NCBI GenBank assembly: GCA_018697035.1
Contig: JABHSE010000001.1
Coordinates: forward strand, 29,653 to 93,652
Direction: 5' to 3'
DNA length: 64,000 nt
Origin: an archaeon
GTDB lineage: Archaea > Nanobdellota > Nanobdellia > Pacearchaeales > GW2011-AR1
The notes under the pieces are model-generated. The model was not told where the DNA came from. It did not search any database and worked only from the letters and a program-made list of their open reading frames with translations. The translations under genes and the position numbers were made by a program. This document shows positions 1 to 64,000 of the stretch, one piece after another. Position 1 is the first letter of the stretch. Each line of letters starts with the position of its first letter.

Positions 1-312
1 TCTTATGATGAGCCGTTTGCGGAGGAGAGGTTTCGGGAGATGGGAGAGGAGGAACATATTGAATGGAAGTCTGGGATGATGAGGAAAGATAGGGAAAATC
101 TTAAGCCACAGGATGCGGTTTTGGTTTTGAATCTTGAGAAGAATGGGATTCCTAATTATATTGGAGGGGCTACTTTTTTGGAGGTTTATATGGCTTGGGA
201 TTTGGGGAAGAAGATATTTTTTTATAATCAATTGCCTGATTGTTCGTTTACGGATGAGTTGGTGGGGATTAATCCCGTTGTGATAAATGGAGAGTTGGGG
301 TTGGTGCGATGA
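1..312 (+). CDS. hypothetical protein, 5'-truncated by window edge
   Basis: Frame stays open from base 1 to the stop at 312. No recognisable motif. Confidence 0.4.
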   Translation, partial: SYDEPFAEERFREMGEEEHIEWKSGMMRKDRENLKPQDAVLVLNLEKNGIPNYIGGATFLEVYMAWDLGKKIFFYNQLPDCSFTDELVGINPVVINGELGLVR

Positions 313-548
313 GAGGTTTGGATAAAAATGGTATGCCCATAGCAGAAGGTGTTTATTTGGTTAAAGAGACTGGATATTGTAGTGGTGAAGAAACGATAGA
401 CGTTTATGATCATCCGATTAAAGGATTATCTTGTTTTAGTGAAGATTTTGGATCTGCTGGAACTGGAATCGATGATGAGTGTGATTGTCATGTTTCTGTT
501 CAGAACACTGGGATGGAATTTATTAAAAGAGTGAGGGATTTGGATTAA
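309..548 (+). CDS. hypothetical protein (79 aa)
   Basis: ORF on the coding-biased strand. Its start overlaps the upstream stop in an ATGA arrangement. No motif recognised. Confidence 0.3.
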   Translation: MRGLDKNGMPIAEGVYLVKETGYCSGEETIDVYDHPIKGLSCFSEDFGSAGTGIDDECDCHVSVQNTGMEFIKRVRDLD

Positions 549-549
549 G

Positions 550-1743
550 ATGATGAATTTGAAGAATGTGCCGTGGTGTGAGAAGTATCGGGTTCATGAG
601 CTGGCGGATATTAAGGGGCAGGAGTTGGCGGTTGATAAGATTAAGTTTTTTTTGAAGAGTTTCCCAAAGAAGAAGGCGATTTGTTTGCATGGGCCTCCGG
701 GTGTTGGGAAGACTAGTTTGGCTTATGCTGTTGCGGGGGAGATGGGAGCGGAGATTTTGGAGCTTAATGCATCTGACTTTCGGAATAAGGCGAAAATTGG
801 AGAGATTGTTGGGCCGGCAAGTCGTCAAGCCAGTTTGTTTGGGAAGGGGAAGATTATTTTGATTGATGAGGTCGATGGTATTTCGGCGATGAAGGATAGG
901 GGTGGTTTGGCTGAGTTGTTGGGGTTGTTGGAAAAGAGTGCGTTTCCGATTGTTATTACGGCTAATGATATTTGGAATAAGAAGTTTAGCATGCTTCGGA
1001 AGAAGGCGGAGGTTGTCGCGATGACGGGGGTTGAACATAAGGAGATTTTGAAAATTTTGATGGAGGTTTGCGAGAGCGAGAATTGTGTTGTGTCTGGGGA
1101 TGTTTTGCGAGGGATTGCGATTCGTGCGAGAGGTGATATCCGTGCGGCTTTGAATGATTTAGAGGTTTTATCGAAGATGGATAGCGAGAGTTTGATGCAA
1201 GAGGTTGGAGATAGGGATAGGGAGAAGTCGGTTTTTGATGCGTTGAAGAAGGTGTTTCAGGGGACTGGGATTGATGATGAGATGCTCAGGGTTTATGATG
1301 ATGTTAATATGCCGATTGATGATTTGTTTTTGTGGGTTGAAGAGAATTTGGCGGTTGCTTATCAGGGAGAGGAATTGTGTTTGGCTTTAGATCGTTTGAG
1401 TTTGGCGGATGTTTATCGGGGGAGGATTCGGAGGCAGAGGCACTATCGGTTTATGGTTTATGAGTATTTTTTGCTTGGAGCTGGGATTGCTAGTGTTAAG
1501 AAGTATGAGCGGGGAGGCTGGGTTCAGTATAAGAAGCCGTCAAGGATTTTGAAGATTTGGTTGCAGAATCAGAGGGCTGCGAAGAAGAAGTCGATTTGTG
1601 AGAAGTATGCTAAGGTGGCTCATGTTTCTGTTAAGGGGGCTATGAAGGATTTTTTGTTGTTGCGGTTGATTCTTGGAGATGGGAAAGTTAGGAAGGAGTT
1701 GGATTTGAGTGGGGATGAGATTTTGTATTTGGATAAGGTTTAG
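550..1743 (+). CDS. rfcL: replication factor C large subunit (AAA+ clamp loader)
   Basis: Walker A GPPGVGKT and an ILIDEVDGI box. The N-terminal ELADIKGQELAVDKIKFFL and overall layout are typical of archaeal RFC-L. 397 aa. Confidence 0.8.
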   Translation: MMNLKNVPWCEKYRVHELADIKGQELAVDKIKFFLKSFPKKKAICLHGPPGVGKTSLAYAVAGEMGAEILELNASDFRNKAKIGEIVGPASRQASLFGKGKIILIDEVDGISAMKDRGGLAELLGLLEKSAFPIVITANDIWNKKFSMLRKKAEVVAMTGVEHKEILKILMEVCESENCVVSGDVLRGIAIRARGDIRAALNDLEVLSKMDSESLMQEVGDRDREKSVFDALKKVFQGTGIDDEMLRVYDDVNMPIDDLFLWVEENLAVAYQGEELCLALDRLSLADVYRGRIRRQRHYRFMVYEYFLLGAGIASVKKYERGGWVQYKKPSRILKIWLQNQRAAKKKSICEKYAKVAHVSVKGAMKDFLLLRLILGDGKVRKELDLSGDEILYLDKV

Positions 1744-1815
1744 GCTTCTATGAGATATTGAGACTAAGTTGATTATATTGTATAAGTTTTAATAATATTA
1801 AGTTTTGGTTTTGTT

Positions 1816-2376
1816 ATGAGTGGTGATTTGGTTCGTAATTTTTTGAGGGAATCTAATGCTATTGAGAGTGAGTATGGTGATGTTGCGTTTGAGGATTCGG
1901 TTGAGGCTTGGAATTATGCTTTGGATAGGTATAATGATTTCGGGATTGATTATGTTTGTGGGATTCATGAGCGGTTGATGAAGAGGTTGAACGTGGGGAT
2001 TGCTGGGAAGTTGAGGCGGAAGAAGATCTATATTGTTGGGCGAAATAGGGATGGGCGACAAGTTATTATTCGAGAAATTGAAGCTAAGGGAAATAAGCCG
2101 CGTTTGCGTAAGTGGTGTGAAAGGTATAATGATATTAGGGATTTGATTGAAATAAAGGAAGCGCATATTGATTTTGAGATGATTCATCCTTTTGCAGATG
2201 GAAATGGTAGGGTTGGTAGGATTTTATATAATGTTCAGAGAGTTAATGTTGGGGAAGATGTTAGAGTGTTTTGGGAGAGGGAGAAGGGAAATTATTACGA
2301 GTGGTTTGTTGATAGGCGGAAACGGAATATGTGGATTGAATTGTATATGGGATTAGATAAGGAAAAAAATAATTAA
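1816..2376 (+). CDS. Fic/Doc family protein (putative AMPylase)
   Basis: Canonical Fic motif HPFADGNGRVGR, i.e. HPFx[DE]GNGRxxR. An N-terminal SNAIES resembles the inhibitory [ST]xxxE[GN] helix. Confidence 0.7.
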   Translation: MSGDLVRNFLRESNAIESEYGDVAFEDSVEAWNYALDRYNDFGIDYVCGIHERLMKRLNVGIAGKLRRKKIYIVGRNRDGRQVIIREIEAKGNKPRLRKWCERYNDIRDLIEIKEAHIDFEMIHPFADGNGRVGRILYNVQRVNVGEDVRVFWEREKGNYYEWFVDRRKRNMWIELYMGLDKEKNN

Positions 2377-3308
2377 CAATTGCCTTGTGCTTGAACTTCT
2401 GTTGCATCTAAAGCATTAGCACATTCTTCTGGAGCTTCATTATATGCGGAACAGATTGCTGTTTTGATTGCTTCTGCTGTTCTTGCTACGTTTGCTTTTA
2501 CGCCGTTGATTAGTATTGTTGGAGATCCTGTTACTCCATTAGCTTGAGCTTGTGCTCTGTCTGCATCGATTAATGCTGTTCCTTTTTCTTCTACACAAGA
2601 CATTACTGCGGATGAATCAATTCCAAGGGAGTCCATTAATTTGATTGATTCTGTTTCGTCACACTCGATGTCTCTTGATTGTCCACATACTGGATATATA
2701 TCTGTTACGAATCCTGCTGCGTAGTCCCAGTAGTTTTCGTTATCTAGCTCTTGAATACAGGCCTGGATTTTATTTTGTTGAGTTTCGTATGCTCCGTGTC
2801 CGTCGTGATACATGATTGCCTTGAAGTCTGCCTTACCTGCTAGTAGAGATGCAACTTCTGCGAAAGGGTCTTGTGCCATAACTCCGTAAGGGCAGTATGA
2901 CCAGATGAATAAGTCTACGATTGGTTTGTCTGATTTTGGAACTTCTGTTGGTGTTGGAGCATCTGGTGTTTCAGAAGCTGGTTGTGTTTCAAGTGAGATT
3001 GGTTGAGGGACTAGAGTTTTCCCGTCCTTTGTTACATATACTGGAACTTCTTGGTCCTCTATCATTAGAACTATTTCGTATAATGAGCCGTCGTCTGATG
3101 CGCTTATTAATTCTGCGTTAGCTCCTTGTGCGTTCGCGAAGTCTAATACTTTTTGTCCTGCCGTTTCTGGAGATACGATTGTGCCTGATGTTGAACCTGT
3201 TAGAAGTGTTGCTATTAATATGATTGCTAGAACTGCTGTTGAAATTGTCCAGTAGTTTTGTGATAGTGTTTTTAGGATGTCGTTTTTACCACTTTTTTTC
3301 TTTGTCAT
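2373..3308 (-). CDS. membrane-anchored thioredoxin-fold protein (DsbA-like thiol:disulfide oxidoreductase)
   Basis: An N-terminal TM helix (ISTAVLAIILIATLL) followed by a thioredoxin-fold active site, SYCPYG (CPYG). Confidence 0.45.
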   Translation of the reverse strand: MTKKKSGKNDILKTLSQNYWTISTAVLAIILIATLLTGSTSGTIVSPETAGQKVLDFANAQGANAELISASDDGSLYEIVLMIEDQEVPVYVTKDGKTLVPQPISLETQPASETPDAPTPTEVPKSDKPIVDLFIWSYCPYGVMAQDPFAEVASLLAGKADFKAIMYHDGHGAYETQQNKIQACIQELDNENYWDYAAGFVTDIYPVCGQSRDIECDETESIKLMDSLGIDSSAVMSCVEEKGTALIDADRAQAQANGVTGSPTILINGVKANVARTAEAIKTAICSAYNEAPEECANALDATEVQAQGNC

Positions 3309-3358
3309 ATTTTCTTGAGATTAGAATTGTTTATAAATCTTTTGCAGTAATTAGTTTC

Positions 3359-4291
3359 ATGGACATTGAAGGTAAAGTTGTCGAGACTGTTGAGGAATAT
3401 GATTTGATGGTTAAGAAAGATAAGGTTGTTGTGGCTTTGTCTGGGGGGAAGGATTCGACGTCTGTCTTATATATATTGAAGAAGCTGGGTTATGATGTTC
3501 ATGGGTTGATGATTGATTTGTATTTGGGTGAGTGGTCTGAGATTCACAAGAAGAATATGACTCGGTTTTGTGAGGAATTAGATGTGCCTCTGACTGTTGT
3601 TGATTTGAAGAAGGAAATTGGGCAGGGGATTTGTTTTGTTAAGGCTGTGTTAGCGAAGAAGAAAGGGTTGACGGGGTGTACGGTTTGTGGGATTATTAAG
3701 CGGTGGGTTTTGAATAAGTGGGCTCGGAAGCTTGGTGCTGATGTTATTGTGACTGGACATAATTTGGATGATGAGGCACAGAATGTTTTGATGAATTACC
3801 TCAAAGGTAACGTGAGTCTCGGAGCAGGACTTGCTCCGATGACGGGTGGTTCACAATTAAAGATTGTGGGTGGTTCAAGCTCGGAGAGCTCGGGTGGTTC
3901 AGAATTAGAGATTCTGGGGGGTTCAGCTTCGCTGGGGGCTTGTGTAGCCAAGAACCAAGAACCAAGAACCAAGAACCAATTAAATTTTGTGCAGAGGGTC
4001 AAGCCTTTGTTTTTTGTGCCGGAGAGTGAGGTTCGAAAGTTTGCTGAGGATATGAAGTTTGATATTTTGTATGACAGGTGTCCTTGTGCGTTTGGGACAT
4101 ATCGGGTTGATACGAGGGGATGGATGGTGGAGAATATGAAAGACGAAGATAAGTTGAAGGTTGTTGAGGGGTTTATGGAGAGTGTTGGTGGGATGAAGAA
4201 GGATGATCGAGAGGTTAGGAGTTGTGAGGTTTGTGGTGAGGTTTCGCGAGGGAAGGTTTGCAAGTTTTGTGAGATTGTTCAGTGTGTTTGA
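3359..4291 (+). CDS. PP-loop ATPase of the TtuA/NcsA/TtcA tRNA-thiolation family, with an internal repeat insertion
   Basis: PP-loop SGGKDS. C-terminal CxxC...CxxC (CEVCGEV..CKFCE). A TATA box at 3331-3340 supports ATG 3359 over the track start at 3224. Confidence 0.65.
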   Translation: MDIEGKVVETVEEYDLMVKKDKVVVALSGGKDSTSVLYILKKLGYDVHGLMIDLYLGEWSEIHKKNMTRFCEELDVPLTVVDLKKEIGQGICFVKAVLAKKKGLTGCTVCGIIKRWVLNKWARKLGADVIVTGHNLDDEAQNVLMNYLKGNVSLGAGLAPMTGGSQLKIVGGSSSESSGGSELEILGGSASLGACVAKNQEPRTKNQLNFVQRVKPLFFVPESEVRKFAEDMKFDILYDRCPCAFGTYRVDTRGWMVENMKDEDKLKVVEGFMESVGGMKKDDREVRSCEVCGEVSRGKVCKFCEIVQCV

Positions 4292-4344
4292 TTTGTATAT
4301 TAGAGTACACATTTTTTTAAAAGTGGAAGTTGTTTGTTTTTTGT

Positions 4345-4827
4345 ATGATAAATCAGCGTCAGTTTGGAGATATGCTTATTGAGGATGGATTGGTCTGTAA
4401 GAATTATGAAAGTGCTAAAGAGTTGAAAGTTGGAATGGAGAATTTTTTAGACGATGATTTTAAGATATGGCTTTCTTATGGAGATAGGACTCTTGGTTTG
4501 ACGGATAGTGATGCGTTGTATCCTTTGACTAATCACGATAGGGCTAATGTTTGTAATTATTTGCATTTTGTGGATAGTGTCGCGAAAGCTGAAGAGGGTG
4601 GTGTTTCCTATGTGGGAGATGGTAGGATTCATCTTGAGCATCTTGATGGAAGGTTGCATACCGAGAATAACGGTGATTTTGTGATGCATTTTGGTTTGGG
4701 GGAGTATGTTAATTGGGGTATTGATTTTCATCTTTCAGCTGGAGAGCTTGGTAAGAAGTATAGTACGAAGATAAGTAGGCACTCTACTTTGATTGATGAT
4801 GTTGCTCAGAAGTGTTTTGGTTTGTAA
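4345..4827 (+). CDS. hypothetical protein
   Basis: ORF downstream of an A/T-rich promoter-like stretch at about 4310. No motif recognised. Confidence 0.4.
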   Translation: MINQRQFGDMLIEDGLVCKNYESAKELKVGMENFLDDDFKIWLSYGDRTLGLTDSDALYPLTNHDRANVCNYLHFVDSVAKAEEGGVSYVGDGRIHLEHLDGRLHTENNGDFVMHFGLGEYVNWGIDFHLSAGELGKKYSTKISRHSTLIDDVAQKCFGL

Positions 4828-4842
4828 GTGAAGTGTAGATAT

Positions 4843-4853
4843 TTTTATAAAGA
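4843..4853 (+). promoter_or_regulatory. TATA box tttttataaag for thyA-like gene
   Basis: About 26 nt upstream of ATG 4874. The same 10-mer precedes many genes in the window. Confidence 0.5.
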
Positions 4854-4873
4854 TTGGAGTTTTTTGTTTTGGT

Positions 4874-5932
4874 ATGATTGATGAGGCAGGTAGAAAAGAA
4901 AGTGAATGGCAAGAATATTGTTCTGAGTTCAGGGGTGATGGTTCTGACTTGGAAGGGATTTTTTTAGAGAGGCAGAGTGAGGGTAAGGTTGGTGTGATGT
5001 CTCCAGGTGGAAATGGGAATATTCCTCTTCTTTTTTCTCGAGGTGGAGCATTGGCTGAGGCTTGGGAGAATTCCTTGATTGCTTTGGCTGCTCGAGGTGG
5101 GTTTGTTCGAACACAGTATGATGATAAAAATTCTGAAAATGGACTTTATCTTTCTCCTCCTAGTATTGATGCTACGATGAGTGTAATTGTTGAAGCTCCT
5201 TCTTCTGATCCTATGATTCATAAGTCTTTCCCGGGAGGATTGGAAGATTTGGAAGAATATCGTCAAGAGGTTTTAGATGGGATTAAAGATCATTGGGTAA
5301 GAGATCAGAATAATCCTGATGATAAGAGGTGGGAGTATACTTATCATGAACGTATGTTTGGATATAAAGTTCCGGGATTGAAAGGGTCTATTGATCAAGT
5401 TGAAAATATGATTGGTAATTTGGCTAGGAGTCCGATTACTCGTAGGGCTCAGGCAACTTCTTGGAAAGTATGGGAAGATTTGAATATTTCAGATCCAGCT
5501 TGCTTCCAGTCCTTGTGGGGTAGGATTTTGAGGACGAATGATGAATTTAAATTTTATTCGAATGAATCTGATGGTGAGCAAAAGTTGAACCTTAATATGA
5601 GGTTTAGAAGTAGGGATGCTTATGATGCAGCTTTTATGAATAACTTTGCTTTTATTAATTTGGCAGAATATATGGCTGGTGAAATTTCTGGTAGACAGGG
5701 TGAAAAAGTTGAACTAGGAAGGTTTGAAGATAAATCTGATTCTTATCATATTTATGGGAAGAGACTTGAAGATTTTGGAAGTCGTTTTGTGAAATCTATA
5801 TCTAATCGTTCTTTTGAGGATAGAACTTGGGATAGAGCCTTTGTTCAACCATTTTTTGATGCAGCAAAGTCTACGATAATTGAGAAGGTTAAGGCTCAGG
5901 ATTTGAAATATTGTGATCAAGGTTTGAAGTAG
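4874..5932 (+). CDS. thyA: thymidylate synthase (ThyA family), long form with about 100-aa N-terminal extension
   Basis: Catalytic Cys in PACFQSLWG aligns with E. coli PCHAFFQFYV. RSRDAYDAAFMNNFAFINLAEYMAGE aligns with RSCDVFLGLPFNIASYALL, keeping the Asn that reads uracil. DSYHIYG aligns with DTHLYSNH. TATA box at 4843-4853. Confidence 0.6.
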   Translation: MIDEAGRKESEWQEYCSEFRGDGSDLEGIFLERQSEGKVGVMSPGGNGNIPLLFSRGGALAEAWENSLIALAARGGFVRTQYDDKNSENGLYLSPPSIDATMSVIVEAPSSDPMIHKSFPGGLEDLEEYRQEVLDGIKDHWVRDQNNPDDKRWEYTYHERMFGYKVPGLKGSIDQVENMIGNLARSPITRRAQATSWKVWEDLNISDPACFQSLWGRILRTNDEFKFYSNESDGEQKLNLNMRFRSRDAYDAAFMNNFAFINLAEYMAGEISGRQGEKVELGRFEDKSDSYHIYGKRLEDFGSRFVKSISNRSFEDRTWDRAFVQPFFDAAKSTIIEKVKAQDLKYCDQGLK

Positions 5933-5968
5933 TTCTATTATATAGTGTAGTTCATATTTTTTTATAAA

Positions 5969-6766
5969 GTGTTGTGGTTTTTCGGTTGTATGAATAGGGG
6001 GAATTTCATTGTTGTTGATGGTGTTGATGGTGTTGGGAAGAGTGTGATTGAGTTGGCTTTGTTGGAGAGGATTGGTGGGGAGGTTTTTGATAGTGTTTCT
6101 TGGAGTAAAGAGAATTTAGGAGAGCGTCCTGATGTTTCGTTGACTGGTGAGTGTGATGTTGTTTTGACTGCGGAGCCGACTTATTCTGGGTTGGGTTCTG
6201 ATATTCGTAGGACACTTATTTCAAATTTGAAGAGAGGTGTCTTTCCTTATGGGTTGTTGATTGGGGCGTATTCGTTGGATCGTGATATTCAGTTGAGAAA
6301 TTTGGTTCTTCCAGTGCTTGCGAGGGGTCGTGATGTTGTGCAGAGTCGGAGTGTTGCTTCGTCTCTTTGTTATCAGACATTGAGTGCTGAGGACGAGGGT
6401 TTGGATCCTGTCGCTGTTAGGGATGAGGTGTTGAGGTCGACTGGTAATGTTTTTGAGTTGTCGTATGCTCCGGACTTGTTGATTATTCCGACTATTGGTA
6501 AGGTTGAGGATTTGATGTTGAGGTTTGAAGCGAGAGGAAAAAAGGATGATGCTATTTTTGAGAAGATGGATTTTTTGGAGCGGGTTAAGGTTTGTTATGA
6601 AAGTGATTGGTTGCGGGAGATATTTGAGAAATCTGGTAGTGCTGTTGCCTATTTGGATGCGGGGATTTCTATTGAGAGTACGAGAGAGCAGGCTATTGAT
6701 ATTTATGATGCCTGGTTGGCGACGGGAAAAATTCCTAGAGAGTTTAGGAAAATTCCTAGTTCTTAA
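5969..6766 (+). CDS. P-loop nucleotide kinase, thymidylate-kinase-like
   Basis: Walker A FIVVDGVDGVGKS resembles the dTMP kinase FIVxEGxDGxGKST. Lies between thyA-like and nrdR. TATA box at about 5958-5968. Confidence 0.45.
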   Translation: MLWFFGCMNRGNFIVVDGVDGVGKSVIELALLERIGGEVFDSVSWSKENLGERPDVSLTGECDVVLTAEPTYSGLGSDIRRTLISNLKRGVFPYGLLIGAYSLDRDIQLRNLVLPVLARGRDVVQSRSVASSLCYQTLSAEDEGLDPVAVRDEVLRSTGNVFELSYAPDLLIIPTIGKVEDLMLRFEARGKKDDAIFEKMDFLERVKVCYESDWLREIFEKSGSAVAYLDAGISIESTREQAIDIYDAWLATGKIPREFRKIPSS

Positions 6767-6885
6767 AGATGTGTTTTCATTCTTGAAAAGTACTGGTACG
6801 TTTTGATTGTTAACTATTGTGAACGAAAGTGTGTTCTTTATGACAACAATCTTTAAATAGACGAAATATTAGTTTTGTCCCATAG

Positions 6886-6901
6886 CTACAATTTATTGTA
6901 G
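6886..6901 (+). promoter_or_regulatory. perfect 16-bp palindrome CTACAATTTATTGTAG upstream of nrdR-nrdD (candidate NrdR box)
   Basis: Lies about 25-35 nt downstream of a TATA-like ctttaaatag (6851-6860) and 56 nt before the nrdR ATG. The centre CAATnTATTG resembles the bacterial NrdR-box acaCwAtATaTwGtgt. Confidence 0.45.
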
Positions 6902-6956
6902 TTAAAATGAGTGTGATATACCATATATTGTATTCATTGCAAAATAACAAATCAAG

Positions 6957-7397
6957 ATGCTATGTCCATATTGCAATTCAAGTGAAACGAAGGTTACTGA
7001 TAAGCGGGACTCTGGAAGTGAGTCTCGGAGGCGAAGGGAGTGTTTGAAATGTGGGAAGCGGTTTACGACGTATGAGCGGGTTGAGTTGGATATGTATGTT
7101 ATTAAGAAGGATGGGAAGCGAGAGCGGTTTTCGCGGGACAAGTTGTTTAAGGGGATTGAGAACAATTTGCAGAAGCGGCCTTTTAGTAGTGAGCAGATAA
7201 ATTCGATAGTTGATGATATTGAGGCTAGGGTTTATCGGTTTGCGAAAGATAAGGATATTACGAGTAGCAGGGTTGGGGAGTTTGTGTTGGCGAAGTTGAA
7301 GAAAGTGGATAAGGTGGCGTACATTCGGTTTGCGGCGGTCTATCGGGACTTTGCGAATATTGACGAATTCAGTTACGAGCTGAAAAAAATAAAATAA
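6957..7397 (+). CDS. nrdR: transcriptional repressor NrdR (Zn-ribbon + ATP-cone)
   Basis: N-terminus MLCPYCNSSETKVTDKRDSGSESRRRRECLKCGKRFTTYE is the NrdR zinc-ribbon signature. An ATP-cone follows. Confidence 0.8.
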   Translation: MLCPYCNSSETKVTDKRDSGSESRRRRECLKCGKRFTTYERVELDMYVIKKDGKRERFSRDKLFKGIENNLQKRPFSSEQINSIVDDIEARVYRFAKDKDITSSRVGEFVLAKLKKVDKVAYIRFAAVYRDFANIDEFSYELKKIK

Positions 7398-7404
7398 AAA
7401 TAAA

Positions 7405-9588
7405 ATGGTAAAAAAAATAAGAAAGAGAGATGGGAGCGTTGTGTTCTTTCAGCCTGATAAAATTGAGAATGCGATTTGGAAGTCGGTTCGAGCTGTTGGT
7501 GGGAAGGATAAAGATAGGGCTAGTGAGGTAGCTGGGCAGGTTGTTGAAAAGTTAGAGCGGATTTATGGGGAGCATGGGGTTGCTGATGTTGAGGATGTTC
7601 AGGATTTGATTGAGAAGGTTTTAATTGAGGAAGGGCACGCGAAGGTTTCGAAGGCGTTTATTTTGTATCGGAAGAGTCGAGAGGAACTTCGGGATGTTAA
7701 GGGTTTGTTTGATACGATCGAGGCTGTTGAGGATTATATTGGGTTGAATGATTGGATGGTTAAAGAGAATTCTAATATGGGTTATTCGCTGCAAGGGTTG
7801 AATAATTATATTGCAACTAAGATTGTTTCGAATTATTGGATGAGGCGGATTTATCCCGAGGCTATCCGAAAAGTTCACGAGGCTGGAGATATTCATGTTC
7901 ATGATTTGGGGACGCTTGGGGCTTATTGTGTTGGTTGGGATTTGAAGGATTTATTGACGGTTGGGTTTAAGGGTGTGAAGGGTAAAGTTGAAAGTAAGCC
8001 TGCTAAACACTTGAGGACGGCGCTCGGACAGATGGTTAATTTCTTTTATACTTTGCAGGGTGAATCGGCTGGTGCTCAGGCATTTAGCAATTTTGATACA
8101 CTTCTTGCTCCGTTTATTCGTTATGATAAATTGGACTATAAGCAGGTTAAACAGTCGATGCAGGAATTTGTTTTTAATATGGCTGTGCCGACGAGGGTTG
8201 GTTTTCAGACGCCGTTTACGAATATCACTATGGATTTGGAGGTGCCGAATTACATGAAGGATGAGCATGTTGTCATCGGTGGAGAGTTGAAGATGGAGAA
8301 ATATGGAGATTTTCAGAAAGAGATGGATATTATTAATAAGGCGTTTGCGGAGTGTATGATTGAGGGAGATGCTAGTGGACAAGTTTTTACCTTTCCGATT
8401 CCGACTTATAACATTACGAAGGATTTTGATTTTGATAAGCCGGAGCATGAGTTGATATGGGAAATGACGGCGAAGTATGGGATTCCCTATTTTTCGAATT
8501 TTGTTAATTCTGATATGAAGCCTGAGGATTCTCGGAGTATGTGTTGTCGTTTGAGGATTGATAATACTGAATTGAAGAAGAGAGGTGGTGGTTTGTTTGG
8601 GGCGAATCCTTTGACTGGTTCGATTGGTGTTGTGACTATGAATATGGCGAGACTTGGTTATGTGTCGACGAGTGAGGATGATTTTATGGGAAGGCTGGAT
8701 CGTTTGATGGAGTTGGCAAAAGAGAGTCTTGAGATTAAGAGGAAGGCGATTGAGCGGTTTACTGAAATGGGGCTTTATCCTTATTCTAAGTTTTATCTTC
8801 GGGTTGTTCATGAAAGGTTTGGGGAGTATTGGAAAAATCATTTTGGGACGATTGGTTTGCTTGGTATGAATGAGTCTGTGAAGAATTTTATGCCTGGCGA
8901 AGATATTACTACGGAGAAGGGTAGGGCTTTTGCCTTGAAGGTTTTGGATTTTATGAGGGATAGATTGACAGGATATCAGGAGGAGACGGGGAGTATTTAT
9001 AATTTGGAGGCGACTCCAGGAGAAGGGACGACCTATAGATTTGCTCGGACGGATAAGAAGAGATTTGGCAGAATTATTGTTGCGAATGAGGAGGCTGTGA
9101 AGCTTGGGGCTAAGCCTTATTATACAAATTCGTCGCAGTTGCCTGTCGACTTTACGGACGATGTTTTTGAGGCGTTAGATTTGCAGGATGAAATCCAATG
9201 TAAGTATACTGGTGGGACGGTGTTTCATACTTTTGTTGGAGAGAGGATGACTACGGATGCTGTTAAGAATATGGTTAAGAAGATTGCGTTTGGTTATCAC
9301 TTGCCTTACTTTACGATTTCTCCTACGTTTTCGATTTGTCCTAATCATGGGTATTTGAGTGGGGAGCATGAGTATTGTCCGAAATGTGATTTGGAGATTG
9401 CGGAAGGGAATGTTGCTATTGCCGAGGATGTTGTTTTGGAGGAGGAGGCTGAGAAGAAGATTGTTGAGGTTGAAGATGCTGATGTTTTAATGAAGCCGAT
9501 TGCTATTGAGGTAAAGAAGGTTAGTGCGTTTGGCGAGGGTGAAGAATCTAAATTAAATAAGAGAGGTGATATTGATGGCGAGGACTAA
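7405..9588 (+). CDS. nrdD: anaerobic ribonucleoside-triphosphate reductase (class III RNR), NrdD
   Basis: N-terminal ATP-cone (VKKIRKRDGSVV). Core CCRLRIDNTELKKRGGGLFGANPLTGS. C-terminal Cys cluster with a Gly in ICPNHGYLSGEHEYCPKCD. 727 aa. Confidence 0.8.
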   Translation: MVKKIRKRDGSVVFFQPDKIENAIWKSVRAVGGKDKDRASEVAGQVVEKLERIYGEHGVADVEDVQDLIEKVLIEEGHAKVSKAFILYRKSREELRDVKGLFDTIEAVEDYIGLNDWMVKENSNMGYSLQGLNNYIATKIVSNYWMRRIYPEAIRKVHEAGDIHVHDLGTLGAYCVGWDLKDLLTVGFKGVKGKVESKPAKHLRTALGQMVNFFYTLQGESAGAQAFSNFDTLLAPFIRYDKLDYKQVKQSMQEFVFNMAVPTRVGFQTPFTNITMDLEVPNYMKDEHVVIGGELKMEKYGDFQKEMDIINKAFAECMIEGDASGQVFTFPIPTYNITKDFDFDKPEHELIWEMTAKYGIPYFSNFVNSDMKPEDSRSMCCRLRIDNTELKKRGGGLFGANPLTGSIGVVTMNMARLGYVSTSEDDFMGRLDRLMELAKESLEIKRKAIERFTEMGLYPYSKFYLRVVHERFGEYWKNHFGTIGLLGMNESVKNFMPGEDITTEKGRAFALKVLDFMRDRLTGYQEETGSIYNLEATPGEGTTYRFARTDKKRFGRIIVANEEAVKLGAKPYYTNSSQLPVDFTDDVFEALDLQDEIQCKYTGGTVFHTFVGERMTTDAVKNMVKKIAFGYHLPYFTISPTFSICPNHGYLSGEHEYCPKCDLEIAEGNVAIAEDVVLEEEAEKKIVEVEDADVLMKPIAIEVKKVSAFGEGEESKLNKRGDIDGED

Positions 9589-9707
9589 GTGTGAAGTTTG
9601 GAGTAGGGTTGTGGGTTATTTGAGACCGACTGTTCGATGGAATGATGGGAAATTAGCTGAATTTGGTGATAGGACTACTTTCGGTTCCTGCTAATTTTCC
9701 TGCTGAT

Positions 9708-9800
9708 TTCTAGCGGTTTATACTTCGTTGGACGAACGCTCACGTACTCTTGTACGCTTCGCAACCGTCCGCCTCGTCTAAACCTGCTGTAAATCAGCAT
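9708..9800 (+). repeat. structured intergenic element, family A copy 1
   Basis: tctagcggtttatacttcgtt-ggacg-aacgctca-cgtac-tctt-gtacg-cttcgcaac-cgtcc-gcctcgtctaaacctgctgtaaatcagca. Confidence 0.75.
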
Positions 9801-9860
9801 GGTTTTTATTATATGGTTTAGTATAATAATTATTATAAGTGGCTGTTGTGTTTTTTTATT

Positions 9861-10340
9861 ATGGAGGATGATTTGCGTTTTCAGAAGAGTAATAGTAATT
9901 TTATTGAGAGGTTTTGGGGAGGGTATGTTTCTATTGAGCGAGGTGGCGGATATCAAGTTAAGAGGTTGACTTTGAAGCCTGGTAAGCGGATTAGTTTGCA
10001 GAAGCATTTACATCGGTCGGAGCATTGGGTTGTTGTGTCTGGGGTTGCTAAGATTGTGCTTGGTGGTGAGAGTATTGTTTTGGGAAAAAATGAATCTACT
10101 TATGTTGGTGTTGGGGTTGTTCATCGGTTGGAGAATATGGGGAAGATTGATCTTGAGATTATTGAGGTTCAGATGGGTGAGTATTTGGGTGAGGATGATA
10201 TTGAGAGGTTCGAAGATGATTTTGGACGGGTTGATGGAGAGGACTTGTCTACGGATTATATGGGTGGCCATGGATTTGAGAGTGAGGTTGATTTGGTTAG
10301 TGAGGAGTTTTGTATTGGGGAAGGGTGTGGGGAAGAATGA
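9861..10340 (+). CDS. cupin-domain protein (phosphomannose-isomerase-type cupin)
   Basis: GYQVKRLTLKPGKRISLQKHLHRSEHWVVVSG is a cupin_2 core. An acidic C-terminal tail follows. Confidence 0.5.
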   Translation: MEDDLRFQKSNSNFIERFWGGYVSIERGGGYQVKRLTLKPGKRISLQKHLHRSEHWVVVSGVAKIVLGGESIVLGKNESTYVGVGVVHRLENMGKIDLEIIEVQMGEYLGEDDIERFEDDFGRVDGEDLSTDYMGGHGFESEVDLVSEEFCIGEGCGEE

Positions 10341-11044
10341 AGATTGCGGGATTGCAAAAAGTTTCGACGATTGATTATCCTGGGGAAATTTGTTGTGTGG
10401 TTTTTTTATTTGGTTGTAATTTTAGATGTGGGTTTTGTTATAACCCAGAATTGGTTGTTGGAGATGGTAAGCAGGAATTAGGGTTTTCTCAGGATGAGGT
10501 TTTGGAATTTTTATCTAGACGGATTGGGAAGTTAGATGGGGTTTGTATTTCGGGAGGCGAGCCTTTGATGAGTTTGGATTTTGATTTTGTGAAGAAGGTT
10601 AAGGAGATGGGATTTAAGATTAAAATTGACACTAATGGGAGTTTTCCTGATAAGCTTAAAGATTTGATTGATGAGGGGTTTGTTGATTATATTGCGATGG
10701 ATGTTAAGGGTGCGCGGGATGATTATTTTGAAATTGTGAATGCTGATGTTTGTTTGGAAAAGATTGAAAGGTCTATTAAGATTGTGAATGATTTCGGGGG
10801 TGAGTTCCGGACGACGATTGTTCCAGGGTTACATGATGTGGATAGTGTTTTGGAAATGGGCGAGTGGATGGGGCGTGTTTGTGGGAGGCCACCTGGGAAG
10901 ATTTTTTTGCAGGGGTTTAAGGTTTCTCATGATGGAATGATTGATTCGGCGTTTTTGAAGAAGGTTGATGTTTTGGAGGGGGAGTTGTTGAGGATGAAGG
11001 TGGAGGTTGAGGGGTTGTTTGGAGAAGTTGGGGTTCGGGTGTAG
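10337..11044 (+). CDS. nrdG: anaerobic RNR activating enzyme NrdG (radical SAM)
   Basis: CNFRCGFCYN matches the radical-SAM CxxxCxxC. Its start overlaps the cupin stop (ATGA). Confidence 0.75.
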   Translation: MKIAGLQKVSTIDYPGEICCVVFLFGCNFRCGFCYNPELVVGDGKQELGFSQDEVLEFLSRRIGKLDGVCISGGEPLMSLDFDFVKKVKEMGFKIKIDTNGSFPDKLKDLIDEGFVDYIAMDVKGARDDYFEIVNADVCLEKIERSIKIVNDFGGEFRTTIVPGLHDVDSVLEMGEWMGRVCGRPPGKIFLQGFKVSHDGMIDSAFLKKVDVLEGELLRMKVEVEGLFGEVGVRV

Positions 11045-11045
11045 A

Positions 11046-12278
11046 TTAATTTATTTTTTGTGCTAGTCTTTCTATTGCGTTTATGTAAGCGGCTATCCTT
11101 GTCGATGTTTGATGTTTTGTTTTTTTATTTAAGATTTCTTGTGTTGCATTGAACATTTTTTCTTTTAGTTTTTTGTCAACCTCTTCTGCTGTCCAGGATT
11201 CTTTGTTTATATTTTGATACCATTCGTAATAAGATACGGTTACACCGCCTGCGTTTGCTAGGATGTCTGGGAGGATAAGGATGTTTTTGGATTCTAGGAT
11301 TTTGTCGGCTTCAGGAGTTGTTGGTCCGTTTGCTAATTCTAGGATTATTTTTGCTTTTATTTGTTCTGCGTTTTTTTCTGTGATTTGATTTGCTAGGGCT
11401 GCTGGGACGAGGATGTCGCATTCTAATTCTAATAATTCTTGATTTGTTATTGTAGTTGTGTTAGGAATATCTTGCAGGTTGCCGTTTTGTTTTTTGTGTT
11501 CTAATACTGATTTGATATCTAGTCCTTCTTGGTTATATATTGCGTTTTTAGAATCTGAGATTGCGATGATTTTTGAATTGTCTTCTGATATTAGTTTTGC
11601 GAAGTTGCTTCCTGCGTTGCCGATTCCTTGTATTATTATGGTGGCGTTTTTTAGGGTTGAGATTATCTGGGTTTGTTCGATTGCTTTTTGTAAGACGAAT
11701 TGTCCGCCTCTTGCTGTTGCTGTGTCTCGTCCTAGTGAGCCTCCGTTCTCGATGGATTTTCCTGTGACTACTGCTCTCGCTTCTTCTATTGGTGTGGAAG
11801 TTTGTTTAGAGTATTCGTCTACTATGATGTCCATGATTTTGGCATTGGTGTATACGTCTGGTGCTGGGATGTCTTGTTGTGGTCCGATTACTGGTGTTAT
11901 TTTTTTTATGAAGGCGCGTGTTATGTTTTCTAGTTCTTTGTCTGATAATTCTTTTGGGTTACAGATTACACCACCTTTTCCGCCGCCTAGTGGGAGTCCT
12001 ACTGTCGCTGTTTTTATTGTCATCCAGGTTGCTAGTGCTGAGACTTCGTTTAGGTCGACTTGTGGATGGTATCGGATTCCGCCTTTGTATGGGCCGAGTA
12101 GAGAATTGTGTTGGATTCTGTATCCTGTGAATATCTTTGTTGAATCGTCGTCCATTTTGACTGGGAAGTTGACTTTTGTTTCTCGCTCGGTGTTTAGGAT
12201 TATGTTTAATTTTTCTTGTGAGAGGTTTAATTTTTCTGCGGCTTTTTTTATTATTGTTTTTGCGTTTTCTAATTCCAT
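11046..12278 (-). CDS. gdhA: glutamate dehydrogenase
   Basis: KGGIRYHPQVDLNEVSALATWMTIKTATVGLPLGGGKGG is the Glu/Leu/Phe/Val dehydrogenase signature. 410 aa. Confidence 0.85.
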   Translation of the reverse strand: MELENAKTIIKKAAEKLNLSQEKLNIILNTERETKVNFPVKMDDDSTKIFTGYRIQHNSLLGPYKGGIRYHPQVDLNEVSALATWMTIKTATVGLPLGGGKGGVICNPKELSDKELENITRAFIKKITPVIGPQQDIPAPDVYTNAKIMDIIVDEYSKQTSTPIEEARAVVTGKSIENGGSLGRDTATARGGQFVLQKAIEQTQIISTLKNATIIIQGIGNAGSNFAKLISEDNSKIIAISDSKNAIYNQEGLDIKSVLEHKKQNGNLQDIPNTTTITNQELLELECDILVPAALANQITEKNAEQIKAKIILELANGPTTPEADKILESKNILILPDILANAGGVTVSYYEWYQNINKESWTAEEVDKKLKEKMFNATQEILNKKTKHQTSTRIAAYINAIERLAQKIN

Positions 12279-12469
12279 TTACTTTTTAGGTTGTTTTTGT
12301 TTTTAGTTGTTTGTTATCAGTGTTGACATGCTTACTAATGTAAGTGGCTCTTGGTCCTTCGTTTTATTCCATAAGAAATCACGGCACCTTCGGCACACAT
12401 GATTTCCTATGGGCACTTATAGGATTTTATATAATAATTTTTATATAGTGATTTTTAGTTGAATTTTGT

Positions 12470-13147
12470 ATGGCACCAATAAAACAAAGCGTACCCTTGA
12501 AGGGCAAGAATATTTTGAAGGGGAGGTATCGGCATTTTAAGGGAGGTGAATATGAAGTTTTGTCTGTTGCTTCTAATTGTGATAATCCCGAGCAGGAGCT
12601 TGTTGTTTATCGGGCGCTTTATGGGGAGGGTAAGATTTGGGTTCGGTTGTTGAGTGAGTTTATTGGGTTTAAGGATATTGGTGGGAAGAAGGTTGAGAGA
12701 TTTGAGAAGATTGGTGACGAGGGGAAAGGGGTTTGTGTTAGGGTTAAGAGATTGAGAGAGGATGCGGTTTTGCCGAAGTATGCTCGTGAAGGGGATGCTG
12801 CGATGGATGTTGTTGCTGTTTCTAAGAGAGTTTGTGATAATTATATAGAATATGGGACTGGTTTGGCTTTTGAGGTTCCTGAAGGTCATGTGATGTTGAT
12901 GTTTCCTCGGAGCAGTAATACCAAGAGTGATTTGATTTTGGGGAACTCAGTTGGGGTTTTGGATTCTGGGTATCGTGGGGAGTTGATGATTAGGTTTAAT
13001 GTTATTGGGGACAAGGGGCATTATGAGGTTGGAGATAGGATTGTGCAGATTATGATTTTGCCTTGTCCTGAGGTTGAGTTTGTGGAGAGTGAGGAGTTGT
13101 CGGAGAGTTCAAGGGGAGAGGGGCGGTTTGGGTCGACTGGGAAGTAG
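12470..13147 (+). CDS. dut: dUTP diphosphatase with an N-terminal DUF1653-like domain
   Basis: C-terminal dUTPase motifs: LPKYAREGDAAMD, DSGYRGEL, and a GEGRFGSTG tail. N-terminal GRYRHFKGGEYEVL...ELVVYRALYGEGKIWVR resembles DUF1653. TATA box at about 12440. Confidence 0.7.
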   Translation: MAPIKQSVPLKGKNILKGRYRHFKGGEYEVLSVASNCDNPEQELVVYRALYGEGKIWVRLLSEFIGFKDIGGKKVERFEKIGDEGKGVCVRVKRLREDAVLPKYAREGDAAMDVVAVSKRVCDNYIEYGTGLAFEVPEGHVMLMFPRSSNTKSDLILGNSVGVLDSGYRGELMIRFNVIGDKGHYEVGDRIVQIMILPCPEVEFVESEELSESSRGEGRFGSTGK

Positions 13148-13195
13148 AGGATTTAGTATAGTAGTCTTTATATATTTTTGAGAGTATGTTAGATT

Positions 13196-14230
13196 ATGAT
13201 TATTGGGATTACTGGGACGTTTGGTGCTGGGAAGGGAACGGTTGTTGAGTTTTTGAAAGAGAAGGGTTTTGAGCATTTTTCGGTTAGGGAGTTTTTGATT
13301 GAGGAGATTTCGAAGAGGGGTTTGGAGGTTAGTCAAGGGAATATGGCTTCTGTTGCTAATGACTTGAGGGCTAAGAATGGGGCGAGTTATATTGTTGAGG
13401 AGTTGTATCGGAAGGCTGCGCTTTCAAGGGGGGATGTTGTTATTGAGAGTTTGAGGTGTCCTGGTGAGGTTGAGGTACTTAAGGGGAAAGATGGTTTTGT
13501 TTTGTGGGCGGTGGATGCTGATATTGAGAATAGGTATACTCGGACGATTGAAAGGAGTGATAGTGTTGGGGATGAGAAGGGTTTTTCGTTTCAGCAGTTT
13601 ATGCAAAGGGAACAGGAGCAAATGGGGAATAAGGATCCGACGATGCAGAACTTAGGGGTTTGTATTGAGATGGCGGATGTTGTTTTCCGGAACGATTGGA
13701 CGATTGCGGAATTGAAGGGGAAAGTGGAGAAGGTGCTTGAGAAGAAGATTGATGGGAATGTGAGACCTAGTTGGGATGAGTATTTTATGAAGTTGGCGGC
13801 TTTGGTTGGAGAGAGGTCAACTTGTTTAAGACATAATATTGGTGCTATTATTGTTAAAGATAAGAGGGTTATTACTACTGGTTATAATGGTTCGGCTAAG
13901 GGGATGCCTAATTGTGTTGAGGTTGGGTGCTTGAAGGATGAGTTGGGGATTAAGACTGGAACTGGACATGAGACTTGTCGCGCTGTTCATGCTGAGATGA
14001 ATGCAATTATTCAAGGAGCTTCACATGGTATTTCCGTTGAAGGGACTACTATATATTGTACTCATACTCCGTGCACTCTTTGTGCTAGGATGATTGTGAA
14101 TGCGGGGATAAAGAGGGTAGTTAGTTATCGTGATTATTCTGATGAGGGAGCTAGAAAGTTTTTGGAAAAAGCGAATGTTGTTTTGGATAAGATTGGTAGA
14201 CCTTCTGATAAAATAAGGTTTGTGGATTAA
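13196..14230 (+). CDS. P-loop (d)NMP-kinase-like domain fused to dCMP deaminase
   Basis: N-terminal Walker A IGITGTFGAGKGT. C-terminal deaminase Zn motifs HAEMNAI and PCTLCA. Confidence 0.65.
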   Translation: MIIGITGTFGAGKGTVVEFLKEKGFEHFSVREFLIEEISKRGLEVSQGNMASVANDLRAKNGASYIVEELYRKAALSRGDVVIESLRCPGEVEVLKGKDGFVLWAVDADIENRYTRTIERSDSVGDEKGFSFQQFMQREQEQMGNKDPTMQNLGVCIEMADVVFRNDWTIAELKGKVEKVLEKKIDGNVRPSWDEYFMKLAALVGERSTCLRHNIGAIIVKDKRVITTGYNGSAKGMPNCVEVGCLKDELGIKTGTGHETCRAVHAEMNAIIQGASHGISVEGTTIYCTHTPCTLCARMIVNAGIKRVVSYRDYSDEGARKFLEKANVVLDKIGRPSDKIRFVD

Positions 14231-14280
14231 TCCATACAATACTTAAGTTTTTAAATTAATTATATGATATAGTTTTATTG

Positions 14281-14355
14281 GCTCCGTAGCTCAGCCTGGT
14301 TAGAGCACTGGACTTTTAATCCAGGTGTCGGGGGTTCAAATCCCCTCGGGGCCAT
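14281..14355 (+). tRNA. tRNA-Lys (anticodon TTT)
   Basis: Cloverleaf read by eye. Acceptor ggctccg/cggggcc with one G-U pair, anticodon stem ctgga/tccag, loop cttttaa, T-loop ttcaaat. 75 nt. Confidence 0.8.
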
Positions 14356-14530
14356 GTTAGATTTGAACGCACAGGGGTTCACCCAGTAGGTGATCTGGTG
14401 ATCAAAATCCCCTCGGGGCCATGCCGGGTATTTGAACAACCTTCGTTTCAAAGAAACTCGGAACGAAAATTAAACATTTTCTGAAAAGTTTATTTCTTCG
14501 AAAAAACTTTTAATCCCCTCGGGGCCATGT
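14339..14530 (+). repeat. three direct copies of the 3'-terminal 18 nt of tRNA-Lys (aatcccctcggggccatg)
   Basis: Copies at 14339-14357 (inside the tRNA), 14407-14424 and 14513-14530. Confidence 0.8.
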
Positions 14531-14643
14531 TTTTTATTTTGTCAGTTTTTTGACCCGAACCACTATGTAATAACAAAAGTCGAAAGGTTTTTAAAGGGAT
14601 TTTTGATGTTTTGATTATCTAAAGGGATATTCTAAAAGGTAAA

Positions 14644-14838
14644 ATGCACGTACTCCAACCAAAGCACGAGAAACTGACGGGTGAAGAGGTTGAGAAACTT
14701 TTGAAAAAGTTTAATATTAACTCGATGCAGTTACCTAAGATTTCTAAAAAGGATCCGGCGCTTTCTGAGGATTGTGATACGGGCGATATTGTGAAGATTT
14801 CTAGAGCCGATGAAGAATACTTCAGGGTCGTGATTTAG
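14644..14838 (+). CDS. rpoH: DNA-directed RNA polymerase subunit H (Rpb5-like)
   Basis: MQLPKISKKDPALS...GDIVKISRADEEYFRVVI matches the RpoH consensus. Sits immediately upstream of rpoB. Confidence 0.75.
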   Translation: MHVLQPKHEKLTGEEVEKLLKKFNINSMQLPKISKKDPALSEDCDTGDIVKISRADEEYFRVVI

Positions 14839-14896
14839 ATGGCCGAAGTAACATTAAAAATATTTCATACAGACATTTGTTCGCTTGAGGTGAAAA

Positions 14897-17800
14897 ATGG
14901 CTGAACATGTACTTGTCAAGGAATTTTTGAAGAATCATTCTCTTGTTGAGTCGAATATTAAGTCGTTTAATAATTTTATTGAGAAGAGGATGCAGGAGAT
15001 TATTACAGAATTGAGTGATGGTTTGCCTAATGAGGATTTTGAGATTAAGCTTGGGAAGGTTCGTGTTGGGAAGCCGAATGTGATTGAGAGTGATGGTTCA
15101 TCTAAACCGATTACTCCTGCTGAGATTAGATTAAGGAATTTGACTTACTCGGCTCCTATTTGGATGGAGATGACAATTAATTATGCGGGTCAGGTTGAGA
15201 CAGAAGAGGTTGAGCTGGGACGGATTCCTGTGATGGTGAAGAGCGATGTTTGTAACTTGAAAGGTATGAGTGAGACTGAGTTGGTTGAGAATTATATTGA
15301 TCCTAAGGATTATGGCGGATACTTTTTGATTAATGGGAATGAGAGGGTTATGGTTATGGCGGAGGAATTGGCGTCGAATCAGACTTTTGTTGAGTGGCAG
15401 AAGATTAAGAGTAGAATGATTTTGAGGATGTTTTCGCAGAGGGGTGCTTATAAGATTCCGGTTTCTTTAGTTGAGAGTGTTGATGGTATTATGGAGATTT
15501 CATTCTCTAGGTTTAGGGATATTCCTGCGGTTGTTTTATTGAAGGCTTTAGGTATTAATAGCGACGCTGATATTGCGAAGTTGATTGGTAAGCAGACAGA
15601 TAGTTTGGTTGTGAATTTGTATGAGTATGCTGATATTGGGAATGTGAATGATGCTTTGATGTGGATTGCGGAGAAGAGTTCATTGCAAGGGACAAACAGG
15701 GAGATGTTGGATAGAGTTAAGCAAAGAATTGATTCTTATTTTTTACCACATATTGGTTTGGATAAGAAGGCCAGGTTGGAGAAGGCTAGGACTCTTTGTA
15801 AATTTATTAAGCAGTTCTATATTGCTAAGGATAACCCTGGTGAAGCTATGACTGATAAAGATCATTATGCTAATAAGAGGGTTAGGTTGTCTGGTGATTT
15901 GTTGGCTGATTTATTTAGGGTTAACATTAATATTTTACTTCGAGAGGTTCAACATACTTTGCAGAAGACGGTTAAGAGGCGTAAGTTTTATTCTATTAAG
16001 ACTATTGCAAAATCTACTTTGTTTACACATCGAGTTGAATCGGCGATTGCTACTGGTTCTTGGATTGGAGAGAGGAAAGGTGTTACTCAGAATATTGATA
16101 AGAATAATTCATTTGCGATTATGAGTCAATTGCAAAGGGTTACTTCAACTTTGCCTGGAGAGCAAGAGAATTTTGCGGCGAGGACTGTTCATCCTACTCA
16201 TTATGGAAGGTTTTGTCCAATTGAGACTCCTGAAGGAACTGAAATTGGGTTGAGGAAGAATTTGGCTTTGCTTGCTCGTGTTTCTACTAGGACGACGATG
16301 GAAGACGACGATATATTGAAAGTGTTGAAGGGGATTGGAATGAAGGATGATGGAGAACTGGATGTATTCTATAATGGACGATTTGTCGGCTCGACAGATG
16401 ATGTTGAAGGATTTGTTAATAATGTTAAGAATGAGAGGCGTGAAGGGAATTTGCCGGTTGAGATGTCTGTTCGTTTTGATAGATTCTTGGATACTATTTA
16501 TATTAGTTCAGAGATTGGTCGAGTAATTCGTCCTTTGATTGTTGTTGATAATGGTGAGTCGAGGTTGAAGCCAGAGCACATTGAGTTGGTTAAGCAGGGA
16601 AGTTTGAATTGGGGGAATTTGTTTGAGAAGGGAATTTTGGAATATTTAGATGCTGCTGAAGAAGATGATTGTTATGTTTGTTTAGAGGAGGATAAGTTGA
16701 CTTCAGAGCATACGCATTTGGAAGTTGATAAGATGGATGTTTTCGGAGTTAGTGTTTCGTTGATTCCGTTTGGTAATAATGATCCGCCTGCTCGTATGGT
16801 TAAGGGTGGTTCGAGGGCTTATCGTCAGGGACTCGGGTTATATGCTGGGAATTTTCCGGTGAGGATTGATACTGATGTTTCGATTTTGCATTATGCTCAA
16901 AAGCCTTTAGTCAGGAGTTTTACCTATGATACTTTGAATGTTCATCCAGTTGGGCAGAATGTTGTTTTGGCGGTTATGCCCTATGATGGTTATAATATTG
17001 AGGATGCTATTGTTTTGAATAGTGGTTCGATTGACCGTGGTTTTGGTCGGAGCAGTAGACTGAAGCCTCATGTATCTGTTGAGTTGAATTATGCTGGTGG
17101 TTTGAAGGATGAGATTTGTATTCCAGATAAGGATGTTTCGGGTTATAGAATGGAAGAGAGTTATCGGTTTTTGGAGGATGATGGTATTGTTTATCCTGAG
17201 GCTGAGTTGCATGAAGGTGAGGTTATTATTGGGAAGACTACTCCTCCGAAGTTTTTGAGTGAAGCTCGTGATATTTCGATTCAGACCAAGAAGGAAGGTT
17301 CTGTTGCTATTAAACAGGAAGAGAGGGGAATTGTCGACGCTGTTTTTATGACGCACGATAAGGAAGGTAATAGGATTATTCAGGTTAGGACTCGAGAGAT
17401 TAGGATTCCTGAGGTTGGGGATAAGTTTTCGGTGCCTCATGGTCAGAAGGGTATTGTTGGTATGGTTGCTCCTGCGTCGGATGTTCCATTTAGTGTTAGT
17501 GGTATTAGTCCTAGTATAATGTTTAATCCGCATGGTATTCCTTCGCGTATGACTGTTGGTTATTTGATGGATGTTTTGGCTGGCAAGGTTGCGGCTTTGA
17601 GGGGTTCTATTGTTGATGCTTCTAGTTTTTCGGGTGAAACGATTGAAGGTTTGGAGGATGGCTTGAAGAAGCTTGGGTTTAGGGCGAATGGTAAGGAGAC
17701 TATGTATAATGCAGTTACTGGGGAAAGAATGCCGGTTAAGATTTTTGTTGGGAATATGTTTTATTTGAAGTTGAAATATATGGTTGCGGATAAGATGCAC

Positions 17801-18148
17801 GCTCGTGCTTCTGGGAAGATTGCATTGCTTACTCGGCAGCCTATTGCTGGTCGTTCACGTGGTGGTGCTTTGAGGCTTGGGGAAATGGAGCAAGAGGCTT
17901 TGGTTGGTCATGGTGCGTCTCTGTTGTTGAAGGAACGGTATGATTCGGATAAGGTTGTGATTAATATTTGTAGTAAGTGTGGAGCGATTGTTATTGATGA
18001 CCAGATTCATAATAAGAGAGTTTGTTCACTTTGCCATTCGAATCAGGTTGAGCCGGTTGAGGTTTCTTACGCGTTCAAGTTGTTGATTGAGGAGTTGCAG
18101 GGATTGCATTTATTAACTAAATTCGAGATGAAGAATAAATATGAATAA
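14897..18148 (+). CDS. rpoB: DNA-directed RNA polymerase subunit B (single unsplit B)
   Basis: 1083 aa with conserved RNAP beta-type blocks: GGYFLINGNERV, the NPHGIPSRMT region, and a C-terminal Zn motif CSKCG...CSLCH. Confidence 0.95.
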   Translation: MAEHVLVKEFLKNHSLVESNIKSFNNFIEKRMQEIITELSDGLPNEDFEIKLGKVRVGKPNVIESDGSSKPITPAEIRLRNLTYSAPIWMEMTINYAGQVETEEVELGRIPVMVKSDVCNLKGMSETELVENYIDPKDYGGYFLINGNERVMVMAEELASNQTFVEWQKIKSRMILRMFSQRGAYKIPVSLVESVDGIMEISFSRFRDIPAVVLLKALGINSDADIAKLIGKQTDSLVVNLYEYADIGNVNDALMWIAEKSSLQGTNREMLDRVKQRIDSYFLPHIGLDKKARLEKARTLCKFIKQFYIAKDNPGEAMTDKDHYANKRVRLSGDLLADLFRVNINILLREVQHTLQKTVKRRKFYSIKTIAKSTLFTHRVESAIATGSWIGERKGVTQNIDKNNSFAIMSQLQRVTSTLPGEQENFAARTVHPTHYGRFCPIETPEGTEIGLRKNLALLARVSTRTTMEDDDILKVLKGIGMKDDGELDVFYNGRFVGSTDDVEGFVNNVKNERREGNLPVEMSVRFDRFLDTIYISSEIGRVIRPLIVVDNGESRLKPEHIELVKQGSLNWGNLFEKGILEYLDAAEEDDCYVCLEEDKLTSEHTHLEVDKMDVFGVSVSLIPFGNNDPPARMVKGGSRAYRQGLGLYAGNFPVRIDTDVSILHYAQKPLVRSFTYDTLNVHPVGQNVVLAVMPYDGYNIEDAIVLNSGSIDRGFGRSSRLKPHVSVELNYAGGLKDEICIPDKDVSGYRMEESYRFLEDDGIVYPEAELHEGEVIIGKTTPPKFLSEARDISIQTKKEGSVAIKQEERGIVDAVFMTHDKEGNRIIQVRTREIRIPEVGDKFSVPHGQKGIVGMVAPASDVPFSVSGISPSIMFNPHGIPSRMTVGYLMDVLAGKVAALRGSIVDASSFSGETIEGLEDGLKKLGFRANGKETMYNAVTGERMPVKIFVGNMFYLKLKYMVADKMHARASGKIALLTRQPIAGRSRGGALRLGEMEQEALVGHGASLLLKERYDSDKVVINICSKCGAIVIDDQIHNKRVCSLCHSNQVEPVEVSYAFKLLIEELQGLHLLTKFEMKNKYE

Positions 18149-18335
18149 TGATATAAGACACGACGCTAATGGAGGATTTACTGTTATGTATGATGCTGAA
18201 GTAGAGAAGGGAATTAAGAATGGCGCGTGTTATTTGGCTTGTAATACGAGTGAAGCGGGAAGGGGTTTGGTTTGTATGGATGATTTTTCGCGGGTTTGTT
18301 CTCTTAATGTTAAATATGTGGGAGATCAAGAATGA
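18141..18335 (+). CDS. small Cys-containing ORF (64 aa) wedged between rpoB and rpoA
   Basis: Its start overlaps the rpoB stop (ATGAATAA) and its stop overlaps the rpoA start (ATGA). It holds four Cys (CYLAC, VCMDD, RVC). Confidence 0.3.
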   Translation: MNNDIRHDANGGFTVMYDAEVEKGIKNGACYLACNTSEAGRGLVCMDDFSRVCSLNVKYVGDQE

Positions 18336-21300
18336 GACCGGTTAAGAAGCAGATTAAGGAGATGAGATTTTCTTTGCTTAGTCCTGAGCAGATTAAGAAG
18401 TTGAGTGTTGCTAAGATTGTGACGCCTGAGTTGTATGATGTTGATGGATATCCGGTTGATGGTGGTTTGATGGATTTGAGGCTTGGAGCTGTTGATCCTG
18501 GTGTTCGATGTCGGACTTGTGGTGGTCGATTGAAAGAGTGTCTTGGGCATCCTGGTATTATTGAGTTGGCTCGTCCTGTTGTTCATATTAAGTATTTGCC
18601 AATTATTGATTTGGTTTTAAGGGCGACTTGTGAGGCTTGTGGAAAGGCTTTGATTAAGGAAGAGAAGGATTTGGCTAAGGATTTGGTTGGTCGTATTAAG
18701 AGAGCTAAGGATGGGAAGAAGTGTCCGCATTGTTCGATTATTCAGGAGAAGGTTCGGCTTGAGAAGCCGACTAGTTTTAGAAGTGGTCGTAGGCGATTAT
18801 TTCCTTCGGAGATTAGGGAGAGATTGGTTAATGTTAGTGACGAGGATTTGAAGATTTTAGGAATTAATGCTGAGAGTTTGAGACCAGAGTGGGCGATTAT
18901 GACTTCGCTTTTGGTTCCGCCCGTGACTGTTCGTCCTTCGATTACTTTGGAATCTGGTGAGAGGAGTGAAGATGATTTGACTCATAAGTTGTCGGATATT
19001 ATTCGAAGTAATCAGAGGTTGTGGGAGAATTTGAATGCTGGTGCGCCTGAAGTTATTATCGAGGATTTGTGGGATTTATTGCAGTATCATATTACGACTT
19101 TTTTTGACAATTCGATTGCTAAGATTCCGCCTGCGCGTCATAGAAGTGGTCAGCCATTGAAGACGATTGAGGAGAGGATTAAGGGTAAGGAAGGTCGGAT
19201 TAGGAAGAACTTGGCTGGGAAGCGAGTTAATTATTCTGCTCGTAGTGTTATTTCGCCGGACCCTAGTTTGAAGTTGAATGAGGTTGGTGTGCCTTTTGAG
19301 GTTGCGAAGATTTTAACTGTTTCAGATAAGGTGACTAGTGTTAATTTGAAGAGGATGAAAGAGTTGGTTGCTCGGACTGAGTATCCTGCGGCGAATTATA
19401 TTTTGCGTGGCGATGGTAAGAGGAAGCGGATTGTTGAGGAGTTGCGTGATGAGTTAGTTGAGGAGTTGGAGGTTGGGTATGTTGTTGAAAGGCATTTAAT
19501 TGATGGAGACGTTGTTTTATTTAATCGGCATCCGTCGTTGCATAGGGCGAATTTGATGGCTCATTTTGTTAAGGTGATTCCTGGTAGGACATTTAGGATT
19601 CATCCTGCAGTTTGTGGTCCTTATAATGCGGATTTTGATGGGGATGAAATGAATATTCATGCACCTCAAACTGAAGAGGCTCTTGCTGAGGCAAAGGTTT
19701 TATTGAACATTAATCAGAATTTATTTTCTCCAAAAAATAGTATGAATTTTTTCGGTTGTGTTAAGGATGCTGTTAGTGGTAATTATATGTTAAGGGAAGC
19801 TGATATGAGTAAGGAAGATGCGACGCAGTTGTTGTATAGTTCGGGCGTTGAAATTCCGAGTTTGAATAAGATGAATGCTGGTGCGGATATTTTCGAGAAG
19901 ATTTTACCTAAGGCTGCTTCTGGTAAGGGTTTTGATTCTACGAGTTTTAAGACTGGTAAAGGTGAGCCTCTAAGGGTTGTTGATAGGGAATTGGGCAGAG
20001 AGGAAGCTATGGAATTATTGAGGCAGATCTTTGCTATTGGGACTACTTTTTTATCTAGGACTGGTTTCACGCTTTGTGTTGAGGATTTAGATGTTCCTGA
20101 TTCTGTGAAAGATAAGACTGCTTCTATTATTAATAAGGCTGAAGGAAAGACGGAGAAGATTATTGAGAGTTATTATGATAAGAGTATGGAGTTGATTCCT
20201 GGGAAGACTGCGGAGGAGACTAGGGAGAATCAAATTTTGCAAGTTTTAAATGAGACTAGGACTGATATTGGGGACGCTGTTAAGACTGGGTTTTCTAAGG
20301 ATAGTTTGGCGAGTAAGATGATTGGTAGTGGGGCTGGTGGTAGTTTGTTGAATATTACACAGATTGCTTGTTCGGTTGGGCAGCAGGTTTTGAATGGGAA
20401 GCGGATTGATTTTGGTTATACAGGTAGGACGTTGTCTTGTTTTAAGAAGGGTGATTTGTCGGCGAGTTCTGGTGGTTTTATTCATAGTTCTTTTATGAAA
20501 GGGATGCAACCTCAGGAATTTTTCTTTGGTGCTATGACTGGACGAGATGGTCTGATGGATACTGCCTTGAGGACTCCGAGGTCTGGTTATTTGTATAGGC
20601 GATTGGCTAATGCGTTGCAGGATTTGATTATGGCCTATGATGAGACGGTTAGAGATGCTTCTAATAATATTGTTCAGTTTAAGTATGGGCTTGATGGTAT
20701 TGATATTTCGGCTAAGCACTTGAATAAGAAGGTTGCGCCCGGTGAGGCTATTGGGGTTATTACTGCTCAGAGTTTTGGTGAATCTTCGACACAGATGGTT
20801 TTGAATACGTTCCATTCCGCTGGTGTTGCAGAGGTTCAGGTGACTACTGGTTTGCCTCGTATCATTGAGATTTTGGATGCTAGGAAGATGCCTAAGACTC
20901 CTTCTATGGAAATTTATTTGGATAAGGATTTCAATAATGAGAAGAGCGCTCGGACTATTGCGGAGAAAATTAAGGAAGTTAAATTGAAGGAAGTTATTAG
21001 CGATATTGCAATTGATTTTGGATCGAAGAAGATTAAGATTGGTGTGGATATGAAAGCTTTGCGGGGTGTTCATATTTCTTTAGATAAGGCTGTTGAGGTT
21101 TTGGGTGAGAAAGGTTTTGAGGTCAAGAAGATGAGTGATGGAATTGTTTTAGATATGAAGAAGGATGATTTTAAGGTTATATATAGGACTAAGGAGAAAA
21201 TTAAGGAAGTTATTTTGACTGGGATTAAGAAGATTACGCAGGTTTTGGTTGTGAAGCGAGGGAAGGATTATGTGGTTTTGACTGCGGGTTCTAACTTGAA

Positions 21301-21745
21301 GGATGTTATGGCGTTTAAGGGTGTTGATGCTGATAAGGTTACTAGTAATGATTTGCATGAGACGACGGCTGTTTTGGGTGTTGAGGCTGCACGGACTTTA
21401 GTTGTTCAAGAAATTAATAAGGTTATTAGTTCGCAGGGTCTTGCAGTAGACGGGAAGCATGCGATGTTGCTTGCGGATACTATGACAGCGTCGGGAACTG
21501 TTAAGGGTATTACTCGTATGGGGATCATTGGGGATAAGAATTCTATTTTAGCTAGAGCTTCATTTGAGACTCCGGTTAAGCAGTTTGTTCAGGCTACTAA
21601 GACTGGTAAGAGGGATGAGTTGAAGTCGGTTATCGAGAATATCATTTTGAATCAGCCTGTGCCTGTTGGGACTGGATTACCTGGGTTGTTGGTTAAGGTT
21701 ACTGGATCATTGGCTGATAAAAAGAAGGAGAAGAAGGGTAAATGA
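18332..21745 (+). CDS. rpoA: DNA-directed RNA polymerase subunit A, apparently fused A'+A''
   Basis: One 1137-aa ORF holds the A' catalytic NADFDGDEMN, the bridge-helix region, the A'' trigger-loop block GEAIGVITAQSFGESSTQMVLNTFHSAG, and a C-terminal VPVGTG. Confidence 0.9.
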   Translation: MRPVKKQIKEMRFSLLSPEQIKKLSVAKIVTPELYDVDGYPVDGGLMDLRLGAVDPGVRCRTCGGRLKECLGHPGIIELARPVVHIKYLPIIDLVLRATCEACGKALIKEEKDLAKDLVGRIKRAKDGKKCPHCSIIQEKVRLEKPTSFRSGRRRLFPSEIRERLVNVSDEDLKILGINAESLRPEWAIMTSLLVPPVTVRPSITLESGERSEDDLTHKLSDIIRSNQRLWENLNAGAPEVIIEDLWDLLQYHITTFFDNSIAKIPPARHRSGQPLKTIEERIKGKEGRIRKNLAGKRVNYSARSVISPDPSLKLNEVGVPFEVAKILTVSDKVTSVNLKRMKELVARTEYPAANYILRGDGKRKRIVEELRDELVEELEVGYVVERHLIDGDVVLFNRHPSLHRANLMAHFVKVIPGRTFRIHPAVCGPYNADFDGDEMNIHAPQTEEALAEAKVLLNINQNLFSPKNSMNFFGCVKDAVSGNYMLREADMSKEDATQLLYSSGVEIPSLNKMNAGADIFEKILPKAASGKGFDSTSFKTGKGEPLRVVDRELGREEAMELLRQIFAIGTTFLSRTGFTLCVEDLDVPDSVKDKTASIINKAEGKTEKIIESYYDKSMELIPGKTAEETRENQILQVLNETRTDIGDAVKTGFSKDSLASKMIGSGAGGSLLNITQIACSVGQQVLNGKRIDFGYTGRTLSCFKKGDLSASSGGFIHSSFMKGMQPQEFFFGAMTGRDGLMDTALRTPRSGYLYRRLANALQDLIMAYDETVRDASNNIVQFKYGLDGIDISAKHLNKKVAPGEAIGVITAQSFGESSTQMVLNTFHSAGVAEVQVTTGLPRIIEILDARKMPKTPSMEIYLDKDFNNEKSARTIAEKIKEVKLKEVISDIAIDFGSKKIKIGVDMKALRGVHISLDKAVEVLGEKGFEVKKMSDGIVLDMKKDDFKVIYRTKEKIKEVILTGIKKITQVLVVKRGKDYVVLTAGSNLKDVMAFKGVDADKVTSNDLHETTAVLGVEAARTLVVQEINKVISSQGLAVDGKHAMLLADTMTASGTVKGITRMGIIGDKNSILARASFETPVKQFVQATKTGKRDELKSVIENIILNQPVPVGTGLPGLLVKVTGSLADKKKEKKGK

Positions 21746-22005
21746 GTGTTAAAGAATTGAAAGAAGGAATTGAAGAAGGTAAGGTGGTTTTTGGAATCAA
21801 GCAGGCTTTGAAGGTTGGCAAAAAGGCGAAGAATATATTTATTGCTAAAGATACTCGGGATAGTACGGTGGAGAAGCTGGAGAAAGCGGAGCTGGCGTTT
21901 GATGTTTTGAAGTCTAAGGAAGATTTGACTAAGGAATTAAATCTTGACTTTGCTTGTGAAGTTTTTTGTTTGTATCAGGGCGTATCTCATAAAGGGGCAA
22001 AGTAA
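21742..22005 (+). CDS. rpl30e: ribosomal protein L30e
   Basis: 87 aa with a VVFGIKQALKVGKKAK...FIAKD pattern. Occupies the conserved slot after rpoA. Confidence 0.75.
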   Translation: MSVKELKEGIEEGKVVFGIKQALKVGKKAKNIFIAKDTRDSTVEKLEKAELAFDVLKSKEDLTKELNLDFACEVFCLYQGVSHKGAK

Positions 22006-22006
22006 G

Positions 22007-22366
22007 ATGCCAGTTAAGATGAATGATTTGGGTTTTTCTGATAAAAATTATTTTAAAGAATTTGGATGTAAGAAGGTTTCTGGTTCAGTCCATTCGTCTT
22101 CTTATTCATTTGAAGGTAATCTTGTAGAAGAAATTTTTGGTGTTGTTTCTGAAATGGGTCCTCGTAAAGATAGTATGAGAGTTGATTCTGATAATCGTTT
22201 TTATGATATTAAAGGTGCTGATGTTTTTGTTTCTTATAACTCAGCGAATAAGGGAATAGAAACAAGGATTTCTATTTGGGATAAAAATGGGAATTTAGAA
22301 TTAAGAACCGAAATTACAGAAGGAATTAGCGGTAAGTGGAAGGAGCTAAGGGAGGGAGCGAAGTAG
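22007..22366 (+). CDS. hypothetical protein (119 aa) inserted between L30e and NusA
   Basis: Tightly packed: starts 1 nt after the L30e stop and ends abutting the nusA ATG. No motif recognised. Confidence 0.4.
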   Translation: MPVKMNDLGFSDKNYFKEFGCKKVSGSVHSSSYSFEGNLVEEIFGVVSEMGPRKDSMRVDSDNRFYDIKGADVFVSYNSANKGIETRISIWDKNGNLELRTEITEGISGKWKELREGAK

Positions 22367-22792
22367 ATGGCAGGTGTTATTGATATGCAGTTGATGAGGT
22401 ATATTAATTTATTTGCGCGGACGACTAAGGTTTCTACGACTAAGGTTTTTTATTATAATAATCAAATTATTTTTGCTGTTCCGAAAGCGAAGGTTTCTAT
22501 GGCGATTGGGAAGGGAGCTTGTAATATTAAGAGGATGAGTGAGACTTTGCGGAAGAAGATTCGGGTTGTTGTCATGCCGGCGGTTGATGATGTTGAGGGG
22601 ATTAAGAAGTTTGTTGGGGATGTTGTTGCGCCGATTGAGTTTGTTGGGATTGAGATGAAGGGTGGGAGTATTGTTGTTAATGCTGGACGGCAGAGCAAGG
22701 CGGCTTTGATTGGACGTAATAGGGGACGTGAGAAAGAGTTGGCTGATGTTATGAAGGATTTTTTTGGGGTTAGTAAGTTGCGGATTGCCTGA
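22367..22792 (+). CDS. nusA: archaeal NusA-like KH-domain transcription termination/antitermination factor
   Basis: 141 aa with two KH-like segments (GKGACNIKRM, IGRNRGREKEL). Sits between L30e and S12. Confidence 0.7.
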   Translation: MAGVIDMQLMRYINLFARTTKVSTTKVFYYNNQIIFAVPKAKVSMAIGKGACNIKRMSETLRKKIRVVVMPAVDDVEGIKKFVGDVVAPIEFVGIEMKGGSIVVNAGRQSKAALIGRNRGREKELADVMKDFFGVSKLRIA

Positions 22793-22817
22793 GTTTAATT
22801 TTTGATTCCTACTTGTA

Positions 22818-22905
22818 ATTTCTTGGTAAAAAAATGATTCACGTACGCCTGTACGCTTCACATTTTTTTACGCTGCGAAATTTCTGCGTATAAACCAAAA
22901 TTGTT
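22818..22905 (+). repeat. structured intergenic element, family B copy 1
   Basis: gtaaaaaaatg...[cgtac gcct gtacg]...catttttttac. An 11-bp A/U stem encloses the conserved GTAC hairpin. Confidence 0.7.
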
Positions 22906-22997
22906 AACAAACTTGGTTTTTATCGACGGGAAGTTTCTGTGGTATTAATTTTAAAGGGGCAAAGTTTTATAAATCAATTTTTCACTTAATTGTTACT

Positions 22998-23420
22998 ATG
23001 GGTTTGATGAATGGACGTAAGATGAAGAATAAGCGGAAGAAGTTTCGTGATAATAGGTTGCCTGATAAAAAGAAAAGGCTTGGTATTAGTTTGAAGTTTG
23101 ATCCACTTGGTCGGGCTAGTCAGGCTAAGGGTATTGTTGTTAAGAAGATGCAGAAGGAAGCTAAGCAGCCTAACTCTGGTATGAGGAAGTGTTGTAGGGT
23201 TCAGTTGATTAAGAATGGTAAAGAGGTTCCTGCTTTTATTCCTGGGAATTTGGCGCAGAAGTTTGTTGATGAGCATGATGAGGTTATTATTGAGAGGATT
23301 GGTGGGAAGCAGGGAAGGACTAAAGGGGATTTGTCTGGAGTTAGGTTTTGTGTTATTAAAGTAAACGATCAGCCATTGGAGAGACTTTGGATGGGTAAGA
23401 TTGAGAAGGGGCGACGATGA
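22998..23420 (+). CDS. rps12: ribosomal protein S12
   Basis: KKRLGISLKFDPLGRASQAKGIVVKKMQKEAKQPNSGMRKCCRVQLIKNGKEV matches S12/S23. TATA box at 22966-22975. Confidence 0.9.
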   Translation: MGLMNGRKMKNKRKKFRDNRLPDKKKRLGISLKFDPLGRASQAKGIVVKKMQKEAKQPNSGMRKCCRVQLIKNGKEVPAFIPGNLAQKFVDEHDEVIIERIGGKQGRTKGDLSGVRFCVIKVNDQPLERLWMGKIEKGRR

Positions 23421-23602
23421 ATCCCGAAGGTAATTTTCGAGTTCGTAAGAAGAGAGTTAGTGATTTGGTTAAGAAAACTACAAATCATATTAGTGCTTTT
23501 TACGACGATAGTACTAGTGGTGATGGTTTACCAAGTAAGAATAAGCGTTACCAATACTATTCTGTTCAGGAAAAAATAATCAAGTATGGAGGTGCGGATT
23601 AG
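23417..23602 (+). CDS. small basic ORF (61 aa) between S12 and S7
   Basis: Its start overlaps the S12 stop (ATGA). Its stop lies 2 nt before the S7 ATG. Confidence 0.3.
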   Translation: MNPEGNFRVRKKRVSDLVKKTTNHISAFYDDSTSGDGLPSKNKRYQYYSVQEKIIKYGGAD

Positions 23603-23604
23603 AT

Positions 23605-24201
23605 ATGGTAGAGATGAAGGTTTTTGGTTTGTTTGACGCTAGTGAAGTTAGAGTTGAGGATCCGGGTTTGAAGAAGGTTGTTAATTTGAATGCTAAGTTG
23701 ATGTTGAAGAGTCATGGTAGGATTAAGTGGGATCCAGCTAGGACTAAGGTTAATGTTGTTGAGAGATTGATTAATTTGTTGCAGGTTCCTGGAAGTCGAG
23801 GGAAGAAGCATAAGATTATTACTGGTTGGATTACGGGGAAGCAGACTCGGTGTACTGGGATTGTTATTGATGCGTTTAAGATAATTGAAGAGAAGACGAA
23901 GGAGAACCCTTTGAAGGTTTTTGTTCGGGCTATTGAGAATGCGGCTCCGAGAGATGAGACTACTACGATTGTTATGGGTGGTTCTAAATATCCTCAAGCA
24001 GTTGATGTTTCGCCACGACGAAGGTTGAATTTGGTTTTGAGGTATTTTGTTAATGGGTCCTATGATAAGGCGTTTAATAAGAAGGCGACGATTGTTGAGG
24101 CTTTGGCTAAAGAGATAATGTTGGCTGCGGATAATTCGGGTGAGTCTTATGCTGTTCGGAAGAGAGTGGATACGGAAAAACAGGCAGACGCGGCTCGGTA
24201 A
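23605..24201 (+). CDS. rps7: ribosomal protein S7
   Basis: 198 aa with the S7 pattern: VNLLQVPGSRGKK, the IVIDAFKIIEEKT region, and a C-terminal AVRKRVDTEK. Confidence 0.85.
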   Translation: MVEMKVFGLFDASEVRVEDPGLKKVVNLNAKLMLKSHGRIKWDPARTKVNVVERLINLLQVPGSRGKKHKIITGWITGKQTRCTGIVIDAFKIIEEKTKENPLKVFVRAIENAAPRDETTTIVMGGSKYPQAVDVSPRRRLNLVLRYFVNGSYDKAFNKKATIVEALAKEIMLAADNSGESYAVRKRVDTEKQADAAR

Positions 24202-24206
24202 TTTTA

Positions 24207-24296
24207 ATTTCTAGCGTTTCATACTTCGTTGCAAGAACACTCACGTACGCCTGTACGCTTCGCAACCTTGCGCCTTGTCTAAATCTGCTATAAATC
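24207..24296 (+). repeat. structured intergenic element, family A copy 2
   Basis: tttctagcgtttcatacttcgtt-gcaag-aacactca-cgtac-gcct-gtacg-cttcgcaac-cttgc-gccttgtctaaatctgctataaatc. Confidence 0.75.
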
Positions 24297-24320
24297 AAAA
24301 TTATTAACTGGAGTGTCATT

Positions 24321-24332
24321 ATTTTTATAAAG
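24321..24332 (+). promoter_or_regulatory. TATA box (tttttataaag) for leaderless ORF at 24353
   Basis: Consensus archaeal TATA about 25 nt upstream of the ATG. The same module follows element A3. Confidence 0.55.
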
Positions 24333-24352
24333 TTGGATTTTGTTCTTTTTTT

Positions 24353-24550
24353 ATGGATGATAGATTGGAGAAGATTCGTGCTTCGGAGAAGAAAATTAAG
24401 TTGGAGTTGATTGATGAAGGATGGGCACCTGTTGATAAGAAGGAGTTTGGTGGATACCTTTTCAAGATGATTGATGGTGAAAAGAATATTTATGCGCCTG
24501 ATGGTATGGGTGGGTATTATGTTAGGTATCGATTTTTTGTTAAAACTTAA
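24353..24550 (+). CDS. hypothetical small protein (65 aa)
   Basis: Leaderless ORF behind the A2 element and its promoter. No motif recognised. Confidence 0.35.
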   Translation: MDDRLEKIRASEKKIKLELIDEGWAPVDKKEFGGYLFKMIDGEKNIYAPDGMGGYYVRYRFFVKT

Positions 24551-24626
24551 AATTACTGACTTTTGTCATTTTTTTCAGAACTAGAGTATAATTATTTTTA
24601 TAAAGTGGTTATTTTTATACTTTACA

Positions 24627-24946
24627 TGAATAGGAAATATTTTGGGTATGCTGCTGGTTTGGCTGGTATGAGTATGTTTCTTTATGGATTGTTTTTTACG
24701 GATTTAAATCGTGTTTCCAAAAGTGATATTGTTGATGAGCTTCAGAGTGTCACTCGGGAGGTTGCGGCTTATAATTATGAGAATTTAGATAGGCTTGCGG
24801 AATTGGTTTCCGATTCTTCTAATGTAGAGAATTTGAGGTTATATTCTGATGCTAAGAATACTGAGCATAGGAAAGGTGTTTTGTTTTCTTTAGCTGGTTT
24901 GGCTGGAGTGATTGGTGGCCATGCTTTGGCTAAGAAAAAAGAGTAA
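24627..24946 (+). CDS. hypothetical small membrane protein
   Basis: TM segments (YAAGLAGMSMFLYGLFF and LAGLAGVIGGHAL). TATA box at 24594-24604. Confidence 0.35.
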
Positions 24947-25040
24947 GTAGTTGTTGTGACCAAGGGTGCTTTGGCTTGTTTTTTCGATTTGAATTTTATT
25001 ACAGCAAAACTTTATAAAAGGTTTTTTCGATTGCTTGTTC

Positions 25041-27212
25041 ATGGCTGCTGATATGACTGAGAAAGTTAAGGAATTACAGAATGATCCTACACATATTCGG
25101 AATATTGCTATTTGTGCACATATTGATCATGGGAAGACGACGTTTTCTGATAACTTACTTGCTGGTGCTGGGATGATGAGTGAGGCTTTGGCAGGGAAGG
25201 CGCGGACTTTGGATTTTCATGAAGATGAGGCGGAGAGAGGGATTACAATTGATTCAGCTTCGGTTTCTATGGTGCACACTCATGATAAGCAAGATTATTT
25301 GATTAATTTAATTGATACTCCAGGTCATGTTGATTTTGGTGGGGACGTTACTCGGGCTATGAGAGCGGTTGATGGTGCTATTGTTTTATCTTGTGCTAGT
25401 GAGGGGATTATGCCTCAGACTGAGACTGTTCTTCGTCAGGCTTTGAAGGAAAGAGTTAGACCCATTCTTTTTATTAATAAAGTTGATAGATTGATTCGAG
25501 AAGTTAAGCTTACTCCTGAAGAAATGCAGAAGAGGTTTATTGGAATTATTAATTCTGTTAATGAGTTGATTGCCGAGATTGCCGAGCCTGAGTATAAGCA
25601 AAAATGGCAAGTTGGTGTTGCTGATGGGACTGTTGCCTTTGGTAGTGCGTTTCATAATTGGGCATTGAGTATTCCGTATATGCAGAAGCATGGAATTAGT
25701 TTTAAAGAAGTCATTGAGGCTTATGAAGCTGGTGGAGAGGAATATAAGGTTTTAGCGAAGAGAGCTCCGATTCATGAGGTTATTTTGGGTATGGTTGTTG
25801 ATAATCATCCTAATCCTGTGACTGCTCAAGAATACAGAATCCCGAAGATTTGGCATGGTGATTTGGAGAGTGAGGCTGGAAAAGATTTTATGAATTGTAA
25901 TATTAAAGGTGAAGTTGCATTTGTTCCGATTAAGATTGTAATCGATCCTCATGCTGGTGAGGTTGCGGCTGGACGACTTTTTGGTGGGACTATTAAACAG
26001 GGTGATGAATTGTATATGAATATTGCTAAGACTAAGGTTAGGGCTCAGCAGGTTTCTATTTACAAGGGAGCTTCTAGGGTTCAGCTAAGTGAAGTTGTTT
26101 CTGGGAATATTGTTGGTATTGTTGGTTTGAAAGATGTTGTTGTTGGCGAGACTGTTTCTCGAAACCCGATTGAACCGTTTGAAGCTATTAGTCATTTGTT
26201 TGAGCCTGTTGTTACGAAGTCGATTAGTGCTAAGAGAACTGCTGATTTGCCGAAGCTGATTGAAATTTTGAGACAGATTGGGAAAGAGGATCCGAGTTTG
26301 AGGATTGAGATTAATGAAGAGACTGGGGAGTCGTTGATGTCGGGTATGGGAGAATTACATTTAGAGATTATCGAGAATAGAATTAAGAGCGAGAAGGGTC
26401 TTGAGATTGAGATGGGTCCTCCGATTATTGTTTATCGTGAGTCGGTTGCGAAGGTTAGTGATGTTGCTGTTGGGCGAACTCCAAATAAGCATAATGATTT
26501 TTTTGTTACGGTTGAGCCATTAGAGGAAGCGATTATTGAGGCTATTGCTGATGGGACCTTGCCAATCGGACGGATTAAGAAGAAAGATAAGGCGCTTGAT
26601 GAAACTTTGGTTGGTTTGGGGATTAGCCGAGATGAGGCGCAGCAGTATAGGGATATTTACAAGGGAAGTGTTTTTCAAGATAGGACGAAAGGTATTGTTC
26701 AGATTGGTGAGGTTATTGAATTGTTGCTTGATGCTTTTGAGCAGGTTATGGATGCTGGTCCGTTGGCGAGAGAGCCTTGTCATAAGATGAAGGTTTCTAT
26801 TGTTGATATGAAGTTGCATGAGGATGCTATTCATAGAGGCCCTGCACAGGTATACCCGGCTGTTCGTGATGCTATTAAGGAAGGTTTTGCTAAGGCTGTT
26901 CCTGTTATTTATGAGCCAGTTCAGGTTCATCAGATTGAAGCGCCGATTTCTTTTATGGGTGCTGTAACAAGTTTGGTTTCTACGAAGAGAGGGCAGTTGG
27001 TTGATGTCGAACAGGATGAGACTGGCGTGACTGTTCGTGCTGAGTTGCCGGTTTCGGAGATGATTGGTTGGACTAGCGATTTGAGGAGTTCGACTGAAGG
27101 TAGGGGTTCTTCGAGTTTGGTTAGTCAGACTTTTAAGAAGTTGCCTGGTGATATGCAAAGGAAGGTTATTGCGCAGATACGGGAGCGGAAGGGTTTAGCC
27201 GAAAACCAATAA
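25041..27212 (+). CDS. fusA: translation elongation factor 2
   Basis: G domain AHIDHGKTT and DTPGHVDF. 725 aa. Conserved position after S7. Confidence 0.95.
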   Translation: MAADMTEKVKELQNDPTHIRNIAICAHIDHGKTTFSDNLLAGAGMMSEALAGKARTLDFHEDEAERGITIDSASVSMVHTHDKQDYLINLIDTPGHVDFGGDVTRAMRAVDGAIVLSCASEGIMPQTETVLRQALKERVRPILFINKVDRLIREVKLTPEEMQKRFIGIINSVNELIAEIAEPEYKQKWQVGVADGTVAFGSAFHNWALSIPYMQKHGISFKEVIEAYEAGGEEYKVLAKRAPIHEVILGMVVDNHPNPVTAQEYRIPKIWHGDLESEAGKDFMNCNIKGEVAFVPIKIVIDPHAGEVAAGRLFGGTIKQGDELYMNIAKTKVRAQQVSIYKGASRVQLSEVVSGNIVGIVGLKDVVVGETVSRNPIEPFEAISHLFEPVVTKSISAKRTADLPKLIEILRQIGKEDPSLRIEINEETGESLMSGMGELHLEIIENRIKSEKGLEIEMGPPIIVYRESVAKVSDVAVGRTPNKHNDFFVTVEPLEEAIIEAIADGTLPIGRIKKKDKALDETLVGLGISRDEAQQYRDIYKGSVFQDRTKGIVQIGEVIELLLDAFEQVMDAGPLAREPCHKMKVSIVDMKLHEDAIHRGPAQVYPAVRDAIKEGFAKAVPVIYEPVQVHQIEAPISFMGAVTSLVSTKRGQLVDVEQDETGVTVRAELPVSEMIGWTSDLRSSTEGRGSSSLVSQTFKKLPGDMQRKVIAQIRERKGLAENQ

Positions 27213-27218
27213 TTTCAA

Positions 27219-27307
27219 TTTCTAGCGTTTCATACTTCGTTGCAAGAACACTCATGTGCGCTTGCACACTTCGTAATCTTGCGCCTCGTCTAAATCTGCT
27301 ATAAATT
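27219..27307 (+). repeat. structured intergenic element, family A copy 3
   Basis: About 90% identical to A2 over about 130 bp, including the downstream TATA. The inner hairpin changes to tgtgc-gctt-gcaca. Confidence 0.75.
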
Positions 27308-27363
27308 GGAATTGTTAAGTGGAGTGGCATTATTTTTATAAAGTTTAATTTATGAGTCAATTT

Positions 27364-27822
27364 ATGACTATTGACGGAAAAGAATTCAAGAAAGGTGGAG
27401 TCTATAAATTAGTTTCTAGTAATAGGCCTGAATATTTGAATTTAGTGGGGGTTAGAAAAGAGGTTTTATCGTCTGATAGTGTCAAATATGCTACGTTTTT
27501 TTCGGTTTTGCATGATTCTTCTGCCTTGATTAATTGTGATGATTTTTCGGCCTATAAGAACATTGTGCCTGTAAGAGACTTGAGAATTGAGGATAATGGA
27601 TTTTTGTCTTCGGTTAATAGTTGGAATGCTAAGCATATTTGGTATGATGCTAATATGGCTACGAGATCTGATTTTATGAAAAGTTGGTTGGAAGAATGTA
27701 CTGATGTTTTAAAGAAGCTTGGTTGTGAAAATATTGAAGATATTTTTCGAGGCAAGATAACTTGGGAAAAAGATAGTTGCGCTTACGGGGTTTTTGGTAG
27801 TGGTAGTGGTAAAAGATTATGA
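27364..27822 (+). CDS. hypothetical protein inserted between EF-2 and EF-1alpha
   Basis: ORF behind the A3 element and the TATA box at 27334-27344. The TATA-to-start distance favours the second ATG at 27364 as a leaderless start; the track starts at 27352. Confidence 0.4.
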   Translation: MTIDGKEFKKGGVYKLVSSNRPEYLNLVGVRKEVLSSDSVKYATFFSVLHDSSALINCDDFSAYKNIVPVRDLRIEDNGFLSSVNSWNAKHIWYDANMATRSDFMKSWLEECTDVLKKLGCENIEDIFRGKITWEKDSCAYGVFGSGSGKRL

Positions 27823-27924
27823 AGACCACTAACTTTAAAAACCAAAATCTATATTCTAAATTGTATCGTTTGGATAATATCTCTTCGACACAATTAAACT
27901 AACTAAATGAAAAAATAGAAAAAA

Positions 27925-29211
27925 ATGGCTAAAGAAAAACCAGGACTAAATGTTGTATTCGTTGGACACGTTGACCAGGGAAAATCTACTTGCGTTGGGC
28001 GAGTATTTTTTGATGGTGGCGCAGTCTCTGAACAAGAGATGAAGAAGTACAAGGAAGAAGCAGAGAAGCATGGTAAGGCTGGATTTGAATTCGCTTATGT
28101 GATGGATAATTTGAAGGAAGAGCGAGAGAGAGGAGTTACAATTAACTTGTCTTATAAGAAGCTTATTACTAAGAATTTTGAAGTTACTATAATCGATGCT
28201 CCGGGGCATAAGGATTTTGTTAAGAACATGATCACTGGTGCTTCGCAAGCGGATGCGGCTTTTTTGGTTGTTGGATGTGAAGACGGAGTTCAACCTCAGA
28301 CTAAAGAACACGTTTGGTTACTAAGGACTATGGGAGTTTCCCAGTTAGCGGTTCTTATTAACAAAATGGATGTTGTTGATTACGATCAGGCTAAGTTTGA
28401 TAAAGCTGCTGCTGATGTTAAAGAAGTTATCAAGCAAGCTGGTTATAACCCCGATACTACACCTTTCATTCCGGGCTCTGCTCTAATGGGAGAAGGTGTT
28501 TCACTTAAATCTGACAAGTTAGCATGGTACAAAGGACCAACTGTTTTAGAACAGATTGATAAGTTCGATGCTCCATCTAAACCAACAAACTTACCAATGC
28601 GTATGCCAATCCAGGATGTCTACGAGATTACTGGTATTGGAACTGTTCCTGTAGGAAAGATTGAAACAGGTATTATGAAAATCGGACAAAAGGTTATTGT
28701 ATTACCAGGACGATCTGGAAGCGGTATTCCAGGTGAGGTTCGAAGTATTGAAGCTCATCATGAGCAGTTAAAGGAAGGCGAAGCTGGAGACAATGTCGGT
28801 ATCAACATTCGAGGTGTTGGTAAGAAAGACATGGCTCGAGGCGACGTTATCTGTGAAGCTGCTAACCCGGCACCTATAGTTGAAGAATTTGAGGCACAAG
28901 TTGCTATCATTAATCATCCAACTGTTATTGCTAAAGGTTATACACCTGTATTCCATGTTCACACAGCTCAAGTTCCATGTCAATTCGTGGAATTAAAGGC
29001 TAAGTTGGATCCTGCTACTGGACAAGTAAGTGAAGAAAACCCTGACTTCTTGAAGAACGGAGATGTTGCTATTGTTAAGATCAAACCTGTTGGAAACCTA
29101 GTAATGGAATCCGCAGATAAGAATCCTAATATGGCACGGTTCGCAATTCGAGATGCTGGAGTTACAGTTGCTGCTGGCGTTTGTAAGTCTTTGACTGAAA
29201 AGAAATTATAG
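27925..29211 (+). CDS. tuf: translation elongation factor 1-alpha
   Basis: GHVDQGKST and DAPGHKDF. 428 aa. Confidence 0.95.
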
Positions 29212-29226
29212 TTTCTAGCGTGAATT

Positions 29227-29320
29227 TCTTGGTAAAAAAATCCTTACGTACCCACGTACGCCACGGATTTTTTTACACTTCGAACTTCACTGCTATAAAT
29301 TAAATTTCTTTCAGCTTTTT
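29227..29320 (+). repeat. structured intergenic element, family B copy 2
   Basis: gtttctagcgtgaatttcttg-gtaaaaaaatcc-ttacgtac-ccac-gtacg-cca-cggatttttttac. Confidence 0.7.
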
Positions 29321-29417
29321 TATTTTTTTATTTTGCCCTTTTTTGGGCTTTGAGATTTTTTTATTTGTATTGTTTAGTATACTATGTTTTTATAAATATT
29401 TGATTTTATTTATTTAC

Positions 29418-29660
29418 ATGAGAGAAAGATTGGAAATTAAAGAAATTAATGGAGCTGCTGTTGGGTATATCGTTGATCATTTCGCTGACGATGGTTCAAA
29501 AGCTGATTTTTATACTCCACTTGAAGGGAAACTTTGTGAATATCTTTCAAATATTGAGATTGGTTTAGATGTCGCTGTTGTTAATTCTTTAGAGGGTGGT
29601 CTTAGAGGAACTACGGATGTTATTATTAATTCTCGAAAGGGTATTTCTTCTGATTGTTAA
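29418..29660 (+). CDS. hypothetical small protein occupying the slot where S10 normally follows EF-1alpha
   Basis: TATA box at 29385-29394. The sequence MRERLEIKEINGAAVGY... does not resemble S10. Confidence 0.3.
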   Translation: MRERLEIKEINGAAVGYIVDHFADDGSKADFYTPLEGKLCEYLSNIEIGLDVAVVNSLEGGLRGTTDVIINSRKGISSDC

Positions 29661-29682
29661 TCACGATAATTCTTAAAAAGCT

Positions 29683-30258
29683 TTGAGTCGGGGTTTTGTT
29701 GTGGCAGTTCAGGTTAGAGAAAAGAGTATTGAAGAGATGGAGGTTAAGTTGGCTTCTATGGCTACGGCTTTCAATAAAATAACTTATTTGGAAAGTGCGT
29801 TGAAGGCTGTTGGTGGGAATTTTGAGATTAAGCGGTTTCTTTGGGGTGAGCTTGCGAAGTTATATGAGGAGCGGAAGATGTTTGAGCGGGCGGCTCGTGC
29901 ACTTGGGAACCTGGCAGGGATGGAGCCGATGTTTAGGGAGAGGATGGATTCTTATGTGATGGCGGCGGAGTTGTTTTGTCGGATTGGGAAGATAGAGGAT
30001 GCTGAGGATATGTTTGTTCGTGCATCTAGGGATGTTGCTGGAAATGGGAAAGAGAAGGTTATGTTGGCTCGAAAAAATGTTTATTTTGGTTTTGCTCGTG
30101 AGCTTGAGGGGAAAGGCAAGCGAGCTAGTGCGGTTAAGTTTTATGAGAAGTTGAATAAGATGAAGTTGGAAGATGTTGAGAAGGATGAAGTTGTTGAAAA
30201 GTTGCGGGTTTCCTATAAGGCGTTGGGGATGTTTCGTGAAGCTCGGCTATTGAGTTAA
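29683..30258 (+). CDS. hypothetical helical protein
   Basis: ORF on the coding strand with Ala/Glu/Arg-rich helical repeats. No motif recognised. Confidence 0.35.
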   Translation: MSRGFVVAVQVREKSIEEMEVKLASMATAFNKITYLESALKAVGGNFEIKRFLWGELAKLYEERKMFERAARALGNLAGMEPMFRERMDSYVMAAELFCRIGKIEDAEDMFVRASRDVAGNGKEKVMLARKNVYFGFARELEGKGKRASAVKFYEKLNKMKLEDVEKDEVVEKLRVSYKALGMFREARLLS

Positions 30259-30730
30259 AAAGAAAAAAAGAAAAAAGAAAAAAAATTAGATGTCTTCTTC
30301 TAAATCTAGTGCGGGTTCTCCGAAATCTTCTTCGGGGAAGTTGTTTAGGCTTTCAGGTTCTGTCATTTGTTTTTTTTGGGCTAGTCATCTTCAAGTTCTT
30401 CTTCATCGTCGAATTCCTCTTCTTCAATGTCGTCTTCTTTTTTGATTTCTATTTTTGTGCCCTCTTTTTTATTTGAGATTTGGTGCTTTGAAATCTTTAT
30501 AAATATTTGTGCTAAATTTTCTTATCTTTGGAAAGGGTAAAAGAATTTAAAGAGAGATTTCCTTGAGATTTTTACGCTTTTCTGTTTAAATGTGGATGTG
30601 CAAAAGTTTTTAAATGAAGATTGTTGTTTTTTGTTATTAGAGATAGCTAGATAGAGTTAGTATTATCATCACATTCATGTTTGGAAGGTAGGGAGATATT
30701 TCTAATATAACTAAATGGAGAAAATAAAAT

Positions 30731-31891
30731 ATGGCAAAAATAAGTCCAACGTCGATAAAGTATCAGATTGTTGCTAAGTTTAACGCTGACGGGCCGTTTC
30801 AAAAACCTGATGTAATCGGGGCTTTGTTCGGGCAGACAGAAGGTTTACTTGGTGCTGATATGGAATTACGAGAGCTGCAGAAAGAAGGAAAGATTGGTAG
30901 GATCGAGGTAGATTTGGTCACCGAAGGTGGTAAGACTACTGGAGAGATTACTATTCCGACTGCACTTGATAAGACTGAGACTACAATTATTGCGGCTTCT
31001 CTTGAGACAATTGATAAGATTGGTCCAACTGATGCTACGATTAAGATTGCAGATATCTCGGATGTTCGAGGCGGAAAGAGAGATTATATTATGGAGAGGG
31101 CGAAAGCTCTTCTTGCTGGTATATCTAATGAGGGAATGGATTCTACTGAGATGGAAACTGAACTTCGTGAATCGACTCGAATTTCTAAGGCTGTTACATA
31201 CGGAGAAGAAGGTCTTGCTGCTGGTCCAAATATTGATGACGAGAAAGAATTGATTGTTGTCGAGGGTCGAGCTGATGTTGTGAATATGTTGAAGCATGGT
31301 ATCAAGAATGTTATTGGTATGCAGGGAACTCGGTTTCCGAAAACTATTGCTACTTTATCCGAGACAAAGGAAATTACTTTGTTTGTTGATGGAGATAGAG
31401 GCGGTAAGTTGATTGCTCAAAATGTTTGTGACAATGCGAAGGTTGTATATATTGCGACTGCACCTGACGGAAAGGAAGTTGAAGAGCTAGCTGGTAAAGA
31501 GCTTTTGATCGCTTTGCGAAAGAAGGTTCCTGCTGCGGTTTTTTTGAAGAATGGTAGTGGAGCGCTTGCGACTGGTTCGCGACGAGCTACTGCATCTGTT
31601 GAAGGAATTGTTAGGCGAGAGTTGACTAATGACGATATTTCGAAGCTTCGAGAACTTAGTTCTGATATTAAGGGCAAGAATGTCTTGGTTGTGAATGATA
31701 GTTTAGAAGTTGTGAAAAACGTTTCAGCTTTGAGGCTCGGTTCGATTGATGCGAAAGATGCGTTTGTTTTGATGGTTGCGGAAGCTACTGGTGTTGTTGT
31801 TCAGGCTGCTGAGAGATTTCAATCTAAGGCGGTTGCGGCGAAGACATTTGAGAAGACTATTGTTACTGAGATTCAACTTGTATCACTTTAG
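30731..31891 (+). CDS. dnaG: archaeal DnaG-like primase (TOPRIM)
   Basis: N-terminus IKYQIVAKFNADGPFQKPDVIGALFGQTEGLLGADMELRELQKEGKIGRIEV matches the archaeal DnaG signature. A TOPRIM EGRADVVNM...DGDRGG follows. Confidence 0.75.
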   Translation: MAKISPTSIKYQIVAKFNADGPFQKPDVIGALFGQTEGLLGADMELRELQKEGKIGRIEVDLVTEGGKTTGEITIPTALDKTETTIIAASLETIDKIGPTDATIKIADISDVRGGKRDYIMERAKALLAGISNEGMDSTEMETELRESTRISKAVTYGEEGLAAGPNIDDEKELIVVEGRADVVNMLKHGIKNVIGMQGTRFPKTIATLSETKEITLFVDGDRGGKLIAQNVCDNAKVVYIATAPDGKEVEELAGKELLIALRKKVPAAVFLKNGSGALATGSRRATASVEGIVRRELTNDDISKLRELSSDIKGKNVLVVNDSLEVVKNVSALRLGSIDAKDAFVLMVAEATGVVVQAAERFQSKAVAAKTFEKTIVTEIQLVSL

Positions 31892-31909
31892 TAAAATCGA
31901 TTTTATTGG

Positions 31910-31995
31910 AAAATTTCTTGGTAAAAGAAATTCTCGCGTACCATATGTACGCCACGAATTTTTTTACGCTTCGAAATTTCCTCACTGAAATCAAT
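31910..31995 (+). repeat. structured intergenic element, family B copy 3
   Basis: gtaaaagaaattc-tcgcgtac-catat-gtacgcc-ac-gaatttttttac. Confidence 0.7.
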
Positions 31996-32049
31996 TTTGT
32001 TTGGGTCCGTTTTTGGGCTCTTTTTATTTTTTTATTTTTTTGGTTTTGA

Positions 32050-32562
32050 TTGAGTAAGTTTTATATAGTTAATTCTGTTTTATGTTGGATGAAGAAAGAG
32101 ATGATGAGTGATGGGTTTAGTTGGAGGGGTTTGCTTATTTTTTTGGTTTTGTTGTTTATCTTGTCTTGGGGCGTTTGGTTTGTATTTTTTAGTTATGAAA
32201 GTTGTGATAGTAAGATTTGTTTTGATGATAAATTGAAGGGTTGTGAACGAGTTCGGTTTATAGGAGGAAATGAGATGATTTTTAGATATGTGATTAGAGG
32301 AGAGAGTTCTGGGGCTTGTGAGGTTGATATTGAGTTGTTGCAGGGGGACTTAGATAATGCTGATTCTATAAAGTTGGAAGGACGGGGGATGACTTGCATG
32401 TTGCCGCTTGGTGCTGTTGTTGTGCCTGAGAGTGATATTGGAGTTTGTCATGGATTATTGAAAGAGGGGTTGCAAGATTTGATTATCAGGAATTTGCATA
32501 GTTATTTGGTGGAGAATTTGGGAACATTGAATTTGGAGATGCTTGGAATCCCGAATGTATAA
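32050..32562 (+). CDS. hypothetical membrane protein
   Basis: N-terminal TM helix (LLIFLVLLFILSWGVWFVFF). No other motif. Confidence 0.3.
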   Translation: MSKFYIVNSVLCWMKKEMMSDGFSWRGLLIFLVLLFILSWGVWFVFFSYESCDSKICFDDKLKGCERVRFIGGNEMIFRYVIRGESSGACEVDIELLQGDLDNADSIKLEGRGMTCMLPLGAVVVPESDIGVCHGLLKEGLQDLIIRNLHSYLVENLGTLNLEMLGIPNV

Positions 32563-32583
32563 ATTTAAATTAGATAGAGTTCT

Positions 32584-33372
32584 TTGTTTTTTATGAGTAC
32601 TATTAAGTTTGGGCCTGGAGGATTGGGGTCTGTTAAGGATGCTGTTAAGAATCTTGAGATGTTTGCTGAGATGGGACTGAGGGCTTGTGAGGTTGAATTT
32701 ACTTATGGGCCGTATATTAAGAATGAGGAGGATGCTTTGAGGATTGGAGGGAAGGCTAAGGAACTTGGGATTTCTTTGTCGATTCATGCTCCTTATTTTG
32801 TGAATTTAAACAGTAAAGAAGAGGAGAAGATTGAGGCTAGTAAGAAAAGGATTTTGAAATGTTGTGAGATTGCGTCTTGGCTTGGTGTACGCCGAGTTAT
32901 TTTTCATGCGGGGTTTTATTCTGGAATGGAGAAGAGTAAGGTTTTTGAGAAGATTAAAGAAGGTATAATTGAGATTATGAAGGTTGTTAAGGAAGAGAAG
33001 TGGGACGTTGAACTTTGTCCTGAGGTTATGGGGAAGATTAATGTTTTTGGATCGATTAGTGAGATTTCTAGATTGGTTCGTGAGACTGGGTGCTCTGCTT
33101 GTATTGATGTTGCGCATGTGTTGGCTCGCTATGGCAAGTATGAGTTTGAGAGGCTGGAGGAAGCATTTCCTATGAAGAACTGGCATGTTCACTTTTCTGG
33201 AATTGAGTATGGGGAAAAGGGCGAGCGGAAGCATTTGGATACTGCGAAGAAGGATTGGGAAGAAGTTTTGGGTTGGATGTCTAAGTTAGATAAAGATATT
33301 GTTTTAGTTTGTGAGGCTCCGGATCCTGTTGGGGATAGTGTTGTGGGGTTGGGAGTTTGGAAGGGATTATGA
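32584..33372 (+). CDS. AP endonuclease family 2 / xylose-isomerase-like TIM-barrel protein (endonuclease IV-like)
   Basis: ISLSIHAPYFVNLNS resembles the Nfo IHAPYLINL motif. 262 aa. Confidence 0.5.
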   Translation: MFFMSTIKFGPGGLGSVKDAVKNLEMFAEMGLRACEVEFTYGPYIKNEEDALRIGGKAKELGISLSIHAPYFVNLNSKEEEKIEASKKRILKCCEIASWLGVRRVIFHAGFYSGMEKSKVFEKIKEGIIEIMKVVKEEKWDVELCPEVMGKINVFGSISEISRLVRETGCSACIDVAHVLARYGKYEFERLEEAFPMKNWHVHFSGIEYGEKGERKHLDTAKKDWEEVLGWMSKLDKDIVLVCEAPDPVGDSVVGLGVWKGL

Positions 33373-33418
33373 GTTAAGTATATATATTTTTATAAAGTTG
33401 TCTTTACTGTTTTATTGT

Positions 33419-33994
33419 ATGGGGGATACACTAAAGTCAAAATTAGATGCACTGCATATGATTAAATCTGATGTGGCTTCGGCTGGTGTTGAATTGGGGA
33501 GTGGGGAGTTTCGTAAGATAGAGTTGGCTGCGTGGAGTAATTTTTATCGTGGGAATCCTATGGCTCAAGATGTTGCTAAGGGTAATGATTCTTATTTGGA
33601 AAGGATTAAGCCCGTTGTTGAAAAATATGATTCTTATTTAGAAAGAGCATTCTTGCCTAGTAGAGAAGATGGATTTGATAAAAATGCCTTAGGGGTTTTT
33701 AGTTCTATTAATGGTGTTGGTGTTGGATATATTGATCCTCAACCTTTTAACATAGAAAAAAGGAGAAAAGATTTCAGGGGTTCGCAAAAAGCTCATATTA
33801 TTTTCGGTCTTTGTTCTGGTGGGGCGATTGCGATTCCTAGTTTGATGCTTGGTGCTATTATGGCCCCTGTTACTTATTTAGCTTTTTCTTTATATGCTGG
33901 CTCTACAGATGATTCTACTATGAAGATTTATTTGTCTAATATGCAAAAGATTGCTGGAGATGCTGAGGTTTTTCTAAGGGAAAATTCCAAGTAG
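33419..33994 (+). CDS. hypothetical protein
   Basis: TATA box (atttttataaag) at 33384-33395. C-terminal hydrophobic segment. Confidence 0.35.
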   Translation: MGDTLKSKLDALHMIKSDVASAGVELGSGEFRKIELAAWSNFYRGNPMAQDVAKGNDSYLERIKPVVEKYDSYLERAFLPSREDGFDKNALGVFSSINGVGVGYIDPQPFNIEKRRKDFRGSQKAHIIFGLCSGGAIAIPSLMLGAIMAPVTYLAFSLYAGSTDDSTMKIYLSNMQKIAGDAEVFLRENSK

Positions 33995-34033
33995 TTATGA
34001 AATATTTAAAAACTATATCAATTTGAATGTAAT

Positions 34034-34540
34034 ATGGTGAAAAAGGAAAAGATTTGTAATAAGAAAAAAATTATTGTTGTTTTAGCTGTTCTTCTTGTGC
34101 TGACTTTTGGAGTTATAATCAAGAGTTTGTTTTTTACAGGTGAAGTGATTGCTAATACTCAGGAGGTCGAGATAGTTCCCTTGACTCAAGAAGAAATTCA
34201 ATTAATAGGGCGTACGATTTTATCGAGTGAGTTTGTGGAGGATGTTCCTTCGAAGTATCCAATTGCACTTAGGTTTTTTAGTTTTTCTCAAAGCGGTGAG
34301 AAAATATGGAGAAGTGGGTTTTTGATCGGGGAAAATCAATTGTTGACTAGTGGAGATGCTGGGGTTTATCTTTCGCTTAATTCAAAGTATATTTCTGAGT
34401 TTGCTCAATCTAATATATGTGATGTGATTCGTGTGGCTAATGTGAATGGTGATCTTGGTTTTGATAGTCCGTATAATAAGGCGTCTCTTTTGTTGAAGTA
34501 TTCTGGGATGGTGAAGCATAGGGATTGTTTTGGTTTCTAA
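34034..34540 (+). CDS. hypothetical secreted/membrane-anchored protein
   Basis: N-terminal TM/signal segment (IIVVLAVLLVLTFGVII). Confidence 0.35.
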   Translation: MVKKEKICNKKKIIVVLAVLLVLTFGVIIKSLFFTGEVIANTQEVEIVPLTQEEIQLIGRTILSSEFVEDVPSKYPIALRFFSFSQSGEKIWRSGFLIGENQLLTSGDAGVYLSLNSKYISEFAQSNICDVIRVANVNGDLGFDSPYNKASLLLKYSGMVKHRDCFGF

Positions 34541-34576
34541 GGTTAGGTTTAAATAAGGTTGAGTTTTTTTAGAGAT

Positions 34577-35185
34577 ATGAAATTAATTTTTGTTGGTCCG
34601 CAGGGAAGTGGAAAAGGAACGCAGGCCAAGAGGATTGCTCGCAAATTTGGGCTTTGTCATATTTCTACGGGAGACTTGTTGCGTGAGGTTGATGGAGAGC
34701 TGAAGACTGAAGTTGATAAAATTATGAGTCGAGGGGATCTTGTTTCTGATGAGTTGATTGTTCGGATTTTGAAGGAGAAGTTAGAGAGTGATGAATGCAA
34801 GAGCGGATTTATTTTGGATGGGTTTCCGAGGAATGTTGCGCAAGTTGAGGAGTTGGCGAAGATTACGGAAATTGATAGGGTTGTTGAGATTGCGATTTCG
34901 GATGAAGAGAGTGTGAGGCGGATTTCGGGAAGGAGGGGTTGTGGGAAATGTGGTGCGATTTATAATATTGCTACGGCTCCGAAGCCTAAGGTTGAAGGTG
35001 TTTGTGATGATTGTGGGGGTGAGTTGATTCAAAGAAAGGATGATAATGAGGAGGCTTTGCGAGAGAGATTAAAGGTTTATCATGAAGATACGGAGAGCAT
35101 TTTGGAGAGGTATACCTCCGTTAGAGTTGATGGAGAGCAGAGTATTGAGAAAGTATTTGAAGGTGTAGTTGAGGTTCTAGATTAG
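34577..35185 (+). CDS. adk: adenylate kinase, long bacterial type with zinc-binding lid
   Basis: MKLIFVGPQGSGKGTQA. Lid CGKCGAIYN...CDDCGGEL. Confidence 0.85.
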   Translation: MKLIFVGPQGSGKGTQAKRIARKFGLCHISTGDLLREVDGELKTEVDKIMSRGDLVSDELIVRILKEKLESDECKSGFILDGFPRNVAQVEELAKITEIDRVVEIAISDEESVRRISGRRGCGKCGAIYNIATAPKPKVEGVCDDCGGELIQRKDDNEEALRERLKVYHEDTESILERYTSVRVDGEQSIEKVFEGVVEVLD

Positions 35186-35443
35186 TTTATTTTCCTTTTC
35201 TAGGTTTTCTTTTTGTTGTCGTTCCTCTTCTATCATCCTGTTTCTTAATTCGGATATTTTTTCCAGAATTCGTTTTGCTTTTTCCGGAGAGTCTCTTGCT
35301 GTATTTAAAATGTAGAGGATTTTTCTTAAAATGTCGTCGTAGGATTCTCTTTTATGCTCTCTTAATTTCTCTATACGGAACTTAGTTTCCTCTAGAAGTT
35401 TTATCGTGGTGATTTTTTCTTCAGGTTTTTTTTTGTTACTCAT
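35177..35443 (-). CDS. ribbon-helix-helix-like small DNA-binding protein
   Basis: KITTIKLLEETKFRIEKL looks like a beta-strand plus helix, as in CopG/Arc/MetJ. It overlaps the adk end on the opposite strand. Confidence 0.4.
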   Translation of the reverse strand: MSNKKKPEEKITTIKLLEETKFRIEKLREHKRESYDDILRKILYILNTARDSPEKAKRILEKISELRNRMIEEERQQKENLEKENKLI

Positions 35444-35559
35444 TTTTACGATATGATGTATACCCTAGTATACTTTTTAAAGTTTTTTGTCTCTCTAGAA
35501 TTACAACAGACGTAAGGTTTATATAGGTTTTGGAGGTTATTATTTTAACTAAATTCAAA

Positions 35560-36756
35560 ATGAAAAATATGAAAAGAAATGTACTTTTGATTCCTTTTGT
35601 AGCAGTTCTAACTTTGTTGGTTGCTTCTGTGGCTTCGGCCGGATTGGCTACTAATATTGATACTGACTTCAATGGTGTTGCCTTAAGTGGTAGTACCATG
35701 GTTGGGGATGTTGACGACGTTGTACCTATAAGGGTTACGTTTGATTCTATCGCTGATGAGACAGATGTTAAGGTAAAGGTTTACATGGAAGGTCACCGGG
35801 ACGATGTGTCTGCCTATACTAATAGGTTTGATATTGAAAACGGTAACACTTACACGAAACTTTTATCTCTAGAGTTGCCTTCTGATTCTAACTTTTTGTC
35901 TGAAGAATATACTCTCTATGTAGAGATTGTTTCTCAAGATGATAAGAGTGAAGAGAGGTATACTGTTAGTATGCAAAGAGAATCGTATACCTTAGAGATT
36001 TTATCCGTTGATTATTCTTCGGAAGTTTCTGCTGGTGACGTTTTTCCTGTTTCTGTTGTCGTAAAGAATATTGGTTACAATAGAATGGATGATGCTTATG
36101 TTGTTGTTTCAGTTCCTGCTTTGGGTGTTTCTACTCGAGGTTATGTTGGAGATATAATTCCAACTGAGGACTATATTGATTACGACGATGAAGAAGATTC
36201 TGTTTATCGAACTGTTTACTTACAAATTCCAGAGAACGCTGTTAATGGTGTTTATGATTTGGACGTTGAAGTTTACAACGATGATACTGAAACTAGTGTT
36301 ACTAAGTTGATTGCTGTTGGCGGATCTGCCTCTAGTATGATTTTAGCTGCTGTAAAGAATCAAGATTTGAATGCTGGAGAGACTATAACATATGATATGA
36401 TTATAGTTAATTCTGCGGACGATGTTAAAGTTTTCAATATTGATAGTGTCTCTAGTGATGACTTGAGTGTATCAGTGCCTTCCGTTATTACTGTTGGTCC
36501 AGATGCAAGCGAGACAATCCAGATTACTGTTACTGCATCTAGCGATGCTGAAGTTGGAACTTATACTTTCTCTGTAGATGCTAATGGCCAGAGTCTTGTT
36601 TTTGGTGCTAATGTTGTTGGAGCTTCGGTTTCGACTTCTGTTGTTGCCTTGACAGTTATCCTTGCTATTATCTTTATCGTGCTTCTTGCTGTTTTGGTTG
36701 TTCTTCTTACAAAGAAGGAAAGGCCAATCGAAGAAGTAGAGACAAGTTATTACTAA
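35560..36756 (+). CDS. cell-surface protein with N-terminal signal peptide and C-terminal TM anchor
   Basis: Signal peptide MKNMKRNVLLIPFVAVLTLLVASVASA. Acidic, Thr/Ser/Val-rich beta-type ectodomain. C-terminal anchor ALTVILAIIFIVLLAVLVVLLTKKE. Confidence 0.5.
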   Translation: MKNMKRNVLLIPFVAVLTLLVASVASAGLATNIDTDFNGVALSGSTMVGDVDDVVPIRVTFDSIADETDVKVKVYMEGHRDDVSAYTNRFDIENGNTYTKLLSLELPSDSNFLSEEYTLYVEIVSQDDKSEERYTVSMQRESYTLEILSVDYSSEVSAGDVFPVSVVVKNIGYNRMDDAYVVVSVPALGVSTRGYVGDIIPTEDYIDYDDEEDSVYRTVYLQIPENAVNGVYDLDVEVYNDDTETSVTKLIAVGGSASSMILAAVKNQDLNAGETITYDMIIVNSADDVKVFNIDSVSSDDLSVSVPSVITVGPDASETIQITVTASSDAEVGTYTFSVDANGQSLVFGANVVGASVSTSVVALTVILAIIFIVLLAVLVVLLTKKERPIEEVETSYY

Positions 36757-36810
36757 ATCTTATAATTATTTTTATTTTTATTTTGCCCCCTTTGGGGCTT
36801 AGAATTTTTT

Positions 36811-37284
36811 TTGGGGTGTCTGGAGACTATGATGGAAGGATTGGATATTAGGATTGTGAAGGATAGGGAAGATTTTAGAGGCATCTCTGGATGTGATATT
36901 CTTAAGAAGTTTAATTGGCCTTTGCCGGAGAATAAGTATTATGCCGCTGCTGCTTTGGATGGTAATTTTGTTGGATTTTGGGACGGAGATGTTGGGCATC
37001 ATTTTGTCTCTAAAAGTATTGGGGCAAAGGATTCTTGTTTTTATTCTAATATGATTTTTACTAGAGTTGGGAATAAGGGGATTGGCACTGAGATAAAGAG
37101 GCATCAGTTGGAGTTTGCTAGAGAGATTGGTTGTAAATCTTCTTATTGTGAGGTTCTTAATCCAAGTAATATTTATGCTATTAAGATTCAGAGGAGATTA
37201 GAGAGAGAGTTTAAGGTTAGAGAAAGGGACATGGGTTCTGAAGGTTATCAATTCTGCTTTGATTTGTGGAAATTAGATTTATAA
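36811..37284 (+). CDS. GNAT-family acetyltransferase (putative)
   Basis: RVGNKGIGTEI fits the GNAT CoA-binding R/QxxGxG/A motif. Confidence 0.4.
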   Translation: MGCLETMMEGLDIRIVKDREDFRGISGCDILKKFNWPLPENKYYAAAALDGNFVGFWDGDVGHHFVSKSIGAKDSCFYSNMIFTRVGNKGIGTEIKRHQLEFAREIGCKSSYCEVLNPSNIYAIKIQRRLEREFKVRERDMGSEGYQFCFDLWKLDL

Positions 37285-37286
37285 AG
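37277..37286 (+). promoter_or_regulatory. TATA box atttataaag for pilin gene
   Basis: About 25 nt upstream of ATG 37307. Confidence 0.5.
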
Positions 37287-37306
37287 TTGGGTTTGTTGTT
37301 ATTTCT

Positions 37307-37750
37307 ATGAGAGTTGGAAATCGTGGTGTGTCTCCCGTTGTTGCGAGTGTTCTTTTGATATTGCTGGTTTTTGTTCTTACTGCCTTTGTTTTTTCCTGGG
37401 CTCGTACATTTATTCTTAATAGTTCCGATAATGGTGAGTTTTCTGCTAGTGAATTATGCTCTACTGTTGATTTTAATATTGTGTTTAATGGGATTAGCCC
37501 CTCTGATGTTTATAATTTTGATATTGTGAATCGTGGGAATGTTAATATAAGTTCTCTAAAATTTAAAGTTTATTCTGGTGGAGATTCGCGTCTTGTTAAT
37601 TCGGGTGTTGGTATTTTAGTTGATGGTGCTAATAGTGGTAGTGTTGAGTTGAGTGGTACTGTTGATGAGGTCGAGGTTTTGCCTGTGTTGAATATTGATT
37701 CTTCAGATGTTGTTTGTATCAATGATCCTGTTTATTTTTACAGTGCTTGA
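37307..37750 (+). CDS. archaeal type IV pilin-like protein (class III signal peptide, DUF361-type)
   Basis: N-terminus MRVGNRGVSPVVASVLLILLVFVLTAF matches the archaeal pilin consensus [KR]G[VI]SPV[IV]A[ST][VL]LLI. TATA box at 37277-37286. Confidence 0.6.
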   Translation: MRVGNRGVSPVVASVLLILLVFVLTAFVFSWARTFILNSSDNGEFSASELCSTVDFNIVFNGISPSDVYNFDIVNRGNVNISSLKFKVYSGGDSRLVNSGVGILVDGANSGSVELSGTVDEVEVLPVLNIDSSDVVCINDPVYFYSA

Positions 37751-40615
37751 TTAGATTTTTAGACTTATGATTTTTGACATATTCTCTTGCATGGATACTC
37801 CATAAAGATTCGAAGCCTCGGATATTAAGGTGTCGTTGTGTGTGATTATGATGTATTGTCCGGCTGTCATGTATTTTTTTATTAGGGCTGCTAGGAGCTC
37901 GGAATTGTGTTTGTCTAAGGCTGCGTCGATTTCGTCGAATACGTAGAAGCAGTATGGTTTGTATTCTTGGATTGCGAAGATTAGGGATAGTGCGACTAGG
38001 GTTTTTTCTCCTCCTGAAAGTGAAGTTATGTCGAAGTATCGTCCACGGGAGACTTTTACTAATATATTTAGTCCTGCGGAGAAGGGATCTTTTTTGTTTT
38101 CTAGTTCTAAGACGACTTCACCTTTTCTTGATAGTTGTATGAAATTTCTTGTGAAGTATTCATTCACGGCGTTAAGGGTAGAGAGGAAGGATTTCTTTTT
38201 CTTTTTGTCTATCTCCTGTATTATTTTTTCTATTTGTTCTTTCTCTTCGTGGATGGTTTTGACTTTTCCTTCTATGAGTGTTACCTGTTCTTCAATTTTG
38301 TCGAAGACCTCTAGGGCCCGCAAGTTTACATTTCCCAGTCTTGACATTCTAAATTGTGATTTCTGTAATCGTTCTTTTATTTGTTCTATTGGGAGAGTTA
38401 GTATTTCTTCGGAGATGAATTCAGAGAGCTCGGAATTTAGGGATTCGATTTGTGCTCCAAGTTGTGCTACGAGAATTTTATTATGATTTATTTTGTCTTC
38501 TAAGTTTTTGACAGTGTGTTGTAATCCGATGATATCGGTTTCTACTACTTTTTGTTGGTCTTGTAGAGAGTTTCTGAAGTCGAAGAATTTTTGAGATTTC
38601 TCGTAGAGCTTTTGTTCTTCAATTTCTTTTTTTACTGCTTCCTTATCTTTTTCGGTTATTCGTAATTCTATTTTTCTTAGTTCTATTTGAGATTCTTCCA
38701 TGTCTCTTTGTGTTGCCTTCAGTTCGATAGTTAGTCTTCCGGTTTCTCTTTTTTTTAATTGGATTTCTGTATCTACGTCCATATCAGCAAAGGATATCTC
38801 CTGGAGAGTTAGTCTTGTTTCGTCATATTTCTCCTCAATGTCTTTGAGGGATTCGTAGTTTGTTCTCTTAGAATGTATTTTCTCGTTTATGGATTTCAGC
38901 TCTTCTTTCGTTTCTATTTGTTTTCCTGTTATTATTTTTATTTGTGCTTTTTTCTCGTCAGAGTTTTTTAGTTTGATTCTATCTATTCTTAGTTCTTCTA
39001 GTTTTGTTTGCAGAAGTGATAACCTTTCTTTTATGTGGCTTATTCTTGCGATGTCTTCGGTTTTTGTTTTAAGGTTTGTTTTCATTTCCTTGGATACGGA
39101 TTCTATTTTTGTGTCTGCGTCTGTTGATATTTTGTGTTTGTGATTTTCTCCTACATCTTGTTTGCAGATTGGACATGATTTCAAAGATGTTACGTCGTAT
39201 TTTAGTTTATTTTCTCGTTTGACATCCATTTCTAAAATGGCGTTTCTTTTTTCTTTTTCTAGTATTTGTCTTTCTAGTGTTGATATTTGATCTATTGTTT
39301 TTTCTATCTTAGAGCTTGTTTCTGATTTTAGCGATTTGTTTGATTCTGGTGTTTTTTCGTATTTGATTTCGTGAAAGAGGGAAGTGATTGTTTGTTCTAT
39401 TAGTTGGACTTCTTTTTGAGATTCTATTAGGAATTTTTCTTTTTGAGATTTCTGATTTTCTAGAGTTGAGAGATCGGATTTCAAGATGTAGAATTTTCTT
39501 CTTTGTTGTTCTAGTATGTCGAATTTTTCTTGGAGAATTTTTTGTTGCTCTTGTTGCTTTTTTATTTCAGGAGATGCTGTCCTTATTTCTGACATCTCTT
39601 GATTTAATTTTTCTATTTTTCCTTTCAATTTTTCTATTTTCTCTTTTCCTTGAATAAGTCTGTTGTCGAAATTTTCTCTCCGGACATCTAGACCTGCTAG
39701 GTCGGCTTTTAGGTCAGATATCTCTCCATGAAGGACTTCTTGTTCGTTGGATGTTGAGGATTGTATTTGTTTGTTTACTGCCAGAATTTTACCTTGGAAT
39801 TCTTCGGCTTTGAAGTTTTTTTCCTGTATGATTTTTTTTATTTTTTTTATTTCGAGATTAATTTCTTCTATTTTTTTATTTATTTCAGAGACTTCTTTTT
39901 CTTTATTGTTCTTAGTTTTAACTAGAAGGGTTTTTTTGCATCGTTTTATTGTAGTTTCTAATTTTTGATAAGAGATTGCTTCTTGCCTCTCTTTGTTTAG
40001 GTTTTTTAGGTAAGATGTTTTCTCTCTTAGTACTGCAGATATTTCCTTTAGCCTTTCTTCTGTTTTTTCTAATTCTCTAAGGGATTTGTGCTTTCTTGTT
40101 TCGTATATTGATATCCCTGCGACCTCTTCTATTATTTTTCGTCTTTCTTCGGCTGTTGCTTTTACTAAGGATTGGATTTCTCCTTGGAGGACTATGTTGA
40201 ATCCGTTTGGGTCTACGCCGGCTTGAGATAAGAGTTCTAGGATATCTTGACGGGTTTTTGTTTTGCCGTTGATTCTGTATATTGATTGTCCGGTTTTCCG
40301 TACGGTTCTTTTGATTGTGACTTCTTTTTCATCTATTGCGAAGGTTTTGTCTGTGTTGTCGAAGGTTAGTTCTACTGATGCTTCTTGTGAGCCTTTGTAT
40401 GTTTTGTTTCCGGAGAAGAGTAAGTTTGCTGCTTTTGCGGCTCTTATTGATTTAATTGAGAGTCTTCCGAGTACGAAGCAGAGAGCGTCAGTTATGTTTG
40501 ATTTTCCTGAGCCGTTTGGTCCGACTATTACGTTCATTGAGTTGTTTAGGGGTATTTCGGTTTTTCTTGCGAAGGATTTGAAACCGTGCATCGTCATCTT
40601 TTTTATGTGGGTCAT
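37751..40615 (-). CDS. SMC-family ABC ATPase (954 aa) with a mid-coiled-coil CxxC zinc-hook-like motif in place of a hinge
   Basis: N-terminal head GFKSF...VIVGPNGSGKSNITDALCFVLG and NGFNIVLQGEIQSLVKATAEERRKIIEEVAGIS (SMC-type). C-terminal LSGGEKTLVALSLIFAI, FYVFDEIDAALD, IIITHN. Mid-protein LKSCPICKQ. Confidence 0.8.
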   Translation of the reverse strand: MTHIKKMTMHGFKSFARKTEIPLNNSMNVIVGPNGSGKSNITDALCFVLGRLSIKSIRAAKAANLLFSGNKTYKGSQEASVELTFDNTDKTFAIDEKEVTIKRTVRKTGQSIYRINGKTKTRQDILELLSQAGVDPNGFNIVLQGEIQSLVKATAEERRKIIEEVAGISIYETRKHKSLRELEKTEERLKEISAVLREKTSYLKNLNKERQEAISYQKLETTIKRCKKTLLVKTKNNKEKEVSEINKKIEEINLEIKKIKKIIQEKNFKAEEFQGKILAVNKQIQSSTSNEQEVLHGEISDLKADLAGLDVRRENFDNRLIQGKEKIEKLKGKIEKLNQEMSEIRTASPEIKKQQEQQKILQEKFDILEQQRRKFYILKSDLSTLENQKSQKEKFLIESQKEVQLIEQTITSLFHEIKYEKTPESNKSLKSETSSKIEKTIDQISTLERQILEKEKRNAILEMDVKRENKLKYDVTSLKSCPICKQDVGENHKHKISTDADTKIESVSKEMKTNLKTKTEDIARISHIKERLSLLQTKLEELRIDRIKLKNSDEKKAQIKIITGKQIETKEELKSINEKIHSKRTNYESLKDIEEKYDETRLTLQEISFADMDVDTEIQLKKRETGRLTIELKATQRDMEESQIELRKIELRITEKDKEAVKKEIEEQKLYEKSQKFFDFRNSLQDQQKVVETDIIGLQHTVKNLEDKINHNKILVAQLGAQIESLNSELSEFISEEILTLPIEQIKERLQKSQFRMSRLGNVNLRALEVFDKIEEQVTLIEGKVKTIHEEKEQIEKIIQEIDKKKKKSFLSTLNAVNEYFTRNFIQLSRKGEVVLELENKKDPFSAGLNILVKVSRGRYFDITSLSGGEKTLVALSLIFAIQEYKPYCFYVFDEIDAALDKHNSELLAALIKKYMTAGQYIIITHNDTLISEASNLYGVSMQENMSKIISLKI

Positions 40616-40649
40616 TTGTTTTTTAAGGGAGTGGGGTTTTTAAGAATTG

Positions 40650-41528
40650 TTAGGACAATTTTAGGAGTTTTGCCAAGTCTTTGCTTAGGATATTTTCTCC
40701 TTTACTTAATAATTCTCTTTGGGTTGCTGGACCATGATAGTCTGAACCGTAGCTGATTGGAAGATTATTTTCCTTGGCGAATGTTTCGAATTTATGGTAG
40801 GGATATTTTTCTTTGAAAAGTGGCTGTACTTCTAAGAAATCTATGCCTTGCTCTACTAGAATTTCTAACTCTTTCATTCTTTTGATGTCCTTAGGTGGGT
40901 GAGCGATTCCAATTATTCCTCCTGCTTCATGTACTATATCTATTGCTTCTTTCGGGTCTACTCCTATTCTGGGCTTGAGGTCTCCCGCTATTCCCTTTTT
41001 ACCTAGGTAATATTTGAATAATCTTTCTGGTGATAATTCTGAGTGCTTTTCTTGAATGTATTCTCTACATTCTTTGTCTTTGTAAAATATTTCTTTTATG
41101 TTTCCTTTACCTATTCTTGAGTCTGGATATTCGGATCTTATTTTTTCCATTGTTATCGGGAGGCCTGATTTTTGTAGAATATCTACCCTTGTTTTACATC
41201 GGGTGTATTGTATGTCTCTTGAATGTTTTAGGAATTTTTGGAGTTTTGAGTTTTCGGGATTGAAATTTAATGCTAGTAGGTGGTAGTTTTGGGTTGTGAT
41301 CTCTGCTGCTGGTAAAAGTTTTACTCCGTATTGTTCTGCGGTTTTATAGGCTTCGAAATATCCCCGTGTATGATCGTGGTCTGCTATTGCCATGACGTCT
41401 ATTCCTTTCATTGTTGATATTTTTATTATTTGTGTTGGGTCTAATTGTCCATCCGAGTATTTCGTGTGCATATGGAGGTCTATGTACTTTGTTTTCATGT
41501 TAATCGAAATGGAATACCCGTCCTTCAT
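40650..41528 (-). CDS. PHP-domain metal-dependent phosphoesterase (COG0613 TrpH/YciV-like)
   Basis: DLHMHTKYSDG, MAIADHDHTRGY and GIAHPP motifs. Lies immediately upstream of the SMC-like gene in the same transcription direction. Confidence 0.7.
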   Translation of the reverse strand: MKDGYSISINMKTKYIDLHMHTKYSDGQLDPTQIIKISTMKGIDVMAIADHDHTRGYFEAYKTAEQYGVKLLPAAEITTQNYHLLALNFNPENSKLQKFLKHSRDIQYTRCKTRVDILQKSGLPITMEKIRSEYPDSRIGKGNIKEIFYKDKECREYIQEKHSELSPERLFKYYLGKKGIAGDLKPRIGVDPKEAIDIVHEAGGIIGIAHPPKDIKRMKELEILVEQGIDFLEVQPLFKEKYPYHKFETFAKENNLPISYGSDYHGPATQRELLSKGENILSKDLAKLLKLS

Positions 41529-41751
41529 TTAGTTGATCTTCTAAATCTCGATTGTATGAGTAAACTTCCATTACCTTTTGCATGTTTACTCCATTTATTT
41601 TGCTGTATTCTTCAGTTGCATTTTGGTTTTTTGAGACATATACTGGATAGTCTTCGTAGTCGAATGTGTCACAAACTACGATCATGTGGGTGATATTTTT
41701 TTCTTTGCCGTTTTCGAGCCAATTGCTTATGTCTTTTCTTGTTGTTCCCAT
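41500..41751 (-). CDS. hypothetical small protein, first gene of the PHP/SMC-like unit
   Basis: ORF that overlaps the PHP gene start by about 29 nt on the same strand. Confidence 0.3.
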   Translation of the reverse strand: MGTTRKDISNWLENGKEKNITHMIVVCDTFDYEDYPVYVSKNQNATEEYSKINGVNMQKVMEVYSYNRDLEDQLNEGRVFHFD

Positions 41752-41811
41752 AATTATACTTAACAATAGAAACGTTTATATATCTCCTATATGATTTATA
41801 TAAATAATATA

Positions 41812-42705
41812 ATGAAGCGAAAAGTGATAAAACAGGCGAACCAGGCGTATACTTTGACGTTGCCGATCGACTGGGTTAGGGCTAATAAGATTTCTGAAAA
41901 ATGTGAGATTGACGTTGTTGTGGATGGTCGGAGTTTGTTGGTTTCGAATGAAGGCGGTGTTGTTAAGAAAAAGGCGAAGTTGGATGTTTCGGGGTTTGAG
42001 TATAGGAACGTTTATCGCCACATTAACGCGCTTTATGCTAAGGGAGTGGATGAGATTGAGATTAGTTCGGATAAGGAAATTTCGTCTTTGATAATTAAGT
42101 TGTTGAATTCTTTGATTGGATATGTTTTAGTTTCTCAAGAGGATGGGAAATATGTAATAAAGGATATTAGCGGTGGTGGTTATGGTGATTTGGATGAAGT
42201 TTTCAAGAGGGCGTTCCAGTCAGTTATTTTATTTTATGATTCTGCTATTAGTGACGTTTTCGGTGCGGGTATTGAGAGTGAGAGTAGTTTGAGGATGCGG
42301 GATTTGGAGGTGAATAAGCTTTGTTTTTATTTGCAGAGGGCTATTAATAAGATGTCTTATGGGGATGCTGTTCGGGGACGGAGTCTATTTAGTTATTCAC
42401 TTGAGTTGGAAAAAATTGGGGACGATATTTTGAGATTTTGGAGAGCGAATCTTGGGAAAAAAATTAAGAAAACTAAAGAGCTTAGAGAGATTGTTGATTT
42501 GTCAAGAAAGTGTCTTCACTGGACTTTTGATTCCTATTATAGATTTGATTCAAAGGAATTAGAGAAAGTTTTTGATTTGAGAGAGAAAGTTAGAAAAAAG
42601 GTTGCGGTGATTAAAGGGCAGGATGTTTTTGCTCGGCAGGCATTGAGGATTGCGGAAGGTGCTGTTGATTTGAATCATTTGGTTTTAATGATGAAACTAG
42701 AATAG
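41812..42705 (+). CDS. putative regulator with AbrB/SpoVT-like N-terminal domain and PhoU-like helical domain
   Basis: The N-terminus (YTLTLPIDWVRANKISEKCEIDVVVDGRSLLV) resembles a swapped-hairpin AbrB/MazE domain. The rest is helical and repeat-like. Assigned by inference. Confidence 0.35.
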   Translation: MKRKVIKQANQAYTLTLPIDWVRANKISEKCEIDVVVDGRSLLVSNEGGVVKKKAKLDVSGFEYRNVYRHINALYAKGVDEIEISSDKEISSLIIKLLNSLIGYVLVSQEDGKYVIKDISGGGYGDLDEVFKRAFQSVILFYDSAISDVFGAGIESESSLRMRDLEVNKLCFYLQRAINKMSYGDAVRGRSLFSYSLELEKIGDDILRFWRANLGKKIKKTKELREIVDLSRKCLHWTFDSYYRFDSKELEKVFDLREKVRKKVAVIKGQDVFARQALRIAEGAVDLNHLVLMMKLE

Positions 42706-43356
42706 TTTTTTCTGTGACGAATTTTTTGCCTTGAATAATTTTTTTACTGTATTCCAGGAGAACCTTATAATAGGAGAGTATTTTTCGTTGTCGAAATTTT
42801 CAGTTATAAATTTTTTTGTTTTTGGATCTGCTGGATATCCTGATCCGAAATCTATTTTATATTTTTGTTTTAGTTTGTATACCTCGTCTTCTCTAGATTC
42901 TTTTGCTAGTATTGATGCTGCTCCGACAATTGGGTGGTTTGCGTCTGCTTTGTGTTCGCATTTTAGGATTATTTGTTTTGGATTTTTTAGAAGCTGCTGA
43001 ACGTCGTTTGACCAGGATTCTATGTTTACTGAGGGGCAATCTACTACTGCTGTGGTTTTTTCTTTTAGGTTTTTTGTTAGATGGTTTATGATTTCGGCTG
43101 TTTTGATTGCTTCTAGGTAGTTTAGGTTTGTCGAGTCGTCGATTTGTTTTGGGGAGGATTTGACTATGTGGTGGGTGAACTTAGGTCTTAGGGATTCTGC
43201 TATTTTTCTTCTTTGGAGTGGAGATAAGAGTTTTGAGTCTTTTGCATTTAGGGCTTTTATTTTTGGTTCGTCTTTTTCGTCTATTATTACTCCTGCTAGG
43301 GTCATCGGGCCTAAGACTGGGCCTCTGCCTGCGTCGTCGATTCCTAGGACTTTCAT
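42697..43356 (-). CDS. rnhB: ribonuclease HII
   Basis: MKVLGIDDAGRGPVLGPM, then DSK and the C-terminal ILAKESRDE. Confidence 0.85.
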   Translation of the reverse strand: MKVLGIDDAGRGPVLGPMTLAGVIIDEKDEPKIKALNAKDSKLLSPLQRRKIAESLRPKFTHHIVKSSPKQIDDSTNLNYLEAIKTAEIINHLTKNLKEKTTAVVDCPSVNIESWSNDVQQLLKNPKQIILKCEHKADANHPIVGAASILAKESREDEVYKLKQKYKIDFGSGYPADPKTKKFITENFDNEKYSPIIRFSWNTVKKLFKAKNSSQKKLF

Positions 43357-43387
43357 GTTTGATTAAATCGTCAAGAGTTTATAAGAA

Positions 43388-43463
43388 TAGCGGGGACGGG
43401 ATTTGAACCACGTGACCTTGAGGTTATGGGCCTCACGAGCTGACCAGACTGCTCCACCCCGCT
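43388..43463 (-). tRNA. initiator tRNA-Met (anticodon CAT, A1:U72)
   Basis: Reverse complement reads agcggggtggagcag...tgagg-cccataa-cctca...ttcaaatcccgtccccgct+a. The acceptor agcgggg/ccccgct carries the archaeal initiator A1:U72. Confidence 0.75.
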
Positions 43464-43504
43464 ATAATAGGAGGAGATAGTTTCGACTTTTAAAGATTTG
43501 GATA

Positions 43505-43522
43505 ATGTGGGAAGGAGGATTC
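43505..43522 (-). repeat. direct repeat of the last 18 nt of tRNA-Leu, 130 bp downstream of the gene
   Basis: atgtgggaaggaggattc at 43505-43522 is identical to 43653-43670 at the tRNA 3' end. Confidence 0.8.
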
Positions 43523-43653
43523 TATTCACAATTCACTCTAAAATTTTCCTTATCATTTCGTTTGGGAAAATTCGAGCAAAGATTTTCGCCCCCGTATTCT
43601 ACGAGCATTAGAATTATCCATCAAATATAATTCCTTTTGGAAATTATATAGTA

Positions 43654-43738
43654 TGTGGGAAGGAGGATTCGAACCCCCGTAAGCAAAGATGCTACTGGAT
43701 CTTAAGTCCAGCCCGTTTGGCCACTCCGGCATTCCCAC
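43654..43738 (-). tRNA. tRNA-Leu (anticodon TAA), long variable arm
   Basis: Reverse complement reads gtgggaa...ctgga-cttaaga-tccag-(long arm)-gggggttcgaatcctcc-ttcccac-a. Confidence 0.75.
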
Positions 43739-43825
43739 ATGGGAGTTGGAGCTTTGAAGAACTTATAAGTTTTATTGTTAACGGTGTTTAGGTATGTTTT
43801 TATAGATAGTTTGGTTTTATGAGTA

Positions 43826-44305
43826 ATGAAGAATAAGAATGTTGGGTTTTTGATTGTTGGAATTTCGATTGTAATTGTAGCTATTGTGCTATTATTTAAT
43901 TCGGGACTGAAAGATATTGTGGATGAGAGTTGTGATCATGGGTCGACTTGTACTATGTATGATACGATTAGGGTTCAGACTGGCTTGAGTGTTATTATTG
44001 CAGGGCTTGTCTTTTTGATCGGATTATTTTTTATTTTGAGCAAAGAGAGTGAGAGGATTGTTGTTAAGCGAGTTAAGGGGAAGATGCGGAAGAAGAGATT
44101 GGATTTGAGTAAGTTGGATGGCGAGGAAAGGCGGGTTGTTGATATTTTAATTAGGGAGAGTGGGGCGTTTTTTCAGAAGAGTGTTATGGAAGAGCTTGGG
44201 TGTGGAAAAGTTAAGATGACTAGACTCGTTGATAAGTTAGAGGCTAAGGGTTTGGTTGAGAGGAAAAGGCGTGGTATGAATAATATCTTGGTTCTGGTGC
44301 GATGA
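43826..44305 (+). CDS. membrane-anchored winged-helix (MarR-like) DNA-binding protein
   Basis: Two N-terminal TM helices. C-terminal wHTH-like RVVDILIRESGAFFQKSVMEELGCGKVKMTRLVDKLEAKGLVERKRRG. Confidence 0.4.
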   Translation: MKNKNVGFLIVGISIVIVAIVLLFNSGLKDIVDESCDHGSTCTMYDTIRVQTGLSVIIAGLVFLIGLFFILSKESERIVVKRVKGKMRKKRLDLSKLDGEERRVVDILIRESGAFFQKSVMEELGCGKVKMTRLVDKLEAKGLVERKRRGMNNILVLVR

Positions 44306-44943
44306 AGAGAAATATTAAGTTGAAACTTTGGAGTTTGTTTGGAGTGTTTGTTTTGATTTTTATCTTTCTTCTGTTATCTTATTTTGTTCAGAATAATTTC
44401 GAGTTTTTTGAGAGGTTGGTCGCGGGTAATTCATGGGGATTGGTGATTTATATTTTTCTTAATTTTTTAGGGACTGTGGTTGCGCCGATTACTGTGATTC
44501 CGTTGATTGTTGTGATTACGGGGATTTGGGGTCCTGTTGTTGCTAGTCTTGCTAGTTGGTTTGCCTGGATACTTGGTTCTATTGTTGCTTTTTGGATTGC
44601 CCGAAGGTTTGGTGTTCCTGCCGTTAGGAGGTTTGTTTCTTTGGATGAGTTATATAAATTTGAGGATAAGTTTTTTATTTTGAAGAGTTTTTGGGGTATT
44701 GTGATTTTGAGGATGGTGATTCCGGTTGAGATTTTGAGTTATGGTTTGGGGTTGTTTAGTAGAGTTGGATTTTGGAAGTATGCTCTTGCTAGTGCTATTG
44801 GGCTTTTACCTGTCACCTTTGCTTTTGGATATTTAGGAATAGTCCCTTTTGTTTATCAAGTTGTTTTGGGACTTGTTGTTTTGATTGGGATTCTGATTCT
44901 GATTATTTTTGGGGAAATTTGGAAAGCTCGTCGGAAGAGCTAA
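44302..44943 (+). CDS. DedA/TVP38/TMEM64 family membrane protein
   Basis: Polytopic, with a DedA-like G-rich re-entrant region (VAPITVIPLIVVITGIWGPVVASLASWFAWILGSIVAFWIARRFG). Confidence 0.55.
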   Translation: MKRNIKLKLWSLFGVFVLIFIFLLLSYFVQNNFEFFERLVAGNSWGLVIYIFLNFLGTVVAPITVIPLIVVITGIWGPVVASLASWFAWILGSIVAFWIARRFGVPAVRRFVSLDELYKFEDKFFILKSFWGIVILRMVIPVEILSYGLGLFSRVGFWKYALASAIGLLPVTFAFGYLGIVPFVYQVVLGLVVLIGILILIIFGEIWKARRKS

Positions 44944-44995
44944 TTGAAACTAGTTTCATCGAAGCGATTATATAGGATTTTGTTTTGTGCTTTAT

Positions 44996-46417
44996 ATGAA
45001 GAAAATTTTTAGGATTGAGGGAATGACCTGTAATTCGTGTGCTAATCTTATTGAGTATAAGTTGAAAGATAAGGTGAAGCATGTGTCTGCTAGTTATTCT
45101 AAGGGAGAAGTCGAGGTTGAATTTGATGAAAATAAGATTAGTGAGAAAAAGATTATTAGCTTAATTGAGGAGGGTGGGGAGTTTAGTATTGTTGAAGAAG
45201 GTAGGACTGAAGATAAGGTTGGCTTGTGGTTTATGATTGGATCTTTTCTTGTTTTGGCGTATTTTGCTTATGGTTGGATTAGTGACTTGGGTTTTTCAAT
45301 TCCTGGTGTTGGAGAGCAGTCTGGGTTTATTATTTTGTTTTTTGTTGGCATTTTAACTGGCTTTCATTGTGTTTCGATGTGTGGAGTTTTTGTTGTTTCC
45401 TATACTACCAGTAATGCGAAGGTTGGACATAAGGGGTTTATGCAACATTTTGTTTATGGTGGATCTAAGGTTTTTTCTTATGCTGTTATTGGTGGTATTT
45501 TTGGTTTGATTGGTGGTATTTTTTCTTTTAGTATTGGGCTTCGTGCCGGTATTGCTATTTTTGCTGGGTTGTTTATGGTGTCTTATGCCTTGAGTATGCT
45601 GGGTGTTGGATTTTTTAGAAAGTTTTCTTTTAACCCTAAGTTTTTGACTAAGTGGGCCGCTAAGACTACTCATGGCGCAAAGGGATTTTATACGGCCCCT
45701 TTTATGACTGGTATACTTAGTGGTTTCTTTATCGCCTGTGGGCCGCTTCAAGCGCTTTATCTTTATGCTGCGGGGACTGGGAGTTTTTGGACTGGTTTCT
45801 TTTCTTTGGGAGCTTTTAGTCTTGGTACTTTGCCAGTATTGATTGGATTTGGTAGTTTGACTTCAGTTATTAGTAAGAAGGCTACTAAGAGGATTTTGAA
45901 AATTGCGGCGGTTCTTGTTTTGATATTAGGACTTATTATGATTAATAGAGGGCTTGTGGTTTTGGGAAGTGATTATAGTTTTGAGGCGATTGCTTCTAAT
46001 ATCGGCGGAGTTAGTGCTGGAGCTACTGCTGCTGGAGCGGCTGTTTTGGAAGGAGATTTTCAGGTGATTAATATGGAGGTTACGCGATATGGGTGGACGC
46101 CAGATACATTTACTTTAAAGAAGGGGGTTCCTGTGAAATGGAATATCGATGTTAAGGAATTGACTGGGTGTAATAATGAGATAATTGTTCGGGATTATGA
46201 TATTGATGCTAAGTTGAAGAAGGGGATGAATGTTGTGGAATTTTTGCCTGATGAGACGGGGACTGTTAGATGGAGTTGTTGGATGGGAATGATTCCTGGG
46301 ACGTTTATTGTGACTGATGATGGTTTGGCTAGTGATACTCAACTAAAGGAGGTTGCTGCGTCTGCTCCTGCTGGTGGTGGCTGTGGGTGTGGAGGAGGTT
46401 CTACTTGTGGCGCTTGA
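44996..46417 (+). CDS. copper-handling membrane protein with N-terminal HMA domain, Cys-containing polytopic core, C-terminal cupredoxin-like domain and CG-rich tail
   Basis: N-terminal HMA GMTCNSCAN. TM core with conserved HCVSMCG and ACGPLQ. C-terminal GTVRWSCWMGMIPGTFIV (COG4633-like plastocyanin fold). Tail GGGCGCGGGSTCGA. Confidence 0.55.
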   Translation: MKKIFRIEGMTCNSCANLIEYKLKDKVKHVSASYSKGEVEVEFDENKISEKKIISLIEEGGEFSIVEEGRTEDKVGLWFMIGSFLVLAYFAYGWISDLGFSIPGVGEQSGFIILFFVGILTGFHCVSMCGVFVVSYTTSNAKVGHKGFMQHFVYGGSKVFSYAVIGGIFGLIGGIFSFSIGLRAGIAIFAGLFMVSYALSMLGVGFFRKFSFNPKFLTKWAAKTTHGAKGFYTAPFMTGILSGFFIACGPLQALYLYAAGTGSFWTGFFSLGAFSLGTLPVLIGFGSLTSVISKKATKRILKIAAVLVLILGLIMINRGLVVLGSDYSFEAIASNIGGVSAGATAAGAAVLEGDFQVINMEVTRYGWTPDTFTLKKGVPVKWNIDVKELTGCNNEIIVRDYDIDAKLKKGMNVVEFLPDETGTVRWSCWMGMIPGTFIVTDDGLASDTQLKEVAASAPAGGGCGCGGGSTCGA

Positions 46418-46418
46418 G

Positions 46419-46583
46419 ATGAAAGAGGATTTGGATTGTCCGATTTGTGAGAAGCAAGTTTTTTCTGGTGCTGGTGAGGGGTGTAAAATGTGCGGAATGA
46501 CTATGGATGAGGGTGATGAACTTTTTTGCTGTGAAATATGTGAGGATAAGTGGGGGTCTATTAATTCGAGGGTTGAAGATTAG
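46419..46583 (+). CDS. small Cys-rich metal-binding protein (TRASH/YHS-like)
   Basis: Cys motifs CPICEKQ...CKMCGMT...CCEICEDKWG. Its start overlaps the upstream stop. Confidence 0.4.
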   Translation: MKEDLDCPICEKQVFSGAGEGCKMCGMTMDEGDELFCCEICEDKWGSINSRVED

Positions 46584-46600
46584 TTAATTTTATATAGTTT

Positions 46601-46616
46601 GTTCACTATTGTTAAC
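46601..46616 (+). promoter_or_regulatory. 16-bp motif GTTCACTATTGTTAAC immediately downstream of a TATA box (site 1 of 3)
   Basis: The same 16-mer recurs at 50143-50158. An inverted-half-site version, GTTAACTATTGTGAAC, is at 6809-6824. Confidence 0.45.
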
Positions 46617-46639
46617 TAATTAAATTTGGAGTATATTAT

Positions 46640-46861
46640 ATGGATAAAGTAAAATTAATGTTTGGAATATTCGTTTCTATAATGTTAGCTTTGACTTTTG
46701 TTTCGGCTGATTCTGGTGACTATGATCATGGAATGGGCGGAATGATGTCCGGTAGCTATGGTTTTGGTGGGATGGTTTTTGGCTGGATTACTGGAATATT
46801 GTTTGTTGCTGTTTTAGTTTTGTTGATTGTTTGGTTAACTAAACAGATACAGAAGAAATAA
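46640..46861 (+). CDS. small membrane peptide with Met/Gly-rich motif (putative Cu-binding)
   Basis: Signal/TM segment, then [19 protein letters not shown] (Met-rich, as in CusF, PcoC and CopB), then a second TM helix. Confidence 0.45.
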
Positions 46862-46886
46862 TGGAGCTCAAAGCATAAATAAAATA

Positions 46887-49049
46887 ATGGCAAAAAAAAT
46901 AAAGTTGGACATTGAAGGGATGCATTGTGCTTCGTGCTCGAAGATAGTGACTTCTGAATTGGAGAAGATTGGCGCTAGGAATGTTAGTGTTAACCCGGTT
47001 AGTGGGAAGTCTTTTGCAGAAGTTGATGACAGTGTTTCTTTTGAGCAGATTGGAAAAGCTGTGAAAGATGCAGGGTTTAAGCTGATTGGATTCAGTGAGG
47101 GCTCTGCTTCTGGTGCCCCTTCTTCTTTTAAACCTAGTAATGAAATTAATACTTGGAAGACTAAGTTGATTAGTGTTTGGGGGCTGACCTCTCTTATTGT
47201 AGCTATTATGTATTCTGAATATTTAATTGGAGCACCTCTTGTTCCAATTAAATGGATGATTCCTTTAATGCTGGTTTTGAGTTTTCCAATTATTTTTATT
47301 TTTGGTTTTTCTACTATTAAATCTGGAGCTAGGGGTTTTGTTCGATTGCAGTTTACTATGGATTCTTTGATTGCACTTGGAACTGTCGTTGCTTATTCGA
47401 CTGGTATACTTAGTTATTTTATTGATGTGACGAGTTTTGCCGGTGTGTCAGGAATGATTATGACTATTTTTATTACGGGAAAATTTATTGAGGCTAAGGC
47501 TAAGGGTCGTGCGACTTCGGAAATTCGGAAGTTGTTGGAGCTTGGGGCGAAGAAGGCTTTGGTTTTACGAGGGAAAAAGGAGATTGAGATTGATATTAGT
47601 GAGGTTAAAATTGGGGATGTTATGATTGTGAAGCCCGGAGAGAAGATTCCGACTGATGGCGTTGTTGTCAAGGGTGAGAGTGCTGTTGATGAGTCGATGA
47701 TTACTGGGGAGAGTTTGGCGGTTGAGAAGATGAGGGGGGGAAAGGTCATTGGAGCGACTATTAATCAAGATGGAGTACTTTATATTAAGGCAACTAAGAT
47801 TGGGAGTGATACTTTTTTGTCACATATTGTGAAGTTGGTCGAAGAGGCGCAGGGGACAAAGGTTCCGATTCAGAAGTTGGCGGACAAGGTGACGGGTGTT
47901 TTTGTTCCGGTTATTTTAGTATTAGCTCTTTTGACTTTTTTGGGATGGTATCTTATCTTTGACGTTTCCTTAAGTATTGCTCTTAGTAATGCTATTGCTG
48001 TTTTGGTTATTGCGTGTCCATGCGCCTTGGGGTTGGCAGTTCCTATTTCTTTGATGGTTGGTTCTGGAATGGGTGCGAAGCGTGGCATACTTATTAGAAA
48101 AGGTGAGGCTATTCAAACCATGAAGGAAGTTAAGACGGTTGTTTTTGATAAGACTGGGACGATTACAAAGGGTGAGCCTGAGGTTGTTGAAGTTTCTACA
48201 AAAAATGAAAAAAAGTTGTTTGAAATTGCTGGAAGTTTGGAGAAATTAAGTGAGCATCCTTTGGCTAGGGCTGTTGTTAAGAAGGCTGGACTGAAGAAGT
48301 ATTTGAGCGTTAAGAAATTTAAGGTTATTCGAGGGAAGGGGCTTGAGGGAGTTATTGGAGGGAAAAAATATATTGTTGGCAACGAGGCCTTGATGAAGGA
48401 CAAAAGAATTGCCCTTGGGAGTTATGCTAAGGTGGTTAAGGGTTTTGCTGAGAAGGGATTTAGTGTTATGGTTGTTGTTGAAAATAAAGTAGTTCTCGGG
48501 GCTATGGGAATTGCGGATGCGGTTAAGGAAGATTCTAGAGAGGCTGTTGCTCGGTTGAATCGTGGTGGGTTTAGGACGGTTATGATTACTGGGGATAATG
48601 AGGTTACGGCTAGAGCTATTGCTCGAGAGGTTGGAATTAAGGAGGTTATTGCTGGGGTTATGCCAGGGGATAAAGCGAAAGAAGTTATTAGGTTGCAAAA
48701 GAGTGGTATGGTCGCGTTTGTTGGAGACGGGGTTAATGATGCTGTTGCTTTGAAGGAAGCGAATGTGGGGATTGCTATGGGGGGAGGTAGTGATATTGCG
48801 ATTGAGGCTGGGGACATAGTTCTTGCTAAGGGGAATTTAACTGGGGTTGTTGAGGCGATAAAGTTATCTAATGCGACATTTAGAAAGATTAAGCAAAATT
48901 TGTTTTGGGCGTTTTTTTATAATGTTGTTGCGATTCCCTTGGCTGTTGCGGGTTTTTTGAATCCTGTTGTTGCAGAGATTGCTATGGCGCTTTCTTCTAT
49001 TACGGTAGTCACTAATGCTAATTTGCTTAGGTTTTCTTTTAATTCTTAG
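46887..49049 (+). CDS. copA: copper-translocating P1B-type ATPase
   Basis: N-terminal [19 protein letters not shown] (ACPCALG). [17 protein letters not shown]. Confidence 0.9.
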
Positions 49050-49125
49050 TGACTTATACTTCGTTAAAAGAACGCTCGTGTACGCTTGTACATGTCGCAA
49101 CCTTTTGCCTTGTCTAAGCCTACTA
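49046..49125 (+). repeat. structured intergenic element, family A copy 4
   Basis: tacttcgtt-aaaag-aacgctcg-tgtac-gctt-gtaca-tgtcgcaac-ctttt-gccttgtctaagcc. Both stems covary relative to A1-A3. Confidence 0.7.
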
Positions 49126-49180
49126 AGAATTGAAAGTAGGATTTAGTAATTGTTATAAAGATTGAGTTGTGTTTATTTTT

Positions 49181-50098
49181 ATGAATAAAGATATTTTTCC
49201 GATTGGAATTGGCGGGTGGGGGATTGGTGGTTTTGCTAAAAAGGATGCTAGTAATGATGAGAAAGATGTTGAGGCTTTGGTTTATTCTTTGTCTAAGGGG
49301 ATGAATTTTATTGAGGTTAATTATTGGAATTCGGAGGGGCATAATGTTGAGCTTTTGGCTGAGGCTATTGATAAGAGTGGAGTAGGTAGAGAGAAGTTGT
49401 TTTTTAATCAGGCTGTTTATAACTATAGGAATGAAACTTTGGAGGATATTGCCGAGGAGATGAAGGTGGTTAGGGAAATTTTGGGAACTGATTATATGGA
49501 TTCTGTTGAGTTTAGTCTTTCTGGGGTTTTGCAGTATGGGTTTGATAATGTTGTGGAATTTTTGAAGGACGTTTTGGCTTCGGGAGAAGCTAGATCGGTT
49601 AGTATTACTAATTCTAATTTAGAGCATTTAAAAAAGTTTAAGGAGATTTTTGGGGATAAGTTTTTTTGTCATGAATTGAATTTTAATTTTGAGATTAGGG
49701 AGATGGAGGATATAGGGATCATCCAGTTTGGTGAAGATAATAATGTTTTGAATGTTTTGTATCAGCCTATTCGGAGGAACAAGACCGCTCTTCGGAATTG
49801 GCCGCTTTTGGTTGAGCTTGGTGAGAAGTATGGGAAGAGTCAGAATCAGGTTATTTTTAATTGGCTTATTGGTCGGGGTTTTTTGCCGATGACTAAGTCT
49901 AGTAATTTGGCGCATATTGATGAGAATATCGGGGCTTTGGATTTTGAGATGGAGGCGGAGGATGTTAAGAGGTTGGATGAGTTTCGGACTGGGTGGGATT
50001 GTCCTGGGGTTGTTTTTGATAATGGGGATGTTTGTGAGGGGAAGGTTGTGGTTCATCAGCTGAGTAATGTTTTTGATGAGGTTTATGATAAGGGGTGA
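49181..50098 (+). CDS. aldo/keto reductase family oxidoreductase
   Basis: N-terminal IGIGGWGIG...GMNFIEVNYWNSEGHNVELL. C-terminal QVIFNWLIGRGFLPMTKSSNLAHIDENIGAL matches the AKR pattern. TATA box at 49151-49160. Confidence 0.55.
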   Translation: MNKDIFPIGIGGWGIGGFAKKDASNDEKDVEALVYSLSKGMNFIEVNYWNSEGHNVELLAEAIDKSGVGREKLFFNQAVYNYRNETLEDIAEEMKVVREILGTDYMDSVEFSLSGVLQYGFDNVVEFLKDVLASGEARSVSITNSNLEHLKKFKEIFGDKFFCHELNFNFEIREMEDIGIIQFGEDNNVLNVLYQPIRRNKTALRNWPLLVELGEKYGKSQNQVIFNWLIGRGFLPMTKSSNLAHIDENIGALDFEMEAEDVKRLDEFRTGWDCPGVVFDNGDVCEGKVVVHQLSNVFDEVYDKG

Positions 50099-50142
50099 TT
50101 TTTTTATGGACTGTTGTCGGTGTTTCCGATAAGGTTATAAAT

Positions 50143-50158
50143 GTTCACTATTGTTAAC
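50143..50158 (+). promoter_or_regulatory. 16-bp motif GTTCACTATTGTTAAC (site 2), between the TATA (ggttataaat) and the cupin gene start
   Basis: Exact repeat of the 46601-46616 site. Confidence 0.45.
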
Positions 50159-50162
50159 TTGT

Positions 50163-50456
50163 ATGAAAAACATTAAGGAAATGATTGAGTATCCTCGTGA
50201 GGGGATTTTGAGTAAGGAAATTTGTAAGGATGATAAGTTGGATTTGGGGCTTTTTTGTATGGCTGCTGGGACTGTTATGGGGGACCATACTTCTGTTAAG
50301 ACTGCTTTTGTTCAGGTTGTTGAGGGGGATGGGGTGTTTAATTTGGAAGGCAAGGACATTGTTATGAAACCTGGTGTTGTGATTCTTATGAAGGCTGGAG
50401 CTGTTCATAATCTTAAAGCGATTGAGAATACGGCTTTTATTTTGGGGTTATACTAG
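50163..50456 (+). CDS. small cupin-domain protein
   Basis: Cupin_2 core GDHTSVKTAFVQVVEGDGVFNLEGKDIVMKPGVVILMKAGAVHNL. Start MKNIKEM at 50163; the TTG at 50151 is unlikely. Confidence 0.45.
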   Translation: MKNIKEMIEYPREGILSKEICKDDKLDLGLFCMAAGTVMGDHTSVKTAFVQVVEGDGVFNLEGKDIVMKPGVVILMKAGAVHNLKAIENTAFILGLY

Positions 50457-50502
50457 AATTGTCTAGGTAAATTTATTAATTGATTTTATGATTGTTTGTT
50501 AT

Positions 50503-50575
50503 GCCTATGTAGCTCAGTTGATAGAGCGCTTCACTCGTAATGAAGAGGTCGTCGGTTTGACTCCGGCCATAGGCT
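50503..50575 (+). tRNA. tRNA-Thr (anticodon CGT)
   Basis: Acceptor gcctatg/cataggc. D arm gctc/gagc. Anticodon stem cttca/tgaag with loop ctcgtaa. T arm gtcgg-tttgact-ccggc. Discriminator t. Confidence 0.75.
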
Positions 50576-50784
50576 TATAGTTTTTCTTTTAGATTGTTCC
50601 CATGTTCTTTTTGACAGGATGAACAGATGTGGTGTGTTTTAGAGGTTTCTCCTTCTCCGGTTCTAATTATTGTTCCTTGTAGCTTGTCTAGAAATATTGT
50701 TTTGATTTCTTGATTACATAGGGCGCATTTTTTCTTCACATGAATTTAAGGAAAGTTAATTTTATAAAAGCTTTTGTTTAAGTT

Positions 50785-50994
50785 ATGAAAATGGAAGGAT
50801 TCGATTTGACCAAGTATCAGGATGATGAGGATGAGCAGAAGAAGATTGCGGGGATTATGGGGAAGATGCTTAGTGGGCGAAGTGATTATGAGGCTATTAT
50901 TGAGAAGAGGGAAGATAGGGTGAAGAAGTGTGAGTGTGGGTGGGCTTTGCAGGGTGGTGAGAAGTTTTGTCCTGAATGCGGATGTAAGTGTTAG
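50785..50994 (+). CDS. small protein with C-terminal zinc ribbon
   Basis: CECGWALQGGEKFCPECGCKC. TATA box at 50760-50770. Confidence 0.4.
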   Translation: MKMEGFDLTKYQDDEDEQKKIAGIMGKMLSGRSDYEAIIEKREDRVKKCECGWALQGGEKFCPECGCKC

Positions 50995-51320
50995 CACCAG
51001 TCGCCTACTCTTTCGGCGTAGTCGCATTTTGTGCATTGTAGTAAGTATACCCAATCCTCATCGCCAAACATCATGCCGAGGTCTACTATTTTGCACTTGT
51101 CGTTTTTGCATTCTTTGCATTTAAATTCGTAGCCTGATAGGTCTTTTTCGGCTATACCTGTTCCGGTTTTGTTTTGCGTAATATTTTCTGTCTCGGCAAT
51201 TAATTCTTTTATGTTATGTTTTGCTTGTAATTTACATTTGTTGCAGGTAAGATATTGTTTGTCATTTTTTATTATTGTTATTAACATATTCTTACATTTG
51301 GGACAGAACTGGATTTCCAT
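50991..51320 (-). CDS. tfs: transcription factor S / RNAP subunit M-like (two zinc ribbons)
   Basis: N-terminal ribbon MEIQFCPKCKNML...CNKCK. C-terminal TFIIS-type ribbon FKCKECKND...CTKCDYA with an acidic GDED loop. 109 aa. Confidence 0.5.
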   Translation of the reverse strand: MEIQFCPKCKNMLITIIKNDKQYLTCNKCKLQAKHNIKELIAETENITQNKTGTGIAEKDLSGYEFKCKECKNDKCKIVDLGMMFGDEDWVYLLQCTKCDYAERVGDWC

Positions 51321-51390
51321 TTTGTTTTATTGCATTGGGAATATTTAGAGTTTTGGGTAGATTTAAAACTTGATTTTTATTCTGGATACT

Positions 51391-53166
51391 ATGAAACTAG
51401 CTATTGTTCATAAGGAGAAATGTAAGCCGACTGTTTGTGGTCGGGAGTGTAAGAAATATTGTCCGGTTGAGAAGCAGGAGTTGGATACATGTGTGACTAT
51501 TGGAGATAAATGTGCTATTGATGAGCATACTTGCGTCGGTTGTGCGATTTGTGTTAAGCGGTGTCCGTTTGGTGCGATTGATGTTGTGAATTTGCCTTCG
51601 GTGTCGGAGAAGGATATTGTGCATCGGTATGGGGCGAATGGGTTTGCGCTTTATGGGTTGCCGGTTCCGAAAGAGGGAAGTGTTTTGGGGTTGCTTGGAA
51701 GGAACGGAATTGGGAAGAGTACGGCTGTTAAGATTTTGGCAGGGAGTGAGAAGATGAATCTTGGAAAGAGTGAGGTTGGAGAGAATGATGTTAAGGAATT
51801 TTTTAAGGGGAATGAGATTTTGAGGTATTTTGAGGGGTTGGACAAGAAGGTTGTTTCGTATAAGCCTCAGAATTTGTCTACTCTTGCGCTTGATGTTGAG
51901 GTGATGGAGTTGTTGTTACAACGTGGAGAGGAAGGTGAGATTAAGAGGTTGGCTGAGGTTTTGGGAGTTTCGCAGGTTCTTGGGAATGGGATGGATAAGT
52001 TGTCTGGTGGAGAGTTGCAGCGGATTGCGATTTTGGCGGCTTCGTTGGGTGAGGCAGACATATATTTCTTTGACGAGCCTTTGGCGTTTTTGGATATTGG
52101 AGAGAGATTGCGGGTTTCGGATTTTTTGCGGGAGCTTTCTGGCGTCACACATAATAGTGTACCCTCTAAAATGGGCGCCAAGGCGCCGTCTTCATCGGGC
52201 AAGACTTTGATTGTTGTTGAGCATGATTTGTTAATTTTGGATTATTTGACGGATTATGTGAATGTGTTTTTTGGGGGACAAGGGGCGTTTGGCCTTGTTA
52301 GTGGAGTTAAGAGTTCTAAGGTCGGAGTTAATGCATATCTTGAAGGTTTTTTGAAGGAAGAGAATATGAAGATTCGGGACAAGGCGTTGAAGTTTGATTT
52401 TACAAGGAATGCTGATATGAGTGGGAATAAGATTGCTAGTTGGCCTGATTTTGGGGTTAAGTTTGGTAGCGATTTTGAGTTGGAGGTTAAGGGTGGGGAT
52501 ATTCATGAGAATCATGTTATTGGTATACTTGGGAAGAATGGGACTGGGAAGACGACTTTTGTTAAGGCGCTTGTTGGTGAGGTTGAAACGACTGAGGGCA
52601 AGCTTGACTTGGGTTTGAGTGTTTCCTATAAGGCGCAATATTTATTCTCGGAAAGCGAAGATATGGTTAGGGATATTTGTTTTAGAGAGAAAATTAATAA
52701 GAGGTTAAAGAGTACTTTTAATTTGGGAGTTTTGGAAGGGAAGAAGATTAGTAGTCTTAGTGGCGGTGAGTTGCAGCGGTTTGAAGTTGCTCGGTGTTTG
52801 GCGAAGGATGCTGATGTTTATTTGATTGACGAGCCTAGCGCTTATCTTGATGTTGAGGAGAGGATCTCGGTTGCTAAGGCGATTAAGGATACTATGGTTG
52901 AGCGAGGGAAGACGGCCTTTGTTGTGGATCATGATTTATTGGTTGTCTCGTATTTGGCTGATTCGGTTATTAATTTTGACGGAGAGGGTGGTGTTCGAGG
53001 GGAGGCTGGAGAGGTTGTTGGATTTGAGGAAGGTGTGAGTGAGTTGTTGAAGAGTTTGGATGTTACGCTTCGGAAAGATAAGGAATCGGGTCGGCCTAGG
53101 ATTAATAAGAGGGGAAGCGTTTTGGATAGGGAACAGAAGGCTAAAGGGAAGTGGGCAGTTTTTTGA
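51391..53166 (+). CDS. abcE1: ABCE1 / RNase L inhibitor-type ribosome recycling factor
   Basis: N-terminal 4Fe-4S pair (CKPTVCGRECKKYCPV and CVGCAICVKRCPFGA). Two ABC cassettes: GRNGIGKST and GKNGTGKTT, each with an LSGGELQR signature. Confidence 0.85.
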   Translation: MKLAIVHKEKCKPTVCGRECKKYCPVEKQELDTCVTIGDKCAIDEHTCVGCAICVKRCPFGAIDVVNLPSVSEKDIVHRYGANGFALYGLPVPKEGSVLGLLGRNGIGKSTAVKILAGSEKMNLGKSEVGENDVKEFFKGNEILRYFEGLDKKVVSYKPQNLSTLALDVEVMELLLQRGEEGEIKRLAEVLGVSQVLGNGMDKLSGGELQRIAILAASLGEADIYFFDEPLAFLDIGERLRVSDFLRELSGVTHNSVPSKMGAKAPSSSGKTLIVVEHDLLILDYLTDYVNVFFGGQGAFGLVSGVKSSKVGVNAYLEGFLKEENMKIRDKALKFDFTRNADMSGNKIASWPDFGVKFGSDFELEVKGGDIHENHVIGILGKNGTGKTTFVKALVGEVETTEGKLDLGLSVSYKAQYLFSESEDMVRDICFREKINKRLKSTFNLGVLEGKKISSLSGGELQRFEVARCLAKDADVYLIDEPSAYLDVEERISVAKAIKDTMVERGKTAFVVDHDLLVVSYLADSVINFDGEGGVRGEAGEVVGFEEGVSELLKSLDVTLRKDKESGRPRINKRGSVLDREQKAKGKWAVF

Positions 53167-53204
53167 TTGGGAAGATTAATAAATTAAGTTGTGTGAGATA
53201 TGTT

Positions 53205-54845
53205 ATGAAGAATATTGTTGTTAAGATGATTGCTAAGGAAGTTGATTTGGATGTTTGTGATATTGAGAATCTTTTGGAAGTTCCGCCGAGGCTTGAGATG
53301 GGGGATTTTGCTTTTCCTTGTTTTGGATTAGCTAAGTCTCTTAAGAAATCGCCTGTTATTATTGCTTCTGGATTAGCTAAGGTTAAGTTGCCTAAGGGTA
53401 TTTCTGAGGTGAAAGCGGAAGGGGCTTATGTTAATTTCTTTGTTGATAGGGGGATTTTTGCTAAGGGGGTTTTGGGGAAGAAGCGAGTTGATGTTGAGAA
53501 GAAAGGGAAGATTTGTATTGACATGTCGAGTCCTAATATTGCGAAGCCGTTTGGGATTGGGCATTTGAGGTCGACGATTATTGGGAATTCGATTGGGAAG
53601 ATTTGTGAGGCGAATGGGTTTGAGGTTGTGAAGATTAATTATCTTGGAGATTGGGGGACGCAGTTTGGGAAGATTATTTTTGGTTTTAGGAAATGGGGTA
53701 GTGAGGCTAAATTGAAAAAGGATGCGATTGGGCATTTGTATGAGTTGTATGTTCGAGCGAATGCGACAGATGAGTTTGATGAAGAGTGTCGGGCTGAGTT
53801 TAAGAAGTTGGAGGATGGAGATAAGGAGAATTTGAAGTTGTGGAAGCGATTTAAGGATTTGTCGTTGAAGGAGTTTGATAAGATTTATGATTTGCTTGGG
53901 ATTTCGTTTGATGTTGTTTCGGGAGAGAGTTTGTATAATGATAAGATGGGTGCGGTTGTTGCGGAGTTGGAGGCAAAGGGTTTGTTGATTGAGGATGAAG
54001 GGGCGAAAATTGTTGATTTGGATAGTGAGGGACTGGGTAAGGTTTTGATTCAGAAGAGTGATGGGACGAGTCTTTATGCTACTCGGGATTTGGCGATGGC
54101 AATTGATAGGAAGAAAGAATATAATTTTGATAGAGCTGTTTATGAAGTTGGTTCTGAGCAGAAGTTGCATTTTAGGCAGGTGTTTGGGGTTTTAGATAAG
54201 ATGGGTTACGAGTGGTCGAAGGATTTGGTTCATGCTGCACATGGTTTATATTTGGATAAAGACGGGAAGAAATTTTCTACTCGTAGAGGTAAGAGTGTTT
54301 TTATGAAGGATGTTTTGAATGAGGTCGTCGAGAAAGCAAAGACGAATTTGTTAAAGAGGGAAATGTTGAAAGGAAAAGAGTTGGATGGGAGAGCGAGGAA
54401 GATTGCCTTGGCTGCTATTTTTTATGGGGACTTGAAGAATAATCGGGAGCACAATATGGTTTTTGATGTGGATAGGTTCCTCAGTTTTGAGGGGGACACT
54501 GGGCCTTATTTGCTGTATTCTTATGCTCGAGCTTCTAGTATTTTGAGGAAAGTTGATAGCAAGGCTAGTGTTAAGATTGGGGAGATTAATGATACTGAGT
54601 TTGGTTTGATTAAGAAGATTGATTCTTTTGAGGATGTTGTTGGGAAAGCCTATTTGGGGTTGGCTCCGAATTTGGTTGCGAATTATTGTTTTGAGTTGGC
54701 TAGTTTGTTTAATGAATTTTATCATGCCTGTCCTGTGCTTGGGAATGAGAAAGAAGGATTTAGGTTGGTTTTGGTTGGAGCGTTTCGGGATGTGATGGGG
54801 AAGAGTTTGAATTTGTTGGGTATTGAAAAGCTGGAAGAAATGTGA
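53205..54845 (+). CDS. argS: arginyl-tRNA synthetase
   Basis: Class I SSPNIAKPFGIGHLRSTIIGNSI (HIGH-type). C-terminal DALR anticodon-binding domain. Confidence 0.8.
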   Translation: MKNIVVKMIAKEVDLDVCDIENLLEVPPRLEMGDFAFPCFGLAKSLKKSPVIIASGLAKVKLPKGISEVKAEGAYVNFFVDRGIFAKGVLGKKRVDVEKKGKICIDMSSPNIAKPFGIGHLRSTIIGNSIGKICEANGFEVVKINYLGDWGTQFGKIIFGFRKWGSEAKLKKDAIGHLYELYVRANATDEFDEECRAEFKKLEDGDKENLKLWKRFKDLSLKEFDKIYDLLGISFDVVSGESLYNDKMGAVVAELEAKGLLIEDEGAKIVDLDSEGLGKVLIQKSDGTSLYATRDLAMAIDRKKEYNFDRAVYEVGSEQKLHFRQVFGVLDKMGYEWSKDLVHAAHGLYLDKDGKKFSTRRGKSVFMKDVLNEVVEKAKTNLLKREMLKGKELDGRARKIALAAIFYGDLKNNREHNMVFDVDRFLSFEGDTGPYLLYSYARASSILRKVDSKASVKIGEINDTEFGLIKKIDSFEDVVGKAYLGLAPNLVANYCFELASLFNEFYHACPVLGNEKEGFRLVLVGAFRDVMGKSLNLLGIEKLEEM

Positions 54846-55001
54846 GTTGGTTTTTACGAAAGGTTAGATTTATAAGTAAACGTGTTGGAAATGTTTAAAA
54901 TTCGATGACTTAATGAAATTCCTATATTTTGGGTTTTTAAGTATTATTGTTAAAAATACCGACGGGGTAACGCTTTTAAAACGTGAGATTTTGGTTTTTT
55001 T

Positions 55002-55997
55002 ATGACGGTTATATTAAAGGTTAATCCTAAATTGGCGTTTACGGGTAGAGAGGATTTTATTAGTAAGGTTAGGCCGAACTCGATAGCTGTTGATGGGATA
55101 ATTAAAAATGAACAGACTTTTAGAGTTCCAGAAGGTCCTTATGCTAATTTTGATCACCATTATGGGAGTGATGATATTGCTACTAGGAGTAGTTTTATGC
55201 AAGTGTATTTGGAGATAAAACAGAGGGATTTGGTTGATAGATTTAGTAAGGACGGGGAGTTTTCTGTGTATATGTATGCGGATCACGGGGATGAAGATGT
55301 CTGTGGTTGTTATTGGGCGTTGAGGAATGCTAAGAAGATAATTGAGAATGAGAATGATAGGATTCGGCAGTTGGTTGATTTATGTGATAAGTTGGATACT
55401 ACGGCTGGTTCTTTTGAGACTGGGGATACGGTTTTAAGGAGGAGGATGGCGTGGATATTTAAGCCTTATCACAATGCGAGGTATAAGGGACGTTCGGATA
55501 GCATGGGACCTCGTGAGTATGGTAATATGATCAGAGCAGTTAATGGAAGAATTTGTGATTATGTTTCTGGAGGTGGAGGTGAAGTTAAGCTTGAAGGGGG
55601 ATATGAGGATATTGGGATAGATAGAAAGAGGAACGAGGAGAATGGTTGGATTTTTACTAAGGAGTTTAGTCCAGCTAGTAGAATGGTTATGTATTTGGAA
55701 GGGGTTAGAACTTTTGCTAGTCTTGTTGGGAAAAGGAAAGATGGGAATATTGATGTTATGCTTGGAAAGAAGACGGGGTGGAATATTGATTATTGTATTC
55801 CGAAGATATTTGATAGATTAAATAAGGAAGAGGGAGATATTGTTAGTGAGACAAACTTCTGGGGCGGTAGCGATATGAGAGGTGGTAGTCCTAAGGAGAG
55901 TGGTAGTAGACTGTCTCTAGGTGGCATTGAGAGATGTATTAATGAAGAAGTTGAGATCGCGAGAGAAGAAAGGATTAGTAAAGAAAAGGAAAAGTGA
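55002..55997 (+). CDS. hypothetical protein with DHH-like acidic/His motifs
   Basis: 331 aa with ANFDHHYGSDD and YADHGDED clusters that suggest metal binding. No family assigned with confidence. Confidence 0.35.
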   Translation: MTVILKVNPKLAFTGREDFISKVRPNSIAVDGIIKNEQTFRVPEGPYANFDHHYGSDDIATRSSFMQVYLEIKQRDLVDRFSKDGEFSVYMYADHGDEDVCGCYWALRNAKKIIENENDRIRQLVDLCDKLDTTAGSFETGDTVLRRRMAWIFKPYHNARYKGRSDSMGPREYGNMIRAVNGRICDYVSGGGGEVKLEGGYEDIGIDRKRNEENGWIFTKEFSPASRMVMYLEGVRTFASLVGKRKDGNIDVMLGKKTGWNIDYCIPKIFDRLNKEEGDIVSETNFWGGSDMRGGSPKESGSRLSLGGIERCINEEVEIAREERISKEKEK

Positions 55998-55998
55998 T

Positions 55999-56805
55999 TT
56001 ATTTTACAACTTTGAAATTTTTCCAAGCAATTTCAAATAAACTTTCTAGTGCTTGTGCAAAAAATTCAGTGTTAAGCCAGATTCCTATATCATAAGTTGG
56101 GTGAACTTCATCGTCGTTTAGAAGCATAAACATCATCTGTTCACTATCTACTAACATGAATCTTGCGTTTAAATCCTGAACGTTTCGTACTTCTCCTACT
56201 TTTGTAAAATCTTTTGCAACCTTCTTATTATCTGCAGTTATTGGTGCAGCTATTCTAATTTTTACTCCTCGTTTTTTTGCTTTTTCTAGAGATGGTAGCA
56301 ATACTTCTAGTTTTCGACTTAAGCCATCTGCTGTTGTTACGAGTGTAATTGTTTTCTGAGCTTCTCGAACTAGCATATCTAAATGGTTGTAAATGTTTTG
56401 TCGGGATTTTAATGCTCCAGATAGATCGCTTGGTTCTATATATTTTATTCCGTCGGAGAATATAGTTGTTAATTCTTCTAATACTTCATCACCTTTTAAT
56501 TTTTCTAACCTTTTTGATTTTTCCTTTGCGTTGACGACTAAATTTTTCTTTACCCTTTCTATTACTTCCTCTGGTTTTAGTGCAACGAATTGGATTGGTT
56601 TGCCTAATTTCATCACTATAAATCCTTTTTTCTCTAGTGATTCTAGGATGTCGTAAGTTCGGGATCGTGGTACGTCGGAGATCGAGGAAAGCTCACCTGC
56701 TGTTGATGTTCCTCTAGAAAGTAACGCAGTCCAGACTTTTACTTCGTATAAATTCAGGTCGAATATTTTTCGGAGTCTGCTAAGGAATTCCTCTTTGACT
56801 ATCAT
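55999..56805 (-). CDS. TrmB-family transcriptional regulator
   Basis: The N-terminal wHTH LNLYEVKVWTALLSRGTSTAGELSSISDVPRSRTYDILESLEKKGFIV matches the TrmB N-terminal domain. Confidence 0.7.
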   Translation of the reverse strand: MIVKEEFLSRLRKIFDLNLYEVKVWTALLSRGTSTAGELSSISDVPRSRTYDILESLEKKGFIVMKLGKPIQFVALKPEEVIERVKKNLVVNAKEKSKRLEKLKGDEVLEELTTIFSDGIKYIEPSDLSGALKSRQNIYNHLDMLVREAQKTITLVTTADGLSRKLEVLLPSLEKAKKRGVKIRIAAPITADNKKVAKDFTKVGEVRNVQDLNARFMLVDSEQMMFMLLNDDEVHPTYDIGIWLNTEFFAQALESLFEIAWKNFKVVK

Positions 56806-56889
56806 AGTTCTCCTAATTCTAAATAGTATTTAAATGTTTCTTTGGATTGTCTGGGTTTTTGGGAGTGAAAAGAAATTTTGTCGTCGGTA

Positions 56890-59730
56890 TCACAGTTTAT
56901 TGAATCTTGTTTCGAATTTTTTGTTTTTAATTTTTCCAACTTCAGAGTGATTAAATTTTTTGCTTGATTTTTCTAGGGAGAGTTTGGTTGCACCGACTCT
57001 TTGTTTTATGAAGTCTATTTGAGATTCTAATATTTTGTTAAATTCTGAGGTGATTTCTAGTTCTATGGTATCCGTTTTTACGAGGCTGGCTTCCTTTCTT
57101 GCTGCTTGGATTTTTCGTGATATTTCCCTAGCGTATCCTTCGGCTTCTAATTCCGGGGTTATATTTGTGTCTATGGTTATTTCTAATGTTTCTGAGTCTT
57201 TGTATTCTAGTTCTTTGATATTGAGTTCTTCCTTTATTATCTGGGATAATTCTTCGTTTGGTTGTATTGGTGTTGAGATTGTTGCGCTTGCTAGAGGCCA
57301 CTTTATTCCGATTTGTGCTTTGTCCCGTTGTCTAAGTGTTGTCGATACTATTTTTCTTGCGGTTTCCATTTCTGTTTCTAGGTCTTTGTTGATTAAGGAT
57401 TCGTCGGCGGTTGGGTAGTCTTGGAGGTGGACGGAGTCTTTTGAGTCGTTGATGTCTTGGTAGATGGATTCTGTTGCGAATGGGATTAGGGGGGCTAGTA
57501 TTTTTGTGAGTTTATTTAATATGTAGTATGTTGTTTTTTTTGCTAGTTTGTCGTCGTCGTTGAATCTGGTTCGGGAGTTTCTTATGTACCATGTTGAGAG
57601 GTCGTCGATGTATTTTTTTGCGAAGGCGCATGCTTTGATTGTGTTGTATTTTTCCATGTTCTCTTGGACGACCTTGTTTAGTTCTTCGGTTCGTGAGATT
57701 ATCCAGTTGTCCATTATGTTGTCGGACTTTTCGAATTTCTGGTCGTCCTTAGTTGCGTAGTCTTTGTAGAATCTTGCAACGTTGTAGAGTAGGACTGTTA
57801 TTTTCTTGTAAGTTTCTTGTAGCCCGGATTCTGAGAAGTTGAAATTTTCGGCTGTCATCAGTGGGGATTGTAACATGTAAAATCTGAAAGTGTCGGCTCC
57901 GTATTTGTTTATGATTGTTAGGGGGTCTGGATAGTTGTTTAGGGATTTCGACATTTTTTTTCCGTCTTCTGCTAGGATAATTCCGGTTGTTAGGACGTTT
58001 TCGAAAGGCATTTTGTCGAAGAGGATTGTTGATAAGGCCATCATGTAGTAGAACCAGGCTCTTGTTTGTCCGATATATTCTGTTATGAATTGTGCCGGGA
58101 AATTTTTGTCGAAGAATTCTTTGTTTTCGAATGGGTAATGGAATTGTGCGAATGACATTGCGCCTGATTCGAACCAACAGTCTAGGACTTCTGGGATTCT
58201 TGTATATTCTTCTCCGTCTATTTTTAGCTTGACTGGGTCTAGGAAGTCTTTATGTAAATCCACTTTGCCTTTAGGTAGGTTGATTGCGTGTTTTTTTAAT
58301 TCTTCAATTGAACCTAAGACTTTTATTTTTCCTGATTCAGATTTCCAGATAGGAATAGCTGTTGCCCAGTATCTGTTTCTTGTGATGTTCCAATCTGGTG
58401 CGGTTGATATGTTGTGTTGCATTTGACCTTCTCTAAGGTGAGATGGGAACCAGTTGATGTCGAGGTTTAGTTTCATGAATTTCTTTTTTACTTTTTGAAT
58501 ATCTACGAACCATGCTGGGAGTGCTCGGTAAATCAATTTTGTGTCACACCTATAGCAGAATGGGTATTCGTGTTCTATCTTTCTAGAAGAAATTGCTTTG
58601 TTTGCGGTTTTTAGGTCGATTACTATTTGGGTGTTTGTGTCGTGGACTATTTGACCTGCGTAGTCTTTTACTTCGGATGTGAAGTGTCCTGTTTCGTCTA
58701 CGGGTTGGACTGATGGTATTTTGTATTTTCTGCATATAGCATTGTCTTCTTCTCCGAATGCTGGGGCTGTGTGGACTATTCCGGTTCCTTCTTCGGCTGT
58801 TACGAAGTCACCTAGTAGAATTTTGAATGAGTTGGGGTTGTTCTTGAAATAGGGGAACAGTGGTTCGTATTCTAGTCCTTCGAGTTCTTTTCCTTTGACT
58901 TCTTTTGTTATTTTATATTCATCACTCGACTTATAGAATTTTTCTAGGAGGTCTTTTGCGAGGATGTATGTGTTGTTGTCGGAGGAGTCCTTTGCATAGA
59001 CATATGTTAAGGTTGGACTGACTGTTAGTGCTAAGTTTGAGGGGAGTGTCCATGGGGTTGTTGTCCAGGCTAGGGCGTAGGTGTTCTCTCCGTTTTTAAT
59101 TTGGAATTTTGCGGTTATACTCAAGTCTTTGATTATTTTGTAGGAGTTATCCATTGCGATTTCGGATTTTGCTAGTGGGGTTGCGCATCGAGGACAATAG
59201 AGTAAGACTTTTTCTCCTTCGTAAAGGTAGCCTTTGTTGTAGAGTTGCTGGAAGGCCCACCAGACTGATTCGATGTAGTTGGTGTCCATTGTTTTGTAGC
59301 CGTCTTCCCAGCTTACCCATCTTCCTAGTTTTTCTATGTAGGTTCTCCAATCGGAGTCATAGGTTAATACCTGGCTTCGGCAGTGGTCGTTGAATTTTTT
59401 TACTCCCATTTTTTCTATTTCGTCTTTTGAAGTTATGCCTAGGTTTTTTTCTGCGATTGATTCTATAGGTAAGCCGTGGCAGTCCCAACCCCATGTTCTC
59501 TTGACGTATCTGCCTTGCATTGTGAAGAATCTTGGAAAGACGTCTTTGATTGCGGAGATAAGTAAGTGCCCGTAGTGGGGGAGGCCTGTTGCGAATGGTG
59601 GTCCGTCGTAGAAGATGTAGGGTTTGCCTTTTTCTGTTTTCTTTAGGGATTTTTCAAATGTCTTATCTTTCTTCCAGTAGGCGGAGATTTCTTCCTCGGT
59701 TCTTTGTATATTTGATTTTTCTTTTACCAT
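56890..59730 (-). CDS. ileS: isoleucyl-tRNA synthetase
   Basis: PPFATGLPHYGHLL is the archaeal/eukaryal-type IleRS HIGH region. KMSKSLNN. 946 aa. Confidence 0.85.
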   Translation of the reverse strand: MVKEKSNIQRTEEEISAYWKKDKTFEKSLKKTEKGKPYIFYDGPPFATGLPHYGHLLISAIKDVFPRFFTMQGRYVKRTWGWDCHGLPIESIAEKNLGITSKDEIEKMGVKKFNDHCRSQVLTYDSDWRTYIEKLGRWVSWEDGYKTMDTNYIESVWWAFQQLYNKGYLYEGEKVLLYCPRCATPLAKSEIAMDNSYKIIKDLSITAKFQIKNGENTYALAWTTTPWTLPSNLALTVSPTLTYVYAKDSSDNNTYILAKDLLEKFYKSSDEYKITKEVKGKELEGLEYEPLFPYFKNNPNSFKILLGDFVTAEEGTGIVHTAPAFGEEDNAICRKYKIPSVQPVDETGHFTSEVKDYAGQIVHDTNTQIVIDLKTANKAISSRKIEHEYPFCYRCDTKLIYRALPAWFVDIQKVKKKFMKLNLDINWFPSHLREGQMQHNISTAPDWNITRNRYWATAIPIWKSESGKIKVLGSIEELKKHAINLPKGKVDLHKDFLDPVKLKIDGEEYTRIPEVLDCWFESGAMSFAQFHYPFENKEFFDKNFPAQFITEYIGQTRAWFYYMMALSTILFDKMPFENVLTTGIILAEDGKKMSKSLNNYPDPLTIINKYGADTFRFYMLQSPLMTAENFNFSESGLQETYKKITVLLYNVARFYKDYATKDDQKFEKSDNIMDNWIISRTEELNKVVQENMEKYNTIKACAFAKKYIDDLSTWYIRNSRTRFNDDDKLAKKTTYYILNKLTKILAPLIPFATESIYQDINDSKDSVHLQDYPTADESLINKDLETEMETARKIVSTTLRQRDKAQIGIKWPLASATISTPIQPNEELSQIIKEELNIKELEYKDSETLEITIDTNITPELEAEGYAREISRKIQAARKEASLVKTDTIELEITSEFNKILESQIDFIKQRVGATKLSLEKSSKKFNHSEVGKIKNKKFETRFNKL

Positions 59731-59903
59731 ATTATCTATTGATTATTTCGTGAGCTATTTTTCTTCTTAGGTTCGCTACTCTTTCTGTTTCTTTCTGTGG
59801 TGCGTCTTCTGCTGTCTGATATATCTCCTTCATTGATGGCGTGTCAAAATTTCTTCTTTCATATATTTCTTCCTTTCTTGGATTGTAGTTTAATGTCTTC
59901 ATA

Positions 59904-60155
59904 TTAATTAGTTTGAATAGAGTTATTTAAGATTTGTTGTTCGAGGGATGGTCTGAGTTTGATTATTTTGGTTAGGACTGTTTCTGGGATTTGGAGGTTG
60001 GTGGATTTTTTTAGGGTTTCTGCTTGTTGGATTTTGTTTTGGAGTAGTAGGGATCCGTATAGTTCTAGGTTTCTGTCTTGGTTTTGTTGGTCTTCTAAGT
60101 ATGTGTGGAAATTTTTTACTTGCCTTTGTATGTATCCTGTATATGCGAAACTCAT
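59904..60155 (-). CDS. hypothetical small protein
   Basis: ORF only. Atypical Gln/Asn-rich composition. May be spurious. Confidence 0.2.
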   Translation of the reverse strand: MSFAYTGYIQRQVKNFHTYLEDQQNQDRNLELYGSLLLQNKIQQAETLKKSTNLQIPETVLTKIIKLRPSLEQQILNNSIQTN

Positions 60156-60309
60156 TTTGTGGGTTGTAATGGTAAGCTTAGAGCTTACGCTAGAATGATG
60201 ATGGTCTTGATTTGGCTCTTCTTTACCATAGAGTTTGTTTGGAGAAGTTGCTTTTAATGTTTTTGGTTAGATTGTGTAATACAATAAAACTTATAAATAA
60301 TCTGACGGG

Positions 60310-60888
60310 TTGTTTTCTATGGATTATTTTGATTTGTTGGGAATGGGGGAAAAGGAAAAAGATATTTATTTTTTAAGAATGGCTTTTTTGGCCGCTAAAA
60401 ATCTTTCTCAAGATGTTAATACTCAAACAGGTGCGATTGTGGTAAGTCCCGATTTTAAATTAATTTCTGTAGGTGCTAATCGGGTTAATTTTGGAGATCC
60501 TAGGAGATATGAGGGAAGAGGGGAAAGGAAAGTGTTCGGGAGGCCAGAGAAGTATGAAATTATTACTCATGCTGAAAGAGATACACAGTATTGCGCAAAT
60601 AGAGCTGGACAAACTCTTGTGGATTGTACGTTATATACAACTTGGGTTCCTTGTGATACTTGTGCAGAGCTTACGGTGAATAATGGGATTAAGAGATATG
60701 TTACCCATCAGTCTACAATGGATTGGTACAATGAGGCTAGGAAAGATACCAGTGGGAGAATTAATTGGGATGAGAGTATAGCAGATGCTCTTGGGACATT
60801 TGAAAGGTCTAGTGTGGATTATATTTGTTTGAATGATAAGATAGGTGGGGTTGAGTTTTTGTTTGATGATAAAATTAGAGAGCCTTGA
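60310..60888 (+). CDS. CMP/dCMP deaminase-family zinc-binding protein
   Basis: HAERD...PCDTCAELTV matches the H[AC]E...PCxxC deaminase Zn ligands. Confidence 0.55.
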   Translation: MFSMDYFDLLGMGEKEKDIYFLRMAFLAAKNLSQDVNTQTGAIVVSPDFKLISVGANRVNFGDPRRYEGRGERKVFGRPEKYEIITHAERDTQYCANRAGQTLVDCTLYTTWVPCDTCAELTVNNGIKRYVTHQSTMDWYNEARKDTSGRINWDESIADALGTFERSSVDYICLNDKIGGVEFLFDDKIREP

Positions 60889-60890
60889 TT

Positions 60891-61643
60891 TTATTGATTG
60901 AATTTTTCTAATGCTTTTTGTTCTGTGTGGTTTATTGAGTTTGGAACGATCAAACAGAATGGCATTTCTATATTTTTGTCGGATAAATTTTCTGGTGTGT
61001 CGTAGAGGATTTTTTGTAGGGAGGTTCCTGCGTGAGAGATTGCTATGATTTTTTCTGGGAGATCTAGGTTTTCCTCTGAGGCTGATTCTTTCAATTGTTC
61101 GATTGCAGGTTTTATTTTTAATCCTATGTCAGTTAGGATTAGGGTGTGGGCTTGGATTGATTGGTTTTGTTTTATATAAATAGCGAATGAAGTTGGTTTG
61201 TTTGTGTGTTCTTCCCAGTTTGGCATTGAAGTTGTTTTTCCGAATTTGTATAATGATAAGCCTGTTTCGGCTATGGTTGTTAGGATTGAGGCGTTGTGGA
61301 ATATTTGATATTTGATATTTTGTTTTTTCGCTTCCAATATTAATTGCATGTGAGTTGTTGCTGAGAGGGAGTCTCCGTATACTAGTAATGCAACACGTGA
61401 ACTTTTTGCTTCTTCTAAGATTGATTCATCTTCGACTTTTTTTCTGTCTAGTTCCATTATTTTTACGTTGTATGCTCTTTCTAATTCTTCTTTTGAGTAA
61501 GGGAAGTTTACGGTGTAGTTTTCCAGGTAGACTTTGTCGCATTCTTTTAAGGCTATCAGGGCGTCTGCTGAGATTGAGGTTTTTGTCATTCCGGTGCCGA
61601 TTAGGTATAGTGCCATGTTATTAGGGTGGATTTTTGGGTTAAG
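60891..61643 (-). CDS. dph5: diphthine synthase (tetrapyrrole-methylase fold)
   Basis: MALYLIGTGMTKTSISADALIALKECDKVYLENYTV...LLVYGDSLSATTHMQLILEAKKQNIKYQIFHNASI. The track's longer ORF extends upstream without support. Confidence 0.75.
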   Translation of the reverse strand, partial: LNPKIHPNNMALYLIGTGMTKTSISADALIALKECDKVYLENYTVNFPYSKEELERAYNVKIMELDRKKVEDESILEEAKSSRVALLVYGDSLSATTHMQLILEAKKQNIKYQIFHNASILTTIAETGLSLYKFGKTTSMPNWEEHTNKPTSFAIYIKQNQSIQAHTLILTDIGLKIKPAIEQLKESASEENLDLPEKIIAISHAGTSLQKILYDTPENLSDKNIEMPFCLIVPNSINHTEQKALEKFNQ

Positions 61644-61718
61644 AAGTTTTTGGTTGGGTATGTGATATATATGTTGGATTATACTAGTGGATTTAAATGA
61701 AGATGTTTTGGGATTTTT

Positions 61719-62309
61719 ATGAGGAAGATTGAGAGTGTTAATTCTGCGAAATGTTTTGTGATTAGTGCGCCTTCGGGTGCGGGGAAGACTACGCTCGAGC
61801 GCAGATTGCTTGCAGATAAGCCTGATGTTTTTTATAATTCTGTTTCGGATACTACTAGGAGAAAGCGTTCTGATGAGATTGATGGTCGAGATTATAATTT
61901 TATTAGTGTTGCGGAATTTAAATCTAAAGTTGATAGTGGAGAATATTTGGAGTGGGCAGAGGTTCATGGGAATTTTTATGGGACTCCGAAGACGCCATTG
62001 TTTGATGCAATGAATCGGGGATTGTTTCCTTTGTTGGTTTTAGATATTCAAGGATATTTTCAAATTAGGAAGAAGCTTTCCTACGATAGGTTGTGTCCGA
62101 TTTTTATTTTGCCTCCTGACGAAGATGAGCTTGTTCGGAGGATTGGGAAGAGGGGGAAGATGAGTCCTGAGGATTTGAAGATTCGTCTTCGGAATTCTAA
62201 AAATGAATGTGCTGTTGCTGGTGAATTTAAGTATTGCCTGACTAATGATAATTTAGATGTGGCCTATTCTATTTTGAAGTTTATTGTCGAGAAAGAGATG
62301 GGGCTTTAG
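61719..62309 (+). CDS. gmk: guanylate kinase
   Basis: SAPSGAGKTTL...SVSDTTRRKR...GEYLEWAEVHGNFYGTPK. Confidence 0.8.
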   Translation: MRKIESVNSAKCFVISAPSGAGKTTLERRLLADKPDVFYNSVSDTTRRKRSDEIDGRDYNFISVAEFKSKVDSGEYLEWAEVHGNFYGTPKTPLFDAMNRGLFPLLVLDIQGYFQIRKKLSYDRLCPIFILPPDEDELVRRIGKRGKMSPEDLKIRLRNSKNECAVAGEFKYCLTNDNLDVAYSILKFIVEKEMGL

Positions 62310-62524
62310 GCTCGGTGCCAGGTGTGGGTTGTGATTAGGAGGAATGTTGAGGTTAGGAAGATTTGTTGGTTTTGGGAGATTGCGATTGCGGAGATGATTG
62401 CTAGGATTTTGATTAGGGTTGGGAAGTATTTTGTTTTGGTATAGATTGGTTTTTCGTCTTGTGTGGTTTTGGCTAGGATGATTCCGAGAGGGATTGCTAA
62501 AATTAGGGTTAGATATTCTATCAT
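62306..62524 (-). CDS. small hydrophobic membrane protein
   Basis: Two TM helices. Overlaps the gmk stop. Confidence 0.3.
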   Translation of the reverse strand: MIEYLTLILAIPLGIILAKTTQDEKPIYTKTKYFPTLIKILAIISAIAISQNQQIFLTSTFLLITTHTWHRA

Positions 62525-62614
62525 AATAGTTTATAGTTGGAGAGTTTTTAGATGTGTGTTTTATGGATGGTTTGTTACAATAATTTTTATAAGGGTGATT
62601 TAGTGTTTGTTTTT

Positions 62615-62899
62615 ATGAGAGATCTTTGCGAATTGGTTGGAGATGATTTGAGTTGTGGGGATTCTAATGTTGTTGATGTTGAGTATAAGGAGATTTGTGA
62701 TTCTAAAGATGGTCTGATGTTTCCTCTTTCTGCCTGTTTCGGTTCGGGCTGTGGAGCCTATGCCTTGCATGGTACTCTTAATATGTTTCAAGATTGGAGC
62801 ATTGTTGATCATTTGTATCATGCTGCTGGTGTGTCCGAAATGGGAGCGATTGGCGTGATAGCTGGATTAGGTTTTTTGAAAATATTAAAGAGGGGATGA
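62615..62899 (+). CDS. hypothetical protein
   Basis: TATA-like atttttataag at about 62583. Several Cys residues (CELVGDDLSCGD, CFGSGCGAY). Confidence 0.3.
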   Translation: MRDLCELVGDDLSCGDSNVVDVEYKEICDSKDGLMFPLSACFGSGCGAYALHGTLNMFQDWSIVDHLYHAAGVSEMGAIGVIAGLGFLKILKRG

Positions 62900-62933
62900 T
62901 AAGATTTTTAAGGGGACTTTATTTTAGTTTCTC

Positions 62934-63446
62934 ATGGATTTTGTCGAAGATGTTAGGAATGGGGCGATTTTTATTTATCCTACGGATACGATTTATGGTT
63001 TGGGGTGTGATGCTACGAATGAGGGCTCGGTTGCTTTGATTAGGAATATTAAATACAAAGATGGGGATAAGCCGATGAGTATTATTGCGCCGTCGAAGGA
63101 TTGGGTGTTGGAGCATTGTGTTGTCGAGGAGGATATTTTAGATAAGTATTTACCTGGCCCCTATACTTTGATCTTGAAGAAGAAGGATTCTAATTTCCTA
63201 GGACATGTTTCTTCTAATGATTGTTTAGGGATTAGGATTCCTGATTGTGAGTTTGCGAATATTGTTTCTAAGGCAGAAGTTCCTTTTATTACTATCTCGG
63301 TTAATTTTCTAGGAGAGCCTTTTGCTGTGAAGATTAGTGATATTCCGAGTGATATTTTGGATAAGGCTAATGTTGTTATTGGTGTTGGAACATTAGATGG
63401 TCGGCCGTCTACGATTTTTGTTGATGGGAAAGAGATTGAGAGGTAG
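62934..63446 (+). CDS. tsaC: threonylcarbamoyl-AMP synthase, single YrdC-domain form
   Basis: IYPTDTIYGLGCDA is the YrdC/Sua5 motif. 170 aa. Confidence 0.75.
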   Translation: MDFVEDVRNGAIFIYPTDTIYGLGCDATNEGSVALIRNIKYKDGDKPMSIIAPSKDWVLEHCVVEEDILDKYLPGPYTLILKKKDSNFLGHVSSNDCLGIRIPDCEFANIVSKAEVPFITISVNFLGEPFAVKISDIPSDILDKANVVIGVGTLDGRPSTIFVDGKEIER

Positions 63447-63447
63447 G

Positions 63448-63541
63448 CGAGAAACTTTGTTTCTCGAGGTGGTAGGTTGTAGGTCACTTCGCTTGTAGGT
63501 TTGTAGGTCTTTTTGTGTTGCGCGTTTTGTACGCGCGTTTT
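63448..63541 (+). terminator. two hairpins downstream of tsaC (cgagaaac-ttt-gtttctcg; gcgcg-ttttgta-cgcgc followed by gtttt)
   Basis: An 8-bp stem at 63448-63466. A 5-bp GC stem plus T-tract at 63520-63541. Confidence 0.3.
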
Positions 63542-63577
63542 GAGAGTGTTTAAATAATAGTTTTGATATTTGTTTTA

Positions 63578-64000
63578 ATGAAGCTTGTTGATGTGCACTG
63601 TCATTTGAATGATTCGCGGTTTGATGTGGATAGGGATGAGGTGCTTGCGCGGTTTAAGGAGAAGGGTGGGGAGATTATTGTTACGTCGGGTGTTAATCCT
63701 GAGAGCAATAGGGAGAGTTTGAAGTTGGCTGAGAGGTATGATGTTGTTCGGGCTTGTTTTGGGATTTATCCTACGGATGCTTTGGCAGCTGAAGTTGAAT
63801 CTGGAGAGTCTAATGAATTACTCAGGGAACTTAAAGAGTTTGATCTTGATGAGGAGTTGGCTTGGATTGAGGCGCATGCTGGGGATTGTGTTGCTGTCGG
63901 TGAGATAGGGTTGGATTATAATTTTAAGGAGTTTCAGACTGAGGAGATGAGGGAGAAGCAGAAGGTTGTTTTTCGGAAGTGTTTGCGGATGGCGAAGAGG
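63578..64000 (+). CDS. tatD: TatD-family metal-dependent hydrolase, 3'-truncated by window edge
   Basis: MKLVDVHCHLNDSRFDVDRDEVL...GEIGLDYN. Confidence 0.65.
   Translation, partial: MKLVDVHCHLNDSRFDVDRDEVLARFKEKGGEIIVTSGVNPESNRESLKLAERYDVVRACFGIYPTDALAAEVESGESNELLRELKEFDLDEELAWIEAHAGDCVAVGEIGLDYNFKEFQTEEMREKQKVVFRKCLRMAKR

What the first reader, a model, noticed from the sequence alone, without database searches (positions are those of the whole stretch)
37751..41751. SMC-headed protein with a Rad50-like CxxC hook instead of a hinge, co-transcribed with a PHP phosphoesterase
The 954-aa protein has unmistakable SMC head motifs: GPNGSGKSNITDALCFVLG, NIVLQGEIQSLV..ERRKIIEEVAGIS, LSGGEKTLVALSLIFAI, FYVFDEIDAALD and ITHN. 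It is about 200 aa shorter than canonical archaeal SMC. The middle of its coiled coil carries LKSCPICKQ, a CPxC zinc-hook-like motif typical of Rad50/SbcC, where SMC has a globular hinge. No ScpA/ScpB kleisin genes are adjacent.

The gene immediately upstream on the same strand encodes a PHP-family metal-dependent phosphoesterase (HxH...DHDH, COG0613-like), with a small ORF before it. The order nuclease-then-ATPase mirrors mre11-rad50 and sbcD-sbcC, but with a PHP domain in place of the calcineurin-like Mre11 nuclease. This could be an uncharacterised DNA-end processing or defence module.
Basis: partly seen in the sequence, partly recalled or inferred. Interest (0 to 1): 0.7.

Follow-up and report, generated by a model that had tools for sequence, protein, structure and literature searches.

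The report
SMC with zinc hook, no hinge
This archaeon's chromosome-organising SMC protein has its usual "hinge" joint replaced by the small zinc-hook clasp normally found only in the DNA-repair protein Rad50, a swap so far known only from engineered proteins, while the neighbouring PHP phosphoesterase gene is an unrelated insertion.

Summary
Window 37751-40615(-) encodes a 954-aa protein with intact SMC ATPase motifs, no hinge domain, and CPIC at its exact midpoint.

The head is true SMC: 341 bits to Pyrococcus Smc heads against about 50 bits to Rad50 heads. A profile of the central 94 residues finds Rad50 zinc hooks as its best PDB matches (1L8D, E=9e-9). AlphaFold gives helix, 13-residue turn, helix, and no globular domain.

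The architecture defines a clade labelled mostly Pacearchaeota, 38-100% identical, with an invariant C-P-x-C. In a head-only tree the clade has 95% bootstrap support and sits next to hinge-bearing SMCs labelled Woesearchaeota. Both types lie downstream of rnhB, so this is the positional orthologue of smc with the hinge swapped for a hook. A roughly 800-aa subgroup at the same locus has neither hinge nor hook.

The proposed PHP-SMC "Mre11-Rad50-like" module is not supported:
- PHP lies upstream of smc in only 2 of 22 related genomes.
- smc has its own TATA box at -29.
- PHP's constant partner is a divergent AbrB-like gene, and the pair also occurs away from smc.
- PHP belongs to the TrpH/RNase AM class.

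Whether a ScpA kleisin is present could not be tested. I found no paper describing a natural SMC with a hook.

The parts
37751..40615 (-). smc gene, 954 aa: SMC head, full-length arms, and a zinc hook in place of the hinge
   Evidence: ORF. SMC_N 188 bits with no SMC_hinge. TIGR02169 SMC 524 bits in two stretches, against Rad50 models at about 85 bits or less and ASRP at 90 bits. Pyrococcus Smc head 5xei 341 bits.
40109..40615 (-). N-terminal head lobe (aa 1-169), with Walker A (40499-40522), R-loop region (40433-40450), Q-loop (40175-40192) and the SMC-specific ERRKIIEEVAGIS (40109-40147)
   Evidence: Motif positions. Residues invariant in alignment A1. 45% identity over aa 1-322 to the hinge-type SMC P0150.
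39188..40108 (-). N-terminal coiled-coil arm (aa 170-476)
   Evidence: AF2 helices 170-288, 291-342, 352-416 and 423-476, pLDDT about 75-90. Collinear with the N-arm of hinge-type SMCs, e.g. query aa 1-474 against aa 1-468 of P0150.
39149..39187 (-). Hook turn (aa 477-489). CPIC is at 39164-39175. The extended motif LKSCPICKQDVGENHKHKIS is at 39125-39184.
   Evidence: 13-residue turn between two long helices in both AF2 models. Hook profile against PDB: 1l8d E=8.8e-9, 6zff 6e-8, 5gox 3.6e-5. Foldseek rank 1 is 1l8d_B. Pfam Rad50_zn_hook 17.6 bits, below threshold.
38216..39148 (-). C-terminal coiled-coil arm (aa 490 to about 800)
   Evidence: AF2 helices 490-588, 593-608, 616-731, 743-760 and 766-828. 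Paired low-confidence breaks at aa 343-351 and 609-615 look elbow-like.
37754..38215 (-). C-terminal head lobe, with signature LSGGEKT (38000-38020), Walker B/D-loop (37913-37948) and H-loop ITHN (37835-37846)
   Evidence: 42% identity over aa 637-952 to aa 824-1138 of P0150.
40637..40644 (-). TATA-like box CTTAAAAA, starting 29 nt upstream of the smc ATG: the likely smc promoter, implying a leaderless or short-leader mRNA
   Evidence: The same box ([CT]TTAAAAA, TTTATATA or TTTAAATA) starts at -29/-30 in 20 of 26 loci, whatever gene lies upstream. The promoter role is inferred.
40650..41528 (-). PHP phosphoesterase (TrpH/YciV/RNase AM-like), probable start at 41498. Adjacent to smc but judged not part of the SMC system.
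   Evidence: PHP Pfam hit. NCBIfam RNase RNM and 3',5'-bisphosphate phosphatase at about 108 bits, below cut-off. PDB 3e0f, 9etk, 7ug9 (5'-3' exoribonuclease) and 2yb1. Synteny.
41791..42705 (+). 304-aa gene with a weak AbrB/MazE-like N-terminus, divergent from PHP. It is the constant partner of PHP.
   Evidence: Weak Pfam MazE_antitoxin hit. No NCBIfam hit. Paired with PHP in L008, L021, L044-L048 and the P0334 place.
42697..43356 (-). rnhB (RNase HII), the conserved same-strand upstream neighbour of smc across hook-type, hinge-type and short forms
   Evidence: TIGR00729 170 bits. tblastn synteny. Pfam contexts.

Best explanation
The 954-aa protein is this archaeon's orthologue of the chromosomal SMC ATPase (condensin-type Smc). 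In it the globular hinge dimerisation domain, about 190 aa, has been replaced by a Rad50-type zinc hook, while the head and both arms of about 305 aa each are kept.

Shown here: the head is SMC and not Rad50; the hinge is absent; the apex is a short turn carrying an invariant C-P-x-C whose flanks match Rad50 hooks in sequence profile; the gene sits in the same rnhB-smc position as hinge-bearing smc genes; and the architecture defines one well-supported clade.

Inferred: two protomers join at the apex by tetrahedral coordination of one Zn2+ by their four cysteines, as in Rad50. This gives the same V- or rod-shaped dimer that a hinge would give. The ATPase heads then work as in Smc complexes, organising the chromosome by ATP-driven DNA entrapment or loop extrusion, probably with a kleisin encoded elsewhere. 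The shared extended motif (CPxC-x3-[IL]-T-x-E-H here, CPVCGRELTDEH in P. furiosus Rad50) suggests the hook module was captured from an archaeal Rad50 and did not arise independently.

The upstream PHP gene belongs to a separate two-gene cassette (AbrB-like plus PHP) that has landed in a variable rnhB-smc spacer in some lineages.
For: Head identity: PDB phmmer gives Smc heads at 341-166 bits against Rad50 heads at 52 bits or less. NCBIfam gives SMC_prok_A 524 bits, against Rad50 models at 85 or less and ASRP at 90.

No hinge: SMC_hinge is absent here but scores 110-115 bits in the nearest 1157-1166-aa relatives. BLASTP is collinear at both ends with a 186-aa length difference.

Hook: the 94-aa profile has Rad50 hooks as its four best PDB hits, with 1l8d at E=8.8e-9. 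AF2 gives helix, 13-aa turn, helix at pLDDT 87 (full-length model). The three best Foldseek hits are Rad50 hooks, with TM 0.82 and 2.6 A to 1l8d_B. C481, P482 and C484 are invariant. 93 of 93 relatives of 950-1070 aa carry a central CxxC.

Orthology: the head-only neighbour-joining clade has 95/100 bootstrap support and sits beside hinge-type SMCs that, where a source names them, are labelled Woesearchaeota. rnhB is upstream in about 20 hook-type loci and in hinge-type loci L036, L037 and L040. The region is core housekeeping synteny: adk, AP endonuclease, primase, EF-1a.

Precedent: an engineered B. subtilis Smc carrying the P. furiosus Rad50 hook supports normal growth (PMC5344682). The reverse swap works in yeast Rad50 (PMC6969161).
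Against: Zinc binding and hook-mediated dimerisation are inferred, not shown; only monomers could be modelled. The Foldseek E-values (0.015) are not significant on their own, because helical hairpins carry little information. The kleisin ScpA, ScpB, a second hinge-bearing SMC and Rad50/Mre11 could not be looked for genome-wide, so 'sole SMC, works with a kleisin' is unverified. About 800-aa relatives within the same clade and at the same locus have no CxxC at all, so apex zinc clasping is not indispensable in this lineage. The trees are neighbour-joining on 335 columns, not maximum likelihood. AF2 confidence for the head was poor (pLDDT 34-65), so head assignment rests on sequence.
Confidence: 0.78

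Rival explanations
1. PHP phosphoesterase and the SMC-like ATPase form a co-transcribed nuclease-ATPase machine analogous to Mre11-Rad50 or SbcCD, for DNA-end processing or anti-phage defence.
For: The genes are 34 nt apart on the same strand in the window and directly adjacent in L021, L046 and L047. A hook is the Rad50 hallmark. PHP domains can be nucleases; PDB 7ug9 is an exoribonuclease. TrlF-family ATPases fuse a PHP domain to an SMC-like ATPase (weak hits).
Against: PHP is upstream of smc in only 2 of the 22 related genome loci that retain upstream flank (L008 and L021). In L008, L044 and L045 it is separated from smc by an opposite-strand gene. PHP homologues at about 50% identity keep their AbrB-like partner but lie far from any smc. 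PHP relatives are sparse, about 48 at 39% identity or more, whereas all 120 listed SMC hits are at 63% or more. smc keeps its own TATA box at -29 even when PHP is upstream. PHP has no PADLOC hit, and the ATPase gets only generic SMC-superfamily hits: mad3 164 bits and LmuB 76 bits, against 524 for SMC. The locus is core and syntenic, not an island.
Confidence: 0.04
2. The protein is the organism's divergent Rad50/SbcC, a DNA double-strand-break repair ATPase, not an SMC.
For: It has a central CPxC hook homologous to Rad50 hooks, no hinge, and a length typical of archaeal Rad50 (about 880-900 aa models).
Against: Rad50 equivalog models score 59-85 bits against cut-offs of 700-1087, while the SMC model scores 524. 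PDB Rad50 heads score 52 bits or less against 341 for Smc. The heads nest among SMCs. It is the positional orthologue of hinge-type smc. No Mre11 (calcineurin-like) gene is adjacent in any locus.
Confidence: 0.03
3. It has an SMC-derived head, but its function has shifted. Having lost the hinge, and possibly the kleisin, it acts as a Rad50-like or ClsN-like DNA tether or compartment organiser and does not extrude loops as a condensin does.
For: The hinge, with its DNA-binding and proposed gate roles, is gone. Hook-bearing archaeal SMC-related proteins (ClsN/ASRP) organise chromosome compartments (PMC9389158). No ScpA or ScpB lies within 10 kb either side in any locus. The short hook-less derivatives suggest relaxed constraint on the apex. 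DPANN genomes are reduced (my own knowledge).
Against: Arm length and ATPase motifs are strictly conserved. The neck regions, where kleisins bind in Smc (B. subtilis Smc-ScpA structures, my own knowledge), are among the most conserved parts. smc and scpA are often unlinked in archaea, and scpB is often absent (PMC7055376). The engineered Smc(Zh) retains condensin function.
Confidence: 0.13
4. The CxxC is a structural or redox feature unrelated to dimerisation, or an intramolecular metal site, and the resemblance to Rad50 hooks is convergent.
For: Only monomer models were possible. The Pfam hook hit is below threshold (17.6 against 24.3 bits). A nearby conserved His (H492) could in principle take part in metal binding.
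Against: The profile-level match covers about 90 residues on both sides of the CPxC and finds archaeal and human Rad50 hooks ahead of all other PDB chains. The motif sits exactly at the coiled-coil reversal, and each chain has only two Cys there, which is the Rad50 geometry. Two clade members reach Pfam Rad50_zn_hook in precomputed annotation (P0500 and P0514).
Confidence: 0.05

Closest known systems
Prokaryotic Smc (Smc-ScpAB condensin; archaeal Smc such as Pyrococcus Smc, PDB 5xei/4i99/5xg2)
   Same: The head sequence is shared (341 bits; 42-45% identity to hinge-type SMCs labelled Woesearchaeota). All ATPase motifs, the SMC-specific EERRxxIEEVAGIS junction, arms of about 300 aa each, and the genomic position after rnhB are the same.
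   Different: There is no hinge domain; a 13-residue CPxC turn takes its place. Partnership with ScpA/ScpB is unknown. The protein falls below the TIGR02169 equivalog cut-off (524 against 729 bits) because the middle of the model is unmatched.
Engineered B. subtilis Smc(Zh) chimera (Buermann et al. 2017, PMC5344682)
   Same: The design is the same: SMC head and arms with a Rad50 zinc hook replacing the hinge. The chimera supported normal growth, provided the arm length was right.
   Different: That was a laboratory construct using the P. furiosus hook. This one is natural, is fixed across a whole archaeal clade, and has its own diverged hook consensus ([LI]-D-x-C-P-x-C-[KRQ]-x-x-[IM]-T-x-E-H).
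Rad50/SbcC zinc hook (PDB 1L8D, 6ZFF, 5GOX; Pfam PF04423)
   Same: It shares CPxC at the apex of an antiparallel coiled coil, the extended motif CPxC-x3-[IL]T-x-EH also seen in P. furiosus Rad50, a profile E-value of 8.8e-9, and the top structural matches.
   Different: The hook is attached to an SMC head, not a Rad50 head. There is no Mre11/SbcD partner gene.
Archaea-specific SMC-related proteins (ASRP: ClsN/coalescin, Sph1/2; PMC9389158)
   Same: These are archaeal coiled-coil ABC ATPases with a zinc-hook motif in place of a hinge.
   Different: The ASRP model scores only 90 bits against a cut-off of 300. ASRPs are shorter (about 590-aa model) and form a family separate from SMC, whereas this protein is SMC proper by head sequence, phylogeny and synteny.
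'Hinge-less' SMC of marine Actinobacteria (Sussfeld et al. 2025, PMC12153180)
   Same: It is an SMC-clade head and coiled coil lacking the hinge domain.
   Different: Those are bacterial and explicitly lack the CXXC motif. They resemble the roughly 800-aa hook-less subgroup seen here more than the window protein.

Membership tests
SMC (prokaryotic Smc, TIGR02169/TIGR02168) | ABC-type head with Walker A, Q-loop, signature LSGGxK, Walker B/D-loop and H-loop, and SMC-type head sequence | tested here: met
   Motifs located and invariant. 341 bits to the Pyrococcus Smc head. SMC_prok_A 524 bits.
SMC (prokaryotic Smc, TIGR02169/TIGR02168) | Central globular hinge dimerisation domain (Pfam PF06470) | tested here: not met
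   No SMC_hinge hit at E<=0.01. AF2 shows a 13-residue turn only. Hinge-type relatives score 110-115 bits. The whole-protein score is below the equivalog cut-off (524 against 729).
SMC (prokaryotic Smc, TIGR02169/TIGR02168) | Long intramolecular antiparallel coiled coil, about 300 or more aa per arm | tested here: met
   AF2 helices span aa 170-476 and 490 to about 828, with pLDDT 75-90 in the arms.
SMC (prokaryotic Smc, TIGR02169/TIGR02168) | Phylogenetic placement and orthology with bona fide smc | tested here: met
   In the head-only neighbour-joining tree the clade (95/100) sits beside hinge-type SMCs labelled Woesearchaeota. rnhB-smc synteny is shared with hinge-type loci. Maximum likelihood was not run.
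SMC (prokaryotic Smc, TIGR02169/TIGR02168) | Association with a kleisin (ScpA), with or without a kite (ScpB) | not testable with these tools
   No ScpA or ScpB Pfam family in the window or within 10 kb either side in other genomes. Non-adjacency is common in archaea (PMC7055376).
Rad50/SbcC | Zinc hook: CxxC at the coiled-coil apex | tested here: met
   Profile hit to 1l8d, 6zff and 5gox. Structural top hits. Zinc binding itself was not tested.
Rad50/SbcC | Rad50-type ATPase head | tested here: not met
   Rad50 equivalog models score 59-85 bits against cut-offs of 700-1087. PDB Rad50 heads score 52 bits or less.
Rad50/SbcC | Adjacent or partner Mre11/SbcD (calcineurin-like) nuclease | tested here: not met
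   No such gene next to smc in the window or in about 30 related loci. The PHP gene is present in a minority and is not linked to smc.
ASRP (ClsN/Sph; NF045487) | Match to the ASRP family model | tested here: not met
   90 bits against a cut-off of 300, far below the SMC score.
SMC-like defence ATPases (Lamassu LmuB, Wadjet JetC, MADS mad3, etc.) | Specific match to defence-system models and a defence-island context with effector genes | tested here: not met
   Only generic hits (mad3 164 bits, LmuB 76) and none for the neighbouring genes. The context is conserved housekeeping genes.
PHP phosphoesterase, TrpH/YciV (RNase AM) / pAp-phosphatase class (the neighbouring gene) | PHP fold with metal-binding His/Asp motifs and similarity to characterised members | tested here: inconclusive
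   PHP Pfam 42.5 bits. HxH, DHDH and GSDYH present. RNase RNM 109 and bisphosphate phosphatase 108 bits, both far below equivalog cut-offs of 375-400. PDB 3e0f, 9etk, 7ug9 and 2yb1 at E 1e-14 to 1e-20. The class is clear; the substrate is not.

The most novel reading that the evidence does not exclude
A whole archaeal clade has naturally replaced the SMC hinge with a zinc hook captured from Rad50, and a sublineage has then lost even the hook and about 150 aa of arm, all at the same rnhB-smc locus. If these are the cells' only SMCs, the hinge, long argued to be a DNA-binding site or entry gate, is dispensable for SMC function in nature. Alternatively, these tiny-genome archaea have re-purposed SMC, perhaps without a kleisin, into a Rad50-like or ClsN-like tether that may also cover Rad50's role.
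Probability: 0.3. Interest if true: 0.8.

Novelty: new variant of a known kind. Interest (0 to 1): 0.62.

Why it matters
Current reviews separate SMC proteins (hinge plus kleisin) from Rad50 proteins (zinc hook plus Mre11) (PMC10586767). The interchangeability of hinge and hook has been shown only with engineered chimeras (PMC5344682, PMC6969161).

A natural, clade-wide SMC with a hook, together with hook-less descendants, is evolution's version of that experiment. It gives a set of sequences with which to test what the hinge is for: dimerisation only, or DNA binding and gate opening as well. It also bears on how tightly arm length is constrained, and on how modules move between coiled-coil ABC ATPases.

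There is a practical point too. These genes are annotated as plain 'chromosome segregation protein SMC' and fall below the TIGR02169 cut-off. Surveys that seed on hinge domains would presumably miss them.

Tried and rejected
1. PHP-SMC module. I tested this by tblastn synteny over 24 genome loci, ORF maps of the spacers and neighbourhoods of PHP homologues. Rejected.

2. Defence system. The PADLOC scan gave only generic SMC-superfamily hits. Rejected.

3. Rad50 or ASRP identity of the ATPase. Rejected on model scores.

4. ScpA/ScpB/Mre11/Rad50 search. Pfam annotation of about 50 window ORFs and precomputed Pfam within 10 kb either side in seven other genomes found none.

5. I spent the metagenome scan on hinge-type SMC loci, hoping to find an adjacent scpA. 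No homologue of the window's genes other than rnhB turned up beside smc, and the neighbouring ORFs did not look like scpA, although I did not scan them against Pfam. The scan did reveal the shared rnhB synteny.

6. Foldseek of the hook fragment. Rad50 hooks rank first, but E is about 0.02, so it is only corroborative.

7. The full-length AF2 model had a poorly predicted head (pTM 0.30), so I did not use it for fold search.

8. Literature searches for a natural SMC with a zinc hook found only engineered swaps, ASRPs and CXXC-less hinge-less SMCs. Absence from this library does not prove the finding is new.

Full report
**Observation**

The ORF at 37751-40615(-) encodes 954 aa.
- Walker A, aa 32-39
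- Q-loop, aa 142-147
- the SMC-typical ERRKIIEEVAGIS, aa 157-169
- signature LSGGEKT, aa 866-872
- Walker B/D-loop, aa 890-901
- ITHN, aa 924-927
- CPIC, aa 481-484, at the exact midpoint

Pfam reports SMC_N end to end but no SMC_hinge. It gives a sub-threshold Rad50_zn_hook hit at aa 476-510 (17.6 bits, E=0.0035).

The PHP gene (40650-41528, probably starting at Met11 = 41498) lies 34 nt upstream on the same strand, and an 88-aa ORF precedes it. The description is therefore correct.

**What the ATPase is**

The head is SMC, not Rad50. phmmer against the PDB gives Pyrococcus Smc heads at 341-273 bits, eukaryotic Smc1-4 at 105-170 bits, and Rad50 heads at 52 bits or less. NCBIfam gives SMC_prok_A at 524 bits in two stretches. 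That is below the 729-bit cut-off only because the middle of the model is unmatched. Rad50 equivalogs score 59-85 bits, ASRP 90, and SbcC 46.

Against a hinge-bearing relative (P0150, 1140 aa), BLASTP aligns aa 1-322 at 45% identity and aa 637-952 at 42% identity, with a net length difference of 186 aa. The closest hinge-type relatives have a Pfam SMC_hinge of 110-115 bits (P0147 and P0149).

**Hook, not hinge**

A full-length AlphaFold2 model built from 56 homologues shows continuous helices at aa 170-476 and from aa 490 to about 828. They are joined by a 13-residue turn (aa 477-489), with no globular domain. A model of aa 405-560 alone gives the same helix-turn-helix at mean pLDDT 87.

A 94-residue profile of the apex from 26 divergent clade members, searched against all PDB sequences, returns these as its four best hits:
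- P. furiosus Rad50 zinc hook 1L8D, E=8.8e-9
- 6ZFF, E=6e-8
- human RAD50 hook 5GOX, E=3.6e-5
- full-length human RAD50 9Q9H, E=1e-3

The alignment pairs the clade consensus ..ldiCPlCkskitkeh.. with the Rad50 sequence ..kgKCPVCGRELTDEH...

Foldseek of the fragment model ranks 1l8d_B, 5gox_A and 1l8d_A first (TM 0.82 and 2.6 A for 1l8d_B). The E-values are about 0.02, which is weak on its own.

Conservation agrees. Across 21 members at 38-100% identity the arms average 0.30-0.45 column identity, but the bin at aa 481-495 rises to 0.60. C481, P482 and C484 are three of only seven positions that are at least 95% conserved between aa 230 and 740.

**Distribution and origin**

All 120 best database hits (63-100% identity, mostly 946-954 aa) lack a hinge annotation, and 119 of them have the central C-x-x-C. 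One hit, P0114, reads CFIC in place of CPxC.

In the library clustered at 50% identity, every full-length hit of about 950-1020 aa that aligns in a single stretch has CPxC at its centre. That is about 22 clusters, down to 38% identity. Hits of 1100-1200 aa have none. Where a source gives a name, hook-type proteins and their contigs are labelled Pacearchaeota, Woesearchaeota, Nanoarchaeota or simply 'archaeon'. The nearest hinge-type proteins are labelled Woesearchaeota.

A neighbour-joining tree of head domains only (335 columns) puts all hook-type proteins, plus four proteins of about 800 aa, in one clade with 95/100 bootstrap support, next to the hinge-type group labelled Woesearchaeota.

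Synteny shows orthology. In about 20 hook-type loci the same-strand upstream gene is rnhB, and downstream lie a pilin-like gene, an S-layer-like gene, DUF7557 and adk. Hinge-type loci L036, L037 and L040 also have rnhB upstream, directly adjacent in L040.

The simplest reading is a single replacement of the hinge by a Rad50-like hook in the ancestor of this clade, with arm length retained.

**A further step**

A family of 22 proteins of 751-809 aa has neither hinge nor CxxC. By contrast, 93 of 93 relatives of 950-1070 aa have the hook. At least one of the short forms again sits directly after rnhB (L050 and L051). The same locus therefore shows hinge, hook and 'nothing' states.

**The PHP neighbour**

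tblastn of the window's neighbouring genes against 24 related genome loci finds PHP upstream of smc only in L008 and L021. In L008 a 100-aa ORF and an opposite-strand 177-aa membrane gene intervene.

The rnhB-smc spacer varies between genomes. It can be empty, hold an opposite-strand membrane protein, hold Ppx-GppA, or hold the PHP cassette.

Seen from the PHP side, there are only about 48 relatives at 39% identity or more:
- Relatives at 60% identity or more sit in the rnhB-smc spacer (L044-L047).
- Relatives at about 50% identity keep their divergent AbrB/MazE-like partner of about 300 aa but lie beside gyrase, ribosomal-protein or PheRS genes, with no smc nearby.

In addition, an 8-nt TATA-like box starts exactly 29-30 nt upstream of the smc ATG in 20 of 26 loci, including the window (40637-40644) and L021, whatever gene lies upstream. 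This indicates that smc has its own promoter, probably giving a leaderless transcript.

PHP is of the TrpH/YciV (RNase AM) or 3',5'-bisphosphate phosphatase type and has no defence-system match. The Mre11-Rad50-like module is therefore not supported.

**Mechanism**

Shown here: SMC head; full-length arms; an apex turn with an invariant CPxC homologous to Rad50 hooks; orthologous position.

Inferred:
- Two chains clasp one Zn2+ with four cysteines, as in Rad50 (1L8D), forming the constitutive dimer interface that the hinge normally provides.
- ATP-driven head engagement then acts on DNA as in Smc complexes.

Feasibility is supported by the engineered B. subtilis Smc(Zh), which grew normally provided the arm length was right (PMC5344682), and by the reverse Rad50-MukB hinge swap (PMC6969161).

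Not known: whether a kleisin is present. None is nearby. However, smc and scpA are often unlinked in archaea, and scpB is often missing (PMC7055376).

**Comparison and novelty**

Known hook-bearing archaeal SMC-like proteins (ClsN, Sph, ASRP) are a different family: 90 bits against a cut-off of 300 (PMC9389158). The 'hinge-less' SMCs reported from marine Actinobacteria explicitly lack CXXC (PMC12153180). A 2023 review still defines SMC by the hinge and Rad50 by the hook. Six literature searches found no description of a natural SMC with a zinc hook.

I therefore class this as a new variant of a known kind: two known modules in a natural combination previously made only in the laboratory. Interest is moderate to high for SMC biology. 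The specific hypothesis that prompted the finding, a PHP-SMC machine, is not supported.

Noticed in passing
whole window 1-64000: The window shows extreme strand compositional asymmetry. G outnumbers C 17684 to 7366 on the + strand (GC skew 0.41). At four-fold degenerate sites, + strand genes use T 56% and G 26.5%, while - strand genes use A 58% and C 24%. The top strand is therefore G+T-rich whatever the gene orientation, so this is a mutational (replication-type) bias and not just gene-strand loading. Nearly all long genes are on the + strand.
   Followed up: partly
L050 3878-6277; L051 2580-4979; L049 957-3362; proteins P0141, P0431-P0458 etc.: There is a family of SMC orthologues of about 750-810 aa with neither a hinge nor a CxxC hook (22 of 22). 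They fall in the same clade as the hook-type proteins, and in L050/L051 they sit directly downstream of rnhB. What closes their apex is unknown.
   Followed up: partly
window 40650-42705; also L008, L021, L044-L048: A two-gene divergent cassette is conserved: an AbrB/MazE-like-N-terminus protein of about 300 aa paired with a TrpH-type PHP phosphoesterase. It was found together in every PHP context examined, including genomes where it is far from smc. The small ORFs flanking PHP (88 aa here) differ between genomes.
   Followed up: partly
window 40637-40644 (-) and the equivalent -29/-30 position in L001-L027: A TATA-like box at a fixed 29-30 nt from the smc start codon occurs in 20 of 26 loci, which suggests leaderless transcription. 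L007 and L024 carry it at -52 with short tandem-looking insertions. L002, L009, L020 and L023 lack it and have GC-rich palindromic sequences in its place.
   Followed up: partly
proteins P0104, P0127, P0129, P0446 (homologues, not the window): Several hook-type or short SMC orthologues carry an intein with a LAGLIDADG homing endonuclease inserted in the N-terminal head near Walker A. Their total length is 1335-1486 aa. Several hits of about 1700 aa, whose architecture I did not check, probably carry inteins too.
   Followed up: no
L026 (JABKBV010000001.1, 569 kb, assembly GCA_013166765.1): A contig deposited as 'Methanococcoides sp. SA1' carries an SMC 81% identical to the window's and the same synteny (rnhB-smc ... 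DUF7557-adk-AP endonuclease-primase-EF1a) as the hook-type (mostly Pacearchaeota-labelled) loci. The taxonomic label is probably wrong, or the assembly is mixed.
   Followed up: no
window 4874-14230: Deoxynucleotide-metabolism genes are clustered here: a divergent thymidylate-synthase-like gene, thymidylate kinase, NrdR, anaerobic NrdD, a radical-SAM activase, a DUF1653-dUTPase fusion, and a kinase-like (AAA_18) domain fused to a dCMP deaminase.
   Followed up: no
between rnhB and smc in L003, L007, L008, L020, L022, L024, L044, L045: The rnhB-smc spacer is an insertion hot spot. It often holds an opposite-strand membrane protein of 173-181 aa (MEKLHPGAKWLFR...), elsewhere Ppx-GppA (L027), and elsewhere the PHP cassette.
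   Followed up: no
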